57,884 nt of DNA, taken from Deltaproteobacteria bacterium. GTDB taxonomy: Bacteria > Desulfobacterota > Binatia > HRBIN30. A model generated the notes under the pieces. That model saw only the letters and a program-made list of their open reading frames with translations. It was not told where the DNA came from and ran no database searches. The stretch lies in contig JACQEN010000198.1 in assembly GCA_016200585.1 (NCBI GenBank), positions 1 through 57,884 of the forward strand. The letters are read 5' to 3'. How positions within the stretch are numbered: the stretch's first letter is position 1; each line of letters begins with the position of its first letter. The position numbers and the translations under genes were made by a program. This document shows positions 1-57,884 of this stretch, piece after piece.

Positions 1-122
1 CCGGATTGCGTCTCGGCGACGACCAGGATGATGATCATCGGCACGATGAGCAGCGACAAGACCGCCGACCGATCGCGCGAGATCAGCCGCAGGTCTTTGA
101 GCATCACGCGCAGCAGCTTCAC
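1..122 (-). CDS. ABC-2 type transporter permease, N-terminal part (runs off window start)
   Basis: Manual translation from GTG at 122, which overlaps the TGA of the upstream gene: MKLLRVMLKDLRLISRDRSAVLSLLIVPMIIILVVAETQS. The K-D-L-R-x-x-x-R-D motif plus TM helix is typical of ABC-2 permease N-termini. Confidence 0.75.
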   Translation of the reverse strand, partial: MKLLRVMLKDLRLISRDRSAVLSLLIVPMIIILVVAETQS

Positions 123-763
123 AGCTCGTCCTCGCTGCCCTTGCCGTTGGGCCCGTACTTCTTGCGCATGCGGTTGAGCAGATCCTCGGGTCCGGATTTC
201 TGTAGAATGCGATCGAGCTGGCGCCGGAAGTTGTTGGTCAAGCTGAGATCCTCGATGCGGATGTCGGTCGCCAGCCAGCGCCCGCCCTGCCGGCGCAGCG
301 AGTACGCGACCGCGAACTCGTCACGCGGGGTGATGATCTTGGTGTCGACGCGTGCCTGGTCGCCGTCCACCTGTTCACCGGCGTATCCGAAATCGGGCTT
401 CTCGAAGAGCAGCAGTTTCTGCACGTAGGTGCGTTGGAAGAGCTCGCGGAACAAGGTCAGGAATTCCTTCTGCTGCGCCGCCGAAAACTTGCTCCAGTGT
501 TGATCGAGGGCCGCTTTGCCCATCACGTCGGTGTCGAGGAAGGTCTTGAGTAAATCCGAGAGATCGGTGAGCTTCTGATTGTGCGGCGTGTCGTTGCCGG
601 CGATCGCCCGAGCCCGCTCCAACACCGAGCGCGTCTGCTCCAGCGGCGTCGACGTAGCGCCAGCGCCGCCGACCAGCAGCGAAGCCGCCACCACGGCCGC
701 GACGACGCTTTGTCCAGCGAAACGCCCGACGCCCGACGCCCGACGTCCTACGATCATCGTCAT
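119..763 (-). CDS. MlaC/Ttg2D/HpnM-family periplasmic lipid-binding protein
   Basis: Signal peptide, then D.DVMGKAAL..HW..FS.AQQKEF..LF..LFQRTY and W.ATDIRIEDLSLTNNFRRQL. ATG at 763 directly follows the TAA of the ATPase gene; the upstream extension in the ORF track is unlikely to be real. Confidence 0.85.
   Translation of the reverse strand: MTMIVGRRASGVGRFAGQSVVAAVVAASLLVGGAGATSTPLEQTRSVLERARAIAGNDTPHNQKLTDLSDLLKTFLDTDVMGKAALDQHWSKFSAAQQKEFLTLFRELFQRTYVQKLLLFEKPDFGYAGEQVDGDQARVDTKIITPRDEFAVAYSLRRQGGRWLATDIRIEDLSLTNNFRRQLDRILQKSGPEDLLNRMRKKYGPNGKGSEDEL
722..749. repeat. Heptamer tandem repeat (ACGCCCG)x3 plus a degenerate unit at the 5' end of the MlaC-family gene
   Basis: acgcccg acgcccg acgcccg acgtcct read directly. 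Confidence 0.7.
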
Positions 764-764
764 C

Positions 765-1769
765 TTAGTCGCGCAAATCCTTTCCGGTGAGCTGCAAGAA
801 GAGGTTTTCCAGCCGCATTGGGGCGATTTCGACGGATACCGTGTCGGCGTACCGGCCGAGGGCTTGATGCAAAGGACCGAGCATGCGCACCGCATTGTTG
901 ACGTACAAACGAACCACATCGTCGCGAGTTTCGATGCGGCAACTGTGTTCGCCCAGATGCAAGCTGGTGAGGTCCATTCCTGCAGGTAGTCCGTGCAGCT
1001 CGATGACCTCCGAGCAGCCGGCTTCCGCGAGCAGCGAATCGAGGCTGCCGAGGGCGATGATCTTGCCTTCGTCCATGATGCCGAGGCGATTGCACAAGCG
1101 CTCGGCCTCTTCCATGTAGTGCGTGGTGTAGAGAATGGCGGTTCCGGCGTCGCGCAACTGCTCGACGATGGTGAAGATGTTTTCGCGCGAATGCGGGTCG
1201 ACGCCGACCGTCGGTTCGTCGAGCAGGATAAGCTTGGGCTGGTGCACCATGCTGACGGCCAGATTCAAGCGCCGCTTCATGCCGCCCGAGAACGTCACGA
1301 CACGATCGTTGCGGCGCCCTTCGAGGCCGACGAGCTCGAGCAAGCGGACGATGCGCCGTTCCAGCTCGTCTTTCGGAACGCCATACATGCGGCCGAAGAA
1401 GCGCAAGTTTTCCAAGCCCGTCAGCTCCGGGTAGAGAGCCAGCTCCTGCGGCACGACGCCGATGAGGTGGCGCACGCTGGCGACGTCGTTGTGCACGCTG
1501 TGGCCGAAGACCTTGGCGTCGCCCGACGTCGCTCGCAACAGGGTCGATACGATCGAGATCGTCGTTGTCTTGCCGGCTCCGTTGGGGCCGAGCAACCCGA
1601 ACACCTCGCCGGCTCGGATGTCGAAGCTCAAGCCGGCCACCGCCTCGATACCTTCGTAGCGCTTGTGCAGACGTTCCACGTGCAAGGCGACATCTCCCGT
1701 TCGCACCGGAGCTTTGGGAACAGCCCTATCGTTCGGCAGTGCTGAGGCGGCTTGCATGCTCGACGTCAT
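765..1769 (-). CDS. ABC transporter ATP-binding protein (DrrA/ABC-2 exporter type)
   Basis: Walker A GPNGAGKTT, signature FSGGMKRR, Walker B ILLDEPT, H-loop TTHYMEEAE. Start taken at ATG 1769 (1757 is an alternative). Confidence 0.92.
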   Translation of the reverse strand: MTSSMQAASALPNDRAVPKAPVRTGDVALHVERLHKRYEGIEAVAGLSFDIRAGEVFGLLGPNGAGKTTTISIVSTLLRATSGDAKVFGHSVHNDVASVRHLIGVVPQELALYPELTGLENLRFFGRMYGVPKDELERRIVRLLELVGLEGRRNDRVVTFSGGMKRRLNLAVSMVHQPKLILLDEPTVGVDPHSRENIFTIVEQLRDAGTAILYTTHYMEEAERLCNRLGIMDEGKIIALGSLDSLLAEAGCSEVIELHGLPAGMDLTSLHLGEHSCRIETRDDVVRLYVNNAVRMLGPLHQALGRYADTVSVEIAPMRLENLFLQLTGKDLRD

Positions 1770-1966
1770 CTTTTGCCTTGGCGGAATCGTTTGCTCTCTG
1801 AGACGCCGTTCAAAGCAGATTTGTTTCAGCGACGGAAGGCCACGTGGGGTGTCAAGGGATAAGGCACGAAGTCCTCGGGTCGCGAAGCCTCGCAAGCTCG
1901 ATCCCCCGTTCGGTTGCGCCACGACCATCGAGTGGGCCAGATTGGGCCGCGAAAGGAGTGCGCTTG

Positions 1967-3325
1967 ATGAGATTGCGGATAGTGCTGGCTGCGGCGATGG
2001 CGTGGCTGCCAGCGATACCGGTCTGGGCGGAGACGATCCCACCGACCTACGATTTGGCGACGTGCATTCGTGAGGCCCTGGTCAACAGTCCGGACCTGCA
2101 TGCGGCAGCCGCCGAGATTGCGGCGGCGCGTGCACAGCTGCACGAGGCACAAGCGGGGCGTTGGGGGGAGGCCGAGTACAATCAGATCTTGAGTGCGGTT
2201 CCGAAGGCCGAAGGCAACATCGTCAATTCGCCGCAGAACCGCAATGCGCTGCTCGAAGGGCTCGGGCCGTTCACCCGACTCGATCTGTCGATCAACATCC
2301 CGTTGTGGACCTTCGGCAAGCTGAGCTCGGCTCTCGAAGCGGCACAGCGTGGTTTGGAGAGTCAGCAAGCCGGCGGCGAAGCGAAGCGAGCCGACGTGAT
2401 CTTCGACGTCAAACAGCTTTACTACGGGTTGGCTCTGACACAGCAGCTGTCGTTTGTGCTGCACGACATGCTCGACAATATGGACAAAGCGGTCGGCAAG
2501 ACCAAACAAAGGCTCGACGCCGGCTCGAAGACGGTCAGCGAGATCGACTTGCTGAAACTACGCACCGGGAGGGCGAAGTTTGCCAAAGGTGTGGCGGAGG
2601 TCGACGCGGCCGCGACCCTGGCGCGCGCTGCCCTGGCCAGGGCAATCGGGAAGGAAGTCAACGCCCCGCTGCAGATAGCGGAACGCCGCTTGCAGCCGGT
2701 CGATGCCCGTGTCGACGCGCTGGATACCTACCTCGCCGAAGCCGCCGACCACCGTCCCGAGGCGCGTCAGATTGCCAGCGGCGTGGCGGCGCAATCGGCC
2801 AAGGTCAACCTCGAAGAGGCGGGGCTCTATCCGTCCTTCTTCTTGACCACCGGGTTTCAGTACGCCGTGGCACCCAACCGCACGACGCAGAAGAACCCTT
2901 TTGCCTATGAAGATTTCAACTACACGCGCCCGGTGGGTGCCTTCGGCCTGCACTGGGATATCAACTTCTTCCGCACCCGGGCCAAAGTGGAGCAGGCACG
3001 CGCCGATCTCGATCGGTTGCGCTCGCAACAACGCGGCGCAACTTCCGGACTTCAACTGGAGGTCGAGAAAGCCTACTCCGAGCTCGTGCAGGCGCGCGAC
3101 ACGATGAAGGCGTCGGAAGACGGCCACAGCGCCGGCCGTGCCTTGCTCGTCCTCACCGTCAGCAACTTCGACCTCGGGATCGGTGAGGCCGAGGAGCTGT
3201 TCAAAGGGCTGGGTTCGTACACCGAAGCCAGCACCGACTACTACCGCGCGGTTCACGACTACAACCTGGCAATCGCTTCGTTGAGCAAGGCCGTCGGCAA
3301 GGAACTGGCGAAGCTCGAGTACTGA
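1967..3325 (+). CDS. TolC-family outer membrane efflux protein
   Basis: SD AAGGAG at ~1953, signal peptide, two OEP-like repeats (PLWTFGK...; LYPSFFL...W.INF) with coiled-coil segments. Confidence 0.85.
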   Translation: MRLRIVLAAAMAWLPAIPVWAETIPPTYDLATCIREALVNSPDLHAAAAEIAAARAQLHEAQAGRWGEAEYNQILSAVPKAEGNIVNSPQNRNALLEGLGPFTRLDLSINIPLWTFGKLSSALEAAQRGLESQQAGGEAKRADVIFDVKQLYYGLALTQQLSFVLHDMLDNMDKAVGKTKQRLDAGSKTVSEIDLLKLRTGRAKFAKGVAEVDAAATLARAALARAIGKEVNAPLQIAERRLQPVDARVDALDTYLAEAADHRPEARQIASGVAAQSAKVNLEEAGLYPSFFLTTGFQYAVAPNRTTQKNPFAYEDFNYTRPVGAFGLHWDINFFRTRAKVEQARADLDRLRSQQRGATSGLQLEVEKAYSELVQARDTMKASEDGHSAGRALLVLTVSNFDLGIGEAEELFKGLGSYTEASTDYYRAVHDYNLAIASLSKAVGKELAKLEY

Positions 3326-3327
3326 GG

Positions 3328-3420
3328 GATTGGCGATTGAAGATTTGGGATTCGAGATTTGGGATTGGTCATCTAGGCGCAAATCAACCATCTCCAATCA
3401 GCAGTCACCAATCTTCAATC
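3328..3420. repeat. Inverted heptamer tandem-repeat element (GATTNNN arm, NNNAATC arm)
   Basis: GATTGGC GATTGAA GATTTGG GATTCGA GATTTGG GATTGG, spacer containing CTAG, then AACCATC TCCAATC AGCAGTC ACCAATC TTCAATC. Confidence 0.8.
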
Positions 3421-3450
3421 GGATTGCTTCCTTCGCTATGAGGCAAGACC

Positions 3451-4155
3451 ATGCAATCTGTCCACCTAGCTTGGCTGCGAGCTGCCTGCGCCGTGAGCCT
3501 TCTCCTGCTCGCCGGCTGCGCTCTGATTGAGCCGGACGAATCGGAAGAGGATTCATCGAGCCGTCAAACCATCGAGCGAACCACGGTACCGGAGGATCAA
3601 GTGCCACCTTCCGGTCCGGCGGGCGATCTGGAGGAAAGTGCGATCGAGTCCCCCACGCCGACGGCGTCGCCGACCCCGACCGTGGCGCAGGCTCCGGAGG
3701 CCGCTGCTCCTGCGGCTATCCCCGCGACGGCGGTTGATGGTACCTCGGTCCTGAACCTGATCAACACTTCGACACCTTCCAATGTCGCTGCGGCGCTGCA
3801 TCTCGTGGAAGAGGGCCGCCTTCAACTGATGCAGCAGCAGTTCGACGTGGCGCGCGAAGGCTTCGAACACTCGTTGTCGATCGATCCGACGAGTCCGTAC
3901 GGCTACTACTTCCTCGCCCAGCTGCACTACCAGCGCCAGAGCTACGATCAGGCGATGGCGTTTGCCGGTCGTGCCGCTGGTCTGGCGCGGCAAGCGAGCA
4001 GTGTCTGGCAGGGGCGCATCGCGGCGCTGCAAGGTTCCATCTACGAAGCGGTGGGTCGCTATCCCGATGCGCGTCAGGCGTACAAGCAGGCCGTGCGCGC
4101 CGACCCCGACAATGCCACTGCCCGCGCCGGCTTGGCACGAGTGGATGCGCCATAG
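3451..4155 (+). CDS. TPR-repeat lipoprotein
   Basis: Lipobox LLAGC, Pro/Thr/Ala-rich linker, C-terminal TPR repeats (SLSIDP.SPYGYYFLA; YKQAVRADPDN). Confidence 0.8.
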   Translation: MQSVHLAWLRAACAVSLLLLAGCALIEPDESEEDSSSRQTIERTTVPEDQVPPSGPAGDLEESAIESPTPTASPTPTVAQAPEAAAPAAIPATAVDGTSVLNLINTSTPSNVAAALHLVEEGRLQLMQQQFDVAREGFEHSLSIDPTSPYGYYFLAQLHYQRQSYDQAMAFAGRAAGLARQASSVWQGRIAALQGSIYEAVGRYPDARQAYKQAVRADPDNATARAGLARVDAP

Positions 4156-4166
4156 CGGGCAAGTCG

Positions 4167-5171
4167 ATGCGGATCCTCGCCATTGAAACCTCGTGTGACG
4201 ATACGTCAGCCGCCGTACTGGACGACGGTCGGGTGCGGTCGAACGTCGTTGCGTCGCAAGACGAGATCCATCGCAAGTTCGGCGGAGTCGTCCCGGAGCT
4301 GGCGTCGCGTTCGCATATGCGGCGGATTCTTCCGATCATCGACACGGCGCTCGAGCGCGCCGAGGTCGTGTTGGACGACATCGAAGCGATCGCAGCCACC
4401 TGCGGGCCGGGGCTCGTCGGTTCGTTGCTGGTCGGATTGACGACCGCCAAGGCGATTGCCTACGCGCGGCAGCTGCCGTTCGTCGGCGTCAATCATCTCG
4501 AAGGCCACCTGTTGTCGGTGCGCTTGGAGGAGCGGGTCGATTTTCCGTATGTCGCACTGCTCGTCTCCGGCGGCCATACCAGCCTCTACTATGCGGATGA
4601 CCTCGGCCGTTATCGCTTGCTCGGGGCGACGCGCGACGATGCCGCCGGGGAGGCTTTCGACAAAGTGGCCAAGGTGATGGGGCTCGGCTTCCCCGGAGGA
4701 CGCGTCATCGACGAGCTGGCACGCCAGGGCGATGCAACGGCGGTGCGCTTGCCGCGCACGCGTCTCAAACCGCAACCGGGCAGCAGCCCGTTCGAGTTTA
4801 GTTTCAGCGGCCTCAAAACGGCGGTCTGGCAGTTGGTGCGCGATCGTCCGCTCGCGAGCGACGCCGCGCGCGCCGACCTCGCGGCGAGCTTTCAAGAGAC
4901 TGTTGTCAACACACTTCTCGACACCAGCTTCGCGGCGCTCAAGCACGTCGGCTGTCGCCAGCTGGTGATTGCCGGTGGCGTGTCGGCGAACACGCGGTTG
5001 CGCGAACGCGCCCACAAGGTCGGGGCCGACGCCGGCGTCGACGTGTTCATCCCGCCGCTGCGCTACTGTACCGACAACGCAGCCATGATCGCCTTGGCTG
5101 CGAACTATCGCCTCGAACGCGGCGAAAGCGACGCTTGGACGTTGAACGCCGCCGCCGACCTGGAGCTGTGA
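4167..5171 (+). CDS. tsaD: tRNA N6-adenosine threonylcarbamoyltransferase
   Basis: ILAIETSCDDT, GGVVPELASRSH, NHLEGH, LVSGGHT, DDAAGEAFDK, CTDNAAMI. Confidence 0.97.
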   Translation: MRILAIETSCDDTSAAVLDDGRVRSNVVASQDEIHRKFGGVVPELASRSHMRRILPIIDTALERAEVVLDDIEAIAATCGPGLVGSLLVGLTTAKAIAYARQLPFVGVNHLEGHLLSVRLEERVDFPYVALLVSGGHTSLYYADDLGRYRLLGATRDDAAGEAFDKVAKVMGLGFPGGRVIDELARQGDATAVRLPRTRLKPQPGSSPFEFSFSGLKTAVWQLVRDRPLASDAARADLAASFQETVVNTLLDTSFAALKHVGCRQLVIAGGVSANTRLRERAHKVGADAGVDVFIPPLRYCTDNAAMIALAANYRLERGESDAWTLNAAADLEL

Positions 5172-5175
5172 GGTC

Positions 5176-6027
5176 GTGAAGCGCAAGCGCCGCCTGGCGC
5201 CCACCGGCAGCGTACGCGACGAGCTGACGCAACTCGGCCGCGGCGCTCGCAAGAGCCTCGGACAACACTTCCTGGCCAGCGCCGAGACGGCGCAACGCAT
5301 CGTTGCGTTGGCGGCACTGCGCGGCGACGAGCGTGTCGTCGAAATCGGCCCGGGGCTTGGGGCGCTGACGAGTATCCTTGCCGCGACGGCGCGCGAGTTG
5401 TGGCTGATCGAGCTCGACGCCGACTTCGCCGCGCGCTTGCGCGAAATCTACGCCCGGAACCCGAACGTCCACGTGGTGGAAGCCGATGTCCTGCGCGTCG
5501 ACTTCGGCGAGCTGCTGGGCACAGGTGCTCCGGCCGTCGTGGTTGCCAATCTGCCGTACAACGTCGCCACGGCGATCCTGGCGCGCCTCATCGAACAGCA
5601 GGGTTGCTTTGCGCGTTTCATCGTCATGGTACAGCGGGAGGTTGCCGAACGGCTGTACGCCAAAGCCGGAACGCCTGCCTACTCGGCGCTGTCGGTATTG
5701 ACGCAGGTCGAAGCGCGAGTCGAACCAGGCTTGCGGCTCGGGCCGGGAGCCTTCGTGCCGCCGCCGAAGGTCGAGTCCGAGGTCATCATCGTCACGCCCT
5801 ACGACTCGCCGCCGGTGCCGATCGACGACCTCGCCGAGTTCAAGCGTCTGGTGCGGACGGTGTTTACGCAACGCCGCAAGCAACTCGGCAACAGCCTGGG
5901 CCAAATCTGCGATGATCCGCATCGGGTCCTTGCACAAGCCGGCGTCGATCCGCAGCGCCGTCCCGAGACGCTCGATCTCGCCGAGTTTGCCCGCCTGTCG
6001 GCGGCACAGCGACTGGATGCCGGCTGA
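5176..6027 (+). CDS. rsmA: 16S rRNA m6,2A dimethyltransferase (KsgA)
   Basis: KSLGQHFL, VEIGPGLG, ANLPYN, MVQREVAERL, F.PPPKVES, QRRKQL. Confidence 0.96.
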   Translation: MKRKRRLAPTGSVRDELTQLGRGARKSLGQHFLASAETAQRIVALAALRGDERVVEIGPGLGALTSILAATARELWLIELDADFAARLREIYARNPNVHVVEADVLRVDFGELLGTGAPAVVVANLPYNVATAILARLIEQQGCFARFIVMVQREVAERLYAKAGTPAYSALSVLTQVEARVEPGLRLGPGAFVPPPKVESEVIIVTPYDSPPVPIDDLAEFKRLVRTVFTQRRKQLGNSLGQICDDPHRVLAQAGVDPQRRPETLDLAEFARLSAAQRLDAG

Positions 6028-6836
6028 TGCCCGAGCTGCCTGAAGTTGAAACCGTACGCCTGTCGTTGCTGCCCATCGTGGGATTGCGAATCGACGCGGT
6101 CGAGGTGCGTGAACCGCGATTGCGCCGCCGCTTGGCGCACAATTTCGCGGCGCAGCTGAACCGGCGAACCTTCGAGGCAATCGACCGCAGGGGAAAATAT
6201 CTGTTGTTCCGGCTCGACGGCGGCGACACGTTGCTGGCGCATCTCGGCATGAGCGGCGCCTTGCTTCTGCAGCCGGCGGGCACGGCGCCGCAGCTTCATG
6301 ATCACGTTCGATTGCATTTGGCGGACGGCCGCCTTCTGACGTTCAACGATCCGCGCCGCTTTGGCCTGCTGCAGATCGGGCGCGAGGCCGACTTTGCCGA
6401 GCTACGGCGTGTCGGGCCGGATCCCCTGGCGCGCGAGTTCACGGTCGATGACTTCCTGCGGCTTTTGCGCGGTCGCAAGAAACCGGTGAAGAATCTCTTG
6501 ATGGATCAACAGGGCATCGCCGGGATCGGCAACATCTACGCCAACGAAATGCTGTTCGTTGCCGGGATACGCCCGGCACGACAGGCGCGCCGGGTCACGC
6601 GCGATCAGGCCGACCGGTTGTACGAGGCGATGCGCGCCGTGTTGACGCGTGCCATCCAACGCGGCGGCAGCTCGATCTCCGACTACCGCGACGGCGAGGG
6701 GCGTACGGGATACTTCCAGCTCGAGCTGGCGGTGTACGATCGCGCCGGCGCGCCGTGCCACCGCTGTGGAGCAACGATCAAGCGCGTCGTGCACGCCGGC
6801 CGTAGCAGCTTCTACTGTGCGCAGTGCCAGAAATAG
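6027..6836 (+). CDS. mutM: Formamidopyrimidine-DNA glycosylase
   Basis: N-terminal MPELPEVET, RRGKY, HLGMSG, DPRRFG, GIGNIYANE, C-terminal zinc finger CHRC...CAQCQ. Confidence 0.97.
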   Translation: MPELPEVETVRLSLLPIVGLRIDAVEVREPRLRRRLAHNFAAQLNRRTFEAIDRRGKYLLFRLDGGDTLLAHLGMSGALLLQPAGTAPQLHDHVRLHLADGRLLTFNDPRRFGLLQIGREADFAELRRVGPDPLAREFTVDDFLRLLRGRKKPVKNLLMDQQGIAGIGNIYANEMLFVAGIRPARQARRVTRDQADRLYEAMRAVLTRAIQRGGSSISDYRDGEGRTGYFQLELAVYDRAGAPCHRCGATIKRVVHAGRSSFYCAQCQK

Positions 6837-6840
6837 AGAG

Positions 6841-6911
6841 AATGGCGATTGGCGATTTGTGATTGTGGATTGCTCCTAGAATCCAAGATCGCAAATCTAC
6901 GATCCACCATT
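6841..6911. repeat. Inverted heptamer tandem-repeat element, same family as 3328-3420
   Basis: GATTGGC GATTTGT GATTGTG GATTG, central CTAG at 6876-6879, then AATCCAA GATCGCA AATCTAC GATCCAC. Confidence 0.75.
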
Positions 6912-6962
6912 TCCCGCAGCGTGTTTGACTTCCTGTTCGCCGCCAACCGAAATGAGGCCACA

Positions 6963-7973
6963 ATGCAGAATCGCCCGACCATAGCTCTCGCGATGTTGCC
7001 GATGCTCAACGCCGAGCTGATGACCGACGCACACTGGTCGCGACTCGAAGCGCTGTGTCGGGTTCCCGATCGCGAAGCGCTGACGACCTTCGCCGAGCCG
7101 CGGGCGTTCGATTTGCTGGCGCAGGCCGAGATTCTGTTGACCGGCTGGGGCTGTCCGATGATCGATACGCACGTCCTCGATCAGGCGCCGCAGCTGCGTG
7201 CTGTCGTGCACGCTGCCGGAACGGTCAAGCAGCACATGGATCCGGTCTGCTGGCAACGCGGCATTGCCGTCACTGCGGCTGCGGCCGCCAACGCAGTGCC
7301 GGTTGCCGAATACACGCTCGCGGCAATCTTGTTCGCCAACAAGCGGGTTCTGCGCTTGCAGCAGCGCTACCGGGAGGCGCGCGAATTTCGCTGGTGGCCG
7401 ATGGAGTTTCCGCGGCTCGGCAACTATCGCAAAGTCGTTGGCATCGTGGGTGCGTCACACGTCGGCCGCAAAGTCATCGAGCTGCTGCGCCCGTTCGACC
7501 TCAGCGTCGTCCTTTATGACCCTTTTGTCGACGCAACCGCGGCGGCTGCTCTCGGTGTGCGCAAACTAGAGCTCGACGACCTGATGCGTGAAGCCGACGT
7601 CGTTAGTTTGCACGCTCCGGCCTTGGCGGAGACGCGCCACCTCATCGATCGCCGCCGCCTGGCCCTGATGCGCGACGGCGCGACGCTCATCAACACCGCA
7701 CGCGGCTGGATCGTCGATCACGCAGCGCTCGAAGAGGAGCTGCGGAGCGGTCGCATCGACGCCATCCTCGACACCACCGAGCCGGAGATCCTGCCGGCGG
7801 AGTCGCCGCTCTATGAACTGCCCAACGTCTTTCTGACGCCGCACATCGCCGGGTCGATGGGGGTGGAAACACAGCGGATGGCGGATCTGGCTCTCGACGA
7901 GATCGAACGCTTCGTGAAGGGGAAAGAGTTTCGCTACGCGATCAGGGCGGAAGATCTGGCGCGGATTGCGTAG
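6963..7973 (+). CDS. D-isomer-specific 2-hydroxyacid dehydrogenase (NAD-binding)
   Basis: Rossmann VGIVGASHVG, VSLHAP, LINTARG, catalytic E (EPE) and TPHIAG. Start ATG 6963 follows GAGG. Confidence 0.9.
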   Translation: MQNRPTIALAMLPMLNAELMTDAHWSRLEALCRVPDREALTTFAEPRAFDLLAQAEILLTGWGCPMIDTHVLDQAPQLRAVVHAAGTVKQHMDPVCWQRGIAVTAAAAANAVPVAEYTLAAILFANKRVLRLQQRYREAREFRWWPMEFPRLGNYRKVVGIVGASHVGRKVIELLRPFDLSVVLYDPFVDATAAAALGVRKLELDDLMREADVVSLHAPALAETRHLIDRRRLALMRDGATLINTARGWIVDHAALEEELRSGRIDAILDTTEPEILPAESPLYELPNVFLTPHIAGSMGVETQRMADLALDEIERFVKGKEFRYAIRAEDLARIA

Positions 7974-7975
7974 AT

Positions 7976-8235
7976 ACCACCCCCTGACCCCCTCGTTGCC
8001 CTCCTTGAGGCTTTGCCTACCAGTTCGGTCTGTGCGGGCTTGGCGCCTCAAACCCGACGATGAATCGTCGGGCTGAAACCAGGCACCCCGTGAACGGGGT
8101 GCGGAACAGGTTGGGAGTTTCAATGCTTGCGCCTGCTTCGAGCGGGCGCCTGATTTCAGCCGGGGCATTCATGCCCCGGTCCAAAACGCGCGTTTGGTCA
8201 TTGGCGGGCAAAGCCCCTGCTTGGTAAGGAGGGGG
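7976..8235. repeat. Composite palindromic repeat region: DUF559-type repeat halves at both ends enclosing an inverted pair of REP-like double hairpins
   Basis: ACCACCCCCT (7976-7985) and CCCCTGCTTGGTAAGGAGGGGG (8214-8235) match the repeats at 35323-35357 and 35715-35751. Internal hairpins at 8053-8072, 8083-8102, 8129-8149 and 8160-8179. Confidence 0.75.
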
Positions 8236-8258
8236 AAGTCGGCGTATAGAGCTCACCT

Positions 8259-9059
8259 ATGCATCTCGCCTTCTGCTCCATCTCCGCCGTCGACCGGTCG
8301 ATCGAAGCTGCGGCCGCGCTTGCCGCTCAGTGTGGGCTCGATGGGCTCGAAGTCACCGCCCATGCTCCGCATCTTGATCCGGAGGCCGGACCGTCGGCAG
8401 CACACGACATCGGTCGAGCTGTGCGTGCCGCTGGCGTCGACGTTGTTGCCTACGGTTCGTATCTCGGCCGCTTCGGACAAATCACCACAGCGCACGCCGA
8501 GCGTGAAGCGGCAATCGCTGCCGCTCTGGAGACGCGGTTGCTGCGCGTTTGGGCGGAACCAATCGAGGACGGCAGCGGCGATGTCGCGCCCACTGTCGAG
8601 CTGATGCGAGCCGCCTGCGATGCGGCGGCGGCGGCGGGAATCACCGTGGTCATCGAGCGTCATCTCGGTTCATTTGCCGACACACCGGAGCGTATCGAAC
8701 GCTTGCTGCAAGCGATCGATCGGCCGAATGTTGCGTTGAACTACCAGGTCCTCGATTTCTTGCCGGCGTCGGAGATTGCCGATCAACCCAGCGACGCCGC
8801 ACGTTTGGTGAAGCATGCACGTTACTTCCACCTGAAGAACTATCAACCCAACCCGATGGGCGAGCAGGTGATCCCCGGCGGTTCGCTTGCCGACGGTGTC
8901 CTCGACTATCGTGCCATTCTCGGAGCCGCCCTGCGCGCCGGCTATGACGGTCCGTTGACCATCGAGTTCCTGGCCGCCGACGAGCGATCGGTCGAAGAGA
9001 AGCTGGCAGCCGACGTCGCGTTCGTACGGCAGGTGCTGGCGAAGATCGAACATGGATAG
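8259..9059 (+). CDS. Sugar phosphate isomerase/epimerase family (xylose isomerase-like TIM barrel)
   Basis: G.DGLEV, VIERH, YFHLKN, G.LDY, GYDGPLTIE metal-binding pattern. Confidence 0.85.
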   Translation: MHLAFCSISAVDRSIEAAAALAAQCGLDGLEVTAHAPHLDPEAGPSAAHDIGRAVRAAGVDVVAYGSYLGRFGQITTAHAEREAAIAAALETRLLRVWAEPIEDGSGDVAPTVELMRAACDAAAAAGITVVIERHLGSFADTPERIERLLQAIDRPNVALNYQVLDFLPASEIADQPSDAARLVKHARYFHLKNYQPNPMGEQVIPGGSLADGVLDYRAILGAALRAGYDGPLTIEFLAADERSVEEKLAADVAFVRQVLAKIEHG

Positions 9060-9154
9060 TCGAAGGTCGAAGAGTCCAAACGTCGAAACGTGTGGAACCT
9101 GCCCCAGACATCGTATGCGCGGTTCGACTTCTTGACTTTTTGACTTTTCGACTT
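9057..9154. repeat. Inverted octamer tandem-repeat element
   Basis: NNGTCGAA-like units at 9057-9087; TTCGACTT CTTGACTT TTTGACTT TTCGACTT at 9123-9154. Confidence 0.75.
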
Positions 9155-9170
9155 CCTAGATCCTGCGGTT

Positions 9171-10637
9171 ATGTTACCGCTATTCCCGCGCATCGGCGGC
9201 CTCGACGGTATCGCTGCGCTGCGCACCAGACTGCATGAGCTTGGTCTCGCTCTGCCTGCCGACGACGAACCCCTCTCGGCGCCTTCTTCGCCGTTGGCTC
9301 AGCCGCTTGATCTCGGTGCGGTGAATGGAACGCGGCGCGTCGCTGCGAACCGGTTCGTGATCCAGCCGATGGAAGGCTGGGACGGCAGCGCCGACGGCCA
9401 ACCGAGCGATCTCACCGTGCGTCGCTGGCGCAACTTCGGCCGTTCCGGCGCGGCTTGGATCTGGGGCGGTGAAGCCGTTGCCGTGCGGCCGGAAGGACGC
9501 GCCAATCCGCATCAGCTGATCATGAACGACGCAACGGCGGCATCGATCGGTACGCTGCGTCGCGAGCTCATCGAAGCAGGGCAGGGCGGCGACCTCGTCG
9601 TCGGCTTGCAGCTGACACACAGCGGTCGCTGGTCGCGTCCAATCTCCGGCGGCGCGGCGCCGCGCATCGCCTTTCGCCATCCGCTGCTCGACCCACGCTC
9701 TGGGGTGCACGACGATTCGCCGCTGCTGTCTGATATGGAAGTCGACGATCTGATCCGGACGTTTGCTCGCGCCGCGTATCTGGCTCAAGAGGAAGGCTTC
9801 GAGTTCGTCGATGTGAAACATTGCCACGGCTATCTGCTGCACGAGTTTCTTGCGGCGCGGACGCGACACGGACACTGGGGCGGTCCGACCCTGGGCGAAC
9901 GGTCGCGGCTCGCCGTGGCGGTGATCGAAGCAGTGCGCACGGCGGCGCCGCGGTTGGCGATTGGTGTTCGTCTCTCGGCATTCGATTGCGTGCCGTACCG
10001 GCCGGCGTCGATCGATGCCGACGGCAAACGCGGCCCGGGAATTCCCGAAGAGCACTCGCAGCCCTACGGCTACGGTTTCGGTGTCGATCTCGACGAGCCG
10101 TCGCGCGCCGACCTGGAAGAACCGCTCGAGCTCGTCCGTACCCTGCGCGACCTGGGCGTGAGATGGCTCAATGTTACCGCCGGCAGCCCGTACTACGTGC
10201 CCCACATCCAGCGCCCGGCCGCGTTTCCCCCGAGCGACGGCTACGCACCGCCGGAAGATCCGCTCGTCGGTGTGGTGCGCTTGCTCGATGTCGCTCGTCG
10301 AATCAAAGCGGCGGTGCCGGAGATGGTCGTCGTTTCGACCGGTTGGAGTTATCTCCAGGAGTACATCGCGCCCGTTGCCCAAGCGTGCATCCGCGACGGC
10401 TGGTTCGATGCGATCGGCTTGGGCCGCATGGTGCTGGCGTATCCGGAGCTACCGGCCGACGTATTGGGCGGGCGGCCAGTGCAACGCAAACGCTTGTGCC
10501 GCACGTTCAGCGATTGCACCACCGCCCCGCGTGCCGGTTTGGTGTCGGGGTGCTACCCGCTCGACGCGTTTTACCGCGGCCGTCCGGAGTACGAAGCTCT
10601 GCAAACCGTCAAACGCGGACAGCGCCGCTCCGGTTGA
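9171..10637 (+). CDS. NADH:flavin oxidoreductase / Old Yellow Enzyme-family protein
   Basis: NRFVIQPME, LQLTHSGR, KHCHGYLLHEFL, G.WGG, GVRLS, GLGRMVLAYPELP. Confidence 0.88.
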   Translation: MLPLFPRIGGLDGIAALRTRLHELGLALPADDEPLSAPSSPLAQPLDLGAVNGTRRVAANRFVIQPMEGWDGSADGQPSDLTVRRWRNFGRSGAAWIWGGEAVAVRPEGRANPHQLIMNDATAASIGTLRRELIEAGQGGDLVVGLQLTHSGRWSRPISGGAAPRIAFRHPLLDPRSGVHDDSPLLSDMEVDDLIRTFARAAYLAQEEGFEFVDVKHCHGYLLHEFLAARTRHGHWGGPTLGERSRLAVAVIEAVRTAAPRLAIGVRLSAFDCVPYRPASIDADGKRGPGIPEEHSQPYGYGFGVDLDEPSRADLEEPLELVRTLRDLGVRWLNVTAGSPYYVPHIQRPAAFPPSDGYAPPEDPLVGVVRLLDVARRIKAAVPEMVVVSTGWSYLQEYIAPVAQACIRDGWFDAIGLGRMVLAYPELPADVLGGRPVQRKRLCRTFSDCTTAPRAGLVSGCYPLDAFYRGRPEYEALQTVKRGQRRSG

Positions 10638-10742
10638 GGCCGCCAATGCTCTACGCAGCGCGTTTGCGCTGCAGGCCACGCACTGCGGCCGCCGCCAGCA
10701 ACAATGTCAGGACGGTCAAACCACCTTCGGATCGCTGGCCGT

Positions 10743-11267
10743 TTACGGCGCGGGGCAAGCCGTTATGCAGGCGCCATCGGTGTCTTGGCACGTTACGCCG
10801 GAGGCCTGCGCGGTAGCAAGACAATCCTGCAAGCAAGAGAGCTGACTCGGCGTGCCAGGGTCATTGTTGTCAAAACAATCGTTCGCGCATGAACCGGCTG
10901 CAGTTAGGATTCCGTTCGCGCAAAACGTGAATTGCTTGGCGCAATCGACCAAGCAGGTCTTTTGCGGATCCTGAAGGGGCGGCAGGTCGAAACAGCCTGG
11001 TCTGCAGTTCAAATGGTAATTGACCATGCACCCGTGTCTCGTAGAGAAAAAATCCGTCGTGCATGCGTGATTACAAGTGGGAAACAAAGCGGGGGCGCCA
11101 GCACGACACTGCTCCGTGCAAACACGGCGCGTAATCGCAAGCGGCGCAACACACATCCTCAATTGCGCTCCGCATTCGTGCGTGCACGCCTGATCTGTAG
11201 CCCAAGCGTTGCCTGCGGCGAACAACAGAACGACGACAACAAGACCGTCGTATCGGCTAGATCGCAT
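10743..11267 (-). CDS. Secreted cysteine-rich protein with two tandem 10-Cys modules
   Basis: SD GGAGGG before ATG 11267, signal peptide ending AWA, 20 Cys mostly as CxxxC pairs. Confidence 0.75.
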   Translation of the reverse strand: MRSSRYDGLVVVVLLFAAGNAWATDQACTHECGAQLRMCVAPLAITRRVCTEQCRAGAPALFPTCNHACTTDFFSTRHGCMVNYHLNCRPGCFDLPPLQDPQKTCLVDCAKQFTFCANGILTAAGSCANDCFDNNDPGTPSQLSCLQDCLATAQASGVTCQDTDGACITACPAP

Positions 11268-11510
11268 AGCGTGCCCCTCCCGGATAGCGTTATGGCCCCT
11301 GTACGAACACCGCGTCAAGCCGGTGATCGAGTTGTCGATCGGCTCTTGGTATCGCATTCGTAGGGATTTGCCGGCGTAGCCGTTTTGCGTGTCGAGAAAG
11401 TAGTCAAACCCATCGCGGCGTGAGCAAGGCTTAGGCACGACTCGCCGCTGCCGTCTGCGGGACCGCAAGTCTCGAACGACGACGCCTCTTCCAGCGCACG
11501 CTCACGGGTG

Positions 11511-11527
11511 CTGGCATCGCCATTGCT
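11511..11527 (+). promoter_or_regulatory. Sigma54 (-24/-12) promoter of nasTS
   Basis: CTGGCATCGCCATTGCT is GG-N10-GC and close to the TGGCAC-N5-TTGC consensus; lies ~85 nt upstream of nasT. Confidence 0.75.
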
Positions 11528-11611
11528 GAGAACGCTCTCGCTGAATTGATTGAAACGCCGAGAGTGGCTCGCTGGGTCAATTCGGTGCGCGATAGAGATT
11601 TGAGGGTTTCT

Positions 11612-12196
11612 TTGCAGAGCCGATTGCGGGTGATGATTGTCGACGAGAAGGCAGAGCGGGCGGCGCTGATCGAATCGGGTTTGATCGAAGCCGGTTGCGA
11701 GGTGGTGGGCTGCTTGATCGGGCAGTCCGACCTGGAGAGCAAAGTCAGCTCCCTCCAACCCGATGTCATCGTCATCGATATGGAGTGTCCCGACCGCGAT
11801 ACGCTGGAGGACATGTTCCGCACCACGCTGCATCGGCAACACCCGACGGTGATGTTCGTCGACCGCAGCGACAGTGAGTCGATCCGGGCCGCGGTGCAAG
11901 CCGGCGTCAGCGCGTATGTCGTCGGCGGCTTGAGCCCGGAACGTGTGCGGCCGATTCTCGAGGTGGCGATTGCGCGCTTTCAGGAGTTTCAAACCCTGCG
12001 GCGCGAGCTGGACGATGCCAAGTCGAACCTCGAAGAGCGCAAGGTCGTCGAGCGTGCCAAGGGCATTCTGATGAAGCGCCGCGGCATGGCCGAAGACGAG
12101 GCCTTCCGTCTCCTGCGCAAGATGGCCATGGACCGCAAGATACGTTTGGCAGCGCTGGCGCGTGAGATCGTCGCCGCGGCGGAGGTGTTGCTTTGA
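11612..12196 (+). CDS. nasT: ANTAR-domain RNA-binding regulator (receiver-like + ANTAR)
   Basis: PDVIVIDMECPDRDTLE, AVQAGVSAYVV, LEERKVVERAKGILM...EDEAFRLLRKMAM. Probable TTG start at 11612 after GAGGG. Confidence 0.92.
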   Translation: MQSRLRVMIVDEKAERAALIESGLIEAGCEVVGCLIGQSDLESKVSSLQPDVIVIDMECPDRDTLEDMFRTTLHRQHPTVMFVDRSDSESIRAAVQAGVSAYVVGGLSPERVRPILEVAIARFQEFQTLRRELDDAKSNLEERKVVERAKGILMKRRGMAEDEAFRLLRKMAMDRKIRLAALAREIVAAAEVLL

Positions 12197-13455
12197 AGCC
12201 GTTGCGCGTTGGGTTTATTCCGTTGTCCGATTGCGCGGTCCTCGCGGTGGCGCAGGAAAAGGGTTTCTTTCGCCGCCATGAAATCGAGGTGACGTTGTCG
12301 CGCGAGGTGTCGTGGGCCAACGTCCGCGACAAGGTCGCAACCGGCGACCTCGATGCGGCGCAGATGCTCGCCGGTATGCCGTTGGCGGCGACCGCGGGAA
12401 TCGACCCGTTCGCCGAACCGATGGTGACGGGGCTGAGCCTCGGACTCAACGGCAATGCGATCACGGTGTCGACGTCGCTGTGGGCGCGTATGCAGGAGGC
12501 CGATGCCGACAGTGTGATGCGACGACCGGCCTCGGCAGTGGCGTTGCGCCGCGTTATCGACGACGACCGCCGGCAGCGCCGGCCGATGTTGCGCTTCGCC
12601 ATGGTCTATCCGTTTTCGACGCACAACTACGAGCTGCGCTATTGGCTGGCGGCTGCCGGTATCGATCCCGACAACGACGTCCGCCTGTCGGTCGTTCCCC
12701 CGATCCGTATGGTGGAGATGCTCGGACGCGTTGCCGTCGACGGTTTCTGCGTCGGTGAGCCGTGGAGCTCGTTGGCGGTGTCGCGTGGCCTCGGCCGCAT
12801 CGTGGCGACCAAGTATGACATCTGGAACAACAGCCCCGAGAAGGTTCTCGCCGTCAAGCGTCGCTTCGCCGAACAGAACCCGGAGGTGCACCGCGCCTTG
12901 CTGCGCGCCGTTCTCGATGCGGCTCGCTGGGCCGATCTCCCTGAGAACCGTGGGGAGGTTGCGAGAATTCTCGCCGCCGAGGCTTACATCGGAGTGCCGG
13001 AGCCCGTGCTTGCAGCGACGCTGGACGGTCGCGTCGTCCTGGCTCGCGACGAGGCCCCCGTTTCGATACCCGACTTCCATGTGTTTCACCGCTATGGCGC
13101 AAACGTTCCGTGGATCTCGCACGCGCTGTGGCTGCTCGTCCAAATGCTGCGCTGGGGGCAGCTGACGAGCGCGCCTAACTTGATGAAGTTGGCGCGCTCC
13201 GTCTATCGCGTCGATCTCTATCGCGCTGCCGCCCTCGAGCTCGGCGTCTCGGCGCCCGACGCCGATTTGAAGAGTGAGGGTGTGCATGGAGGCCCATGGT
13301 CGCTGCCGGGGACGGCCGGGCCCGTGGAAATGGGTCCGGATCTCTTCTTCGACGGCCGCGAGTTTCATCCGACCGAGCTTGCCTCATACCTCATGAGCTT
13401 GCAGGGCAATCTACCGCAACGCAGCTTCGAGGCCCTCTTGGAGGCCAATTCGTGA
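12193..13455 (+). CDS. nasS: Cytoplasmic nitrate/nitrite sensor (NrtA/CmpA fold, no signal peptide)
   Basis: GFIPLSDCA, SWANVRDK, NGNAIT, FSTHNYELRYWL, GFCVGEPW, PEKVL. Overlaps nasT and has no export signal. Confidence 0.88.
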   Translation: MKPLRVGFIPLSDCAVLAVAQEKGFFRRHEIEVTLSREVSWANVRDKVATGDLDAAQMLAGMPLAATAGIDPFAEPMVTGLSLGLNGNAITVSTSLWARMQEADADSVMRRPASAVALRRVIDDDRRQRRPMLRFAMVYPFSTHNYELRYWLAAAGIDPDNDVRLSVVPPIRMVEMLGRVAVDGFCVGEPWSSLAVSRGLGRIVATKYDIWNNSPEKVLAVKRRFAEQNPEVHRALLRAVLDAARWADLPENRGEVARILAAEAYIGVPEPVLAATLDGRVVLARDEAPVSIPDFHVFHRYGANVPWISHALWLLVQMLRWGQLTSAPNLMKLARSVYRVDLYRAAALELGVSAPDADLKSEGVHGGPWSLPGTAGPVEMGPDLFFDGREFHPTELASYLMSLQGNLPQRSFEALLEANS

Positions 13456-13457
13456 GT

Positions 13458-13496
13458 TGCCTGCGTCTTTCGCATTGCCCTCAGCTTGAGCGGCAA
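13458..13496 (+). promoter_or_regulatory. Possible upstream activator (NtrC-like) sites
   Basis: TGC-N11-GCA at 13458-13474 and an imperfect palindrome TTGCCCTCAGCTTGAGCGGCAA, ~65-100 nt upstream of the sigma54 promoter. Confidence 0.35.
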
Positions 13497-13557
13497 GCCC
13501 CTGGGCGAGGTGGTGTGCGGTGTCGAAGGTGGAACACGTTCGGGAGCGCTGCCGTAG

Positions 13558-13572
13558 CGGCACGCCCCTTGC
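13558..13572 (+). promoter_or_regulatory. Sigma54 (-24/-12) promoter of the nitrate assimilation operon
   Basis: CGGCACGCCCCTTGC is GG-N10-GC, near consensus. Confidence 0.8.
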
Positions 13573-13630
13573 GTTAAGGTCTCGTCAAGCGTGCGGTGGA
13601 GAAGAGACAGCACGCGCAAAACGAAGTGGG

Positions 13631-13701
13631 GCGAACCATCGACGGTTCGTCCGCGGACAACGACGTCCCTTCGTGCGGAAAGCTCCGCGCAAGGAGAGAC
13701 G
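13631..13701 (+). promoter_or_regulatory. ANTAR-target leader RNA: dual hexaloop hairpins plus a competing hairpin
   Basis: P1 GCGAACC-ATCGAC-GGTTCGT (13631-13650) and P2 GGAC-AACGAC-GTCC (13655-13668), both loops with A1/G4. The 3' side of P2 can pair into CGTC-CCTT-C-GTGCGGA-aagc-TCCGCGC-AAGG-aga-GACG. Confidence 0.85.
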
Positions 13702-13715
13702 ATGAGGAGTCCGCG

Positions 13716-16700
13716 ATGAATCGAGCTTCGAAAGTAGCTGTACCCACTTCGACGCCGCAGTTGGCTGCGGAAGAATCCGCTGTCGATGTCACGGGCAAGC
13801 GCATCATCGTGGTCGGCCACGGCATGGTCGGCCACCGCTTCTGCGAGGAGATGGCGGCAGGCGGCTCGCGGCAGCCGTTTCGTATCACTTGCTTCGGAGA
13901 GGAACGTCGAACCGCCTACGACCGCGTCCCTCTGAGCGACTTCTTTGCCGGGAAGAGCGCCGCCGACCTGCAACTCGCCGACCCCGACTGGTACGCGGCG
14001 CAGGCGATCGAGCTCTGTGTCGGTGAGCGCGTCGTCGGCATCGATCGCGGCAATCGCACCGTTGTCACCGACCGCGATCGACAGGTTTCTTACGACATCT
14101 TGGTGCTGGCCACCGGCTCCGCGCCCTTCGTTCCACCGATTCCCGGCACCGACCTTCCCGGCGTGTTCGTCTATCGCACGATCGAAGACCTTGAAGCCAT
14201 TCAGGCGTGGGGCCGTCGTGGCGGACGTGCCGCGGTCATCGGCGGCGGCTTGCTCGGGCTCGAAGCGGCCAAGGCGGCGCTCGATCTGGGGCTCGAAACG
14301 CACGTCATCGAAGCCGCACCGCGATTGATGCCGCGGCAAGTCGACACCGGTGGTGGTCAGGTACTGCGGGCCGCCATCGAGCGCCTTGGCGTGCGGGTTC
14401 GTGTCGGGGCGCAAACCGAGGCGATCTTCGGTGAGGGCAGCGTAGCCGGATTGCGTTTCCGCGACGGCGAGGAGCTGGCGGTCGACATAGTGATCATTTC
14501 TGCCGGCATCCGGCCGCGTGACGAGTTGGCGCGGTCGGCCGGCCTCGTGATCGGCGAACGCGGCGGGATCGTCGTCGACCCGACGTTGGCGACGAGCGAT
14601 CCCCACATCTTCTGCATCGGGGAAAGCGCGCTGGTCAACGGCATGATCTACGGCCTGGTGGCGCCGGGCTACGACATGGCGCGCGCGCTGGCGGCGCGTT
14701 TGCGCGGCGGCGACAGCGTCTTCTCCGGTGCGGATCTGTCCGCCAAGCTGAAGCTTCTCGGGGTTGAGGTGGCGAGCTTCGGCGACGCGTTTGCCGATGA
14801 GACGGCAGGCAGCGAGGCGCGCCGCGTGGTGTTCGAGGATCGCGCCGCCGGCGTCTACCAGAAGCTGGTTACCAGCACCGATGGGCGGCGCTTGCTCGGC
14901 GGCGTGCTGGTTGGCGACGCCAGCGCCTACACCCGCTTGCTGGCGCTTCTACGGACCGGCGCCGAGCTGCCCGAGCGCTTGCACGAAGTCCTGTTCGGTG
15001 CCGCTGCCGCCGACGCCAACGGTTCGCTCGCGGCCTTCGATGACGAAGCACAGATCTGTTCCTGTAACCAGGTATCGAAGGGAGCGATCTGCAGCGCCAT
15101 CCGCGATCAACAGCTGACGACGGTCGGAGGCATCAAGGCCTGTACGCGCGCCGGCACCGGTTGCGGCGGCTGCGTGCCGTTCGTTGCGAAAATCCTGGAA
15201 TGCGAGCTTGCGGCCAGCGGCCGTCAGGTCAACCGCAACCTCTGCGAGCACTTCGCTTACACGCGCCAGGAGTTGTTTCAGATCGTCAAGCTCGGACGCA
15301 TCGTCAGTTTTGATGAGTTGCTCGCGGGCCATGGGCAGGGCGGCGGCTGCGAGGTGTGTCGTCCGGCCGTCGCATCGATCTTGGCCAGCAGCTGGAACGA
15401 TTTCGTCCTCAAGCACGCGACGATTCAAGACACCAACGACCGCTTCCTCGCCAACATTCAGCGTGGCGGGACCTACTCGGTGATTCCACGCATTCCGGGC
15501 GGCGAGATCACCCCGGAAAAGCTCATGGTGATCGCCGACGTCGCACGACGCTACGACTTGTACTGCAAGATTACCGGCGGCCAGCGCATCGATCTGCTCG
15601 GTGCGCGCGTCGACCAGTTGCCGGCGATCTGGGAGGAGCTGGTCAACGCCGGGTTCGAAAGCGGCCACGCCTACGGCAAGGCGATGCGTACGGTGAAGAG
15701 CTGCGTCGGATCAACCTGGTGCCGCTTCGGCGTGCAGGATTCGACGGCACTGGCCATCCGCATCGAAGAGCGCTACCGCGGCATCCGCGCGCCGCACAAG
15801 CTCAAGTCGGCGGTCTCCGGTTGCATCCGGGAATGCGCCGAAGCGCAGAGCAAAGACTTTGGCGTCATTGCGACGGAGAAGGGCTGGAACCTGTACCTGT
15901 GCGGCAACGGCGGGTCGCAGCCGCGTCACGCCGACCTCGTGGCCAGCGACGTCGACGAAGAAACGCTGATCCGTCTGATCGATCGCTTCCTGATGTACTA
16001 CATCCACACTGCCAACCCGCTCGAGCGCACGGCGCGTTGGTTGGAACGACTCGACGGCGGCATCGAGTATCTCAAGAGCGTGATCGTCGACGACCGTCTC
16101 GGCATTTGCGAACGACTCGAATACGACATGCAATTGCTCGTCGACGCGTACGAGTGCGAGTGGGCGGCGGTGGTGCGCGACCCGCAACGCCAGGCCGCCT
16201 TCCGCCACTTTGCCAACAGCCCTGAGCCGGATCCGCAACTCGCCTTCGTGCGCGAGCGCGGACAACGACGCCCCGAGGACTGGCCGCAATCGCCGGCCAC
16301 CACACCGCCGCTGGTTGCAGTCGAGGGTCAAACGTGGGTGCGCGTCGCCAACGCCGCCGACGTACCGCGCGATGGTGGCGTGACGATCCGTTGTGGTGGG
16401 GCGCAGATCGCCGTCTACCACTTTGCCAGTCGCAACCCAGGAGTCTGGTACGCCTGCCAGGCGATGTGCCCGCATCGCGGCGATATGGTGTTGGGAAGAG
16501 GGCTTCTGGGCACACAAGGCGACGAACCGAAGGTCGCTTGCCCAATGCACAAGAAGACCTTCTCGCTTCTCAGCGGTGTCGGCCTCTCCGATCCGCAGTT
16601 CTCGGTACAGACATTTCCGGTGGAGGTGCGCGACGGTGAGGTGTACGTCGCTCTGCCGCCGTTCGATCAATTGATGACGGCAAACAACGACACCTGCCGC

Positions 16701-16748
16701 GGCGGGCTGTGCGGCGTCGAAGGTCTGGCCACGGAGGCGAACGCGTGA
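13716..16748 (+). CDS. nirB: Assimilatory NAD(P)H nitrite reductase, NirB fused to a C-terminal NirD Rieske domain
   Basis: VVGHGMVG and IGGGLLGLE (FAD/NAD); CSCN..CGGC and CEH..CEVC (BFD-like); KSCVGSTWC and SGCIRECA (siroheme-4Fe4S); C-terminal CPHRG...CPMH Rieske. SD GAGGAG before ATG 13716. Confidence 0.95.
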   Translation: MNRASKVAVPTSTPQLAAEESAVDVTGKRIIVVGHGMVGHRFCEEMAAGGSRQPFRITCFGEERRTAYDRVPLSDFFAGKSAADLQLADPDWYAAQAIELCVGERVVGIDRGNRTVVTDRDRQVSYDILVLATGSAPFVPPIPGTDLPGVFVYRTIEDLEAIQAWGRRGGRAAVIGGGLLGLEAAKAALDLGLETHVIEAAPRLMPRQVDTGGGQVLRAAIERLGVRVRVGAQTEAIFGEGSVAGLRFRDGEELAVDIVIISAGIRPRDELARSAGLVIGERGGIVVDPTLATSDPHIFCIGESALVNGMIYGLVAPGYDMARALAARLRGGDSVFSGADLSAKLKLLGVEVASFGDAFADETAGSEARRVVFEDRAAGVYQKLVTSTDGRRLLGGVLVGDASAYTRLLALLRTGAELPERLHEVLFGAAAADANGSLAAFDDEAQICSCNQVSKGAICSAIRDQQLTTVGGIKACTRAGTGCGGCVPFVAKILECELAASGRQVNRNLCEHFAYTRQELFQIVKLGRIVSFDELLAGHGQGGGCEVCRPAVASILASSWNDFVLKHATIQDTNDRFLANIQRGGTYSVIPRIPGGEITPEKLMVIADVARRYDLYCKITGGQRIDLLGARVDQLPAIWEELVNAGFESGHAYGKAMRTVKSCVGSTWCRFGVQDSTALAIRIEERYRGIRAPHKLKSAVSGCIRECAEAQSKDFGVIATEKGWNLYLCGNGGSQPRHADLVASDVDEETLIRLIDRFLMYYIHTANPLERTARWLERLDGGIEYLKSVIVDDRLGICERLEYDMQLLVDAYECEWAAVVRDPQRQAAFRHFANSPEPDPQLAFVRERGQRRPEDWPQSPATTPPLVAVEGQTWVRVANAADVPRDGGVTIRCGGAQIAVYHFASRNPGVWYACQAMCPHRGDMVLGRGLLGTQGDEPKVACPMHKKTFSLLSGVGLSDPQFSVQTFPVEVRDGEVYVALPPFDQLMTANNDTCRGGLCGVEGLATEANA

Positions 16749-17875
16749 GCCGTTTGAGCATGGATCGGCTGCCAGGCGAGAACGTCGCAACCGTGGGAGC
16801 CTTCCCCGCGTCTCTCACCGGTGCGGAGCGAGCGACGGTAGCTCCCCGTGGCGCAGTGCTGAACCTCTTGCCATGGCGTGATGCGACGATCGCCACACTC
16901 TTGTTGATCGCCGCGATCGCTGTGGGCTCCGGATTCTTCGCCAGCTTCGATCCGGCCTTGCTCGGCTACTGCGCCGCCACTCTCGTTGCCAGCGTCGCGG
17001 TTGTCTGGCGCCTCAGCGCCTTTTGGCGTCGGCCGGCGTCGGCGTTCTACGCTCGTGCCTTGTTGGCGGCGCTGCTGCAGCCCAGCGACTTGCTTCGGAC
17101 GCTGTCGGCGGCCGGTTGCGATCTGGGTGCGCAGAATTTCATTCGCCGGCGTTCCGCGATCCGCTGGGCGGCGCATCTCTTGTTGTCTCTCGGCACGCTG
17201 ACGAGCTTCGCGATCACCGTTCCACTGGTCTTCGGCTGGATGCACTTCGTTGCCGACGGCGAGCGCAGCTTTCGGATGATCGTGTTCAACCTGCCGGCCG
17301 TCCGCTTCGACGTCGGTGGGGCGTTCGCCTGGTGCATCTTCCATGGGCTCATCCTGGCGGCGGTCGCGGTGACATTGGGAGCGCTCTATTTTCTAGTCGC
17401 ACGTTTGCGCCGGCGGACACTGCCGGAGGTAACGGCGAGCTTTGCGATCGCTCCGCTCCTGCTGCTGCTGTTCATTGCTCTCAGCGGCCTGGCGTTACCG
17501 GCAACGCGCGGCTGGCCATTCGGGTTCCGCGTCGCGGCGCTGGCCCACGAGGCGTCGGTCATCGTGCTTCTGGTGGCGTTGCCGTTCTCGAAGCTGAACC
17601 ACCTGTTGGTGCGCCCGCTGCAGCTCGGTGTACGCGCCGTACGCCGAGACGACGCGGCGTGGCGCGCTTGTGCGTCGTGCGCTTCACGGCTTGCTCCGAC
17701 GGCACAGCAGCACGCCGTCGCCGATCTGCTGGAAAGACGCGGCCTGCCGGTGGCGTCGCACTGGCGGCTGTGCCCACAGTGCCGGCGCAAACGTGTCGCT
17801 GCGACCCAGGCGAGTCTGGTCGGGGCGTCGTTCCAGCCGCGCCTGGGTGCCGGCTGCGATCGCGAGGTGGCCTGA
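16745..17875 (+). CDS. Polytopic membrane protein, NarI/cytochrome b-like, with a C-terminal CxxC...CxxC motif
   Basis: Multiple TM helices with His residues (AAHLL, IFHGL, LAHEA, PFSKLNH, resembling the NarI PFSRLVH motif); CASC and CPQC near the C-terminus; GTGA overlap with the nirB stop. Confidence 0.65.
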
Positions 17876-17876
17876 A

Positions 17877-20105
17877 ATGGCAACTCTCTCTGCGACCGTC
17901 GACGAGCTCATCGAAGCCTACGGTCCACACCTGAGCTTCGAGCCGCCGGGTGGTTTTGCGAACCGTGGCGCCGTCGATCGGCGCGTCGAGACCCACTGTT
18001 GCTTCTGCGGCCAGCAGTGCGGCGTCAAGCTGCTGGTGAAGGACGAGAAAGTCGTCGGCGTCGAGCCGTGGGAAGAGTTTCCGTTCAATCGCGGCAAGCT
18101 CTGCCCCAAAGGCGTGAAGCGCTACCTGCAAAACAATCATCGCGACCGCTTGCTCCACCCGTTGGTGCGGACCGGTCGGGGATTTGCACGGATTCCGTGG
18201 GACGAAGCGCTCGACCTGGTTGCCGAGCGCTTCGAACGGCTGCAGCGGGCGCACGGCCGCGACAGTGTCGCGGTGTTGTCGGGGGCGTCGCTCACCAACG
18301 AAAAGGCATACCTCATGGGCAAGTTCGCGCGGCTTGCGGTCGGTACGCGACACATCGACTACAACGGTCGCTTGTGCATGGTCGCCGCCGGCGCCGCGAA
18401 TCTCAAAGCCTTTGGAATCGATCGCGCTGCCAACCCGTGGGCCGACATTGCCGCGACGGATTTGATCCTGGTCGTCGGCGCCAACGTCTCGGAGTGCAGC
18501 CCGATCACCACCGACTACATCTGGCGGGCCCGCGATCGTGGAGCACGGCTGATCGTCATCGACCCGCGGTTGACGCCGATTGCGCGCACATCGGATCTCT
18601 ACTTGCCGGTGCGGCCCGGCCGCGACTCGGCGCTGATGAACGCAATCCTGCACGAAGTTGTTCGACTGGGCGGAGTCGACCACGAGTTCATTGCGCAGCA
18701 CACCTCAGGCTTCGAAGAGCTACAGCGCACGATCGCACACTACGCGCCGGAGAGCGTGGCGCAGGAAGTCGGCATTCCGGCGCGACGCATCGTCGAGGCG
18801 GCGCAGATGTGGGTACAAGCGCCGCGCACGATGCTGTTGCACGCGCGCGGCATCGAGCATCACACCAAAGGTGTCGAGAACGTGCTGTCGTGCATCAACC
18901 TGGTGCTGGCCACCGGCAAGATCGGCAAGCCGGGTTGCGGCTACGCGACGATCACCGGACAGGGCAACGGTCAGGGCGCGCGCGAGCAGGGGCAGCGCTG
19001 CAATCAGTTGCCGGGTGCCCGCGATGTCGAGAATCCGCAGCATCGCGCTGTGGTCGCAGAACGTTGGGGTGTTCCCGAGAGCCGCATCCCGGCGAAGGGC
19101 GCGAGTGCGCCGGAGATCATCGAGATGAGCCACCGCGGTGAAATCCGCGGGCTGCTGTCGATGTGCTTCAATCCACTGGTCTCGCTGCCGGATGCAAGCT
19201 TCACGCGCGCCGCATTGGAGCGCCTCGACTTCTACGTTGCGATCGACTTCTTCCTGTCCGAGACGGCTCGGCACGCCGATCTCGTCCTGCCCGGCTCGCT
19301 TCAGGAAGAGGACGAAGGCACGGTAACCAATGTCGAAGGGCGCGTCCTGCGCCTTCGCAAGGCCGTTGAGCCGCCGGGCGAGGCGCGACCCGATTGGCAG
19401 ATCATCTGCGACCTGGCGCGACGATTCGGAGCCGGCGAGCACTTTGCGTTCTCCGGTCCGGCAGCTGTCTTCGACGAGCTGCGGCGGCTCTCCGCCGGTG
19501 CTGTCGCCGACTATTCCGGCATCACCTACGACAAGATCGACCGCCAAATGGGTGTGTTCTGGCCGTGTCCGGACGACGACCATCCCGGGACGCCGCGTTT
19601 GTTTGAAGGCGGTCGTTTTGCGCACGCCGACGGCCGGGCGCGTTTTCACGCCGTCGAGTATCGTCCGCCGGCGGAAGAGGTCGACGCCGAGTATCCGATC
19701 ATTCTGACGACCGGACGCGTCGTCTCACAGTTTCTGTCGGGGACGCAAACGCGCCGCATCGGTCCGCTCGTCGCCCATCAACCGGAGCCGTTCGTCGAAA
19801 TGCACCCGCGCCTGGCGGCGAAGCTCGACGTTGCCGACGGCGACCGTGTGCGTGTGGTCAGCCGGCGCGGCGTGCTCGTGTTGACCGCGCAAGTGGTGGC
19901 GACGATTCGACCGGACACCGTTTTCATTCCCTATCACTGGCCCGGCGAGCGCTCGGCGAATCGGCTGACGCTACGTGCCTACGATCCGATCGCCAAGATT
20001 CCGGAGTTCAAGGTGTCGGCGGTGCGCATCGAGAAGATTGCAGCACATGCCGGCCGGACGGGTGCGCTGCCGCGGTTCGCGGCGGCAGAGGCGAGCGAAC
20101 CATGA
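17877..20105 (+). CDS. nasA: Mo-bisPGD nitrate reductase catalytic subunit (Nas/NarB type)
   Basis: [10 protein letters not shown]...LCPKG 4Fe-4S motif; NGRLCM Mo-ligand motif (Cys-Met, nitrate reductase type); TGQGNGQG; LTTGR; PEFK. No Tat signal. Confidence 0.85.
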
Positions 20106-20713
20106 TCCACGACCTGTTCATCGACGCCAATCGCTGCATCGGCTGTCGCGCTTGTGTGGAGGCGTGCAGCGAGTGCCCGAGTCACGGCGGTCAGTCGATG
20201 ATCCACCTCGACTTCCTCGACCGAACGCAAACGGTGCAGACGGCGCCGACCGTCTGCATGCATTGCGTCGATCCGTCGTGTGCTGCCGTGTGTCCGGCCG
20301 ATGCCATCAAGATCGACGACAACGGAGTGGTGATGACGGCGATGCCCGAGCGTTGCATCGGCTGCGGCAATTGTTCCCTGGCGTGCCCGTTCGGGGTGCC
20401 GCAACTGCACGTCGAAATCGATCTGATGATGAAGTGCGACCTTTGTTACGATCGCACCTCCGCCGGTTTGAAGCCGATGTGCGCCACCGTGTGTCCTTCC
20501 GGGGCCCTGTACTACGGCACGCGCGACGAGATCGAGGATCTGCGGCGGACGCGCGCAACGAATACGTTTGCGTTCGGCGATGCGGCGGTGTCGACACGCA
20601 ACCACCTCATGGCGCCGGCGGGCACCGCCTCGATCCACATCCACGACGGGGCAGGGCATTCGGGCCGCGGCTTGTCGCGTGCCGAGCAACAGTTGGGGGA
20701 GGCTCTGTGTTGA
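20102..20713 (+). CDS. 4Fe-4S dicluster electron-transfer subunit (DmsB/NrfC-like)
   Basis: [36 protein letters not shown]...P.CATVCP. Confidence 0.92.
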
Positions 20714-21153
20714 AGAAGCCGGAGGTCTTTCCGGTCGCCTTGGCTTCCGAACGGGTGCTCGATCGCCGTCGGTTTCTTTGTGCCGCCGGTGGCGCGGCAG
20801 TCCTGGCGCTGGCCGGCGAGTGGGGCGCCAAGCGCGCCGAAGAAGGTTCGCAAGCCGAAGCGCTGGCGCTGCAACTCGACGAAACGCCGTTGGCCGTCGG
20901 TGAGGCGCGCACGGTTACGGCCACCGGTGGTGCAGAGGCGCTGGTCGTTCAAGTCGACGCGTCGACGCTGGTTGGGTTCGATCGGCGCTGTCCGCATCTC
21001 GGCTGTCCGGTTCTTTGGGTGAAAGAGCACACTCGTTTCGAGTGCCCGTGTCATCACGCGGCATTCGACGCACGCAGTGGAGAGGTGTTGTTTGGTCCGC
21101 CGCGACACGGGCTCAGGCCGGCGCGGCTCGTAACGAAAGCCCGCAAGGTGTGA
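20710..21153 (+). CDS. Rieske 2Fe-2S protein with a twin-arginine-like N-terminus
   Basis: DRRRFL followed by a hydrophobic stretch; CPHLGC and CPCH boxes; GPP motif. This is the C-terminal part of ORF 19975-21153; start at TTG 20710 or GTG 20707 after GGAGG. Confidence 0.88.
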
Positions 21154-21197
21154 GTCGAAGGGTCGGCGGCGAGGAAAGAAGGAAGAGGAGGTTGTTC

Positions 21198-22478
21198 ATG
21201 TCACGACGAAAGCAACGCTCACAGCCAGCAACCGGAGGGGTTTCGCGGCGACGGTTTCTCAAGGTGGCCGGGGGAACGATGGGCGCACTCATGGCGGGAT
21301 TGCCGCGCGGCTGGGTCGGCCGCGTCTATGCGGCGGACGGTCCGGAAACGTCGCAGATCCGTTTCGGGATCATCGCGCTGACCGACTGCTCGTCGATCGT
21401 CATGGCGCACGAGCTCGGGCTGTTCAAGAAGTACGGCATCGAGTCGACGATCTCGAAGGAAGCTTCGTGGGCGGTGATACGCGATCGCCTGTCGCTGGGC
21501 GAGAATCAGGCGACGCACATGCTCTACGGCATGCCGTACGGGTCGACGATGGGGCTCGGAGGGTCGCCCAAAAGGCCGATGGTCATTCCGTTCTGTCTCA
21601 ATCGCAACGGCCAGGCGATCACCCTGAACAAGAAGCTGCGCGACGCCGGTGTGCGCAAGCCGCAAGACATCAAACCTCTGGCCGAAGAAGCGAAGAAAAA
21701 TGGATCGCCGCTGACTTTCGCCATGACCTTCCCGACCGGCACGCACGCCATGTGGATCCGCTATTGGCTGGCGTCCGGCGGCATCAACCCGGACAAGGAT
21801 GTCACGCTCATCACCATCCCGCCTCCGCAAATGGTGTCGAACATGAAGGTCGACAAGATGCAGGGCTTCTGTGTCGGCGAGCCGTGGAACGCGCGCGCCA
21901 TTGCCGACGACATCGGCTTCACCGCGATCACTTCGCAGCAGATCTGGAAGGATCACCCGGAGAAGGTTCTGGCCTTCACCGAGGAGTTTGCCGAAAAGAA
22001 TCCCAAGACGGTCAAAGCGATCTTGCGAGCCATGATCGAGTCGAGCCAGTTCATCGACAAGCTCGACAACCGGCCGCAGGTTGCGGAGGTCGTGTCGCGG
22101 CCGCAGTACATCAACTGCGAGCCCGGCGTGATCCTCGGCCGCTTGCTCGGAAAGTACGACTACGGCGACGGGCGCAGCGAGCAAGATCCGTCGTACATGA
22201 CGTTCTACGACCGCCAGACCAATTTCCCGTGGAAGTCGCATGGGCTGTGGTGGCTGTCGCAGTTCCGCCGCTGGGGCATGGTTGGCGGCGACCTCGATTA
22301 CAAGGGCGTCGTCAACAAAGTGCACCGGCCCGATCTCTTTCGCGCGGTGGCGAAGGAGGTCGGCGTCGACGCTCCGGCCGAGGATTTGAAGAGCGAAGCC
22401 TTCTTCGACGGCGGGACCTTCGATCCCAACGAGCCCGAAAAATACGCGACCGGTTTTCCGGTGCACAACCTGGTTTGA
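21198..22478 (+). CDS. nrtA: Nitrate ABC transporter substrate-binding protein (Tat-exported)
   Basis: SRRRFLK Tat motif, GIIALTDC, NGQAIT, TFPTGTH, GFCVGEPW, HPEK; SD GAGGAGG. Confidence 0.9.
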   Translation: MSRRKQRSQPATGGVSRRRFLKVAGGTMGALMAGLPRGWVGRVYAADGPETSQIRFGIIALTDCSSIVMAHELGLFKKYGIESTISKEASWAVIRDRLSLGENQATHMLYGMPYGSTMGLGGSPKRPMVIPFCLNRNGQAITLNKKLRDAGVRKPQDIKPLAEEAKKNGSPLTFAMTFPTGTHAMWIRYWLASGGINPDKDVTLITIPPPQMVSNMKVDKMQGFCVGEPWNARAIADDIGFTAITSQQIWKDHPEKVLAFTEEFAEKNPKTVKAILRAMIESSQFIDKLDNRPQVAEVVSRPQYINCEPGVILGRLLGKYDYGDGRSEQDPSYMTFYDRQTNFPWKSHGLWWLSQFRRWGMVGGDLDYKGVVNKVHRPDLFRAVAKEVGVDAPAEDLKSEAFFDGGTFDPNEPEKYATGFPVHNLV

Positions 22479-22491
22479 GGAGGCGTGCGCG

Positions 22492-23265
22492 ATGCGCAAA
22501 CGATTTGAGATGGGAGCCGTCGTCTTGCCGTTGCTGGGCATCGGCCTGGTGCTGTTGGTGTGGACGATCGTCAGCCAAACGGTCGCTCCGGATTTGCCGT
22601 CGCCGCTGCGGACCTGGCACGAATCGCGGCCGTACATCGTCCGTCCGTTCTTCAAGGACGGCGAGATGAACCAGGGGATCGGCCGCTTTGCGATTCTCAG
22701 CTTGGTGCGCGTCGCCAAGGGCTTCCTGCTGGCCATCGTGCTCGGGACGCCGCTCGGATTCTTGCTCGGACTGTCGCGGGCGTTCTACCGCGCCTTCGAT
22801 CCGATCATTCAAATTCTGCGCCCGATCTCGCCGTTGGCGTGGTTGCCGCTGGGGTTGATCATCTTCCAGCGTTCCGAGCCGGCCGCGGTATTCACGATTG
22901 CGCTGTGCGCCATGTGGCCGACGGTGATCAACACGGCGGTGGGCGTGCGCAACATCAACCCCGACTACTGGAACGTCGGCCGCGTCTTGCGGCTGTCGCC
23001 GTGGAAGATGCTGCGCAAGATCATCATCCCGGCCAGCATGCCGTACGTGTTCACCGGCTATCGGCTGTCGCTGGGTATCGCTTGGTTGGTGATTGTCGCT
23101 TCCGAAATGCTCACCGGCGCACCGGGCGTCGGCGGGTTTCTATGGCAGGAGTACAACAGCCTGGTCTACTCGCACATCCTGCTGTCGATCGTCACCATCG
23201 GTCTCATCGGCTTTGCCCTGGATCGCCTGATGGGACTGGCGGAGCGCCGCTTTCAAACCGTTTGA
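22492..23265 (+). CDS. nrtB: Nitrate ABC transporter permease
   Basis: LRPISPLAWLP, WPTVINTAVG, IAWLVIVASEML. Confidence 0.92.
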   Translation: MRKRFEMGAVVLPLLGIGLVLLVWTIVSQTVAPDLPSPLRTWHESRPYIVRPFFKDGEMNQGIGRFAILSLVRVAKGFLLAIVLGTPLGFLLGLSRAFYRAFDPIIQILRPISPLAWLPLGLIIFQRSEPAAVFTIALCAMWPTVINTAVGVRNINPDYWNVGRVLRLSPWKMLRKIIIPASMPYVFTGYRLSLGIAWLVIVASEMLTGAPGVGGFLWQEYNSLVYSHILLSIVTIGLIGFALDRLMGLAERRFQTV

Positions 23266-23280
23266 GGCAGGGAGGAGATC

Positions 23281-24105
23281 ATGGCGTTCTTGGAATTGCG
23301 CGGTGTCGGCAAGAGCTACTGGACCCCACGCGGCTGGTACAGTGTGCTCGACAATCTGAATTTGGACGTCGAAGCGGGCGAGTTCGTTTGCATCGTCGGC
23401 TACTCGGGATCGGGAAAGACGACGCTGGTGTCGCTGATTGCCGGCCTGATGCAGCCGGATTGCGGCGAAATCCGGCTCGGCGGTGAGCTGGTGCGCGGAC
23501 CGGGTCCGGATCGCGGCATCGTGTTTCAGAACTACTCGCTGCTTGCCTGGATGAGCGTGTTCGAGAATGTCTACCTCGCGGTCGATGCGGTCTCGCCGCA
23601 GCTCTCGGCGGCACAGAAGCGCGAGCGTACCGACCACTTGATTGCAACGGTCAACCTCAGTGCGGCGGCGCACAAGCGTCCGCACGAGCTCTCCGGCGGC
23701 ATGCGCCAGCGTGTCGCCGTGGCGCGCGGCCTGGCGATGAATCCGCAGCTGCTGCTTCTCGACGAGCCGTTCAGCGCCCTCGACGCATTGACGCGCGCAA
23801 CCTTGCAGACGGAGCTGGCGCGCCTTTGGATGGAAGAGCGCAAGACCGTGGTGATGATCACCAACGACGTCGAGGAAGCCATCTTGCTCGCCGACCGCAT
23901 CTATCCACTGACACCGGGTCCGGCGGCGCATCTCGGCCCGGAAATCGTCGTCGATCTGCCGCATCCGCGTTCCAGCCGCGCGCTCAATCTGCAGCCCGGT
24001 TACCATCACGCTCGTCGCGACATCGTCGAGTTCCTCGCCAGTCAACGCCGCGCAACCAATCGCAGTGCGGCGCCTGAAACGCCGGCGCTGGCGGTGGCGT
24101 CATGA
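23281..24105 (+). CDS. Nitrate ABC transporter ATP-binding protein 1 (NrtC/D family)
   Basis: GYSGSGKT, VFQNYSL, LSGGMRQR, LLLDEPF; the H-loop reads ITND. Confidence 0.92.
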   Translation: MAFLELRGVGKSYWTPRGWYSVLDNLNLDVEAGEFVCIVGYSGSGKTTLVSLIAGLMQPDCGEIRLGGELVRGPGPDRGIVFQNYSLLAWMSVFENVYLAVDAVSPQLSAAQKRERTDHLIATVNLSAAAHKRPHELSGGMRQRVAVARGLAMNPQLLLLDEPFSALDALTRATLQTELARLWMEERKTVVMITNDVEEAILLADRIYPLTPGPAAHLGPEIVVDLPHPRSSRALNLQPGYHHARRDIVEFLASQRRATNRSAAPETPALAVAS

Positions 24106-25028
24106 ACGAGCGCTTCGTCGAGCTGACGCAGCTGGGAAAGAGCTACGACACCCCATCGGGCTCGGCGGTGATCGTACGCGACTTCAACTTGCGCATCCGA
24201 GAAGGCGAATTCGTCTGTCTCATCGGACACTCCGGTTGCGGCAAGTCGACCGTATTGTCGATCCTCATGGGGCTGAACAGTCCAACCGAAGGTGGGGCCA
24301 TTGTTGCAGGCCGTGAGGTCGACGGCCCCGGTCTGGAGCGTGGGATCGTCTTCCAATCCGCCGCGTTGCTGCCGTGGTTGACGGTGCGCGACAATGTCCT
24401 GCTGGCGGTCGAGCAGGTGGCGAGATTTGAAAGCCGCGCGCAGCAAATCGAGCAGGCGGAAGAAGCGCTGCGTCTCGTCGGTTTGGACGAACAAGGCGAG
24501 CACTATCCGAATGAGCTTTCCTCGGGGATGCGCCAGCGTGTCGGGATTGCCCGGGCGTTGGCCGTTCATCCCAAGGTGCTGTTGCTCGACGAGCCGTTCA
24601 GCTTGCTCGATGCGCTGACGCGCATGGAGCTGCAGGACGAGCTCATGCGCCTCTGGGAGCGTGATCAGAAGACCGTGGTCATGGTGACGCACGACGTCGA
24701 CGAAGCTTTGCTGCTGGCGGATCGCGTCGTGATGATGACCAGCGGACCGGCGGCGACGGTCGGTGACATCCTGACCGTGCCGCTGGACCGCCCGCGGCGC
24801 CGCGAGGCCCTCGTCGACGATCCGGTGTACTACGCGGCGCGCGAGCAGCTGTTGGCTTTCCTGGATGGCAATGCCGCAACCAGCGTGTCGGATGTGCCGC
24901 CGTTGTCATCCGTGTCGAAAGCGCTGACGACACGTGACCGGCAACTTGCGGCGCGGCGCGGCGAGCGCGACAGCGCCGACGGTACCGAACAAATCGCAAT
25001 TCGCGGGACTGCCTCGGTCGCTGTCTGA
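24102..25028 (+). CDS. Nitrate ABC transporter ATP-binding protein 2 (NrtC/D family)
   Basis: GHSGCGKS, LSSGMRQR, LLLDEPF, VTHDVDEA. Confidence 0.92.
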   Translation: MNERFVELTQLGKSYDTPSGSAVIVRDFNLRIREGEFVCLIGHSGCGKSTVLSILMGLNSPTEGGAIVAGREVDGPGLERGIVFQSAALLPWLTVRDNVLLAVEQVARFESRAQQIEQAEEALRLVGLDEQGEHYPNELSSGMRQRVGIARALAVHPKVLLLDEPFSLLDALTRMELQDELMRLWERDQKTVVMVTHDVDEALLLADRVVMMTSGPAATVGDILTVPLDRPRRREALVDDPVYYAAREQLLAFLDGNAATSVSDVPPLSSVSKALTTRDRQLAARRGERDSADGTEQIAIRGTASVAV

Positions 25029-25073
25029 ACCAGGGCGCGACGGTCGAACGCCCTCAAACAAAGGAGATGGAAC

Positions 25074-26558
25074 ATGAAGGCGACAGTGTGTCGTACACTG
25101 GTGGTGTACCTATGCCTTGCCGGCCTGCCGAGAATGGGACACGGCGAGATTACGGTCGATTCGATTTCGCCGAAATTGTCGGTGGCGGCCAGTCTGCGGA
25201 CTCGCTGGGAGTTGTGGAACTGGTTCGAACCGACGGGTACGCAGAACAACGACTACGACTTCATTGGAGCGGTCGGGCGTGCTTCGGTGAAGTGGAAGGA
25301 CGATCCGTTCGAGTTGTTTGTCGAAGGGCAGAGCTCGGCGCTCATCGACTTGCCGACGACAGCCAGCGCGCCGGCGCCGCAGGGCAACCTCGGGTTGGGC
25401 GGCGTCTACTTTCAGCACAATCGCCGGCGCAACGACGCCAGCGTGTTTCTCAAGCAGGGCTACCTGACGTTGAAACAGCTTGGGCTTCCGGGTCTGTCGA
25501 TCAAAGGCGGACGATTCGAGTTCTCCGAGGGCAACGAAGTGCTGAGCGGCGATGCCAGTGTCGATTGGTTGAAGAACACGCGTCTCGCCCAGCGTCTGAT
25601 CGGGTCGTTTGGATGGTCGGACGTCGGCCGTGCTTTCGACGGCGGAGTGGTGGCGTTCAATCGCGCTCCGATCAACGTCACGCTCATGGCCTCGCATCCG
25701 ACCGAAGGCGGTTTCGATCTCAACGGCATGCACAGCATCGACGACATCGACCTCGGCTACGCCGCCCTGAACTTTACCAAGCTGCGGGCCTCGTCGAGCA
25801 GCGATGCGCGGCTATTCTACATCTACTACGACGATCGGCGGCACCAGACGAAATCGGACAACCGGCCGCTGGCGGCACGCAACAACGCGACGGAGCGCAG
25901 CGCCGACATCAACCTGCACACCGGTGGCGGCCATTTGATTCACGTGGCGAGCACGCCGTTCGGGTCGGTCGACGGTATGCTGTGGGGCGTTCTGCAAGGC
26001 GGGGATTGGGGACGGCAGAGCGACTTTGGCTGGTCATGGGACGTCGAAGCCGGCTGGCAACCGGCGCTGCCGTGGAAACCATGGATCCGTGCCGGCTACA
26101 CACGCAGCTCCGGCGACGACAATCCGAACGACGACAAGCACAAGACTTTCTTTCAGATCCTACCGACGGCGCGCATCTACTCCTTCTCGACCTTCTACAA
26201 TCTGATGAACACGCAGGATGCGTTCGGGTCGCTCTTGCTGCGTCCGATCACCGGCCTGGTGTCGCGTACCGAGTTGCACGTCCTGCGCCTCACCGAATCG
26301 CACGACCTCTGGTATCAAGGCTCGGGTGCAACGTTGAGCGACCGCAATCGCGCCGAAGGTTTCGGGTTTCCCGGCCGTCCGGCGAACGGACAACGCGAGC
26401 TCTTCACGTTGGTCGAGACATCGATCGGCTACGACTGGAACCGCTTTCTCAATACCAACCTCTACTATGGTCACGCCTTTGGGGGCGCCGTCGTCAACAA
26501 GATCTATTCCGGCAGTGACGCGGATTTCGGCTATCTCGAGCTCACGCTGAAGATCTGA
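25074..26558 (+). CDS. Outer-membrane beta-barrel, alginate export (AlgE-like) family; probable nitrate porin
   Basis: Signal peptide, R.R.E near the N-terminus, GRAFDG, SGDDNP.D...TF, alternating beta-strand pattern; last gene of the nitrate operon. Confidence 0.78.
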   Translation: MKATVCRTLVVYLCLAGLPRMGHGEITVDSISPKLSVAASLRTRWELWNWFEPTGTQNNDYDFIGAVGRASVKWKDDPFELFVEGQSSALIDLPTTASAPAPQGNLGLGGVYFQHNRRRNDASVFLKQGYLTLKQLGLPGLSIKGGRFEFSEGNEVLSGDASVDWLKNTRLAQRLIGSFGWSDVGRAFDGGVVAFNRAPINVTLMASHPTEGGFDLNGMHSIDDIDLGYAALNFTKLRASSSSDARLFYIYYDDRRHQTKSDNRPLAARNNATERSADINLHTGGGHLIHVASTPFGSVDGMLWGVLQGGDWGRQSDFGWSWDVEAGWQPALPWKPWIRAGYTRSSGDDNPNDDKHKTFFQILPTARIYSFSTFYNLMNTQDAFGSLLLRPITGLVSRTELHVLRLTESHDLWYQGSGATLSDRNRAEGFGFPGRPANGQRELFTLVETSIGYDWNRFLNTNLYYGHAFGGAVVNKIYSGSDADFGYLELTLKI

Positions 26559-26597
26559 AGGCACTTCGTCGTTCCCGACGGCATTTGATCCGCTCGC

Positions 26598-26645
26598 GCC
26601 GGAGGCTGGGAAGCCTCCGGCTACTGAGACGAAGCCCTTCGGGCT
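26598..26645 (-). repeat. GTAG-tagged REP-like palindrome with a second small hairpin
   Basis: GCCGGAGGCT-GGGA-AGCCTCCGGC followed by TAC (GTAG on the minus strand), then AGCCC-TTC-GGGCT. Confidence 0.65.
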
Positions 26646-26706
26646 CCAACCGCGTGCCGGCTTTTCCTTGCGCCGCGTGATGGCGCTGTGCTTACGCTGG
26701 TCGGCG

Positions 26707-27693
26707 ATGAGTGCTCTTGTCGACGCGTTTGCGCGCTTGCAGCCGGGGCGAAGAGTCCACGGGATCTCGGCCGTCCTCCTGCCATACATGCGTGAGGGAG
26801 AAATCGATTGGCAGTCGTTCGAAGCGCATCTGTGGCGCACCCGCCAGGCGGGGCTGGACGTTGCCGTCAACATGGACACCGGCTTTGTCGACCTGCTGAG
26901 CGAAGCGGAGCGTGATGCGGTTCTCGCCACAACGCGCCGCATTCTCGGGAGCGGCACTGCCTTCTATGCCGGTGCGTTTTCCGACGGCGGGGGCACGATC
27001 GAAAGCTATCATCGGGCAATCGCGGCAATCGAGACGCGCGGCGGCACGCCGGTGATCATCCAGTCGCGTGCCATGCATGGGATGGGGGCGGCGGACAAGG
27101 CGGCGCTCTACGCCAGCATCTGCGCGCGTTGCGAGACGGCTTTGGCATTCGAGCTGGGTCCGATGTTCGCTCCGCATGGCGAAATCTGGGACGATGAAAC
27201 TTTCCTGCGTCTGCTCGAGATTCCGAACCTACAGGGCTCCAAGCATTCGTCTCTCGATCGCAACGTCGAGCTGCGCCGGCTGGCGGCTCGCGATCGCAAG
27301 CGCGCTGATTTCCGCATCTACACCGGCAACGACTTGGCCATCGACATGGTCGTTTATGGCAGCGACTACCTGCTCGGCTTGTCGACCTTTGCACCGGAGA
27401 AGTTCGCCGCGCGCGACGCTGCGTTGGCCGGCGGCAGCATGACGTTTTTGACGTTGAACGATGCGCTGCAGCACCTCGGCAACGTCGGTTTCCGGATCCC
27501 GGTTGCGGCCTATAAGCACGCTGCGGCGCAGTACCTGCATCTCACCGGCGCTCTGCCGTCCGATGCCGTGCATCCGCGCGCCCTGCAGCGCCCCGGGTCG
27601 GACCGTATCCTGCTGCTCGACTGCGCCGTGCGCCTGGGGGATATCGACGATCCGGAGCGGACGTATCGCGAACGCGTCGTTCCTTACCTGTGA
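26707..27693 (+). CDS. DapA-like class I aldolase/lyase (dihydrodipicolinate synthase family)
   Basis: AVLLPY..GEIDW, AVNMDTG, Schiff-base Lys in GSKHSS, YTGND. Confidence 0.75.
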   Translation: MSALVDAFARLQPGRRVHGISAVLLPYMREGEIDWQSFEAHLWRTRQAGLDVAVNMDTGFVDLLSEAERDAVLATTRRILGSGTAFYAGAFSDGGGTIESYHRAIAAIETRGGTPVIIQSRAMHGMGAADKAALYASICARCETALAFELGPMFAPHGEIWDDETFLRLLEIPNLQGSKHSSLDRNVELRRLAARDRKRADFRIYTGNDLAIDMVVYGSDYLLGLSTFAPEKFAARDAALAGGSMTFLTLNDALQHLGNVGFRIPVAAYKHAAAQYLHLTGALPSDAVHPRALQRPGSDRILLLDCAVRLGDIDDPERTYRERVVPYL

Positions 27694-27709
27694 ACCGGCT
27701 CAGGAGTGT

Positions 27710-27789
27710 CCATGGATGAACCCGGATGAAGACGATTCCGAGAAGGCGTTTCGCTTTCCATCCGTGTACATCCATGTCTATGCGTGGTT
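27710..27789. repeat. Inverted decamer tandem-repeat element
   Basis: CATGGATGAA CCCGGATGAA ... CATCCGTGTA CATCCATGTC TATGCGTGG. Confidence 0.65.
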
Positions 27790-27819
27790 CCCAATCCTCG
27801 GGCGTTAGGAAATGTTGAG

Positions 27820-29979
27820 ATGAAGAATGTCAGTGTATTGTGTTTGATTGGTCTGGTTGCGCTGTCGTTCGCAGGTTGCGGTAACGATGGCGAAGGATCC
27901 GGATCATCGACCGTGTCGAACGGATTCGTCGACGAAGCGCAGTTCCAGACGCGGTCGCTGACCTATTTTCAGGTGGCAACGCAATCCTTCTCGCCGGGCA
28001 GCCCGCTCAATGTCATTTCACAGATCGAGAGATCGCAGCGCGATACGGCCTTCCAAGTCCGTCCCGGTAGCGTGCCGATCGACGCCTGGGACGGTACGTT
28101 CGCCAAGATGGCGGCGCTGCAGGATACGCGCGACTTCGATGCGCTCTATCTGCTGAACGTGCTTTTGGGGTACCGCGACAACCCGATTCTCGCGCCCGGC
28201 TTGGCGCAGAAGCTGGAAGACGCCCTGGTGGCGTTCAAGACGTGGTTCACCGAGCCGACGCCGGCGGGGTTGAGCGACGATTCGTACTACTGGACCGAAA
28301 ATCACGAGGCGCTGTACCACACCATCGAATACCTGGTCGGACAAACCTATCCCGATCGAACGCTGTCGACCGACGGCCGCAGCGGTCGCGAGCATTTGCA
28401 GACGGCGCGGGCACGTCTGCTGCGCTGGTTCGACTTGCGGGCGCGCTTCGGCTTCAGCGAATGGCACTCGAACGTCTATTACCAGAAGGACGCAACGCCG
28501 CTGCTGACGCTCGTCGAGTACGCCAACGACGAAGAAATCCGCACCAAGGCTGCGGCCGTGCTCGACGTCTTGCTGCTCGACATGGCGACACACACCTTTC
28601 GCGGCGCTTTCGGCGTGACCCACGGCCGGTCGTACAAGAAAGACAAGATGTCGTCGCTCGACGACGACACCTGGGGAATGGTGAAGCTGCTTTTCGACAC
28701 GACCGACTACCCGTATCAGGGCGAAGACCCCGGTGCGACGTTGTTCGCGCGCGCCAAGCGATATCGCTTGCCCGAAGCGATCTATCGCATCGCCCGCTCG
28801 CCGACCGCGTTTGTCGACAAAGAGCGCATGAGCCTGCCGCTCAATGAGCTCGGGCCGTACAAGGACAATCCGCAAGCGCCGTTCGGTTTCTCGTTCACCG
28901 ACCCTGAGGATCTGACGATCTGGTGGGGCATGGGCGCGTTGACGGAATGGGAAGTGGTGCCGCTGACGGTGCAAACCTTCAATCAGTACAACCTGTGGAC
29001 GACGTCGAACTTTGCGCCGTTCGCCGGTTTGAAGGCGTTCACCGGAGATCTCAAGTTTGCCCAGCAATTTGCCCTCAATTCGGCGCACATGCTCGGCTTC
29101 GCGCTCTTGGAAGCGGTCAACACCTACACCTACCGAACCAGCGACTACATACTGTCCAGCGCCCAGGACTACCGCAAAGGATCGTTCCAGGCGCAGGTGC
29201 AATCGTGGCAGGCGACCCTCGATGCGAACGCGCTGGTGTTTACGACGCACGCCTTCCGTCCGCCGATCCAGACCACGAATTGGTACGAAGACACCGAGAC
29301 CGGCAGCTACTGGACCGGCGAAGCGTCGATGCCACGTTCGGCGCAGCACGAGAATGTCGCGATCCATATCTACGCTCCGCAGTATCGAATGAAGAATCCG
29401 GCGCCGTTCGATTTCTTCCACTACGAGCCCTACACGCACGCTTACTTTCCGCAGGATCATTTCGACGAGGTGGTGCAGGAGGGCTCGTGGACCTTCGGCC
29501 GCTTGCGCGACGGTTACATCGCGCTCTACTCGTACCGGCCGGCGCAGTGGGTGGTCTACGATTCGACGGTCTACGCCACCAACGGCATGATCAAACCATT
29601 CGATCTGAAAGCCGACGGCGGTGCCGACAACGTATGGATCGTCGAATGCGGCCGCGCCGCCGACTGGCAGAGCTTCGAACGCTTCCGGGGCGCGGTCGCC
29701 GCCGCCAACATCGTGATCTCCGCCCGCCCGGCGCAGGGCGGCAGCTCGGGCGGCTACGATGTCGTCTACGACTCGCCGAGCCAGGGCCGCGTGACCTTCG
29801 GATGGGCAGCGCCGCTGACGGTGAAAGGTACGGAGATCGCCATCAGCGACTATCCGCGTCACGACAGCCCCTGGGCGCAGACACCGTACAACTCGCCGCA
29901 AGCCAGCATCAGCGCCGAGGGGTACAGCGTACAGGACGACGTCGAAAAGCCACTGCGTCAGGTGACGGGTCCGCGGTGA
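27820..29979 (+). CDS. Large lipoprotein of unknown function (helical N-half, beta-rich C-half; possibly polysaccharide lyase/heparinase-like)
   Basis: Lipobox FAGC; WTENH and GFSEWHSNVYY motifs; host-like codon usage. The functional guess is weak. Confidence 0.6.
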   Translation: MKNVSVLCLIGLVALSFAGCGNDGEGSGSSTVSNGFVDEAQFQTRSLTYFQVATQSFSPGSPLNVISQIERSQRDTAFQVRPGSVPIDAWDGTFAKMAALQDTRDFDALYLLNVLLGYRDNPILAPGLAQKLEDALVAFKTWFTEPTPAGLSDDSYYWTENHEALYHTIEYLVGQTYPDRTLSTDGRSGREHLQTARARLLRWFDLRARFGFSEWHSNVYYQKDATPLLTLVEYANDEEIRTKAAAVLDVLLLDMATHTFRGAFGVTHGRSYKKDKMSSLDDDTWGMVKLLFDTTDYPYQGEDPGATLFARAKRYRLPEAIYRIARSPTAFVDKERMSLPLNELGPYKDNPQAPFGFSFTDPEDLTIWWGMGALTEWEVVPLTVQTFNQYNLWTTSNFAPFAGLKAFTGDLKFAQQFALNSAHMLGFALLEAVNTYTYRTSDYILSSAQDYRKGSFQAQVQSWQATLDANALVFTTHAFRPPIQTTNWYEDTETGSYWTGEASMPRSAQHENVAIHIYAPQYRMKNPAPFDFFHYEPYTHAYFPQDHFDEVVQEGSWTFGRLRDGYIALYSYRPAQWVVYDSTVYATNGMIKPFDLKADGGADNVWIVECGRAADWQSFERFRGAVAAANIVISARPAQGGSSGGYDVVYDSPSQGRVTFGWAAPLTVKGTEIAISDYPRHDSPWAQTPYNSPQASISAEGYSVQDDVEKPLRQVTGPR

Positions 29980-30062
29980 GCTGCGGCTGCCGGCGCGCCA
30001 TCAGCGCAGTGCCTGGAGCTGTTTTGTGATTTTATCTGATGATTTTTTCCCTGGTATTCAAT

Positions 30063-30165
30063 ATTCGCGAATTACGAATGATTTTCCATTTGCTTGAATT
30101 TGTTTACAATTTCTCTATGGAAAAACACGGGTGAGCATTCTATACATGATTCTAGAATAACGTAT
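30063..30165 (+). promoter_or_regulatory. AT-rich promoter region with palindromic operator-like repeats
   Basis: ATTCG-N7-CGAAT at 30063-30079 and a degenerate copy ATTCTAGAATAACGTAT at 30149-30165. Confidence 0.45.
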
Positions 30166-30733
30166 GAAGCTAGTTCTGCAGAATTCAATTCTTGGGGGTG
30201 GCAAGCGACAATGGGCTCTAAAACCAGTCGACATTGCGGTTGCGTTGAAATTGGCCGTGCTCCCGGAGGGGGAGAAGTTTACCTATGCAATTTTAGCTGA
30301 ACTTCTTCACCTCTCAGCCTCGGAGGCGCACGCCGCCGTCACTCGGTTAGTGACTGCCAGATTGGCGGTCGACCACGGCGACCCTCGGTGGATTCGTCCC
30401 GTAAACAGCACGCTTGTCGGGCTTCTCATCTACGGCGTTCCATACGTTTTTCCTGCGGTGCGCGGCGGACTCACCATCGGGGTCCCGACTGCCTACGCTG
30501 TCCCCCCGTTGAGGCAGCAGGTTCTTTTTTCTGATCAGAACCCACCCGTATGGCCCCACCCTGAGGGAACTGTAAGGGGCCTTTCACTCCTACCACTCCA
30601 TGCGAACCTGCCGCTGGCCGTAGCCAAGGATCAAAAATTCTATGAACTATTGGCCCTCGTTGATGCCCTGCGGATAGGGCAGGCGCGTGAACGTGAGGTC
30701 GCGGCAAATCATCTCAGGGAACGGCTGAAGTGA
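30164..30733 (+). CDS. Winged-HTH protein, putative antitoxin/regulator (start uncertain)
   Basis: LKPVD.AVALKL, HTH-like YAILAELLHLSASEAHAAVTRL, C-terminal YELLALVDALRIG.ARE; 4-nt overlap with the downstream nucleotidyltransferase gene. Confidence 0.7.
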   Translation: MKLVLQNSILGGGKRQWALKPVDIAVALKLAVLPEGEKFTYAILAELLHLSASEAHAAVTRLVTARLAVDHGDPRWIRPVNSTLVGLLIYGVPYVFPAVRGGLTIGVPTAYAVPPLRQQVLFSDQNPPVWPHPEGTVRGLSLLPLHANLPLAVAKDQKFYELLALVDALRIGQAREREVAANHLRERLK

Positions 30734-31425
30734 ACACCGACGACCCTAATCTTGCTCTATTGACGATGACGGTTCGCGCTCTGGGTGACGTTGCGAGTTC
30801 TTTGGTGTTCGTCGGGGGATGCGCGACCGGTCTTCTGCTGACAACTGTCAGGGCTCAGGAAATTCGGGTTACCGTAGATGTCGACGTAGTGTCCGAGGTC
30901 TCATCGTACTTGGAATACACGCGGATTGTTAAGGCAATAAAGGCCCGCGGATTCCAGGAAGATCAAACTGGACCGATATGTCGATACGTCTTCGGTAGCG
31001 TCAAATTGGACTTAATGCCGTCCGGGGATGTTCTGGGCTTTTCGAACCGATGGTACCCGTTGGCCGTGAAGACGGCCACGGTTATCAGATTGCCATCTGG
31101 CGTTGATTTGAATCTGATCTCGGCCCCAGCATTCATCGCGACCAAACTTGAGGCACTAAGGCAGCGCGGCGACGGGGACTATCAAGCGAGTCATGATCTG
31201 GAAGACATCGTAACGGTGGTCGATGGCCGTCCGGAACTCCTTGCGGAGCTAGAGAACTCCCCTGCGGAGCTTAGAACCTACTTAGCAGAAGAGTTCGGAA
31301 GACTCTTCGCCGTGTCGGGATTCGCGGATTCGTTAGGCGGTCATCTATTGCCAGATCCGGCTACCCAAGCGCGACTCCCAATTCTCTTGGCTCGCCTTCG
31401 CGGAATCATCTCGCTTTCAAGTTAG
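30730..31425 (+). CDS. Pol-beta superfamily nucleotidyltransferase (AbiEii-like putative toxin)
   Basis: VFVGG.A...R.T.DVD motif, LDLMP, KLEA..R...SHDLEDI. Confidence 0.72.
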   Translation: MNTDDPNLALLTMTVRALGDVASSLVFVGGCATGLLLTTVRAQEIRVTVDVDVVSEVSSYLEYTRIVKAIKARGFQEDQTGPICRYVFGSVKLDLMPSGDVLGFSNRWYPLAVKTATVIRLPSGVDLNLISAPAFIATKLEALRQRGDGDYQASHDLEDIVTVVDGRPELLAELENSPAELRTYLAEEFGRLFAVSGFADSLGGHLLPDPATQARLPILLARLRGIISLSS

Positions 31426-31557
31426 GACACACCCCGTCGCACCCACATCCCACTTGAGGTTGCTCCAAGTTTCCGCCATTGTGACCGGCCCGCCGCCGGA
31501 ATTTCTTGAGCGCTTCCCAATCCAGGGACCGTATGCCGGCGTTGCGACTGAGGTGGT

Positions 31558-32814
31558 ATGGAACGCTTCGGACTCGACTTCGGTACGACCAATTCGTCTT
31601 TGGCGTGGGCGCATCATGACGGCAGCGTCAGCTTGTGCGACCTCGACGCCCTGGCTCCGAACGCGCGCGTGCTGCGCAGTCTGCTCTATTACTCGCCGGA
31701 GAAGCGCGACTTCGTCGTCGGGCAACGGGCGATCGACGCGTATCTGCGCGAAGACATGCAGGGCACGCTGATTCAATCGATCAAGACGTTTCTTGCCGAC
31801 GACTCTTTCGAACAGACGTGGATCAACGATCGTTACTACAAGCTCGAAGACCTCATCGCCGTCATCTTTCAGCACGTACGCCAGAAGATCCATGAACTGT
31901 CCGGCGGCGAAGCCGTTCTGGTCATCGGCCGGCCGGCGACCAACGTGCATCGGCCGGAAAGGGAGGCGGTCGCTCAAGACCGTCTGCGCAAGGCCGCGCA
32001 GCTCGCCGGTTTCTTCGACGTCGACTATCTCTACGAACCGATCGCCGCCGGCTTGGCCTACGAGACGTCGCTGGATCATGCGGAGACCGTGCTCATCGGC
32101 GATTTTGGCGGTGGTACGTCCGACTTCACGGTTATGCGTCTCGGCACCGGCAACAGCGGCGATCGTCGCGAGGACATCCTGGCCAGCGGCGGCGTGCAGG
32201 TCGCCGGCGACAGCTTCGATTCGCGCATCATGTGGCACAAGCTCAGGAAGTATTTCGGCGGCGGCACGACCTACCGCTCGATGGAAGGGGAGACCCTGCC
32301 GTTTCCGAAGGCCTTGCTTGCCGAGCTCGGCGTCTGGCATCACGTGCCGTTCCTGCGCAGCCCCAAGACGCGCGAGCAGCTGGCACGCATCCGTTGGAGC
32401 TCGAGCGCTCCACGGGCCATCGATGCGCTACAGATCCTGGTCGAAGGCAACTACGCCTTCTTCCTCTTCCAAGCGATCGAAAAAGCCAAGGCCGAGCTCT
32501 CCGATGCCGAACACGCGACGATTCGGTTTCGTCGCGAAGCAATCGGCATCGACGAGTTGGTCAAGCGCGTTGAGTTCAACTCCTTTATCGAAGCGGATCG
32601 TTCCCGCATCGAAACATGTATGGCCTCGGTTCTGGAGCAGAGCGGTGTCGCGCCCGGAGAAATCGATTCCGTCTTTCTCACCGGCGGCTCGGCGCAGATC
32701 CCGATCATCCGCCAGATGTTCATCGACCGCTTCGGCGAGGCGAAGCTCAAGGCGCAAGACTACTTGACGTCGGTGGCCACAGGCCTGGGTTGGGCCGCAT
32801 TGCGGAAAGCCTGA
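31558..32814 (+). CDS. yegD: Hsp70-family protein, YegD-like (ATPase domain only)
   Basis: GLDFGTTNS, EPIAAG, DFGGGTSDF, FLTGGS, SVATGL; no substrate-binding domain. Confidence 0.85.
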   Translation: MERFGLDFGTTNSSLAWAHHDGSVSLCDLDALAPNARVLRSLLYYSPEKRDFVVGQRAIDAYLREDMQGTLIQSIKTFLADDSFEQTWINDRYYKLEDLIAVIFQHVRQKIHELSGGEAVLVIGRPATNVHRPEREAVAQDRLRKAAQLAGFFDVDYLYEPIAAGLAYETSLDHAETVLIGDFGGGTSDFTVMRLGTGNSGDRREDILASGGVQVAGDSFDSRIMWHKLRKYFGGGTTYRSMEGETLPFPKALLAELGVWHHVPFLRSPKTREQLARIRWSSSAPRAIDALQILVEGNYAFFLFQAIEKAKAELSDAEHATIRFRREAIGIDELVKRVEFNSFIEADRSRIETCMASVLEQSGVAPGEIDSVFLTGGSAQIPIIRQMFIDRFGEAKLKAQDYLTSVATGLGWAALRKA

Positions 32815-32817
32815 CAA

Positions 32818-32853
32818 GCGAGCCACGAGACTACGAGCCTCAAGTCACGAGCC
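32818..32853. repeat. Heptamer tandem array (ACGAGCC-like)
   Basis: GCGAGCC ACGAGAC tACGAGCC TCAAGTC ACGAGCC. Confidence 0.6.
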
Positions 32854-32960
32854 ACTCGTTTCCCTGCATTGACTCACCCCCGTCCATCGGGTTGAGTCAT
32901 CCGATCCACCAACAGATTTGCCGGCGGCGCAACCGCCGGAGTTTAGAAAGGAGACAGAAG

Positions 32961-33608
32961 ATGCCGACAGTGTTGGGAATCAACGCTTCTCCGTTCGTTC
33001 GAAAGGTTAGAGTCGCGCTCGCCGAGAAGGGTGTGCAGTACGATCTCGATCCGGTGATTCCAGTCAAGGTCAGCGACGATTTCAAGAAGATCAGCCCGAT
33101 GGGCAAGGTCCCGGCGTACCGCGACGGCGATAAGACGCTGTGCGATTCATCGGTTATCTGCGCCTACATCGAGAAGGTCTATCCGAACCCGGCGCTGTAT
33201 CCGTCCGACCCGTACGACTACGCCCGCGCCTTGTGGTTCGAGGAGTACGGCGATGCGGCCTTGGTTCAGGTGTTCGGGCCGAAGATCTTCTTCCAGCGCG
33301 TCATCGGTCCGGCGTTCTTCCAGCAGAAGACCGACGAAGCGGTCGTCGACAAGGCGATCAACGAAGAGATGCCGCCGCTGCTGACCTATCTCGAAAGCCA
33401 GATTGGTGGCGATTTCATCGTCGGCAAACAATTCTCCATCGGCGACATCGGCCTCGGCAGCCAGTTCGTCAATCTGCAGCATGCCGGCGTGCAGGTCGAT
33501 GCGGCGCGTTGGCCGAAGCTCGCCAAGTACGTTGCCGGGATTCTGGCTCGTCCGTCGTTCAAGGCGTTGATCGACGAGGAGTCGCCACAGTTCGCGGGTC
33601 TGAGGTAG
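32961..33608 (+). CDS. Glutathione S-transferase family protein
   Basis: SPFVRKV, SPMGKVP, DSSVIC.Y, FSIGDI; SD AGGAG before ATG 32961. Confidence 0.93.
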   Translation: MPTVLGINASPFVRKVRVALAEKGVQYDLDPVIPVKVSDDFKKISPMGKVPAYRDGDKTLCDSSVICAYIEKVYPNPALYPSDPYDYARALWFEEYGDAALVQVFGPKIFFQRVIGPAFFQQKTDEAVVDKAINEEMPPLLTYLESQIGGDFIVGKQFSIGDIGLGSQFVNLQHAGVQVDAARWPKLAKYVAGILARPSFKALIDEESPQFAGLR

Positions 33609-33615
33609 GGAGTTC

Positions 33616-33655
33616 GGCTTTGGGGCTCTGAGCCGTGGCTCGCGGCTCGGGGCTC
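33616..33655. repeat. Heptamer tandem array (GGCTCGN-like), reverse-complement type of 32818-32853
   Basis: GGCTTTG GGGCTCT GAGCCGT GGCTCGC GGCTCGG GGCTC. Confidence 0.6.
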
Positions 33656-33674
33656 CACGAGGCGCAGGGCGCAG

Positions 33675-34832
33675 ATGACCACACCGATCAAAGACCGCAC
33701 GGCGATCGTCGGCATCGGCCAGACGAAGTTCAGCAAGGGGTTGGACAACACCGAGCTGTCATTGGCGTGTCAGGCGATTCGCATGGCGATCGACGATGCC
33801 GGATTGAAGCCGTGCGACATCGACGGGTTGTCGATGTTTTCGATGGAAAACGGCCGCGAGGTCGAAGTGGCGCGCAACGTCGGCCTCGGCGACATCACCT
33901 ACTTCGGCGAGATCGGCTACGGCGGCGGAGCCGGGTGCGCCACGGTCGGGCATGCGGCCATGGCCGTCGCCACCGGACAATGCAAAGCGGCGGTCGCCTG
34001 GCGGGCGCGCAAGCGCTCGGCGAAAGCCAGCCGTCCGTGGGCGAATGTGCAGCAGCGGCTCGGCGGATACCATCAGTGGACGCGTCCGTTCGGCCTTCTA
34101 CGGCCGGTCGATGAAATCGCCATGTTGGCACGCCGCTACATGCACGAGTTCGGCGCCACCCGCGATCATCTCGCCAACGTCGCCCTGGCGTTCCGCAAGC
34201 ATGCCAATCGCAATCCCAATGCGACGATGTACGAGAAGAAGATGACGCGCGACGATTACATGAAGGCGCGTTGGATTTCGGAGCCGCTGTGCCTCTACGA
34301 CAACTGTCTCGAGACCGACGGCGCGCTGGCGGTGGTGATCGTCGCTGCCGAACGTGCCCGAGATTTGAAGCAACGGCCGGCGTACCTGCATTCGTTCGCG
34401 CAGAGCATTCCGCGGCAATTGCAGGTGATGACCAACTACTTCAACGACGATCCGTTGGTCGGTCCGTCGTGGGCCTGCGCTCGCTTGCTGTGGCAGCTCA
34501 GCGACATCAAGCCGCAGGATGTTTCTGTTGCGCAGCTCTACGACGCCTTCAGCCCGCTGATCCCGTTGTCGCTCGAAGGCTACGGCTTTTGCGAACGCGG
34601 TGCGGGCGCGGCATTCACGGAAGGCGGCGCCTTGGAGTGGCCCGATGGCCGCTTGCCGACCAACACGGCCGGCGGCGGTATGTCGGAAGCGTACGTGCAC
34701 GGATTCAATCTGGTGCTCGAAGGGGTGCGCCAGATTCGCGGCACTTCGACCTGCCAAGTCGACAACGCCGAGAGCTGTCTGGTCACCAGCGGCGAGGGTG
34801 TGCCCACCAGCGCCTTGCTGCTGCGGAGGTGA
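33675..34832 (+). CDS. Thiolase-fold lipid-transfer protein (Ltp2-like aldolase)
   Basis: AIVGIGQT.F, GGGAGCATV, NP.A, PL.LYDNCLETDG, LYDAF, NTAGG.MSEAYVHG. Confidence 0.88.
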   Translation: MTTPIKDRTAIVGIGQTKFSKGLDNTELSLACQAIRMAIDDAGLKPCDIDGLSMFSMENGREVEVARNVGLGDITYFGEIGYGGGAGCATVGHAAMAVATGQCKAAVAWRARKRSAKASRPWANVQQRLGGYHQWTRPFGLLRPVDEIAMLARRYMHEFGATRDHLANVALAFRKHANRNPNATMYEKKMTRDDYMKARWISEPLCLYDNCLETDGALAVVIVAAERARDLKQRPAYLHSFAQSIPRQLQVMTNYFNDDPLVGPSWACARLLWQLSDIKPQDVSVAQLYDAFSPLIPLSLEGYGFCERGAGAAFTEGGALEWPDGRLPTNTAGGGMSEAYVHGFNLVLEGVRQIRGTSTCQVDNAESCLVTSGEGVPTSALLLRR

Positions 34833-34835
34833 TGG

Positions 34836-35276
34836 ATGGAGAGCAAATTCCTTTTGCCCGACCCGGAGGATGACGACGCGGCGCCGTTCTGGCAGGGCAC
34901 GGCGCGCGGCGAGTTGCTCGTCCAAGCCTGCGCGGCCTGCGGCAAGCGCCGCATGCCGCCGCGCCCGATGTGTCCGAGCTGCGGCGCTACAACGTCGCGC
35001 TGGGAGAAGCTCAGCGGCCGCGGGACGATCTGGTCGTTCGTCGTGCCGCATCCGCCGCTGCTGCCGGCATACCAGGAGCTCGCACCGTACAATGTCATCA
35101 CCGTCGCCACTGACGATGATGCGAACCTGCGCTTTATCGGCAACCTGGTGGCGACGCCGCACGGGGCGATCAATGAAGTCGATCCGGCGACGATCCGCAT
35201 CGGCGAATCCGTGCGCGTCGTCTTTCAACAAGTAGAGGACGTTCATCTGCCGCGCTGGATGCGTGTGTACAGCTAG
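34836..35276 (+). CDS. DUF35 Zn-ribbon/OB-fold protein (ChsH2-like partner)
   Basis: PFW.G...GEL.VQ.C..C...PPRPMCP.C, GRGTIWSF; adjacent to the thiolase-fold gene. Confidence 0.92.
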   Translation: MESKFLLPDPEDDDAAPFWQGTARGELLVQACAACGKRRMPPRPMCPSCGATTSRWEKLSGRGTIWSFVVPHPPLLPAYQELAPYNVITVATDDDANLRFIGNLVATPHGAINEVDPATIRIGESVRVVFQQVEDVHLPRWMRVYS

Positions 35277-35322
35277 ATCAATACCTGAATCGCCTGAGTG
35301 TACAGGTCTCTTCGACAAGAAA

Positions 35323-35357
35323 CCCCCTCCTTAGTAAGGAGGGGGCAAGGGGGTGGT
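35323..35357. repeat. Left palindromic terminal repeat of the DUF559 cassette
   Basis: CCCCCTCCTTA-G-TAAGGAGGGGG followed by CAAGGGGGTGGT. Confidence 0.9.
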
Positions 35358-35359
35358 TG

Positions 35360-35759
35360 ATGGCCCTGCACTACAACCGCCACAGCGAGCGCGCCAGGCG
35401 CCGCATCTTGCGCGATAGTGCCACCAGCGCTGAAGAGAAGCTGTGATCCGTCCTCAAAGGGCAACAGTTTGGAATCAAGTTTCAGCGCCAACATAGTATT
35501 GACGCCTTCGTCGTCGACTTCTGCGCACCGAGCTGCAAGCTGGCGATCGAGGTAGATGGCGATTCACATTTTCTCGGAAGCCGCACAGCAGTATGATGTT
35601 GAACGAACGGCATATCTTGAAAGCTTCGGCATTCGAGTGCTGCGATTTACGAACATCGACGTCGTTGAGAATATCCAAGTGGTTGTGCACTCAATCATCG
35701 CTGCGGCCAGGATGACCACCCCCTTTCCCCCCTCCTTAGTAAGGAGGGGGGAATTCTGA
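35360..35759 (+). pseudogene. DUF559 / Vsr-like endonuclease pseudogene
   Basis: MALHYNRHSERARRRILRDSATSAEEKL*SVLKGQQFGIKFQRQHSIDAFVVDFCAPSCKLAIEVDGDSHF with TGA at 35444-35446 where Trp is expected; +1 frameshift in the T-run at 35569-35572; then SEAAQQYDVERTAYLESFGIRVLRFTN. Confidence 0.88.
35715..35751. repeat. Right palindromic terminal repeat of the DUF559 cassette (inverted relative to the left)
   Basis: ACCACCCCCT-TT-CCCCCCTCCTTA-G-TAAGGAGGGGGG. Confidence 0.9.
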
Positions 35760-35849
35760 TTTTGATGGCGAAAACACGGCGTCCCGCAACTTGTTAAGGT
35801 ACGGTTGATCTGCCACACCGGCCGGTATCTTCGAAACGAGAAGGAGAAC

Positions 35850-36950
35850 ATGATGCGTGCAGCCGTGATGGAAGCACAGGCCAAGCCGTTGGTGATCTGG
35901 GACGACGTCGAGATCGCCGCGCCGGGCGCCGGCCAGGTGCGCGTACGTGTCACCCACTGCGGTCTCTGTCACTCGGATCTCAGCATTGCCGACGCGGTGT
36001 TTCCCAGCCCGACGCCGATGATCCTCGGCCACGAAGCCGCCGGTATCGTGGAGCAGCTTGGGCCCGACGTTTACGGCTTACAGGTCGGCGACCACGTCGT
36101 TCTCAGCCCGCTGCCGCCGTGCGGGCTGTGCTACTGGTGCGTGCGCGGCGAGCCCGGAGTATGCGTCAACGCTGCCGCAATTCAAACGAACACGTTTACC
36201 GACGGTACGACCGGCCTTTCGCGCCGCGGCGAGATGGTGTTTCGCGGCGTCGGTATGGGCGGCTTTGCCGAGATGGTGCTGACACCCGCCAGCGGCGCGG
36301 TGAAGATCCCTGCCGACGTACCGCTCAGCGTCGCCTGTGTGATCGGCTGCGCGGTGCAGACCGGCGTCGGCGCCGTGCTCAACACGGCGCGCGTCGAGCC
36401 CGGTGCGACCGTGCTGGTCATCGGTTTGGGCGGTATCGGCTTGAGCATCGTTCAGGGCGCGCGCCTTGCCGGTGCGTCGCGCATCATTGGTGCCGACCCC
36501 GTAGCGCAGCGTCGTGAGGCGGCTTTGCGTTTCGGTGCGACCGATGTTCTCGACCCCGGTGCCGGCGATATTGCGGCGAGCACATTCGAGCTGACGCAGG
36601 TCGGAGCCGACTACGCGTTCGATGCGGTGGGGCGCGGCGCCTTGATTGCCGACTGTCTGCGCGCGACGCGCAACGGCGGTACGACGGTCGCGGTCGGTGC
36701 GCCCGGGATGGACGATTCGATCAACATCATTGCGCCGGCGTTGTTCACGCTGCAGGAGAAAAAACTCATCGGCTGTGCCCTGGGCAGCTGCAACTCGGTG
36801 CGCGATATTCCGCGCTTGATCGCTTTGTGGCAGACGGGACGTCTCGATCTCGAAGCGTTGATCACCCAACGACGGCAGCTCAGCGAGATCAACGAAGCGC
36901 TGGCCGACTTGCGGGCGAGTCGCGGCATACGGACGATCCTGGAGATGTAG
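35850..36950 (+). CDS. Zn-dependent alcohol dehydrogenase (MDR family)
   Basis: CHSD, GHEAAG, CGLCYWC..G.P..C, GLGGIG; SD AAGGAG. Confidence 0.93.
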   Translation: MMRAAVMEAQAKPLVIWDDVEIAAPGAGQVRVRVTHCGLCHSDLSIADAVFPSPTPMILGHEAAGIVEQLGPDVYGLQVGDHVVLSPLPPCGLCYWCVRGEPGVCVNAAAIQTNTFTDGTTGLSRRGEMVFRGVGMGGFAEMVLTPASGAVKIPADVPLSVACVIGCAVQTGVGAVLNTARVEPGATVLVIGLGGIGLSIVQGARLAGASRIIGADPVAQRREAALRFGATDVLDPGAGDIAASTFELTQVGADYAFDAVGRGALIADCLRATRNGGTTVAVGAPGMDDSINIIAPALFTLQEKKLIGCALGSCNSVRDIPRLIALWQTGRLDLEALITQRRQLSEINEALADLRASRGIRTILEM

Positions 36951-36973
36951 TCTCGGAACGCGGCCCCACCCTT

Positions 36974-37047
36974 CCCCCGTGGCAGGAACCAGGAACCGCC
37001 GCGGGGGCGAACGATTCCTTTCCCGTGACAGGAACCGCCAAGGGGGG
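36974..37047 (+). repeat. Tandem imperfect direct repeat forming hairpins with AGGAACC loops
   Basis: CCCCCGTGGC-AGGAACCAGGAACC-GCCGCGGGGG and CCCGTGAC-AGGAACC-GCCAAGGGGGG. Confidence 0.55.
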
Positions 37048-37101
37048 ACGTCGGATCGTTTCGGATTTGCAGTAGAGGGACCAGTGGTTTATTTCGGCCG
37101 C

Positions 37102-38277
37102 ATGTCCTCGCCGCCGGTCTACGACCCCTACGCCTACGAAATCCACGACGATCCCTATTCGGTGTACAAGCGCCTGCGCGACGAAGCGCCGGCATATCAC
37201 AACCGCGAGCGTGGATTCTGGGCGTTGTCGCGCTTTCAGGACATCTACGACGCCATGCACGATTGGCAAACGTACTCGTCGCACGGCGGCGTTGCCCTCG
37301 AAGGCAGCGGCAAGGCGCCGCCGATGATCATCGCCATGGACCCGCCACGGCAGGTGAAGCTGCGACGATTGGTAAGCAGCGTGTTTACGCCGCGGCGGGT
37401 GGCGCAGATGGAACCACACGTGCGGGCGCTGACGCGCAAGCATCTGCTGCCGTTGCTCGATCGTGGTGCGATCGATTTCATCGACGACTTTTCCGGCAAG
37501 TTGCCGATGGAGGTCATCAGCGTCATGCTCGGTGTGCCGGAGAGCGATCAAGCGAAGCTGCGCCAGTGGTCGGACCTGCTGCTGCACCGCGAACCGGGCA
37601 ACCCGAGCGTCACACCGGCCGGCATGGAGGCTGCCGGAAATCTTGTACGCTACTTTGCCAGCGATTTGCACCGGCGTCGCCAGCAGCCGGGCGACGATGT
37701 GATCAGCGGACTGCTTGCTGCGGAGGTCGAGGGGGAACGTCTGGCCGACGACGAAATCCTCGGTTTCTGCTTCCTGCTCATCATTGCCGGCAACGAGACG
37801 ACAACGAAGATGCTTGGCAATGCGGTCTACCTGCTGTGGAAGCATCCCGAGCAACGGCAGTTGCTGGTGCGCGAGCCGCGGCGGATCGCCGATGCGGTCG
37901 AAGAGGTCGTGCGTTTCGACAACTCAACGCAGATGCTGGCGCGCGTTCTGACCCGTGACGTCGACCTACACGGTACCACGATGCCCAAAGGCGACCGCGT
38001 TATCCTGCTGTTGGGTTCCGGCAATCGCGACGAGCGGGCCTTCGAACGCGCCGACCAGTTCGATGTCACCCGACCGGCGCAGCAGCACCTGGGCTTCGGC
38101 TTCGGCATCCACGTCTGCCTCGGCGCGTCGCTGGCCCGTCTCGAGGGCAGAGTGGCGCTCGAAGAAGTCCTCTCCCGCATCCCCGACTACGAAATCGACG
38201 AACGCGGTATGGAGCGCGTCCACTCGCCGAACGTTCGGGGGTACGCTCACCTGCCGATGCGGCTGCGACGCTCCTGA
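37102..38277 (+). CDS. Cytochrome P450
   Basis: I-helix AGNETT, EEVVR (ExxR), heme motif GFGFGIHVCLG. Confidence 0.96.
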   Translation: MSSPPVYDPYAYEIHDDPYSVYKRLRDEAPAYHNRERGFWALSRFQDIYDAMHDWQTYSSHGGVALEGSGKAPPMIIAMDPPRQVKLRRLVSSVFTPRRVAQMEPHVRALTRKHLLPLLDRGAIDFIDDFSGKLPMEVISVMLGVPESDQAKLRQWSDLLLHREPGNPSVTPAGMEAAGNLVRYFASDLHRRRQQPGDDVISGLLAAEVEGERLADDEILGFCFLLIIAGNETTTKMLGNAVYLLWKHPEQRQLLVREPRRIADAVEEVVRFDNSTQMLARVLTRDVDLHGTTMPKGDRVILLLGSGNRDERAFERADQFDVTRPAQQHLGFGFGIHVCLGASLARLEGRVALEEVLSRIPDYEIDERGMERVHSPNVRGYAHLPMRLRRS

Positions 38278-38411
38278 GTCGGCAGCAAGTCGTATCCTGC
38301 CACACCAAGGATCTCGGAAAGTCGTCTCACACCTGAGAAGTTCATTGGTCGTAGCTTCGCGATTCTGCGCTATGCAGCGGGCAGCGCTGCGGTCTGTCGT
38401 GCGCTGGTTGA

Positions 38412-38427
38412 TGGCAGGGCCTATGCA
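38412..38427 (+). promoter_or_regulatory. Candidate sigma54 promoter
   Basis: TGGCAGGGCCTATGCA is GG-N10-GC, 45 nt upstream of ATG 38472. Confidence 0.5.
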
Positions 38428-38471
38428 GCTGTACCAATCGATCTTAGGATCGTCGCGGGAGGACGTCCGAG

Positions 38472-39044
38472 ATGAGGTTCAGCAACAGCGCCAGCTTGTC
38501 GCATCCAGCATCGCTGGTGTTGGAGACGATGATCGACGAGATGGAAGCGATTGTTCCGTTTCTCCCGAACGTCGAGAGCATCACAACCGAAAAGAGCGAG
38601 AAACTTGCCGACGGGCGCTTGCGCATCGTGCGACGATGGATGGGATCCCTACACGCCGCGCCGGCGGTCGTGCGACCGTTCTTGTCGCCCGAATGGCTTG
38701 GCTGGATCGATACCGCCGTTTGGAGTCCGGCTGAATTCAAAGTCGATTGGACTCACACGCCGACGGTTTCCCACCTGGCGGCGCTCTACGACTGCTCCGG
38801 TACGAACTACTTCGAGCCCGATCCGGCGAATCCCAAGGCGAGCACGTGTATCCGAATCGGCGGCGACCTGGTCGTGCATCCCAACGCGCTGCCGGGAGTA
38901 CCGCGGTTTCTCGCGGATCGTATGGCACCACAGGTTGAAAAATTCGTGATCAACTTGGTCACGCCGAACCTGACCGATCTCGTTGAAGGATTGCAACGCT
39001 ATCTCGACCGGCAGCAGAAGCGGGCCGCAAAGCGTTCCAGGTGA
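38472..39044 (+). CDS. START/SRPBCC-like (DUF2505-like) putative lipid-binding protein
   Basis: SD GGAGGA; length and pattern fit a helix-grip fold (LPNVESI..., W.D.A.W, long C-terminal helix); coupled to the WS/DGAT gene. Confidence 0.6.
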   Translation: MRFSNSASLSHPASLVLETMIDEMEAIVPFLPNVESITTEKSEKLADGRLRIVRRWMGSLHAAPAVVRPFLSPEWLGWIDTAVWSPAEFKVDWTHTPTVSHLAALYDCSGTNYFEPDPANPKASTCIRIGGDLVVHPNALPGVPRFLADRMAPQVEKFVINLVTPNLTDLVEGLQRYLDRQQKRAAKRSR

Positions 39045-39058
39045 CGCAGGAGGGGAGC

Positions 39059-40540
39059 ATGAAGCAGAGGCGAGTGAGCCGTGGGGTTGCGCTTGCGCCG
39101 ATGCAGCTGCCACAGCGGATGGCGGCCACCGACGCCCTGTTCTGGTATGCCGAAACAGCGCTGCCGATCTTCCGGCCGATCATCGCCGGACTGTACATCC
39201 TCGATCGTCAGCCAAGCCCCGAGGTGGTCGTGCGAACGCATGAGCTTGCGCTGGCCCTCGTACCGCGGCTGCGGCAGCGTGTAGCGGAGGTGCCTCTTGG
39301 TTTGGCGTTGCCTCTGTGGGCCGACGACCCGCATTTTGATCCGGCGTATCACATCCGCCACGTGTCTCTGGCCCATCCCGGTACGATGCGCGAGTTGCTC
39401 GACCTGACCGCCGCGTTGTTCGCGACGCCGCTCGACCGTGAGCGCCCGCTCTGGGAGGCGTACTGCATCGAAGGTCTTGAGCACGGTCGCAGCGCCTACT
39501 TCTTCAAGATGCACCACGCGCTGGTCGACGGAGTGGGGGCGGTGACGCTGTTGCAAGCCCTGACGCAAGCGCACCCAGGCGAGGAACCGCGCGTTGTACA
39601 CCCGCAACGCACCGGCCATCTGCCGGTGCCGCGCGGTCTGTTTGAAGCCATGGCCGATACCGGACGTGAGCTGGCCGCCGTCGCCGGACGTATCGGGCGG
39701 CTCCCGTTGGATGTCGTCGGCGCGCCCCTCGAGTCGGCGGCGCAAGTGTGGCGCATGCTGCGAGCGGCACGTGGGGTCGTTGCCGAGCTCGGGAACCCGG
39801 TGACGCAAGATCCGCTAGTCGAATCGACATCCGGATTGTCGCGCCGACTCGACGTTCTCGAGATTCCGCTCGAAAAACTACAATCTCTCAAAAAGGCCTT
39901 TGGCGTGACGATCAACGACATCGTCCTCGCGGCGCTTGCCGGCACCCTGCACGCGTACCATCGGCAGCGTCGGGTGCATGTGGATACGCTGACGTGCATG
40001 GTGCCGATGAGCCTGCGCGGCCGCGACGACCGCGACAGTCTCGGCAACCGTGTCGGCATGTTCAACATTCAACTGCCGGTCGGAGAACGGCGCGCCGACC
40101 ATCGCCTGCAGCAGATCGTTCGGCAGACGCAGACGGCCAAGGGGGATAAGCGCGGGACGCTCTACCCCTTTCTGGTGCAAACACTGACGGTCATCCCGGC
40201 GGCGGCGTTTCGCTGGTTGGCGCAGCAGAGCCTGGGGCGGGTGAATCTGGCGTGTACCAACATCCCCGGCCTGGCGACGCGCCGCTATCTTGCCGGGGCG
40301 CGGGTCGAGGCGATCTATCCGTTTGCCAGCGTCGTACAGGGAACGCCGTTGGTCGTGGCGCTGTTTTCGTATGCCGATGCGATGAACATCGGTATCGACA
40401 CCGATCCCGAGGCGATTCCCGACCCGCATCGGATCTCCGAGCTCTTCGTTGCCGAGCTCGAAGCGATGGCCGAGCGTATCCCGCGACGACCGCAGGCCCA
40501 TCGCGGCCGCAAGCGGCACGTGCACGCCAAGGCTAGCTGA
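39059..40540 (+). CDS. Wax ester synthase / diacylglycerol acyltransferase (WS/DGAT)
   Basis: Catalytic HHALVDG, PLD.ERPLWE, TINDIVLA, LGNRV, TNIPG. Confidence 0.93.
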   Translation: MKQRRVSRGVALAPMQLPQRMAATDALFWYAETALPIFRPIIAGLYILDRQPSPEVVVRTHELALALVPRLRQRVAEVPLGLALPLWADDPHFDPAYHIRHVSLAHPGTMRELLDLTAALFATPLDRERPLWEAYCIEGLEHGRSAYFFKMHHALVDGVGAVTLLQALTQAHPGEEPRVVHPQRTGHLPVPRGLFEAMADTGRELAAVAGRIGRLPLDVVGAPLESAAQVWRMLRAARGVVAELGNPVTQDPLVESTSGLSRRLDVLEIPLEKLQSLKKAFGVTINDIVLAALAGTLHAYHRQRRVHVDTLTCMVPMSLRGRDDRDSLGNRVGMFNIQLPVGERRADHRLQQIVRQTQTAKGDKRGTLYPFLVQTLTVIPAAAFRWLAQQSLGRVNLACTNIPGLATRRYLAGARVEAIYPFASVVQGTPLVVALFSYADAMNIGIDTDPEAIPDPHRISELFVAELEAMAERIPRRPQAHRGRKRHVHAKAS

Positions 40541-40553
40541 GTTTTGGCGTCGG

Positions 40554-40943
40554 CTATTCCGTGTGGGAGATCGACCAGGCCTCGATCTTGTTCGGGGCTG
40601 TGGCCCGTTGGTTGTGGCCGACGCGGCGAAACACACCACGCACCTCGATGCGATCACCGGGTTTTACTTTGGGGTTACCAAAGCTGAACACGGTGATTTC
40701 CTGACCTTGATCGACGATCGTGAGGGTGGTGTAGAGGTCGCCGTAGTTCGACGACTGCGAGTGCACTTCCGAGGCTGTCCCGTTCAAAACCACTTCGCGG
40801 TCATCGAAGCGCTCCGCGGTGCTGACGAGCTCCGGCAACGTCAAGGCATGCAACGTCGACGGCAATAGGCTGAGCTGCGTCCCCAGGCACAACAGCCCGG
40901 CCGTCCGGGTCAATAGATATTGCCGTCGTTTCGCCATCGTCAT
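40554..40943 (-). CDS. Small secreted OB-fold protein
   Basis: SD GAGG, signal peptide, V.L.G...Y..L.I.D...ITVF..G.P.VKPGD.IEV.G.F pattern. Confidence 0.6.
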   Translation of the reverse strand: MTMAKRRQYLLTRTAGLLCLGTQLSLLPSTLHALTLPELVSTAERFDDREVVLNGTASEVHSQSSNYGDLYTTLTIVDQGQEITVFSFGNPKVKPGDRIEVRGVFRRVGHNQRATAPNKIEAWSISHTE

Positions 40944-41083
40944 CAAACCTCCGCGTCTTGTGACAGCAATTGTGACGCCAGTGGGAGCGTTGCCGATGGA
41001 GGACGGAGCAAGCACCGGAAGGGATTCTTCGCTGTCGCCGAACGCTGTAACGGTGTCAGCGAGTCGACACAGTGGCGGGCGAA

Positions 41084-41104
41084 GATGGGAGATGGGAGAT
41101 GGGA
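41084..41104. repeat. Heptamer tandem repeat (GATGGGA)x3
   Basis: Read directly in the intergenic region. Confidence 0.7.
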
Positions 41105-41114
41105 GGATGGATTG

Positions 41115-41993
41115 TCAGAGGCGGATGCTGCCTAACAGCGGCAGGGCGCCTACCGGAAGGTTGGGCGCGGTTGTTTGAAGGCGGTCGATCAATTTCGCAA
41201 AGCGCATTCCCGGCAGGGCGTGTGCTTCCTCTTCGATGCGGCGCAGGAAATTGTCCCAGTGATGCAGCAGCACGGCGCCGGGTGACAATGCGCTCATGAG
41301 GCGCTCGGGGTAGCGCTCGGTCGTCGTCCACCCGGCGACGCACGCCAGGGCGAGATCGACTGGCCCGACGTTCCAACCGGTTTCGACCAGCTCGGCACTG
41401 CCGACGTGGAACAGGCGGCGTCCGGCGACTTCGATTTCCGTGCCGAAGACCGCCCCACATCGGTATGCCCCCGTGCGCAACGGCACGTCGCTGCAATCGG
41501 CGATGTCGCCGGGGAAGGGGACGCGTCCAAACAAGAACGCCGAATGCGCGCTCGGCCAGAATCGCATTCGGAACGGGCCAACCTCCGTTTCGCTCGCCCG
41601 GCTGCCGCTCGTTGGTTCGACGCACTCCAATTGCGCCTCCGAAACTCCGTGGCTGCGGCAGAGATGGATGGCCGAGCGCGATCCGTAGACGCGTGCGCCG
41701 GTCTGCCGTGCGATCGACGGCGCGTCGAGGGCGTGATCGAAGTGTGTATGGGAGAGCACGATGGCGTCGGCACGTGGAACGAGTCGGCGCGCCAACTCGC
41801 CATCGGAACGCAACCGGGTCCATACGCAACGCGACAGCGACGCTCGTGTCAGGTAAGGATCGAGCAGAAGGCAGTGCTCTTCGTATTCGATGGTGAAGCC
41901 GGCCGTGCCGAGCCATGTGACGCGAATGCCGCGCTCATTGCCGAGCGGCGTTTGTGTGGAGAAGAAAAGATCAGACGGTTTTGGCATCAGCAT
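41115..41993 (-). CDS. Metallo-beta-lactamase-fold hydrolase
   Basis: WLGTAGF, LLDPY, SHTHFDH, SAH, LHHWD. Confidence 0.9.
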   Translation of the reverse strand: MLMPKPSDLFFSTQTPLGNERGIRVTWLGTAGFTIEYEEHCLLLDPYLTRASLSRCVWTRLRSDGELARRLVPRADAIVLSHTHFDHALDAPSIARQTGARVYGSRSAIHLCRSHGVSEAQLECVEPTSGSRASETEVGPFRMRFWPSAHSAFLFGRVPFPGDIADCSDVPLRTGAYRCGAVFGTEIEVAGRRLFHVGSAELVETGWNVGPVDLALACVAGWTTTERYPERLMSALSPGAVLLHHWDNFLRRIEEEAHALPGMRFAKLIDRLQTTAPNLPVGALPLLGSIRL

Positions 41994-42928
41994 GCGGTGC
42001 GCCGGCGGAATTGTTCGAGGTCCGCAGCGGTTGGGAGCGAGGGGATAGCTCCGAGTCTGGTACAGGCGAGGCTACCGGCGACGACCGCTCGCCGTACCGC
42101 ACTTTCATCATCGAGGCCTGCAGCGAGCGCAGCGGCCAGTGTACCTACGAAGGCGTCGCCGGCAGCCGTGGTGTCGACGACCTCGACAGCCGGCGCAGCG
42201 ACGTGTGTGCTGCCTTGGTCACTGAGCAGCACGGCTCCGCTGCTTCCGAGCGTTACCACCATTCTCTGCGTTCCGGTGCGAAGCATCGATGCGGCGTGCA
42301 GCGCGTCGCCCGCCGAGCGCACCGGTGCATGGGCCAGTTGCTCGGCCTCGACCTCGTTGACCACGATCCAGGCCGGTGCCCGCAGCAGATCGCGGGGCAA
42401 CGCCTGCGCCGGTGCGGCATTCAAGAGCACCGGGACGTCGCGTTCGGCGGCTTGGCGAATTGCTGCGTCGACGGTCGACAAGGGGACCTCCAGTTGCAGC
42501 ACGACGAGTGCGACGTCTAGCCAAGCGCTTGTCGCGCTGGCCAGGTCCTCGGCCGTGAGCCGCTGGTTGGCGCCGGATGCAACGATGATGGCGTTGCGGC
42601 CTTGCGCATCGATGAAAACGTGACCCGTGCCGGTGGGTGCCGTCGGATCGACGAGCACGTGCTCGAACCCGACGCCGGCTCGCTGCAGTTCGTCGCGCAG
42701 CATCGATCCGAAGCTGTCATTGCCGATACGCCCGATCATCGCGACTGCCGAGCCCATGCGCGCCGCTGCGACGGCTTGATTGGCACCCTTACCTCCGGCA
42801 GCGAGATGAAATTGGCCACCGATGACGGTTTCTCCGGGGAGCGGCAGGCGCGCTGCCTGGGCTACCAGATCAGCGTTGAGACTGCCGATGACGAGCACTT
42901 TGCGGCGACGGTCGGTTGACGCGGTCAT
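41987..42928 (-). CDS. rbsK: Ribokinase (PfkB family)
   Basis: GSLNADL, GGKGANQA, VNEVE, DTTAAGDAF; true start at ATG 42928. Confidence 0.92.
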   Translation of the reverse strand: MTASTDRRRKVLVIGSLNADLVAQAARLPLPGETVIGGQFHLAAGGKGANQAVAAARMGSAVAMIGRIGNDSFGSMLRDELQRAGVGFEHVLVDPTAPTGTGHVFIDAQGRNAIIVASGANQRLTAEDLASATSAWLDVALVVLQLEVPLSTVDAAIRQAAERDVPVLLNAAPAQALPRDLLRAPAWIVVNEVEAEQLAHAPVRSAGDALHAASMLRTGTQRMVVTLGSSGAVLLSDQGSTHVAAPAVEVVDTTAAGDAFVGTLAAALAAGLDDESAVRRAVVAGSLACTRLGAIPSLPTAADLEQFRRRTAC

Positions 42929-43089
42929 TGCAGGCTCAGCACTCGCCGCATGACGAATTCGACGAAGCGCGACGCATCGACGTCGACGGCAACGTCGAGC
43001 TCCGGGGCGCCGGTGTCCGGAATCAAGCGGAAGACATCGTCGACGTCCGTGCCGGCGTCCGTGTCGAGGAGGATTGGGAGCGCGACCAT
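42925..43089 (-). pseudogene. Internally deleted nucleoside hydrolase remnant (54 aa)
   Basis: MVALPILLDTDAGTDVDDVF (IU-NH N-terminal Asp motif) joined in frame to ...LDVAVDVDASRFVEFVMRRVLSLQ (IU-NH C-terminal motif); the stop overlaps the rbsK start. Confidence 0.8.
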
Positions 43090-43113
43090 AGTCGAGACGC
43101 AAGATCTGTCCGG

Positions 43114-43935
43114 TCAAGTCCGCTGCAGCACGGCATCGACGAAGCTCACGACGTCGTCGAGCACCTCCTCCTTGTTGGTCTCATTGAAGAGCTCATGGCG
43201 GCCGCCCGCGTAAACGTGCTCTTCGAGAAAATCGGTGCACAGGCGTCGCGCCGCATCGCGTGCCGGATCAAGCGGTACCAGCCGGTCGTCGTCGCCGTGA
43301 ATGAACAGACCGGGGACGTCGAGGGATGGTCCGGCAGCAACGCGGTCGATGGCTTCGAAAAGGCTCTTTAGTGTTTGCCGTGCAAACGGTCCGTGAAAGA
43401 CCAACGGGTCCTCGGCGTAAGCGCGGCCCACCTGTGGATCACGGGAGAGTGTTGCCGGGTCGATGGGAATTTCCGGAATCGGATCGAGGGCCAGGAGCTG
43501 CTTCATTTCCGGGTTGCCGCCGATTGCCGGTCCCGACAGAACCAAACCCATCAGCTCGGGCTCGTAACGCTGCGCAAAGCGCGCCGCGAGCAGCCCTCCC
43601 ATCGAGTGCCCGATCAATATCATCGGCAGGCGCGGATGGCGGCCGCGTGCAAAGTCGGCGACGGCATGGAGGTCGTCGACCATGGCCTCGACGTCTTCGA
43701 TCAGCGCCCGGTCGCCGTCGGACAAACCGTGTCCGCGGTGGTCGGGCGCGTAGACGGCGGCACCGTGAGCCACGAGACGCTGGGCGACATGTTCGTAGCG
43801 GCCGGCGTGCTCGCCGTAGCCGTGGGCCAGCAGCGCGATGTAGCGCGCCGTGGGCTCGCCCTCGGGCTCGCCCCAGGAATGGACGACGAGGCGTCCGCCA
43901 CTACCTCTGAGCTCGTGCTTTTCGGACTTCATCAT
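43114..43935 (-). CDS. Alpha/beta hydrolase, lysophospholipase/monoacylglyceride lipase family
   Basis: HGYGEH.GRY, DHRGHG.S, GHSMGG, HG.DD.LV, HELFNE. Confidence 0.92.
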   Translation of the reverse strand: MMKSEKHELRGSGGRLVVHSWGEPEGEPTARYIALLAHGYGEHAGRYEHVAQRLVAHGAAVYAPDHRGHGLSDGDRALIEDVEAMVDDLHAVADFARGRHPRLPMILIGHSMGGLLAARFAQRYEPELMGLVLSGPAIGGNPEMKQLLALDPIPEIPIDPATLSRDPQVGRAYAEDPLVFHGPFARQTLKSLFEAIDRVAAGPSLDVPGLFIHGDDDRLVPLDPARDAARRLCTDFLEEHVYAGGRHELFNETNKEEVLDDVVSFVDAVLQRT

Positions 43936-44900
43936 GCGGTTCTCGGATCTCCTGAGAGTGTTTGCTTCACAAAAGTCAGCTGCGCCTGAATCATCAATTG
44001 GGCGATGCCGGTCGGAAAGGCGTGGAAGCCGTGGATCGACTCGGGGAAGATCTGCAGCTCGGCGTGGTTGCCGGCGGCCTGCCAGCGCGCCGCCATGAAC
44101 AGGTTGTCGTCGAGCAGCGGGTCAAGCGCGCCGACGGTGAACAGCGCCGGCGGCATGCCGTGCAAGTCGGCCCACAACGGCGACACCTGCGGATCGCGGC
44201 GCTGCTCGACCGACCAGCCGGGCGTGAACTGGTCGTAGAACCACTGCATGATCGGCGTCGACAGCACCAGGTTGCGCACGCCCCAGTTGCGCTGGCTCGG
44301 GGTCATTCCGAGATCGTACGCACCGAAGACCAGATTGGCGCCGCTGAAATGCTTTGCCGCGCCGTGCCGGTCGCGCATTCGCAGCAGCGTCAGCGCCGAC
44401 AGGTGCGCACCGGCGGATTCGCCGCCGATGAGCAAACGGTCGGCACCGAACTCGCGCTTGGCGTTCTCGACCAGCCAACAAGCGGCGGCCTCGCAGTCGT
44501 CAGGTCCGGCAGGGTAGGGGTGCTCAGGCGCCAGGCGATACTCGACGCTCACCGCAGCCAGGTTGGCGGTAAGTCCGAGCATCTGTAGCAGTTGATCTTG
44601 TTGATCGGCCGCGCCGAGGACCCAGCCGCCACCGTGAATGTGCAGGTAGACGCCGTCGATCTTCTCGGGAACGAATACGCGCAGGTTGATGTCGCCCGCC
44701 GGCCCGTGGATCGTGCGGTTGCGGCACTCGTCCATGTACACCGGCTTGGGCAATACGCCCGTACCGTCGATGCGCTGCGCCCGCTGTACCTGCGGATCGA
44801 CCGTGTACATCGGCGGGATCGCCCCCAACACCTGCTCGATCTTCGCATTCAGATCACGCGACTCGTTGAGAAGCTCCTCGGAAACGTTCACCCAGCTCAT
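43932..44900 (-). CDS. HSL-family (family IV) esterase/lipase
   Basis: HGGGW, YRLAPEHPYPA, GESAG, DPL.D, HGF. Confidence 0.93.
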   Translation of the reverse strand: MSWVNVSEELLNESRDLNAKIEQVLGAIPPMYTVDPQVQRAQRIDGTGVLPKPVYMDECRNRTIHGPAGDINLRVFVPEKIDGVYLHIHGGGWVLGAADQQDQLLQMLGLTANLAAVSVEYRLAPEHPYPAGPDDCEAAACWLVENAKREFGADRLLIGGESAGAHLSALTLLRMRDRHGAAKHFSGANLVFGAYDLGMTPSQRNWGVRNLVLSTPIMQWFYDQFTPGWSVEQRRDPQVSPLWADLHGMPPALFTVGALDPLLDDNLFMAARWQAAGNHAELQIFPESIHGFHAFPTGIAQLMIQAQLTFVKQTLSGDPRTA

Positions 44901-45151
44901 GTGCTGCTCCTACGACAGGGGCCGGGCGTAAGGCAACCGACCGGGCCGGTGGCGACTTGAATTGACGATTTGTGATCGAACCATTTTACGTTTGAGTCCC
45001 CGATCGACAATCGTCGACGACGGCAACAGTCATCAAGGCTCTTTGGCGTTCGAGTCAAGGCCCGACACTACCCGCTGGCGGCCCGTATTGCGCTTGCCCT
45101 CTTTCTGTGGTCGGTGTTGCCGTTCGAAAGAAGTGGCGAAGAGGCGAACGG

Positions 45152-46519
45152 ATGACGGACATGGAATTGTACGGGCTGCGCGCTTCGGATTTCGGCGCGG
45201 GTTTCACTTGGGGCGTGGCAACGGCGTCGTATCAAATCGAAGGCGCTTGGAACGTCGACGGCAAGGGGCCGTCGATCTGGGACACGTTCACGCACCGGCG
45301 GCGCTGGCCGCTGCCAACCGTGCGCAGCGGCGAGAACGGTGACGTCGCGTGCGACTTCTACCACCGCTACCGCGACGACGTGACCTTGTCGTGGAGCCTT
45401 GGCTTTGGGGCAAAACGCTTCTCCATCTCCTGGCCGCGGGTGCTGCCGATGGGTGTAGGGCGGGTCAACGCAGCCGGTCTCGACTTCTACTCGCGTGTCG
45501 TCGACGCTTGTCTGGAAAACGGGCTCGACCCGTGGATCACGCTCTATCACTGGGATCTGCCGCAAGCGTTGCAGGACCGCGGTGGTTGGGCCAATCGCGA
45601 CATTGTCGGCTGGTTCAGCGATTACGCCCGCGTGGTGGCGGAGCGTCTCGGCGACCGCGTCAAGCGCTGGATGGTGTTCAACGAGCCGTTGTCCTTCTGC
45701 GCCGGTGGCTACCTCATCGGTGCGGGAGCGCCTGGGATCTTCAGCCGGCAGAAGTTCCTGGCCAGCGTCCATCACGTCAATCTCTGTCAAGCGGCGGCGG
45801 CGAAAGTGCTGCGCGACAAGGTCGCCAATGCGGTGGTCGGCACGACCCATGTCACCGCGCCGGTGAAGGCGACCGGGGATTCGGCGCGGCATCTGCGTGC
45901 GCAGCGCAGTCTCGACGCGCTGCTCAATCGCGTCTACATCGAGCCCAATCTGGGTCTCGGCTATCCGACCAACGACTGCGGATTGCTGCGGCCGATCGAG
46001 CGCTACATTCTTTCGGATGACGAACGCGCCATCCAGGTCGATTTCGACTTCATCGGCGCGCAGTACTACACACGCGTTTCGGCCCCGCCGTTGCCGATTC
46101 CCTTGGTCGGGACTTTGCCGCGCCGCGACCAGGACTTTCGGCGCTACGAGATCAACGTTCTGGGCAACACCACGCAGCCCGAGGGAATCTATGAAGCGCT
46201 GGAGCGCCTGCATTCCTACAAGCGCTTCCCGAGCATCGTCGTTACCGAGAACGGCACCTCGGTTCCGGATGATCTCGAAGGCGACCGCGTCTACGATGTG
46301 CGGCGCATCGACTACTATCGGCGTCACCTGGCACAGGTCCTGCGCGCCAAAGGCGACGGCATGCCGATCGACGGCTACTTCTGCTGGTCGCTGCTCGACA
46401 ACTTCGAGTGGGCCGAAGGCTACGTGCCGCGCTTTGGCTTGGTGTACGTCGACTACGCGACGCAAAAGCGTGTCGTGAAGGATTCAGGCTACTGGTTCAA
46501 GCAGTTCCTCTCGGTTTGA
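45152..46519 (+). CDS. GH1 beta-glucosidase
   Basis: WGVATASYQIEG, TLYHWDLP, catalytic FNEP and VTENG, WSLLDNFEW. Confidence 0.95.
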   Translation: MTDMELYGLRASDFGAGFTWGVATASYQIEGAWNVDGKGPSIWDTFTHRRRWPLPTVRSGENGDVACDFYHRYRDDVTLSWSLGFGAKRFSISWPRVLPMGVGRVNAAGLDFYSRVVDACLENGLDPWITLYHWDLPQALQDRGGWANRDIVGWFSDYARVVAERLGDRVKRWMVFNEPLSFCAGGYLIGAGAPGIFSRQKFLASVHHVNLCQAAAAKVLRDKVANAVVGTTHVTAPVKATGDSARHLRAQRSLDALLNRVYIEPNLGLGYPTNDCGLLRPIERYILSDDERAIQVDFDFIGAQYYTRVSAPPLPIPLVGTLPRRDQDFRRYEINVLGNTTQPEGIYEALERLHSYKRFPSIVVTENGTSVPDDLEGDRVYDVRRIDYYRRHLAQVLRAKGDGMPIDGYFCWSLLDNFEWAEGYVPRFGLVYVDYATQKRVVKDSGYWFKQFLSV

Positions 46520-46543
46520 AACGACCTGCTGGAGGCTTTCGAT

Positions 46544-48688
46544 ATGAGCACGCAGTTCTCTGAAGCGGCGGCGCGGGTGCGAGCCGGTGCCGATGCGCGT
46601 AAGGAAGCGCGGCAATTGGTTGCGCAGATGACCCTGGACGAAAAGCTTGGCTGCCTCGACGGCGATACGCCGTTCTGGGACGGGCTCATCGACAGCATCC
46701 GGGGCGGCTATTTCCAACACCCGTGGCCGGCGGCTGCGGTGCCGCGGCTCGGGATTCCTGGGATTCAGTTCAGCGATGGACCGCGCGGCATCGTTCTCGG
46801 TAAGTGCACGGCCTTTCCGGTCAGCATGGCGCGCGGTGCGACGTTTGCCCCCGACCTCGAGGAGCGCATCGGCGAGGCCATCGGTCGCGAGCTGCGGGCG
46901 GTGGGCGCGACCTACTACGGCGGTGTCTGTGTCAACCTTCTGCGCCATCCGGCTTGGGGAAGGGCTCAGGAAACCTACGGGGAAGATCCGTTCCACGTCG
47001 GCGAAATGGGTGCGGCGCTGGCCTGCGGCATACAGAATTACGGCTTGGCGTGCGTCAAGCACTTCGCCTGCAACTCGATGGAGAACGCGCGCTTCAAGGT
47101 CGACGTCACTGCCGACGAACGCGCTCTGCACGAGGTCTACCTGCCGCACTTCAAGCGTGTCGTCGATGCGGGCGTGGCCAGCGTGATGAGCGCTTACAAT
47201 TCGGTCAACGGTGATTGGTGCGGGCAGAACCGTGAGCTCTTGACGACGATCCTGCGCGACGAGTGGGGCTTCGATGGTTTCGTCATCTCCGATTTTCAGA
47301 TGGGGCTGCGCGACGCCGTGCAGTCTGTCGAAGCCGGGCTCGATATCGAGATGCCCTATCTGCAGCTGCGGCATCAAAACCTGCCCGCCGCCGTTGCCGA
47401 CGGCCGTCTGCTCATGGAAGCGGTCGAACGAAGCGTCGAACGGACGGTTGCCACGCTTCTGCGCTTCGCGCACTTGCTGAAACAAGAGCCGCAGGAGACG
47501 GCGGTGATCGCCTGTGCCCCGCATCGCGACCTGGCGCGCGAGGCGGCGCAGAAAAGCATCGTGCTGCTGCGCAACGAAGGCGGTGTTCTGCCGCTCGATG
47601 GCGCCAAGTTGCAGCGTGTGGCGGTGATCGGCGAGCTATCGGCGAAGCCGAACATCGGCGACGGTGGTTCGAGCAACGTCCATCCGCCGCACATCGTCAC
47701 CCCGCTCGAAGGTTTGCGCGCGGCGCTGCCGCACGTCGATGTGACCTACGACGACGGCACCGACTTGGCACGCGCGTCGGCTGCCGCCGCCGAAGCAGAC
47801 GTCGTGCTTGCCGTCGTCGGCTACACGCATCGCGACGAAGGCGAGTTCATCCCGAGGGACATCGGCGAGCTCTTTCAGTTGTTTCCCCCGATGACCGACC
47901 CGACAACGCCGGAGCGCTTGCGCGACGCGATCGCCGAGGCAACCTCGGGTGGTGGTTTTTCTCCCGGCGGCGACCGGGCGCGACTGACCCTCAGCGAAGG
48001 GCAGGAGGTGCTGATCGAAACGCTTGCCGCGGCCAATCCACGCACGATCGTTGCCGTGATGGGCGGCAGCGCGGTGATCATGGAACGCTGGCGGCAGCGT
48101 GTCGCTGCTTTGTTGCTGCTGTGGTACCCCGGCATGGAAGGCGGGCACGCGCTTGCCGATGTGCTGCTCGGCAAGGTGAATCCCAGCGGGCGCCTGCCTT
48201 TTGTGATTCCGACCAAGAGCGAGCACCTGCCGCGTTTTGATCGCGACGCCAACCGCGAGACTTACGATCTCTGGCACGGCCAGTGGAAGCTCGACCGCGA
48301 CGGTAACCAGGCGGCGTATTCGTTCGGCTTCGGGTTGTCGTACACGACGTTTGCGCTCGAAGACCCGCAAGTCACCGGCAAGACAACCGAGGGGACGGTG
48401 ACGGTGAAGGTCCGCAACACGGGATCTCGTGCCGGTGCAACCGTCGTGCAAGTGTACGGTGGTCTGCCGAAATCAGGCTTCGAAAGACCGCCGCGCCGAT
48501 TACTTGGTTTCACGCGAGTCGAAATCGACGCCGGAGAGACACGCCGCGTCGAGATTCCCGTTTCACTACGCACCATCGCCGTGCGGCAGAACGGCCAGTG
48601 GGTCATCGAGCCCGGACGCTACGAGCTCAGCGTCGCGCACTACGCCGGCGATCCAAGCGCGAGCAGCGTGTTTGTTTCGTACCCTTGA
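46544..48688 (+). CDS. GH3 beta-glucosidase
   Basis: DGPRG, GRAQETYGEDP, KHF, MSAYN, ISDF nucleophile, FGFGLSYTTF, Fn3-like C-terminus. Confidence 0.95.
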   Translation: MSTQFSEAAARVRAGADARKEARQLVAQMTLDEKLGCLDGDTPFWDGLIDSIRGGYFQHPWPAAAVPRLGIPGIQFSDGPRGIVLGKCTAFPVSMARGATFAPDLEERIGEAIGRELRAVGATYYGGVCVNLLRHPAWGRAQETYGEDPFHVGEMGAALACGIQNYGLACVKHFACNSMENARFKVDVTADERALHEVYLPHFKRVVDAGVASVMSAYNSVNGDWCGQNRELLTTILRDEWGFDGFVISDFQMGLRDAVQSVEAGLDIEMPYLQLRHQNLPAAVADGRLLMEAVERSVERTVATLLRFAHLLKQEPQETAVIACAPHRDLAREAAQKSIVLLRNEGGVLPLDGAKLQRVAVIGELSAKPNIGDGGSSNVHPPHIVTPLEGLRAALPHVDVTYDDGTDLARASAAAAEADVVLAVVGYTHRDEGEFIPRDIGELFQLFPPMTDPTTPERLRDAIAEATSGGGFSPGGDRARLTLSEGQEVLIETLAAANPRTIVAVMGGSAVIMERWRQRVAALLLLWYPGMEGGHALADVLLGKVNPSGRLPFVIPTKSEHLPRFDRDANRETYDLWHGQWKLDRDGNQAAYSFGFGLSYTTFALEDPQVTGKTTEGTVTVKVRNTGSRAGATVVQVYGGLPKSGFERPPRRLLGFTRVEIDAGETRRVEIPVSLRTIAVRQNGQWVIEPGRYELSVAHYAGDPSASSVFVSYP

Positions 48689-48859
48689 GTGACTGGCATT
48701 GGGATCAGTCGGGCGGAAACGAAAGTGCTTGTTCCTGTACCGTGAGATGCGCTATGGCCGGTGCCCGAAGCTGAGTACAAGTCGCAAGTAAACGTCGGGT
48801 CGTTGGTTGGCGCGGGGGGCGCGTCGATCCTGGCGTTCCGTCTAGACAAGGGGGCAATC

Positions 48860-51682
48860 GTGAGAAAATTTCAATGGAGAGTGAGTCTACAGCGAGCCAT
48901 TGTGCTCGGAGCCGTACTCGCGGCGTTTGCGCCGCTCGCAGCCTCGGCCAGCAATTCGAACCTGCTTCTGATTGGTGGGCCGCGGCATCCGTTGTCGGCT
49001 CGACCCGGTATTCGTCAAGGCCAGGCTCCGGTAGGCCCTTCGCTCGCATACTATGGCGGGCGAGTTGTCTCGAATATGCAGGTCGTGCAGGTGCTGTATG
49101 GCGCCGGCCAGTATCTCTCGAACGTCAGCGATACCACTACACCGAGCCTGGCGACGTTCTACCAGGGCGTGCTCAACAGCCCCTACGTCGACTGGCTGTC
49201 GGAGTACGATACCAACATTACTGCGATCGGCGGCGGGTCGGGTACGAACCAGGCCATTGGACGCGGTAGCTTCGTCGGTCAGTACAGCATCACGCCGTCA
49301 CCTGAGAACAGTGGCGCGGTGATTGACGACACGCAGATCCAAAGCGAGCTGGCGGCGCAGATCCTGGCGGGACATCTGCCGTCGCCAACCTCCGATGTGG
49401 GGGGCAACAACAATACGTACTATGCCGTCTTCTTTCCGCTCGGCGTGGCGATCAAATCCGGCGGTGCAACCTCGTGCGTCGAGTTTTGTGCCTATCACAG
49501 CACTATCGCCGATATCAGCGGCCACGAAGTCTACTATGGCGTCCACCCGGACATGGAAAGCGGTTCAGGCTGCGAGTTTGGCTGCGGTGGCGGCAGTCCG
49601 TTCGAGAACTACACCTCGGTTGCTTCGCACGAGATGATCGAAACCATCACCGATCCCGAGGTCGGCCTCGCCACCGACTTTGCGCCGCCCCTTGCTTGGT
49701 ATGACATCGCGAATGGTGAGATCGGCGACATCTGCAACGCCAACCAAGGCACGATCGTCGGTGCCGACAACGTCACCTACACGGTGCAGAAAGAGTGGTC
49801 GAATCAGGCCAATGACTGCATTGTTCACGGCACTCTGCCGGTGCCCGCCGGTACGATTTCGTTGGAGCGGCCGAAGTACTCGTGTTCTTCGTCTATCGGA
49901 ATCACGGTTGCAGACAGCGACCTGGCAGGGAGCGGTTCCGTCAGTGTCGGCGTAACGACCGTTGGTGGCGATGCTGAGACCGTCGTCCTGGCGGAAACGC
50001 CGCCGGCTTCAGGTTCGTTCGTCGGAACGATTGTGGCTAACTCGGCCGTCTTGGTGGTCGGCGACGGAGTCCTCGAAGTTGCCGATGGCGACAGTCTCAC
50101 GGCCACCTACAATGATGCCGACAATGGCAACGGCCAGCCGGCAACCGTACAATCGAGCGCATCCATTGATTGCACGGCTCCAATGATCACCAACGTGCAA
50201 AGCAGCGCCGTCGGCGGGTCGCACGCCACGGTAGCCTTCGATACGAATGAACCGACCACGTCGCAGGTGCGCTATGGCCTCTCGTGCGCGACCCTCAATT
50301 CAACCCAAACAACCTCCAGCCTCGATACGGCGCATCAGGTAGCGTTGACCGGACTCAGCTCGACGACGCAGTACTTCTATTCCGTCGTGGCCAGCGATGC
50401 GGTCGGGAATGCGACCACGGATGACAACAGTGGTAGCTGTTATTCGTTCACGACGGTCGTGACCTCCGACTATTTCACCGAGCTCTTCGATGCGGACGAC
50501 AACGATCTCCACAACCAGGTGTTGACCTTTACCCCGGATGGCTCGGCGAGCTTTTACCACGTGTGTCGATCGACGACGACGACGTTTCCGACGGATCCCA
50601 GTGGCGGACAGACGCTGAAGCTCGACGACGACGACTCCATACAGGTCGATCTGACCGGCGCAGCCCAAGTTCGTCTGTACGGAGTCGCGTACAGCTCGTT
50701 CTTCGTGGGCAGCAATGGCTACCTGACGTTCGGCGATAGCGACAGCAACTACTACCCGACGTTCGACGGCCACTTCAATCTGCCGCGCGTTGCGCCGATG
50801 TTCGATGACCTCGACCCGACGGCGGGCGGACGTATCTCGTGGAAGCAGCTCAGCGACCGCGTCGCGGTCACCTACTACAACGTACCGGAATTCAGCACCA
50901 AGAATTCGAACAGCTTCCAGGTCGAGCTCTTCTTCGACGGAACGATCCGCATGACTCAGCTCCACCTCGACGCGCTCAACGCGCTCGTCGGCCTGTCTGA
51001 CGGTTCCGGGGTTTCCGCCGATTTCGCTGAAAGTGATCTATCGACGTATGCATTCTGTTCGGACTTCATCCCGGGCGGCGGCGTGTCGCAAACCGACTGC
51101 GTTCATGAGTGGTACGGTGCGATCAATTCGGTTGCCACGAACCGTCCGTCAGGGCACCGAGTCGACTGTACCGACGACGACCCCGGTTGCGATGTGGGTG
51201 CTACGACAGGCGATGGCGCGTGTACGTTTCAGGTCAGCCTTTGCCTGAATCGAACGGATCCGCGCTTGCTCTGCACGCCGACTGACGTTCGCAGCGTCAA
51301 CCTGATTCAGCCTGGAACAAAGCCGCGGGATGCGACGCAGGCGGCAAACCGAAGCGCGTTGGAAAGCGCAATGACTGATCTTGGCGGGCAGGTGCAAGGA
51401 TGGTGCACCAACGCGGGCCCAAGTCACCAGCATTCCTGCAGCAGCAACGCGCAGTGTGATTCTGCACCCGGCAGCGGAGACGGCCAGTGTCGGCGCAACG
51501 TCGTGTTTACGCCGGCGCTGGCAACACCGAATATCTGTTCGGCTCCGATCGCGATCCGCGTGCCACTGCGCGGGCCACACTTTACGAAGGGTGTACAACA
51601 CCTGCGCTTGGCGGCGCGCCGATCCGATCAAGCACCGGCGGATCGGGATTCTCTGACGTTGATTTGTCACGCCCAGCGCTGA
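48860..51682 (+). CDS. Large secreted multidomain protein (PHI-1/EXORDIUM-like N-domain, Ig/Fn3-like, NIDO-like, Cys-rich C-domain)
   Basis: Signal peptide from GTG 48860; CAYH...SHEMIETITDP...EIGDIC; T.EPTT..V.YG...H.V.LTGL...TQYFY (Fn3); VGSNGYLTF...APMFDDL...NSFQVEL (NIDO-like). Confidence 0.7.
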   Translation: MRKFQWRVSLQRAIVLGAVLAAFAPLAASASNSNLLLIGGPRHPLSARPGIRQGQAPVGPSLAYYGGRVVSNMQVVQVLYGAGQYLSNVSDTTTPSLATFYQGVLNSPYVDWLSEYDTNITAIGGGSGTNQAIGRGSFVGQYSITPSPENSGAVIDDTQIQSELAAQILAGHLPSPTSDVGGNNNTYYAVFFPLGVAIKSGGATSCVEFCAYHSTIADISGHEVYYGVHPDMESGSGCEFGCGGGSPFENYTSVASHEMIETITDPEVGLATDFAPPLAWYDIANGEIGDICNANQGTIVGADNVTYTVQKEWSNQANDCIVHGTLPVPAGTISLERPKYSCSSSIGITVADSDLAGSGSVSVGVTTVGGDAETVVLAETPPASGSFVGTIVANSAVLVVGDGVLEVADGDSLTATYNDADNGNGQPATVQSSASIDCTAPMITNVQSSAVGGSHATVAFDTNEPTTSQVRYGLSCATLNSTQTTSSLDTAHQVALTGLSSTTQYFYSVVASDAVGNATTDDNSGSCYSFTTVVTSDYFTELFDADDNDLHNQVLTFTPDGSASFYHVCRSTTTTFPTDPSGGQTLKLDDDDSIQVDLTGAAQVRLYGVAYSSFFVGSNGYLTFGDSDSNYYPTFDGHFNLPRVAPMFDDLDPTAGGRISWKQLSDRVAVTYYNVPEFSTKNSNSFQVELFFDGTIRMTQLHLDALNALVGLSDGSGVSADFAESDLSTYAFCSDFIPGGGVSQTDCVHEWYGAINSVATNRPSGHRVDCTDDDPGCDVGATTGDGACTFQVSLCLNRTDPRLLCTPTDVRSVNLIQPGTKPRDATQAANRSALESAMTDLGGQVQGWCTNAGPSHQHSCSSNAQCDSAPGSGDGQCRRNVVFTPALATPNICSAPIAIRVPLRGPHFTKGVQHLRLAARRSDQAPADRDSLTLICHAQR

Positions 51683-51730
51683 CGCTCCGGGCGTGGGCTT
51701 TGCAAAAGAATTGCGGTTTCGCCATCGACG

Positions 51731-51786
51731 AACTCATCCCCCAACCCCCTTCTCTTACCAAGAGAGGGGGCGTAGGGGGGTGAGTT
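51731..51786. repeat. Solo palindromic element related to the DUF559 terminal repeats
   Basis: AACTCATCCCCCAACCCCCTTCTCTT-ACC-AAGAGAGGGGGCGTAGGGGGGTGAGTT; same C-tract/hairpin/G-tract architecture. Confidence 0.65.
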
Positions 51787-51915
51787 GGTAGCCTGGCCGG
51801 TGACAGGAATTCTCAAGCAAAGGTCCGTGCACATGCGCACCAATCGATGAGCGAGCGGCGACCGTAGGTCGTCGCTCGACGTTGACTTCCTTGGGCGCCT
51901 TGTCGATCAAGGTGC

Positions 51916-53064
51916 ATGGCCGACACAGCCGACGGTTCAGCGCAGCGTTTGGTCCATCTCGACCTGCTGCGCGGCTTGATCATGCTGACCATGGCGCTCG
52001 ATCACGTCCGGGCGTTCGTCGTTCGTGAACACCCGTTCGAGATTTGGTCGCAGGCGCTGCCGCATTACGACGCTGTATTGCCATTTCTCACGCGCTTGCT
52101 CACCCACTTTTGCGCACCGGGGTTCTTCTTCCTGATGGGTGCCGGCGTGACGCTGTTTGCGAGTGCCCGCCGTCGCGACGACTGGTCGACCGGGAGGATT
52201 GCCCGCCACCTGGTGACGCGCGGTGTGCTTCTCGTCGTCGTGCAGCAGTTGATCGAGAACCCGGCGTGGATCCTCGGGTCGATGGGCGCCGCGAAGGAAC
52301 CGGCAAGCGGCGGGTTCCAACCTGCCGGCGTCGTGCTCGGCGTACTGTATGCTCTCGGAATGTCGATGGCGCTGTGGGGCCTTCTGCTGCGCCTTCCTTC
52401 GATCGGCGTTCTGCTGATCAGCGCCGCTGCGATCGTCGCGACTCAGACGCTCACGCCGTCGATCGCCGACGCCGCAACCTCGTACTCGCCGCTGCTGCGT
52501 CTCCTGCTGATTCCAGGTAAGACCGGCGTCTGGTTCGTCATCTACCCGGTGATTCCATGGTTGGGTCTGACCGGAATGGGGATCGTCTTCGGGCGCGCCT
52601 TGGCGGATGGCAAGCGACTCGCACCGCAGGCCCTCGCCTGGGGCGCCGTATTCCTCATACTCTTTGTCATGGTGCGGAGTGTCGGCGGGTTCGGCAATAT
52701 CCATGTACCCGTTCCCGAGGGATGGATCGGCTTCCTCAACGTCACGAAGTACCCTCCGAGTCTGGCGTTCATCGCCTTGACGCTCGGTGTCGATCTGATC
52801 GTTCTCGGCGTGCTTGCCGCATTTTGTAGCGGTGGAGAATTTTGGGCGCTGCCGCTGCTGACGTTCGGCCGCAGCGCCTTGTTCTTCTACATCGCCCACC
52901 TATACGTCTACGCCGTGATCGGCTTTGCCTTTCCACACGGTGCGCCGATTGCGATGGCGTACCCGCCGTGGTTTGTCGGGCTACTGATTCTCTACCCGTT
53001 GTGCCGCCGTTACGAGCGCTTCAAGCACCGGCGGCCGACGAATTCGCTGTGGCGATTCTTCTGA
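51916..53064 (+). CDS. DUF1624 / HGSNAT-like membrane acyltransferase
   Basis: LDLLRGL.M.TMALDH, THFCAPGF.FL.G, YP.IPW, KYPPSL; ~10 TM helices. Confidence 0.82.
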   Translation: MADTADGSAQRLVHLDLLRGLIMLTMALDHVRAFVVREHPFEIWSQALPHYDAVLPFLTRLLTHFCAPGFFFLMGAGVTLFASARRRDDWSTGRIARHLVTRGVLLVVVQQLIENPAWILGSMGAAKEPASGGFQPAGVVLGVLYALGMSMALWGLLLRLPSIGVLLISAAAIVATQTLTPSIADAATSYSPLLRLLLIPGKTGVWFVIYPVIPWLGLTGMGIVFGRALADGKRLAPQALAWGAVFLILFVMVRSVGGFGNIHVPVPEGWIGFLNVTKYPPSLAFIALTLGVDLIVLGVLAAFCSGGEFWALPLLTFGRSALFFYIAHLYVYAVIGFAFPHGAPIAMAYPPWFVGLLILYPLCRRYERFKHRRPTNSLWRFF

Positions 53065-53096
53065 AGGAAGCGCGCGGGACGGAGCTGGTTGGCGCT

Positions 53097-54455
53097 CTAG
53101 CGCGGTTCGGTGACCACGACGGTTGCAAAGTCGCTGTTCGCCGCGTCGACCGTGACCGTGCGGTTGCTGCGACCGCCGAAGCCCACGGTCACATCATGAG
53201 CGCCGGGTTTCAATACGACGCGGGCCACCAAGATGCGGGAGGGCAGCAGTGTCCACGACCGCGTGTCGGGCCGATCGAATGCGACCAGCGCCGATTCGAA
53301 CAAGATGCTCAGGATGTCGCCCAACAGATCGCTCTGTTGCCTTCCCCCGGCGCGAATGCCTTCGGCGATCGCCGCCCGCGATGCCATACGGGTCAATGCC
53401 GCGGCGATGATCTTCGGCTTCATCTCTTCGTACTCTTGGCGAATTGCTGAGCCCAGGTCGGCCAGCTCTTCGACTTGCACGGCTTCTCCGTCGACTTGCA
53501 CCGCCGGTTCGCCGAGTGTGCTCGGCGTCGATACCAATTCCGGATACACAACAACTTTGCTGGCGCCGTACTTGAGGAAGTTGATGTCGTGGCTGACATA
53601 CGTACCGGCCATTCCGACTGCCAGGCCGACCGGGATGCGTTTCGGTTCTCGATGCGGTACCCGCCCAAGAGCGAGAACCACCAGCAGCTCACGCTCGACC
53701 GTCGGTCCGCCTTGCTTTCCATTGCGGCTCAAGACCTGGGACAGTCGCGGGCCGCGATAAGGATTGGCGCGCGCCAGCCGCGAGACCGCGCCGTCGAGCG
53801 ATTCGAGCCGTCCGCCGCCGAGAGCTTCCTCATAGTAGCGCAGGGCGCGATCTCCCTCGCCACGGTGCTCGAAGGTGAAGCCGGCAAGGTAGGTTCCCAG
53901 TGCCGCCGGTCGATCGGCCTGGATGTTTTGCGCCGCCAGGTAGTCGCGCATCACCTGGAAACGCCGTGCTTCGACGGCGGCGCCGTCGAGATCGCCGACG
54001 GCAAGGTAGTTCAGCATGTTGATCGCATTGACCGACAGACGTTCGGTTGGCGGCGTACGATAGGTCTTGAGACTGTCGCTGAAGATGTAACTTCCCAACG
54101 TTCCAACCGGGTCCGTCGATAGATCGAGCAACTCGAGATTTCCCTCGGCCGCGGAAAGGTCGCGCGCCGCTCCGCGGTAGCGTCCCAACGACTGCTGCAA
54201 CGAACCGCGCTCGAGTGCGATCAGCGGCCGATCGCCCTTCCATTGATTCGGCAACTCGTCGGCCGACGGCACGTCGAGCGCACCGTTCATCGTCACCAGC
54301 GCTTCTTCGTAGTTGCCGGCGGAAGTCGCGCGCGTTGCTTTGTCGAGGGAGTCGACGTAGGTGGCGCAGCCCGAGGCGGTCACCAGGATCAGCAGCAGCG
54401 CCGCAGCCAGCCACAGACCGGCGGCGCGATCCCTTGCACACGACCGCAGAGGCAG
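53097..54455 (-). CDS. TPR-like lipoprotein (COG3014-like), probably with a non-canonical start
   Basis: AAVEARR and DTRSWTLLP motifs. The reading frame upstream of GTG 54383 encodes a full signal peptide (LPLRSCARDRAAGLWLAAALLLILVTASGC); start placed at CTG 54455. Confidence 0.75.
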   Translation of the reverse strand: MPLRSCARDRAAGLWLAAALLLILVTASGCATYVDSLDKATRATSAGNYEEALVTMNGALDVPSADELPNQWKGDRPLIALERGSLQQSLGRYRGAARDLSAAEGNLELLDLSTDPVGTLGSYIFSDSLKTYRTPPTERLSVNAINMLNYLAVGDLDGAAVEARRFQVMRDYLAAQNIQADRPAALGTYLAGFTFEHRGEGDRALRYYEEALGGGRLESLDGAVSRLARANPYRGPRLSQVLSRNGKQGGPTVERELLVVLALGRVPHREPKRIPVGLAVGMAGTYVSHDINFLKYGASKVVVYPELVSTPSTLGEPAVQVDGEAVQVEELADLGSAIRQEYEEMKPKIIAAALTRMASRAAIAEGIRAGGRQQSDLLGDILSILFESALVAFDRPDTRSWTLLPSRILVARVVLKPGAHDVTVGFGGRSNRTVTVDAANSDFATVVVTEPR

Positions 54456-54459
54456 GATG

Positions 54460-55107
54460 TTACCCTTCCAGCGCTTTCGAACGAGCGACCTCGTTTTGGA
54501 AACGAATCAGGCCGGTTTCGATCTCGATCACCTGTAGGAATAGTGTGTACTGCACGCGGCGCATGTTGTTCAGGCGCTCGTCGACCGAGGTGACCTTGCC
54601 GGTGAAGAAATACTGCGCACCCAGTTGCTTGCCCATGCGCTGCGCCGCGCGCGGATCATACCCGGCGCTCTGTTGAACGCCGATCTCGTGCGCCAACGAT
54701 TCCTGACTGCTGCGATCGACGACCCGTACGCGACCTGTGTTGACGAGTGAAGTTTCGATCGACGAAAGCAAGGTGAGCATCTGGTCGTCGAGGTGCTGCG
54801 TCGTGGCGTTTTGAATCGGCCAGATTGCAACCACGGGCGGTTGTGCGGCCCCTTTGACCGTTTCCTGCCAGAACGGTGAAGCCTCGAGACGCTTCAGGTA
54901 GTCGGCGACGAGATAGGTGATGTCGTCGCGGTCGAGCGTGACGCTGAGCGCTGGGCGGTCGAGATCCGGGTTTGCCGTACCTTCACCGCCGCGCGTTGCA
55001 CGGGCGGCACAGCCAGCATTCGCCGCCAGCAACACGGCCAGGCCGAGGGCGAGAGATCCGCGACCCACTCGATGCGCAACGCCGTTTTTCTGATCGCCGA
55101 TCCTCAT
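54460..55107 (-). CDS. LpoB/CsgG-fold lipoprotein (penicillin-binding protein activator LpoB family)
   Basis: Lipobox NAGC, NATTQHLD, GRVRVVDR, GKQLGAQY..TG, IETGLI.F. Confidence 0.8.
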   Translation of the reverse strand: MRIGDQKNGVAHRVGRGSLALGLAVLLAANAGCAARATRGGEGTANPDLDRPALSVTLDRDDITYLVADYLKRLEASPFWQETVKGAAQPPVVAIWPIQNATTQHLDDQMLTLLSSIETSLVNTGRVRVVDRSSQESLAHEIGVQQSAGYDPRAAQRMGKQLGAQYFFTGKVTSVDERLNNMRRVQYTLFLQVIEIETGLIRFQNEVARSKALEG

Positions 55108-55445
55108 CCGAATAACCCTCCAATCGCTGCAAACGGTAGCAACACCACGTCGAACACCACCGTCAATGGGTAGAGCGCCACCTTCGCCACTGGCTGCATC
55201 GTCGAATGCGCGACACCGCGAGTCGCCGCGAAGAGGTAGCTGTCGTTGTACCAGGACTTCTCTTCCGGAGGTACAGGCTGGTAGCGCGGTTGCAACTCTC
55301 CCGATTTGTTGTCCGGCGCTTGCGCGATCTGAATGACATTGGCTGGCACACTCTGCCGAGGTGCTGCGTAAACGGCGCTGCCCAGGGTCAGCAGCAGCAC
55401 GGCGACGCCCAGGGTCCTGGCCGCGATGGATTGATGTATCGTCAT
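55104..55445 (-). CDS. Small exported/membrane hypothetical protein
   Basis: Signal peptide and hydrophobic C-terminus (P.TV.FD.VLLPF); overlaps the start of the LpoB-like gene. Confidence 0.7.
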   Translation of the reverse strand: MTIHQSIAARTLGVAVLLLTLGSAVYAAPRQSVPANVIQIAQAPDNKSGELQPRYQPVPPEEKSWYNDSYLFAATRGVAHSTMQPVAKVALYPLTVVFDVVLLPFAAIGGLFG

Positions 55446-55744
55446 GGGCTGTTTCTTACCCTGCTACGTCCGTTCAGCCAAGAGGCCGGTTTGATGGCTC
55501 TTGCTGCCGAAGGCGCCACGCTGATCGGGGCGCGTACTGACCATCGAGCTCGAGCGCCTGATACCGGCGTTCCATGTGCCGCAGGTGCAACCCTGCAGGT
55601 GGCGGTCGACGAGGTGCCGGTGGCGGTGGTGACGCCACGGCCGTAGCGCCGGTCACGGAGTATGCGGTCTTCCCCGGCTTGCTGCAAAAGGAGCCGGAGG
55701 AATCGATCACAAGTCGCCGCGTACGGCTCGGACGCAGCTGACCG

Positions 55745-57421
55745 CTACGGTAACGTGTCCTTGAACACCGCCAGCGCGCTCTTCTTCGCCGCTGCTGGAT
55801 AAACGGATTCCCAGCACACACCACCGTCGCTCTTCACGAGCTGTACGACGACGTTGGTGTCCTGCAACAGCAGCGTTGACCCTGCGGGCGCCGGCATCGG
55901 CAGGTTGGGACCCTTGCCACGCACGACGATCTTGGCTTTGGACTTGCCCGGCACCTCCGCTTTCAACGCGACGCGCAGCAGTCCGTTCGGCGTCAGGTCC
56001 CTATCGACGTACACATAACCCGTGCTCGTCTTCTTGCCCGTGGCCTTCCAGCATGGGGTGAGGCCGTGACAGAGCCCGCCCGCAGGCGCGAGCGCACCGA
56101 GTTTCAGCGTCGGCACGCCGTTGCTCTCGTCGTACACGCATACCCGATAGCTCGACGTTCCATTGACCGGGTCACCAAACTCACTGAGGGTTGTGGTCGC
56201 CCCGTGGCTCCAGACCCAACTCAGGTTGTCCTTGTTGTTGTTGCTGTTGTCGCTCAGCAGGAACGAACCCGCTCCAGGGGTGCGGCAGCTGGAAATGGGG
56301 GTCGCGGCGCAACCGCCTTCGAATGTGGGCGTCGCGGTGACGGTCGGCGTGTTCGTGCCCGTCGATGTAGGTGTGTTGGTCGGAGTCGACGTCACTGTCG
56401 GCGTCTGCGTCGGGGGGCTCGTCGGCGTTGGCGTAAACGCTGCGCTGGCGAGATTGTAACCGATGACGTCAAGGGCCTGCAGCTCAACCCCCAGATTCGG
56501 CGTGGCGCCGGCGGTACCGAAGGCGTCCTGTACTTGCGGGGTGTGTGGGCCCGTGCTGAACCAATCGCTAAAGTCGCCCCCTGCCTGTTGGTTGAATCGC
56601 GCCAAATCATTCACGCCGTCGATGGAAAAGAAAGCCTGGGTGGCCAGCATCGTATCAAAGCTCCGGTTGCCCGCTTGGTCATAGCGGAAGAGGTCCTCGC
56701 CCCACACCGGTCCCGTTGGACTTGGATTCCCGTTCGAAACCCCGTTGAGCGCCGAGCCGAACCCGAGCGCTTCGTCAATCTCGTGCGAGACGACGGCCAT
56801 CAGATCATACTTGCTCGGGTTGATTGACGACCGGTCGAGATTCATGAGCGAGGTATTCAAGCCGATGGTGCTGTCAAATGCCCCCGGAGGAGGATTGGCG
56901 ATGAATCCAAGAGCCCGGAGGTTGGCCGTCATTACGTTCATGTTCGCGTCGCCAGTGACGGGGTTGTTCGGGCCTGCCGAAAGCGTAGCCAGCGCAGTTG
57001 CGTCGTCGGGTGTTGTTACGTCAGCCGAAAGGGCCGCCAGGTAAACCGTATAGGGTATGGAACCGTAGTAGGTACTGCTCTGTCCCAATCCTGTTGTCAT
57101 CTCCTGAAAATTTATCGTGACCGCGATCGGATCGGAAAATTTCTGCTCGTAAATCGCGATCGCCGCGTTGATCGTGCTCTCGATGGTGGCGGCGTCGGGG
57201 TCGCTGGTAATCGTGCTGTCGAAGGTCGGGGTAATGACCAAGCCGCCCCCGATGGCAGCGAGTTGGCCGCGGCTGCGGTTGGGAGCCTTGCTGACGATGA
57301 TCGAAGGGTCGAAGATGGCGTGGCTGATCAGGCTCGCACCGTCAGCCGCGGCCAAGCTGCGGTGTGGTGCGGTGCACAGTAACGATGCGCACACCGCGAC
57401 AGCCCATGTAGCTTTCGTCAT
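55745..57421 (-). CDS. Secreted metalloprotease-like protein (NF038122-like, HExxE) with Thr/Pro linker and Cys-containing C-terminal domain
   Basis: Signal peptide from ATG 57421; VVSHEIDEALG, DLFRY, FSIDG, D..DW, LDVIGY; (TP) repeat linker. Confidence 0.75.
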   Translation of the reverse strand: MTKATWAVAVCASLLCTAPHRSLAAADGASLISHAIFDPSIIVSKAPNRSRGQLAAIGGGLVITPTFDSTITSDPDAATIESTINAAIAIYEQKFSDPIAVTINFQEMTTGLGQSSTYYGSIPYTVYLAALSADVTTPDDATALATLSAGPNNPVTGDANMNVMTANLRALGFIANPPPGAFDSTIGLNTSLMNLDRSSINPSKYDLMAVVSHEIDEALGFGSALNGVSNGNPSPTGPVWGEDLFRYDQAGNRSFDTMLATQAFFSIDGVNDLARFNQQAGGDFSDWFSTGPHTPQVQDAFGTAGATPNLGVELQALDVIGYNLASAAFTPTPTSPPTQTPTVTSTPTNTPTSTGTNTPTVTATPTFEGGCAATPISSCRTPGAGSFLLSDNSNNNKDNLSWVWSHGATTTLSEFGDPVNGTSSYRVCVYDESNGVPTLKLGALAPAGGLCHGLTPCWKATGKKTSTGYVYVDRDLTPNGLLRVALKAEVPGKSKAKIVVRGKGPNLPMPAPAGSTLLLQDTNVVVQLVKSDGGVCWESVYPAAAKKSALAVFKDTLP

Positions 57422-57450
57422 AACTCCCACCTTTTTCGCCTCCCACCGTG

Positions 57451-57884
57451 TTAGTTGCAGGTACCTCCAGAACATGTCAGTCCCGCAGCGCAGCTGCCGA
57501 AACAACACGGTTCACCCGCATTGCCGCAGACACAAACGCCTCCAGAACATGTCCCGGAAGAACAAGAATTGTCGGATGGGCAGCATAAATCTGCCGGCGA
57601 CGGCAATCCCCCAAGACCACAAGCGCAACTGAAGTAATGGTTGTCGAGGGTGAAGCACGATAGACCGTTGTTGCAGCCATCGAGGCAGCACACTTCATTC
57701 TCGCCGCCACAGGGCTCACATGTTCCGTCGTAAAATGGATAGCTGCTGCATAGCAAATTCGGGCCCGCACAGGTGGTCTGAGGAGCGTCGCAGCACGGTT
57801 CACCTGTGCCCCCGCACGGCAAGCAGGTGCTGAAAGGGCTACGTACCGCACCTTGCGTGCAATAGGGGAAAACGAACCTACCAG
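57451..57884 (-). CDS. Cys-rich repeat secreted protein, C-terminal part (runs off window end)
   Basis: Repeated PCGG.GEPCC...C...L.C units; the frame is open to the window edge. Confidence 0.75.
   Translation of the reverse strand, partial: GRFVFPYCTQGAVRSPFSTCLPCGGTGEPCCDAPQTTCAGPNLLCSSYPFYDGTCEPCGGENEVCCLDGCNNGLSCFTLDNHYFSCACGLGGLPSPADLCCPSDNSCSSGTCSGGVCVCGNAGEPCCFGSCAAGLTCSGGTCN

Follow-up and report, generated by a model that had tools for sequence, protein, structure and literature searches.

Textbook accounts recognize the membrane-bound, respiratory Nar, the periplasmic Nap and the soluble, assimilatory Nas as the classes of prokaryotic nitrate reductase. The characterised Nas enzymes, such as Paracoccus NasC with NasG and NasB, Klebsiella NasA/NasC and cyanobacterial NarB, depend for electrons either on NADH, passed on by a flavoprotein, or on ferredoxin or flavodoxin, and are not known to have a membrane subunit. 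In E. coli NarGHI (PDB 1Q16), a cytoplasmic Mo-bisPGD subunit is joined to a multi-cluster Fe-S subunit and a di-heme b membrane subunit. Rieske proteins also occur beside nitrate reductases and related molybdoenzymes: haloarchaeal nar clusters encode the Rieske protein NarB and the cytochrome b NarC together with a NarGH that faces outward, and arsenite oxidase AioAB and iodate reductase IdrAB each pair a signal-less molybdoenzyme with a small Tat-Rieske subunit. Heylen and Keltjens remarked in 2012 on the linkage of nasC with an Fe-S and a Rieske gene in Bacillus bataviensis and proposed an alternative assimilatory system, the passages of that paper dealing with this set making no mention of a membrane subunit and leaving the set uncharacterised (PMC3475470).

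Here we analyse a locus in a Deltaproteobacteria bacterium (GTDB Desulfobacterota; Binatia; HRBIN30; assembly GCA_016200585.1, contig JACQEN010000198.1), for which the whole stretch of 57,884 nt under study is called the window. A preliminary description made from the letters alone had read four of its genes as a membrane-bound, quinol-fed assimilatory nitrate reductase complex that its author did not recognise as characterised. Topical literature searches likewise found no characterisation of such a module, with the qualification that the linkage of nasC, Fe-S and Rieske genes had already been remarked in B. bataviensis, to which the present locus is likened by gene linkage and not by sequence.

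Results

Positions 16745-21153 of the forward strand carry four translationally coupled genes in the order membrane protein, NasC-like catalytic subunit, Fe-S protein and Rieske protein, just where the preliminary description had placed them and with the motifs it had claimed. The membrane subunit gene (16745..17875) starts with a GTG that overlaps the stop codon of nirBD as GTGA, an alternative ATG being found at 16760; the ATG of the NasC-like catalytic gene (17877..20105) lies one base past the stop of the membrane gene; the four-cluster Fe-S gene (20102..20713) shares an ATGA overlap with the catalytic gene, and the Rieske gene (20707..21153) overlaps the stop of the Fe-S gene. Upstream on the same strand lie nasT (11546..12196), encoding a response-regulator receiver (Response_reg, 1.4e-07) with an ANTAR antiterminator domain (2.6e-21), and nasS (12193..13455), which overlaps the nasT stop and encodes an NrtA-like nitrate/nitrite sensor (NMT1_2, 4.4e-80). 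They are followed by nirBD (13717..16748, forward strand, open frame from 13596), a fusion of the NADH nitrite reductase large subunit (NirB, 1102 bits against a cut-off of 883) with a NirD Rieske-like small subunit at residues 913-1019 (93.8 bits, cut-off 74.65), whose product also includes Pyr_redox_2, Fer2_BFD and NIR_SIR domains. Downstream, again on the forward strand, an ABC nitrate/nitrite importer is encoded by nrtABCD (21198..25028; nrtA 21198-22478, nrtB 22492-23265, nrtC 23281-24105, nrtD 24102-25028), orthologues of which lie downstream of the module in relatives too. The last gene of the cluster (25074..26558, forward strand) encodes an outer-membrane porin-like protein of the Alginate_exp family (7.1e-17), and its cluster-adjacent position is kept in several relatives.

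An ANTAR regulator, an NrtA-like sensor, NirBD, a nitrate transporter and a nitrate reductase thus stand together in one cluster of the NasS/NasT type, the identical full layout from nasTS to the transporter is present in another locus (G431), and NasS/NasT control of the cluster is predicted. Control by both sigma-54 and NasST had been proposed; nasT and nasS are indeed there, and a sigma-54-like -24/-12 element (TGGCATCGCCATTGCT, 11512..11527, forward strand), with one mismatch to TGGCAC-N5-TTGCW, lies just upstream of nasT. It is one of only 2 sites in the window with at most one mismatch, and a weaker element (CGGCACGCCCCTTGCG, 13558-13573) precedes nirBD. Since the whole window holds 24 sites with at most two mismatches against 25.5 expected, which is not above chance, it is the position alone of the nasT element that is suggestive. 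Ahead of the nirBD ATG at 13717, two leader hairpins in the predicted fold (13629..13690, forward strand) have loops readable as the hexaloops AUCGAC and AAAGCU; the hexaloop rule of ANTAR targets is A1/G4, and the hairpins, which matched no Rfam family, appear compatible with such a target. No NarG or NapA scores over the cut-offs in the 85%-complete host genome, whose next-best Mo enzyme is 31% identical. Placed inside the nasT-nasS-nirBD...nrtABCD cluster of a genome in which neither NarG nor NapA was detected, the module has by context an assimilatory role here.

To see how far the arrangement extends, 106 loci were gathered via the membrane protein only, and partners were counted on contigs reaching far enough. 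The order membrane protein, NasC, Fe-S protein, Rieske protein is kept in nearly every such locus (Fe-S 53/54, Rieske 48/48), both in loci of the window type (NasC 24/24, Fe-S 19/19, Rieske 18/18) and in distant metagenome loci whose membrane protein is only about 30-36% identical (NasC 56/56, Fe-S 34/35, Rieske 30/30). The neighbourhood conservation that the preliminary description had named as a check is therefore present, and the four-gene arrangement, recurring in more than 100 independent loci, is far beyond chance. The surroundings are less constant, for of the 16 window-type loci 15 have nirB ahead of the module, as against only 4 of the 26 distant loci having at least 3.5 kb of upstream sequence. 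Most distant loci have Crp/Fnr, NnrS and RIC genes as neighbours, which suggests respiration elsewhere, and in other lineages the module probably serves nitrate respiration; the assimilatory reading thus stands for the host genome and does not extend to the module as a whole. A small DUF6755 membrane protein joins the module in other lineages, a NarK-type transporter is fused to it or adjoins it in distant loci, and one distant locus (L046) has genes for an MtrB/PioB-like porin, a multiheme cytochrome, a class I cytochrome c and NapC/NirT directly upstream. The module is common: a profile search gave 864 cluster representatives, a second query, with 8000 candidates, returned 5837 proteins at E <= 1e-10, the module was present in 51 of the 201 genomes sampled from the window's class, and Atlas clusters come from Actinomycetota, Acidobacteriota, Verrucomicrobiota and Chloroflexota.

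The catalytic subunit had been described as having an RLCM motif and as lacking both a Tat signal and a C-terminal BFD-like 2Fe-2S domain, and all of this was borne out. The motif reads GRLCMVAAG, the N-terminus shows no twin-arginine with a hydrophobic signal when read from the sequence, and the Pfam domains are only Molybdop_Fe4S4 (51.8 bits), Molybdopterin and Molydop_binding, with no Fer2_BFD. NCBIfam NasC (NF047855) is the best model at 818.5 bits, below its equivalog cut-off of 1100, and a distant orthologue reaches 829.9 bits with the same model. When aligned with five chains of the formate dehydrogenase (FDH) type, RLCM falls on their R(L/V)(C/U)H and TGQ on their RGQ, so that the Cys that would bind Mo is followed by Met where FDHs have His, and Thr replaces the catalytic Arg; 'CM' and 'TGQ' are common to Nap and Nas enzymes. 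With this Cys ligand, neither residue of the FDH His/Arg pair, and an N-terminal 4Fe-4S (FS0) motif, the catalytic subunit is by its sequence a Nas/Nap-type Mo-bisPGD enzyme, predicted to reduce nitrate.

In the membrane protein, six segments are hydrophobic and the loops at 83-144, 220-232 and 282-376 are rich in K+R, from which six transmembrane helices with the N- and C-termini inside are predicted. Natural fusions agree with the N-in topology: in 26 of 48 distant loci a NarK-family MFS domain precedes the membrane domain in the same protein. No Pfam family matches the protein at E <= 0.01; the best PDB match of a profile built from 60 family members is E. coli NarI (E 0.001), the alignment placing H268 on NarI H187 and PFSKLxH286 on PFSRLIH205, so that the His pair of the last NarI helix, 18 residues apart with PF(S/T)RLxH, has its counterpart in H268/H286. 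Other matches are faint: NCBIfam gives TmcC, TcuB and QmoC weakly, 4 of 13 scanned distant members reach 20.3-22.4 bits with Pfam Nitrate_red_gam (PF02665), under its cut-off of 22.9, and Pfam CitB (PF27541) is precomputed on a few members of the family. For the AF2 model (pLDDT 83.8), VIA-align ranks di-heme b proteins best (CybB Z 10.8; EtfD Z 10.8, 181 residues; NarI Z 10.1, 182 residues; HyaC 8.5), values in a range below about 13 that can be generic for helical bundles, and Foldseek gave no PDB match at E <= 0.001 (E > 0.1). Taken together, the data support the membrane protein as a remote, cytochrome-b-like relative of NarI, as had been proposed. Identity as an MFS transporter was considered and rejected on the NarI-superfamily matches; the subunit is routinely annotated 'MFS transporter' in databases owing to lineages in which a NarK-type MFS domain is joined to its N-terminal side.

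The four candidate heme-ligand His residues and the CxxC..CxxC tail noted earlier are present and invariant in 26 relatives (H144, H200, H268, H286, C309, C312, C343, C346). Across all 105 loci, H144, H268 and H286 are kept, one alignment gap excepted; the fourth His is invariant in the window's clade, H200 being kept in 24 of 24 window-type loci, and is replaced in part of the distant ones by Asn (33/80) or Phe (1/80). In NarI, helix II carries a His pair, H56 and H66; here H144 is the only His in the equivalent helix and H200 sits on the next one. Because H200 varies and the helix-II pair has a single counterpart, not every family member need have a canonical distal heme. We regard H144/H286 on the cytoplasmic side and H200/H268 on the periplasmic side as candidate heme ligands. 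With another residue in place of C309 in 15 of the 80 distant loci, the cytoplasmic Cys4 tail may bind Zn in a structural role and not act as a redox centre.

The Fe-S protein (203 aa) has 16 Cys in four CxxCxxCxxxC-type motifs, predicting 4x[4Fe-4S], and no signal peptide. It is of the DmsB/HybA/FdnH type (Fer4_11, 73.6 bits, cut-off 26.2), and no NCBIfam equivalog cut-off is reached (best HybA, 100.9 against 263). The Rieske protein (Pfam Rieske, 40.3 bits, cut-off 20.3) contains DRRRFL, CPHLGC and CPCH, and all 26 of 26 sequences compared, at 18-60% identity, retain R20, R21, the four ligands and both disulfide Cys, in agreement with the twin-arginine motif and the CxHLGC/CPCH boxes first pointed out. 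CxHxxC and CxCH boxes, disulfide Cys, a twin-arginine N-terminus and a hydrophobic segment mark an exported, high-potential Rieske protein. Its model shows a 29-residue N-terminal helix followed by the Rieske domain, and the nearest structures are AioB (top, E 6e-6) and Rieske subunits of b6f/bc1, dioxygenase ferredoxins ranking lower; equivalog cut-offs are unreached (PetC 40.6 against 250, QcrA 38.3 against 275, AioB, model arsenite_ox_S, 33.8 against 95.65). In distant Rieske proteins the hydrophobic anchor is long and the segment before the RR is conserved, as in bc-type anchored Rieske proteins, and the domain is predicted to be N-terminally anchored and to face the periplasm. What a Rieske centre in the periplasm would do in a Nar-like wire from quinol to cytoplasm is not obvious, and the operon encodes neither an acceptor nor a donor for it. 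The simple proposal of respiratory-style partners accordingly leaves the picture incomplete, with the Rieske protein predicted in the periplasm and the reductase in the cytoplasm.

Discussion

On balance we incline to read the four genes as the parts of a single membrane-bound nitrate reductase that faces the cytoplasm and is built like NarGHI, but with a Nas/Nap-type catalytic subunit at its core; heme binding, the quinol site and the association of the subunits we infer from homology and gene linkage. Electrons would enter the membrane subunit on its periplasmic side, most likely from quinol oxidised near the distal heme, with the periplasmic Rieske centre either part of the quinol site or a second port. 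They would cross the membrane via two b hemes, from H200/H268 to H144/H286, leave near the cytoplasmic Cys4 tail and pass through the four [4Fe-4S] clusters and FS0 to Mo-bisPGD, where nitrate brought in by NrtABCD would be reduced, and the adjoining NADH-dependent NirBD would convert nitrite to ammonium. In other lineages the same module, with an added small DUF6755 membrane protein and a membrane subunit often fused to a NarK-type transporter, would probably serve nitrate respiration.

Such a complex would share with NarGHI a cytoplasmic Mo-bisPGD subunit, a multi-cluster Fe-S subunit and a di-heme b membrane subunit, as predicted here from the genes, as well as, in the membrane subunit, a last-helix His...PF(S)(K/R)LxH pair with a spacing of 18 residues, and an association with NarK-type transporters. 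It differs in its Nas/Nap-type catalytic subunit with a Cys ligand (the narG model gives only 62 bits), in a DmsB/HybA-like Fe-S subunit in place of NarH, in a membrane subunit with an extra N-terminal helix, the Cys4 tail and one His in the helix-II equivalent, in the addition of an exported Rieske protein and, in other lineages, DUF6755, and in the absence of narJ from the cluster. The catalytic family and the operon logic of NasS/NasT, NirBD and a nitrate transporter are those of the soluble Nas systems, whereas here a NarI-like gene precedes the catalytic gene and four-cluster and Tat-Rieske genes follow it. Like the Rieske/cytochrome b complexes and the haloarchaeal nar clusters, the module places a twin-arginine anchored Rieske protein with disulfide Cys beside a cytochrome b and a nitrate reductase; unlike them, its cytochrome b is of the NarI and not the bc type, and no cytochrome c1/f is encoded. 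Aio is periplasmic, has a 3Fe-4S cluster and lacks a four-cluster subunit, a membrane anchor and a protein Mo ligand. The best family-level matches of the membrane protein are NarI/HdrE-like conduits (TmcC, QmoC, TcuB/CitB and mycobacterial EtfD), but scores fall far below cut-offs (TmcC 20.6 against 240), the partners differ, and the Cys4 tail stands in place of CCG/ferredoxin domains.

The direction from which electrons arrive is where other readings compete. We consider it unlikely, though worth keeping in mind, that the Rieske protein is the entry port for cytochrome c, a cupredoxin or extracellular donors and that the NarI-like protein is a mere transmembrane wire, as in Tmc, Hmc and DsrMKJOP. 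The TmcC and QmoC matches, the marks of an exported high-potential Rieske protein, the porin and cytochrome genes directly upstream in L046 and the variation of the fourth His near the putative quinol side would all suit such a donor; yet NarI, the closest solved relative, oxidises quinol, neither the window operon nor most loci have a cytochrome c or cupredoxin gene, and by textbook midpoint potentials a c-type donor would have little force with which to drive electrons to nitrate against the membrane potential. Less probable still is a soluble, NADH-dependent Nas in which NirB-NirD feeds the catalytic subunit and the membrane, Fe-S and Rieske proteins are accessory or otherwise used. Strict co-inheritance of these partners with the catalytic gene argues for a single complex, the four-cluster and NarI-like proteins would have no role in a soluble enzyme, and the module persists without nirB in most distant loci, even though in the window type nirB regularly precedes it. 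The preliminary description had noted that no separate NADH diaphorase gene is present, which is literally true but weak as an argument, because the translationally coupled NirB-NirD fusion immediately upstream has FAD/NADH and BFD domains; moreover, a precedent exists in Paracoccus, where NasB/NasG carry NADH electrons to NasC in the account that the B. bataviensis paper gives (PMC3475470).

The side of the membrane on which nitrate is reduced and the substrate itself leave narrower room for doubt. The Rieske protein is the sole subunit with a Tat motif, its closest structures are AioB, arsenite_ox_S matches it, and AioA, like the catalytic subunit here, lacks a signal of its own, so one might picture signal-less Mo and Fe-S subunits hitch-hiking on the Rieske signal, as AioA does on AioB, to form a Nap-like periplasmic enzyme docked on cytochrome b. 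We think this very unlikely, since NarK-type fusion or adjacency, the NrtABCD importer and the cytoplasmic NirBD point to cytoplasmic reduction, it is towards the cytoplasm that the conserved Cys4 tail and the proximal His pair are turned, and the anchor and pre-RR segment of distant Rieske proteins resemble the bc type. That the molybdoenzyme is a formate dehydrogenase, for example, or reduces another oxyanion is hardly to be expected: Fdh-alpha reaches 622 bits in NCBIfam, near its cut-off of 666, FDHs are the top PDB sequence matches, and NasC falls short of its own cut-off (818 against 1100), but NasC is still the best-scoring model, Met and Thr occupy the FDH catalytic His and Arg positions, and the enzyme lies in a nitrate regulon with a transporter here and beside NarK fusions elsewhere.

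Beyond the cytoplasm-facing, NarGHI-like complex that we favour, we offer as a bolder and rather doubtful proposal that prokaryotes have, next to Nar, Nap and Nas, a nitrate reductase of a fourth major class. This widespread machine of five parts would combine a Nas-type Mo subunit and a four-cluster protein with a NarI-type cytochrome b, either free or fused to NarK, a Tat-Rieske protein and DUF6755, and in it the Rieske protein and the cytochrome b would form a hybrid quinol-oxidising site, sending one electron branch across the membrane to cytoplasmic nitrate and another through the periplasmic Rieske centre to other carriers, in the service of assimilation in some lineages, the host genome included, and of energy-conserving respiration in others.

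In summary, the module looks like a widespread, uncharacterised membrane-bound nitrate reductase, and it breaks the textbook mapping of Nar, Nap and Nas because a Nas-type catalytic subunit appears wired to the membrane with respiratory-style partners. To bioenergetics, a Rieske centre and a NarI-type cytochrome working as a pair would be new, and if the enzyme is quinol-linked, nitrate assimilation in these organisms would conserve energy instead of spending NAD(P)H. Metagenomic 'nasA' signals could then include respiratory enzymes, and should the proposal of a fourth class prove true, 'nasA' counts from the environment and annotations as 'MFS transporter' would in many cases have been misread.

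Organization of the gene cluster

The plus strand of the window carries a single long nitrogen cluster in which nasT, nasS and nirBD stand ahead of the four-gene module, and nrtABCD and a porin-like gene stand behind it. The nasT gene (11546-12196), which encodes a receiver plus an ANTAR domain, is followed by nasS (12193-13455) and by a NirB-NirD fusion whose open frame runs from 13596, with a probable ATG at 13717, to 16748. The membrane protein gene (16745-17875) has a GTG start at 16745 that overlaps the nirBD stop, with a further ATG at 16760; the molybdoenzyme gene starts at 17877, one base past the stop of the membrane protein gene. The Fe-S gene starts at 20102 by an ATGA overlap with the molybdoenzyme gene, and the Rieske gene starts at 20707, overlapping the Fe-S stop. 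The four genes are translationally coupled, in line with the tight coupling seen in the preliminary description. The nrtABCD genes (21198-25028) and the porin-like gene (25074-26558) lie on the same strand. The NasS and NasT genes point to a role in nitrate assimilation here. A sigma-54-like site 19 bases ahead of the nasT frame and two leader hairpins ahead of nirBD also point to nitrate assimilation, although they are suggestive only; an Rfam scan of the window found nothing.

Two further features of the window are recorded here. Between an Oxidored_FMN gene and nasT, the minus strand holds a 241-residue Cys-rich open frame (10743-11468) whose N-terminus is hydrophobic and which matches no Pfam family. 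Further downstream, a lipid/steroid-like catabolic cluster (33675-40540), unlinked to the nitrate genes, encodes a thiolase-like protein and a ChsH2-type OB-fold protein, a Zn alcohol dehydrogenase, a cytochrome P450 and a wax-ester synthase/DGAT.

The molybdoenzyme and its Fe-S and Rieske partners

Among the NCBIfam models, NasC matches the catalytic subunit best (818 bits, cut-off 1100), with Fdh-alpha second (622 bits, cut-off 666), and the top sequence matches in the PDB are formate dehydrogenases, then Desulfovibrio NapA. A formate dehydrogenase identity was rejected on the catalytic residues: the Mo-ligand Cys is followed by Met in this subunit and by His in FDH-type chains (five aligned, one of which has Gln), and Thr occupies the position of the catalytic Arg found in all five. 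These Met and Thr positions therefore place the enzyme with Nas/Nap-type nitrate reductases rather than with formate dehydrogenases. The RLCM motif is present, and both a BFD domain and a Tat signal are absent, as had been described. The window's genome (5.6 Mb, 85% complete) gives no match to NarG or NapA over the cut-offs, and the closest relative of the catalytic subunit elsewhere in it shares 31% identity. At least seven long open frames of about 700-1150 residues on other contigs of this genome (C150, three on C326, two on C297, and C345) match the narG model weakly, the best at 118 bits and none over the cut-off; they look like an expanded set of type II enzymes of the DMSO reductase family.

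The Fe-S protein, noted as a 4Fe-4S subunit in the preliminary description, has four Cys groups and is a typical four-cluster subunit that contains Fer4_11 and has HybA, DmsB and FdnH as its closest models. The RR motif and the two Cys/His boxes reported for the Rieske protein are all found in its sequence, as DRRRFL, CPHLGC and CPCH. Residues R20 and R21, the four cluster ligands and two extra cysteines are invariant in 26 Rieske sequences of 18-60% identity; in bc-type and AioB Rieske proteins, the two extra cysteines form a disulfide. In the structural model (pLDDT 87.4), an N-terminal helix of 29 residues precedes the Rieske domain; AioB is the closest structure to the model, the Rieske subunits of b6f and bc1 come next, and dioxygenase ferredoxins rank lower.

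The membrane subunit

The membrane protein has no Pfam match, and its NCBIfam matches, to TmcC, TcuB and QmoC, are weak (E 3e-4 to 3e-3). TmcC, TcuB and QmoC are NarI/HdrE-like heme-b anchors. A word-index search returned 184 relatives, every one more than 50% identical, while a profile search of 1.84 billion representatives found 864 clusters at E <= 1e-3, 98 of them at E <= 1e-30, and of 8000 candidates in a search from a distant family member, 5837 proteins reached E <= 1e-10. The protein thus belongs to a large family. Relatives are labelled 'MFS transporter', 'NNP family nitrate/nitrite transporter-like' or 'nitrate reductase gamma subunit' in their source databases. Many of them carry a NarK-family MFS domain ahead of the membrane-subunit domain, the two forming a single chain some 750 residues long, and the fused MFS domain scores 227-241 bits on TIGR00886, under the cut-off of 311.7. 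Stand-alone members have no MFS domain, and their MFS label was probably carried over from the NarK-fused relatives. We therefore rejected an MFS identity for the window protein, which has no MFS match, in agreement with the NarI-like reading of the preliminary description. Very long open frames around the membrane protein gene in relatives had suggested fusions of NirBD to the membrane protein or of the membrane protein to NasC; they proved to be GC-rich overlapping frames with the genes in different frames, and no such fusion was found among them.

With a 60-sequence profile, E. coli NarI is the best PDB match (E 0.001); the alignment sets H268 on NarI H187 and PFSKLNH286 on PFSRLIH205. Nitrate_red_gam of Pfam falls just under its cut-off in 4 of 13 scanned distant members. 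The best structural alignments of the AF2 model (pLDDT 83.8) are to the di-heme b proteins CybB, EtfD, NarI and HyaC, at Z scores of 8.5-10.8, values that carry limited weight where helical bundles are compared; with Foldseek, no PDB match reached E <= 0.001. Hydropathy and K+R counts indicate six helices, with both termini and the C-terminal four-cysteine tail in the cytoplasm. A cytoplasmic N-terminus fits fusion behind an MFS domain, because the C-terminus of such a domain, as in NarK, is cytoplasmic. Under this topology, H144 and H286 are predicted to lie close to the cytoplasmic face, and H200 and H268 close to the periplasmic face. The four His and the CxxC...CxxC tail are present as claimed. 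Conservation of the His residues, a check that the preliminary description had called for, holds for H144, H268 and H286, which are kept in all 105 loci but for one alignment gap. It holds only partly for H200: this His is present in 24/24 window-type loci and in 46 of the 80 distant loci, of which 33 have Asn at this position and one has Phe. Within the tail (17642-17875; CxxC...CPxCRR), C343 and C346 occur in 80/80 distant loci; C312 is kept in 78 of them and C309 in 65. Weak sequence similarity connects the tail with the last 50 residues of the E. coli formate hydrogenlyase subunit HycF (PDB 7z0s chain F, E 0.0046), a hint that the two have a small metal-binding module for docking in common.

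Conservation of the module

All loci were collected via the membrane protein, so that partner counts are conditional on its presence, and each count is restricted to loci reaching far enough. In the genome-contig scan, an alignment query recovered relatives and a single-sequence query recovered none; the metagenome scan used an 11-sequence alignment. The window-type loci comprise 25 genome contigs plus the locus G431 (membrane protein 51-66% identical), and the distant set comprises 80 metagenome loci (about 30-38% identical). The four genes keep the same order in both sets, so that the suggested check on neighbourhood conservation bears out the four-gene unit: NasC follows in 24/24 window-type and 56/56 distant loci, the Fe-S gene in 19/19 and 34/35 (missing in L047), and the Rieske gene in 18/18 and 30/30. 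A DUF6755 gene, encoding a small two-helix membrane protein, stands after the Rieske gene in 0/18 window-type and 27/28 distant loci (e.g. L027, L044, L060, L078, L090 and L105); beyond the window's clade it forms a conserved fifth member of the module. The window's genome, 85% complete, does not contain it, and our literature search found no paper that mentions DUF6755. A NarK-type MFS occurs in 0/21 window-type loci; in distant loci it is fused in 26/48 and separate in 2/48.

Two single-contig genomes of the window's class have nirB-(nirD), the module and DUF6755. The membrane profile was detected in 51/201 sampled genomes and 33/89 genera of the class; a phylum-wide sample, which held just 9 other genomes of the class, gave 1/301, the window genome only. 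Atlas clusters with relatives are from Actinomycetota, Acidobacteriota, Verrucomicrobiota and Chloroflexota. The flanks of distant loci, with Crp/Fnr regulators, ScdA-hemerythrin (RIC) genes, NnrS, radical-SAM genes, SLAC1/TehA-type channels and, in one locus, pyruvate formate-lyase and acetate kinase, are an anaerobic, NO-related setting. SLAC1/TehA-type anion channel genes lie beside the module in 5/80 distant loci (e.g. L104:12190-13746, L072:12465-13862 and L046:6803-7933) and may be an alternative to NarK for nitrate/nitrite movement. Directly upstream of the module in L046 (541-7933) are genes for a multiheme cytochrome (Paired_CXXCH), an MtrB/PioB-type outer-membrane porin, a class I cytochrome c, a NapC/NirT cytochrome and the SLAC1/TehA-type channel, a layout that would be in keeping with nitrate reduction fed by electrons from outside the cell or from Fe(II).

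Proposed electron route and alternatives

A Nar-like redox loop is the simplest interpretation in which every part has a use. Electrons would enter the membrane subunit on the periplasmic side, two hemes would carry them across the membrane, and the four clusters, then FS0, the N-terminal 4Fe-4S cluster of the catalytic subunit, would pass them to Mo, where imported nitrate would be reduced; NirBD would then complete the pathway. We infer that quinol is the favoured donor, since the closest relative with a solved structure, NarI, oxidises quinol. By analogy with bc complexes, the periplasmic Rieske centre may help to form the quinol site; alternatively, it may be where periplasmic carriers deliver or withdraw electrons. 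A complex prediction for residues 40-376 of the membrane protein with the Rieske protein, run without controls, scored 0.27 against a mark of 0.32, which weighs neither for nor against a complex of the two.

Three other arrangements were weighed against this quinol-fed loop. A purely periplasmic electron donor seems rather unlikely to us; the locus arrangement that bears on it, a PioAB/MtrAB-like conduit, a cytochrome c and NirT immediately upstream of the module, is that of one distant locus, L046. It is less probable still that NirB-NirD supplies NADH electrons to the enzyme. The nirB gene precedes the module in 15/16 window-type loci (missing in L001) and in 4/26 distant loci. Export of the whole enzyme to the periplasm by Tat hitch-hiking appears the most improbable of the three. 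A Tat-like LDRRRFL motif is present in window-type Rieske orthologues, in distant ones the segment ahead of the RR pair is conserved and the hydrophobic anchor is longer, and the catalytic subunit itself carries no Tat signal.

Relationship to known systems

The preliminary description had not recognised the complex as characterised, and we likewise found no characterisation of the module in literature on assimilatory nitrate reductases with Rieske or quinol, nasC with Rieske, DUF6755, NarK fusions, novel or Acidobacteriota nitrate reductases, and Binatia nasA. A 2012 genome paper notes that nasC of Bacillus bataviensis has genes for an iron-sulfur protein and a second Rieske protein linked to it, which its authors read as 'suggesting an alternative' assimilatory system (PMC3475470); this linkage, which resembles the module in its gene descriptions, is the nearest precedent. 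A 2023 survey of the DMSO reductase superfamily treats NasC/NasA as exclusively assimilatory and cytoplasmic (PMC10100899). The parts of the module are all of known kinds and their combination is new, and there is a real chance that the module merits a class of its own.

What the first reader, a model, noticed from the sequence alone, without database searches (positions are those of the whole stretch)
35323..35759. DUF559 endonuclease cassette bounded by palindromic inverted repeats, with gene-less copies elsewhere: candidate nuclease-repeat mobile system
Seen: a ~430-bp unit in which a Vsr-like DUF559 gene (now broken by a nonsense codon and a frameshift) is enclosed by ~35-bp inverted repeats, each holding the hairpin CCCCCTCCTTA-G-TAAGGAGGGGG plus a GGGGGTGGT tail. 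The left repeat supplies the likely SD and the right repeat encodes the C-terminus. It sits between two co-oriented lipid-metabolism genes. Related sequences without the gene occur at 7976-8235 and 51731-51786, the latter with a different stem sequence that still pairs. Known: RAYT transposases are flanked by and spread REPs; DUF559 is not an established transposase. Inference: an analogous autonomous/non-autonomous system in which a small PD-(D/E)xK-type nuclease recognises and disseminates its palindromes.
Basis: partly seen in the sequence, partly recalled or inferred. Interest (0 to 1): 0.75.

Follow-up and report, generated by a model that had tools for sequence, protein, structure and literature searches.

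The report
Dead nuclease gene inside triplex-forming repeats
A broken copy of a small DNA-cutting enzyme gene sits between two copies of a known three-stranded-DNA repeat whose origin was unexplained, and the same pairing recurs across many bacteria, pointing to the enzyme as that repeat's partner.

Summary
Window 35323-35759 is a DUF559 (Vsr-like) pseudogene, broken by one TGA and one frameshift, between two inverted 36-nt units, each a hairpin plus a G-rich tail.

The tail mirrors the hairpin's purine arm (G to G, A to A/T). That is the BoxC/PIT/"TM" intrastrand-triplex motif, whose authors reported no mobility genes nearby.

Support for a nuclease-repeat link:
- 76 of 101 DUF559 loci from many phyla carry such units in their flanks, about 10-fold denser than the rest of the same loci.
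- Four repeat classes match four protein clades exactly.
- Two same-genome paralogue pairs share homology only within the repeat-bounded block.
- One gene-less doublet keeps the first ~16 nt of the ORF.
- dN/dS is 0.06-0.26.
- E. coli ycjD has a TM about 170 bp downstream.

Against:
- Some genomes hold up to 338 units but no stand-alone DUF559.
- Covariation within the window's own clade is loose.
- No clean empty site or target duplication was found.

Most likely this is a dead copy of a selfish nuclease/triplex-repeat cassette. How it spreads is inferred, with homing favoured. I found no report of the link in six searches.

The parts
35323..35358 (+). Left terminal unit (intrastrand-triplex motif). 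Pyrimidine arm, loop and purine arm form the hairpin at 35323-35345. The linker CAA is at 35346-35348. The G-rich tail GGGGGTGGTT is at 35349-35358. The tail mirrors the purine arm and probably also serves as the ribosome-binding region.
   Evidence: mirror match 10/10; z -3.5; relatives read GGAGGT before the ATG
35360..35759 (+). DUF559 (Vsr-like PD-(D/E)xK) pseudogene. ATG at 35360, premature TGA at 35444-35446, frameshift in or near the T-run at 35569-35572, stop at 35757-35759. The motifs VVDF, IEVDGDSH and YDVERT are still readable.
   Evidence: 73-74% identical over the first ~70 residues to the copy on contig C314 of the same genome
35715..35751 (-). Right terminal unit, inverted. The C-rich tail complement ACCACCCCC is at 35715-35723, the linker TTT at 35724-35726, and the hairpin at 35727-35751. 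It lies inside the 3' end of the reading frame and encodes ..TTPFPPSLVRRG.
   Evidence: z -4.3
51731..51786 (.). Solo unit of another sequence family. The hairpin at 51745-51770 has mirror tails on both sides (51731-51742 and 51775-51786). There is no gene.
   Evidence: z -5.9; the mirror reading by eye from the sequence gives 11/11 on each strand
7976..8008 (.). Degenerate piece of an F1-type unit: the ACCACCCCC tail complement, TGA, and a damaged pyrimidine arm. It abuts the 207-bp repeat.
8214..8235 (.). Degenerate F1 hairpin (CCCCTGCTT GGT AAGGAGGGG, 1 mismatch) on the other side of the 207-bp repeat.

Best explanation
The region is a dead copy of a compact selfish cassette. A roughly 110-120-residue Vsr-like DUF559 nuclease gene is embedded between two inverted intrastrand-triplex motifs. 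These motifs are the known BoxC/PIT/TM repeat: a pyrimidine arm, a purine arm, and a mirror G/T/A tail.

Shown here:
- the anatomy of the cassette;
- that this pairing recurs across phyla;
- that repeat class follows nuclease clade;
- that the repeat-bounded block is the unit duplicated within genomes;
- that gene-less doublets include deletion derivatives;
- that intact genes are under purifying selection.

Inferred:
- The nuclease recognises its cognate folded or paired units and nicks or cuts there.
- The gene then spreads by repair-mediated copying (homing) into gene-less doublets of the same family. The 36-45-nt units would serve as recognition sites and as homology arms.
- The left tail doubles as the ribosome-binding site.
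- The right unit supplies the C-terminus, and in many relatives the stop codon.

The window's copy can no longer make protein.
For: Anatomy.

Triplex rule: over 58 informative of 61 distinct purine arms, the mean mirror match is 0.931. Partner permutation gives 0.762 (highest 0.803 of 1000) and direct reading gives 0.778. Arm A is mirrored by A/T at 159 of 179 positions, and G by G at 354 of 373. Holder et al. 2015 showed triplex folding of the E. coli motif by CD and NMR (abstract and passages).

Association:
- 26 of 36 relatives' loci have flank inverted repeats of at least 16 nt.
- In 72 analysable loci from other phyla, 39 have repeats of at least 19 nt, against 7 of 72 for mismatched flank pairs. 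Of those 39, 32 contain a hairpin.
- 76 of 101 loci carry strict units in the flanks, at 2.73 per kb against 0.27 per kb in the rest of the same loci. G000 has 51 strict units in 5,619 kb, which works out at about 0.009 per kb.

Specificity: classes A-D need 4 changes on the tree, the minimum, and 0 of 200 shuffles were as low.

Unit of duplication: homology between L014 and L032 starts and stops at the outer hairpin ends. Homology between L020 and L036 is confined to a block bounded by composite repeat ends.

Deletion derivative: the doublet at C110:5827-5912 keeps about 16 nt of the ORF start.

Selection: dN/dS is 0.06-0.26 in 6 of 6 pairs. E25, D53, E64, D66, H70 and D79 are invariant in 24 sequences.

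Presence or absence: the L032 element is missing at the orthologous site in G028.

Precedents: Vsr-like homing endonuclease I-Bth0305I. E. coli ycjD has a degenerate unit at its 3' end and TMECO #9 about 170 bp downstream.
Against: - No biochemical evidence exists for any step.
- Units are abundant where no stand-alone DUF559 was found. G015 has 338, G035 has 89 and G012 has 38 class-D matches. PF04480 and a class-D protein query found only a partial match or a domain inside a large ORF.
- F1 hairpins occur in 16 of 35 genomes without a clade-A gene. Five F1-bearing genomes have no DUF559 at E<=1e-5.
- Within clade A the nearest unit's signature needs 30 changes where 7 is the minimum. The shuffled mean is 38.1.
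- Copies within the window's genome are old: 73-74% protein identity over ~70 residues.
- The paralogue L032 branches outside the L012/L014 orthologue pair. Its absence from G028 may therefore be a loss.
- No target duplication or precise empty site was seen.
- The protein has no separate DNA-binding domain, unlike I-Bth0305I.
- Tails also point away from the gene in many loci: 29 upstream and 31 downstream.
Confidence: 0.5

Rival explanations
1. RAYT-like model. The DUF559 nuclease is the enzyme that excises and re-inserts, and so multiplies, the triplex units and doublets themselves. The gene-bearing cassette would be the autonomous copy and the doublets the non-autonomous ones.
For: - Inverted doublets with short spacers and many singlets resemble REPINs.
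- One doublet is a deletion derivative of the cassette.
- Repeat class follows nuclease clade.
- The two full-length RAYT-like genes of this genome flank other REP types, so they do not account for these units.
- Tens to hundreds of units occur per genome.
Against: - A PD-(D/E)xK hydrolytic nuclease of about 110 residues has no known way to join strands. This rests on established knowledge of the fold, not on a test here.
- Unit-rich genomes lack the gene.
- No target duplication was seen.
Confidence: 0.2
2. No enzymatic link. The triplex units are independent repeats that pile up at certain intergenic spots and next to each other. DUF559 genes merely sit in such hotspots or ride along.
For: - Units are abundant without DUF559.
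- Units of other classes sit at the same gene end in relatives, for example L065 and L059.
- Another ~207-bp repeat also lands next to these hairpins.
- Holder et al. link the motifs to rearrangement hotspots (abstract).
Against: - Class-to-clade matching is exact at the deep level.
- The gene is built into the units: the tail acts as ribosome-binding site, and the right unit supplies the C-terminus and stop.
- Nearly the same unit travels with the same gene clade in unrelated phyla, for example L122, L127 and L119.
- The density near genes is about 10-fold that of the adjacent DNA.
Confidence: 0.12
3. Host-side or regulatory role. DUF559 would be a Vsr-type repair or structure-specific nuclease. 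The flanking inverted units would control it, for example by inverting the gene or by blocking transcription or translation. They would not serve mobility.
For: - 'DUF559 domain-containing protein' is enriched (odds ratio 14.3) among predicted targets of programmed inversions in Milman et al. 2023 (table passage).
- A Caulobacter DUF559 protein causes an SOS response when a cytosine methylase is deleted, and was read as a Vsr-like repair enzyme (passage).
- The L012 and L014 loci are inherited vertically within a genus.
Against: - Several divergent copies occur per genome, each with its own repeat class.
- Distribution across genomes is patchy: 24 of 41.
- ycjD is present in only 3378 of 5426 complete E. 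coli genomes.
- Pseudogenes and fragments such as this one are common.
Confidence: 0.1

Closest known systems
BoxC / PIT element / intrastrand triplex motif (TM, TMECO) of E. coli and other bacteria (Holder et al. 2015, PMC4666352; earlier work by Hoyne and Maher as cited there)
   Same: The layout is the same three blocks: pyrimidine arm, short loop, purine arm, a linker of about 3 nt, and a G/T/A block that mirrors the purine arm. Units are 34-37 nt, intergenic, in tens of copies, and often form inverted pairs.
   Different: The window's units belong to another sequence family (CCCCCTCCTT.. rather than CCCTCNCCC..). The paper reports no mobility genes near the motifs, and the word 'endonuclease' does not occur in its text. 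Here the units flank a nuclease gene.
REP/REPIN with RAYT (TnpA-REP) transposases
   Same: A single small nuclease gene is flanked by inverted copies of a palindromic repeat. That repeat is also scattered as doublets and singlets. Several gene-repeat pairs coexist per genome.
   Different: The enzyme is a Vsr-like PD-(D/E)xK nuclease, not an HUH/Y1 protein. The units carry a triplex-forming tail. The RAYT-like genes of this genome have other REPs. Comparison with the GTAG/CGTC tag rests on a paper title seen only in a listing.
EDxHD homing endonucleases (I-Bth0305I; Taylor et al. 2011, PMC3239194)
   Same: Both have a Vsr-like catalytic core and a comparable set of invariant acidic and histidine residues. 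I-Bth0305I is a demonstrated selfish, site-specific DNA cutter.
   Different: I-Bth0305I has an N-terminal NUMOD/HTH DNA-binding region and sits in a group I intron. DUF559 here is a bare ~105-120-residue domain between repeats.
E. coli YcjD and the solved DUF559 protein 3hrl (Neisseria gonorrhoeae)
   Same: They are homologous. The clade-A profile hits 3hrl at 9.3e-19. The YcjD model NF007294 hits relatives at 1e-19 to 1e-29, below its cut-off. ycjD also has triplex units at its 3' side.
   Different: Neither has a known function. ycjD has no unit upstream.
MITEs with an autonomous parent element
   Same: There are terminal inverted repeats, internal-deletion derivatives, and many short copies.
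   Different: There is no transposase of a known class, and no target-site duplication was seen.

Membership tests
DUF559 (PF04480), Vsr-like PD-(D/E)xK nucleases | Profile match above Pfam's gathering score | tested here: met
   52.5 and 35.1 bits against a cut-off of 20.6 for the two halves. The relatives' profile hits PDB 3hrl at 9.3e-19.
DUF559 (PF04480), Vsr-like PD-(D/E)xK nucleases | Conserved acidic and histidine residues (E..D..ExD..H..D) | tested here: met
   These residues are invariant in 24 relatives. The corresponding VVDF, IEVDGDSH and YD motifs are readable in the window.
DUF559 (PF04480), Vsr-like PD-(D/E)xK nucleases | Intact reading frame, meaning a functional gene | tested here: not met
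   TGA at 35444-35446 and a frameshift near 35569-35572.
Intrastrand triplex motif (BoxC/PIT/TM) | Pyrimidine arm and purine arm forming a hairpin with a short loop | tested here: met
Intrastrand triplex motif (BoxC/PIT/TM) | A third block that mirrors the purine arm (G to G, A to A/T) after a short linker | tested here: met
   The left unit scores 10/10. Across families the mean is 0.931 against 0.762 when partners are permuted.
Intrastrand triplex motif (BoxC/PIT/TM) | Match to the E. coli TMECO consensus | tested here: not met
   The arm sequence differs. Compare with Table 1.
Intrastrand triplex motif (BoxC/PIT/TM) | Actual triplex folding | not testable with these tools
   It has been shown only for the E. 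coli motif, by CD and NMR.
REP/RAYT (REPIN) system | HUH/Y1 transposase between the repeats | tested here: not met
   The gene here is DUF559. Y1_Tnp genes lie elsewhere and carry other REPs.
REP/RAYT (REPIN) system | Inverted doublets and singlets of the flanking repeat dispersed in the genome | tested here: met
Homing endonuclease gene (EDxHD type) | Vsr-like catalytic core | tested here: met
Homing endonuclease gene (EDxHD type) | Separate N-terminal DNA-binding region (NUMOD/HTH) | tested here: not met
   Only DUF559 was found, and the proteins are about 105-140 residues.
Homing endonuclease gene (EDxHD type) | Gene-less cognate target sites that the enzyme cuts | tested here: inconclusive
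   Gene-less doublets exist, but at least one is a deletion derivative. Cleavage was not tested.
IS/MITE transposon | Target-site duplication at the ends | tested here: inconclusive
   None was recognisable at the window cassette, at L014/L032, or at the E. coli hrpB-mrcB site.

The most novel reading that the evidence does not exclude
DUF559 nucleases are the missing partner enzymes of the BoxC/PIT/TM intrastrand-triplex repeats throughout bacteria. This would be a second nuclease-repeat partnership, independent of RAYT. A Vsr-like enzyme would read a folded three-stranded DNA element, and each nuclease lineage would maintain or exploit its own repeat family. That would explain both the spread of these repeats and the genome instability around them.
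Probability: 0.45. Interest if true: 0.9.

Novelty: new variant of a known kind. Interest (0 to 1): 0.8.

Why it matters
BoxC/PIT/TM repeats have been known since the 1990s, according to Holder et al. They fold into triplexes in vitro and mark rearrangement-prone sites. Their origin, spread and function are unexplained, and that study reported no mobility genes near them.

DUF559 is a very widespread family of unknown function. It includes E. coli YcjD and a solved structure, 3hrl.

A specific link between the two gives each a testable role. It would add a nuclease of a different fold, and a three-stranded DNA element, to the short list of enzyme-repeat partnerships. It can be tested directly in E. 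coli K-12, which has one ycjD and 23 motifs.

Tried and rejected
1. Empty site for the window cassette. The thiolase/OB-fold side has orthologues in relatives at 73-80% identity. The alcohol dehydrogenase lies on other contigs or far away, and the DNA after the OB-fold gene differs in all 9 relatives inspected. No empty site could be defined.
2. The pair of units at C10:9805 and C10:10942 is not a cassette. It flanks two ordinary genes, which look thioesterase-like and SnoaL-like by eye and were not scanned.
3. AlphaFold2 on the 6-sequence clade-A alignment gave mean pLDDT 51 and pTM 0.40. That is too poor to use, so no fold search was run.
A narrower clade-A alignment was used instead.
5. The built-in control of the class-D pattern search is uninformative, because the pattern is nearly its own mirror image.
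6. The fabI-sapF site in E. coli strains without ycjD holds an efflux operon instead. Only one genome was inspected, and it gives no clean empty site.
8. Literature searches that found no report of the DUF559-repeat link:
   - DUF559;
   - PF04480/COG2852/IPR007569/cd01038;
   - REPIN/RAYT/endonuclease/Vsr;
   - EDxHD/I-Bth0305I;
   - intrastrand or intramolecular triplex;
   - ycjD/boxC/TMECO.
   Papers outside the held library, and all supplements, were not seen.

Full report
THE OBSERVATION

- Two inverted units bound the region. Their arms are 35323-35353 and 35720-35750 (31 nt, 90% complementary). A second pair covers the tails, 35341-35357 and 35715-35731 (17 nt, 94%).
- Each unit holds a perfect hairpin, with an 11-bp stem on the left and a 14-bp stem on the right.
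- The hairpin core occurs 3 times in the window and in none of 100 shuffles. As single-stranded DNA the units fold with z-scores of -3.5 and -4.3.
- Between the units lies a DUF559 reading frame that starts at 35360. It is broken by a TGA at 35444-35446, at the place of the nearly invariant W of 'LW'. It is broken again by a frameshift in or next to the T-run at 35569-35572. It ends at 35757-35759.
- The two halves match Pfam DUF559 at 5.1e-14 (profile positions 4-65) and 1.3e-8 (positions 66-107).
- The neighbours are a thiolase-like gene, a ChsH2-type OB-fold gene and a zinc alcohol dehydrogenase, all on the + strand.

WHAT THE UNIT IS

Each unit is asymmetric. It has a pyrimidine arm, a loop, a purine arm, a linker of about 3 nt and a G-rich tail.

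The window's genome is 5.6 Mb in 369 contigs and 85% complete. It holds several sequence families with this layout.

In every family the tail is the mirror image of the purine arm, with G kept as G and A kept as A or T. In the window, the arm AAGGAGGGGG is followed by CAA and then GGGGGTGGTT.

I tested this rule over all loci held at that point plus the whole genome.
- I took hairpins with a pure pyrimidine arm. A 'candidate tail' was defined only by G-richness of the 3' flank.
- 260 of 552 strand-instances qualified. They gave 61 distinct purine arms, of which 58 were informative.
- The mean mirror match was 0.931. With partners permuted among arms it was 0.762, and the highest of 1000 permutations was 0.803. 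Read directly instead of mirrored, it was 0.778.
- Arm A was mirrored by A/T at 159 of 179 positions, and G by G at 354 of 373.

This is the pairing rule of an antiparallel purine-motif triple helix.

The element is already described. It is the BoxC repeat of E. coli, re-found as the 'potential intrastrand triplex' (PIT) element. Holder et al. 2015 (PMC4666352) studied it as the intrastrand triplex motif, TM or TMECO. I read the abstract, the outline, section 12 with Table 1, and passages. They report:
- 23 copies in E. coli K-12;
- triplex folding by CD and NMR;
- occurrence in more than 260 genomes;
- high numbers in Enterobacteria, Cyanobacteria and Neisseria;
- more rearrangement around the motifs.

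They state that they never found transposase or integrase remnants near the motifs. The word 'endonuclease' does not occur in the text.

The window's units are a different sequence family of the same design. By a strict definition (perfect stem of at least 8, tail match of at least 85%) the genome has 51 such units in several families.

THE LINK TO DUF559

In the window's genome, PF04480 rings at five places.
- An intact gene on C274.
- A gene on C314 whose 3' end is replaced.
- The two halves of the window pseudogene.
- A fragment on C28, below the cut-off but 62% identical over 47 residues to the C314 protein.

All of these lie next to triplex units. The C274 gene belongs to another clade and carries another unit family, with a GAATCCCCC tail and a CCCCCTTT stem.

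The two full-length Y1_Tnp (RAYT-like) genes of the genome are flanked by unrelated REPs.

In 40 related genomes, DUF559 was found in 23, or 24 of 41 counting the window's own.
- Of the 36 relatives' loci I could orient, 26 have an inverted repeat of at least 16 nt, with at most 2 mismatches, between the 5' and 3' flanks. The 10 misses include loci at contig ends (L024, L027), a frameshifted gene (L029) and weak or fused matches (L030, L045).
- The usual form is a hairpin distal to the gene and a tail proximal to it.
- In many loci the right tail encodes the last residues, and the linker carries the stop (..RPPP*, ..PSP*).

I sorted the flanking units by eye into four classes and placed them on a protein tree of 35 sequences.
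- The classes need 4 changes, which is the minimum possible. The shuffled mean is 17.6, and 0 of 200 shuffles were as low.
- Caveats: the L027 label is assumed because its flank is cut off. L002 shows only a left unit. Related sequences share labels by descent.
- One genome can hold several clades, each with its own class. G025 has C and D, G019 has B, C and D, and the window's genome has A and B.

The clade that contains the window's gene (clade A) is spread across phyla. A scan of species-representative genomes gave 550 relatives among 604 candidate stretches. The best 80 loci come from Candidatus Binatia (best, 64%), Nitrospirota, Cyanobacteria, Chloroflexota, Ignavibacteria, Bacteroidota, Patescibacteria and others.
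- Of the 72 loci with enough flank, 39 have a flank inverted repeat of at least 19 nt. Mismatched pairs of flanks give 7 of 72.
- 32 of those 39 contain a pyrimidine/purine hairpin whose arms vary but stay complementary.
- Near-identical units accompany the gene in unrelated phyla, for example the 45-nt repeat of L122.

Over all 101 analysable loci:
- 76 have at least one strict triplex unit in the flanks;
- 28 have tail-inward units on both sides;
- unit density is 2.73 per kb near the gene and 0.27 per kb in the rest of the same loci. For the window's whole genome, 51 units in 5,619 kb works out at about 0.009 per kb.

SIGNS THAT THE CASSETTE IS A UNIT THAT MOVES OR IS COPIED

- Two paralogues in one genome, L014 and L032 in G025, are 85% identical over 448 bp. 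The alignment starts at the outer end of the left hairpin and stops just after the right hairpin, and the flanks are unrelated.
- A second pair, L020 and L036 in G009, is 92% identical over about 630 bp. It is likewise confined to a block bounded by composite repeat ends.
- The L032 element is missing from the orthologous intergenic region of the sister genome G028. On the tree, however, L032 branches outside the L012/L014 orthologue pair, so a loss in G028 is as possible as a gain.
- In the window's genome the units often form inverted doublets with 8-21-nt spacers. The doublet at C110:5827-5912 still carries ATGACGCTCCCTTACA, which matches the first ~16 nt of clade-A genes. It is therefore an internal-deletion derivative.
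- Intact genes are under purifying selection. dN/dS is 0.06-0.26 in 6 of 6 pairs, including both paralogue pairs. Six acidic or histidine residues are invariant in 24 sequences.

AN INDEPENDENT CHECK IN E. COLI K-12

- The one annotated DUF559 gene, ycjD (1351407-1351760, minus strand), ends in ..RRSPSP*, over a degenerate unit.
- Table 1 of Holder et al. places TMECO #9 at 1351204-1351239, about 170 bp past the stop.
- ycjD is present in 3378 of 5426 complete E. coli genomes. One strain without it has an efflux operon at that place.
- The doublet between hrpB and mrcB varies among three strains. It is whole in K-12, collapsed to a single tail-less hairpin in one strain, and absent in ATCC 25922.
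- The relatives' proteins match the YcjD model NF007294 at 1e-19 to 1e-29, below its cut-off. The clade-A profile matches the solved DUF559 protein 3hrl at 9.3e-19.

EVIDENCE AGAINST A STRICT PARTNERSHIP

- The F1 hairpin occurs in 22 of 41 genomes (1 to 52 matches, with a control of 0 or 1). All 6 genomes with a clade-A gene have it, but so do 16 of the 35 without one.
- Five F1-bearing genomes have no DUF559 at E<=1e-5.
- A class-D arm-plus-tail pattern gives 338 matches in G015, 89 in G035 and 38 in G012. In these genomes a looser PF04480 search and a class-D protein query found only a partial match, a domain inside a 1932-residue frame, or nothing.
- The family search also failed to ring in the E. 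coli control although ycjD is there, so some absences may be false.
- Within clade A, the signature of the nearest unit needs 30 changes on the tree where 7 is the minimum. This is still fewer than the shuffled mean of 38.1, and 0 of 200 shuffles were as low.
- I saw no target duplication and no clean empty site anywhere.
- For the window cassette itself, synteny breaks at this point in all 9 relatives inspected.

HOW IT MOST LIKELY WORKS

Shown: the cassette anatomy, the recurrence, the class-to-clade match, the repeat-bounded duplication unit, a deletion derivative, and selection on the protein.

Inferred: the nuclease recognises and cuts its own units.

A hydrolytic PD-(D/E)xK enzyme of this size has no known way to join DNA ends. 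I therefore favour homing. A cut in a gene-less doublet would be repaired from a gene-bearing copy, with the 36-45-nt units acting as recognition sites and homology arms.

A Vsr-like homing endonuclease exists as a precedent. It is I-Bth0305I, described by Taylor et al. 2011 (abstract and passages). It has an extra DNA-binding region that DUF559 lacks.

Three rivals remain:
- a RAYT-like role in multiplying the units themselves;
- no enzymatic link at all;
- a host or regulatory role.

The regulatory rival draws on two papers. [quoted passage not shown] A Caulobacter DUF559 protein drives an SOS response in a methylase mutant (passage).

The window's own copy is dead whichever reading holds.

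- 51731-51786 is a solo unit of a further family with mirror tails on both sides. It folds as a long imperfect palindrome (z -5.9).
- 7976-8235 is mostly a copy (8009-8215) of a separate ~207-bp repeat. Its first 14 listed copies elsewhere in the genome are 88-97% identical. It is about 75% like the repeats beside the RAYT-like gene on C366. It lies between degenerate pieces of an F1 unit.

NOVELTY

The repeat is known, and DUF559 is a known family of unknown function. I found no report of the link between them in six full-text searches. Two later reviews that cite Holder et al. do not mention it either (passages). Subscription papers outside the library, and all supplementary files, were not seen.

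Noticed in passing
window 8009-8215: A copy of a ~207-bp repeat made of four REP-like hairpins. The query segment 7976-8236 gave 30 BLAST hits in this genome, and the first 14 listed copies elsewhere are 88-97% identical. It is about 75% similar to the repeats beside a RAYT-like gene on contig C366. Here and on C178 it abuts triplex-motif hairpins, as if those hairpins were its landing sites.
   Followed up: partly
G000 contigs C342:8187-8522 and C366:620-964 (loci L006, L007): Two full-length Y1_Tnp (RAYT-like) genes, each with its own REP type. L006 has GCCGGAGGCT-type hairpins on both sides. L007 has tandem ~160-bp four-hairpin units.
   Followed up: partly
L162 (E. coli K-12 NC_000913.3) 11041-11860: ycjD (DUF559) ends over a degenerate triplex unit. 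A partial duplicate of its own 3' coding end follows, and then TMECO #9. Upstream there is a 16-bp-stem hairpin of another kind.
   Followed up: partly
L169, L170, L171 (E. coli hrpB-mrcB spacer): The TMECO doublet is whole in K-12, reduced to one tail-less hairpin in strain 07_3337, and absent with diverged borders in ATCC 25922. The collapse joins the left arm of one hairpin to the right arm of the other.
   Followed up: partly
window 35277-35322 and loci L059-L068: The DNA after the ChsH2-type OB-fold gene differs in all 9 relatives inspected. In L065 a class-C doublet of triplex units sits at the same gene end, and L059 has a degenerate one. In the relatives whose matches were listed, the alcohol dehydrogenase lies on another contig or far away on the same contig.
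   Followed up: partly
linkers of the units: The 3-nt linker is most often TTA, CTA or TCA on the G-rich strand. That reads TAA, TAG or TGA on the other strand, and many DUF559 genes use it as their stop codon.
   Followed up: no
class-D units (L012, L014, L032) and E. coli 'mm' motifs (Table 1): A conserved G opposite A inside the hairpin stem (CCCTCGCCCC.. against ..GGGGAGAGGG) recurs in distant genomes. A mismatch in the folded form might matter to a Vsr-like enzyme.
   Followed up: no
The genome search control genomes: The PF04480 family search never rang in the E. coli control genome, even at E<=1, although ycjD is annotated as DUF559 in K-12. The first-look filter can therefore miss real members.
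   Followed up: no
L045 (G002:C110), L164 (G035:C101), L031 (G007:C3): DUF559-like domains also occur inside very long open frames of 1360-1932 residues. These are a different architecture from the small repeat-flanked genes.
   Followed up: no
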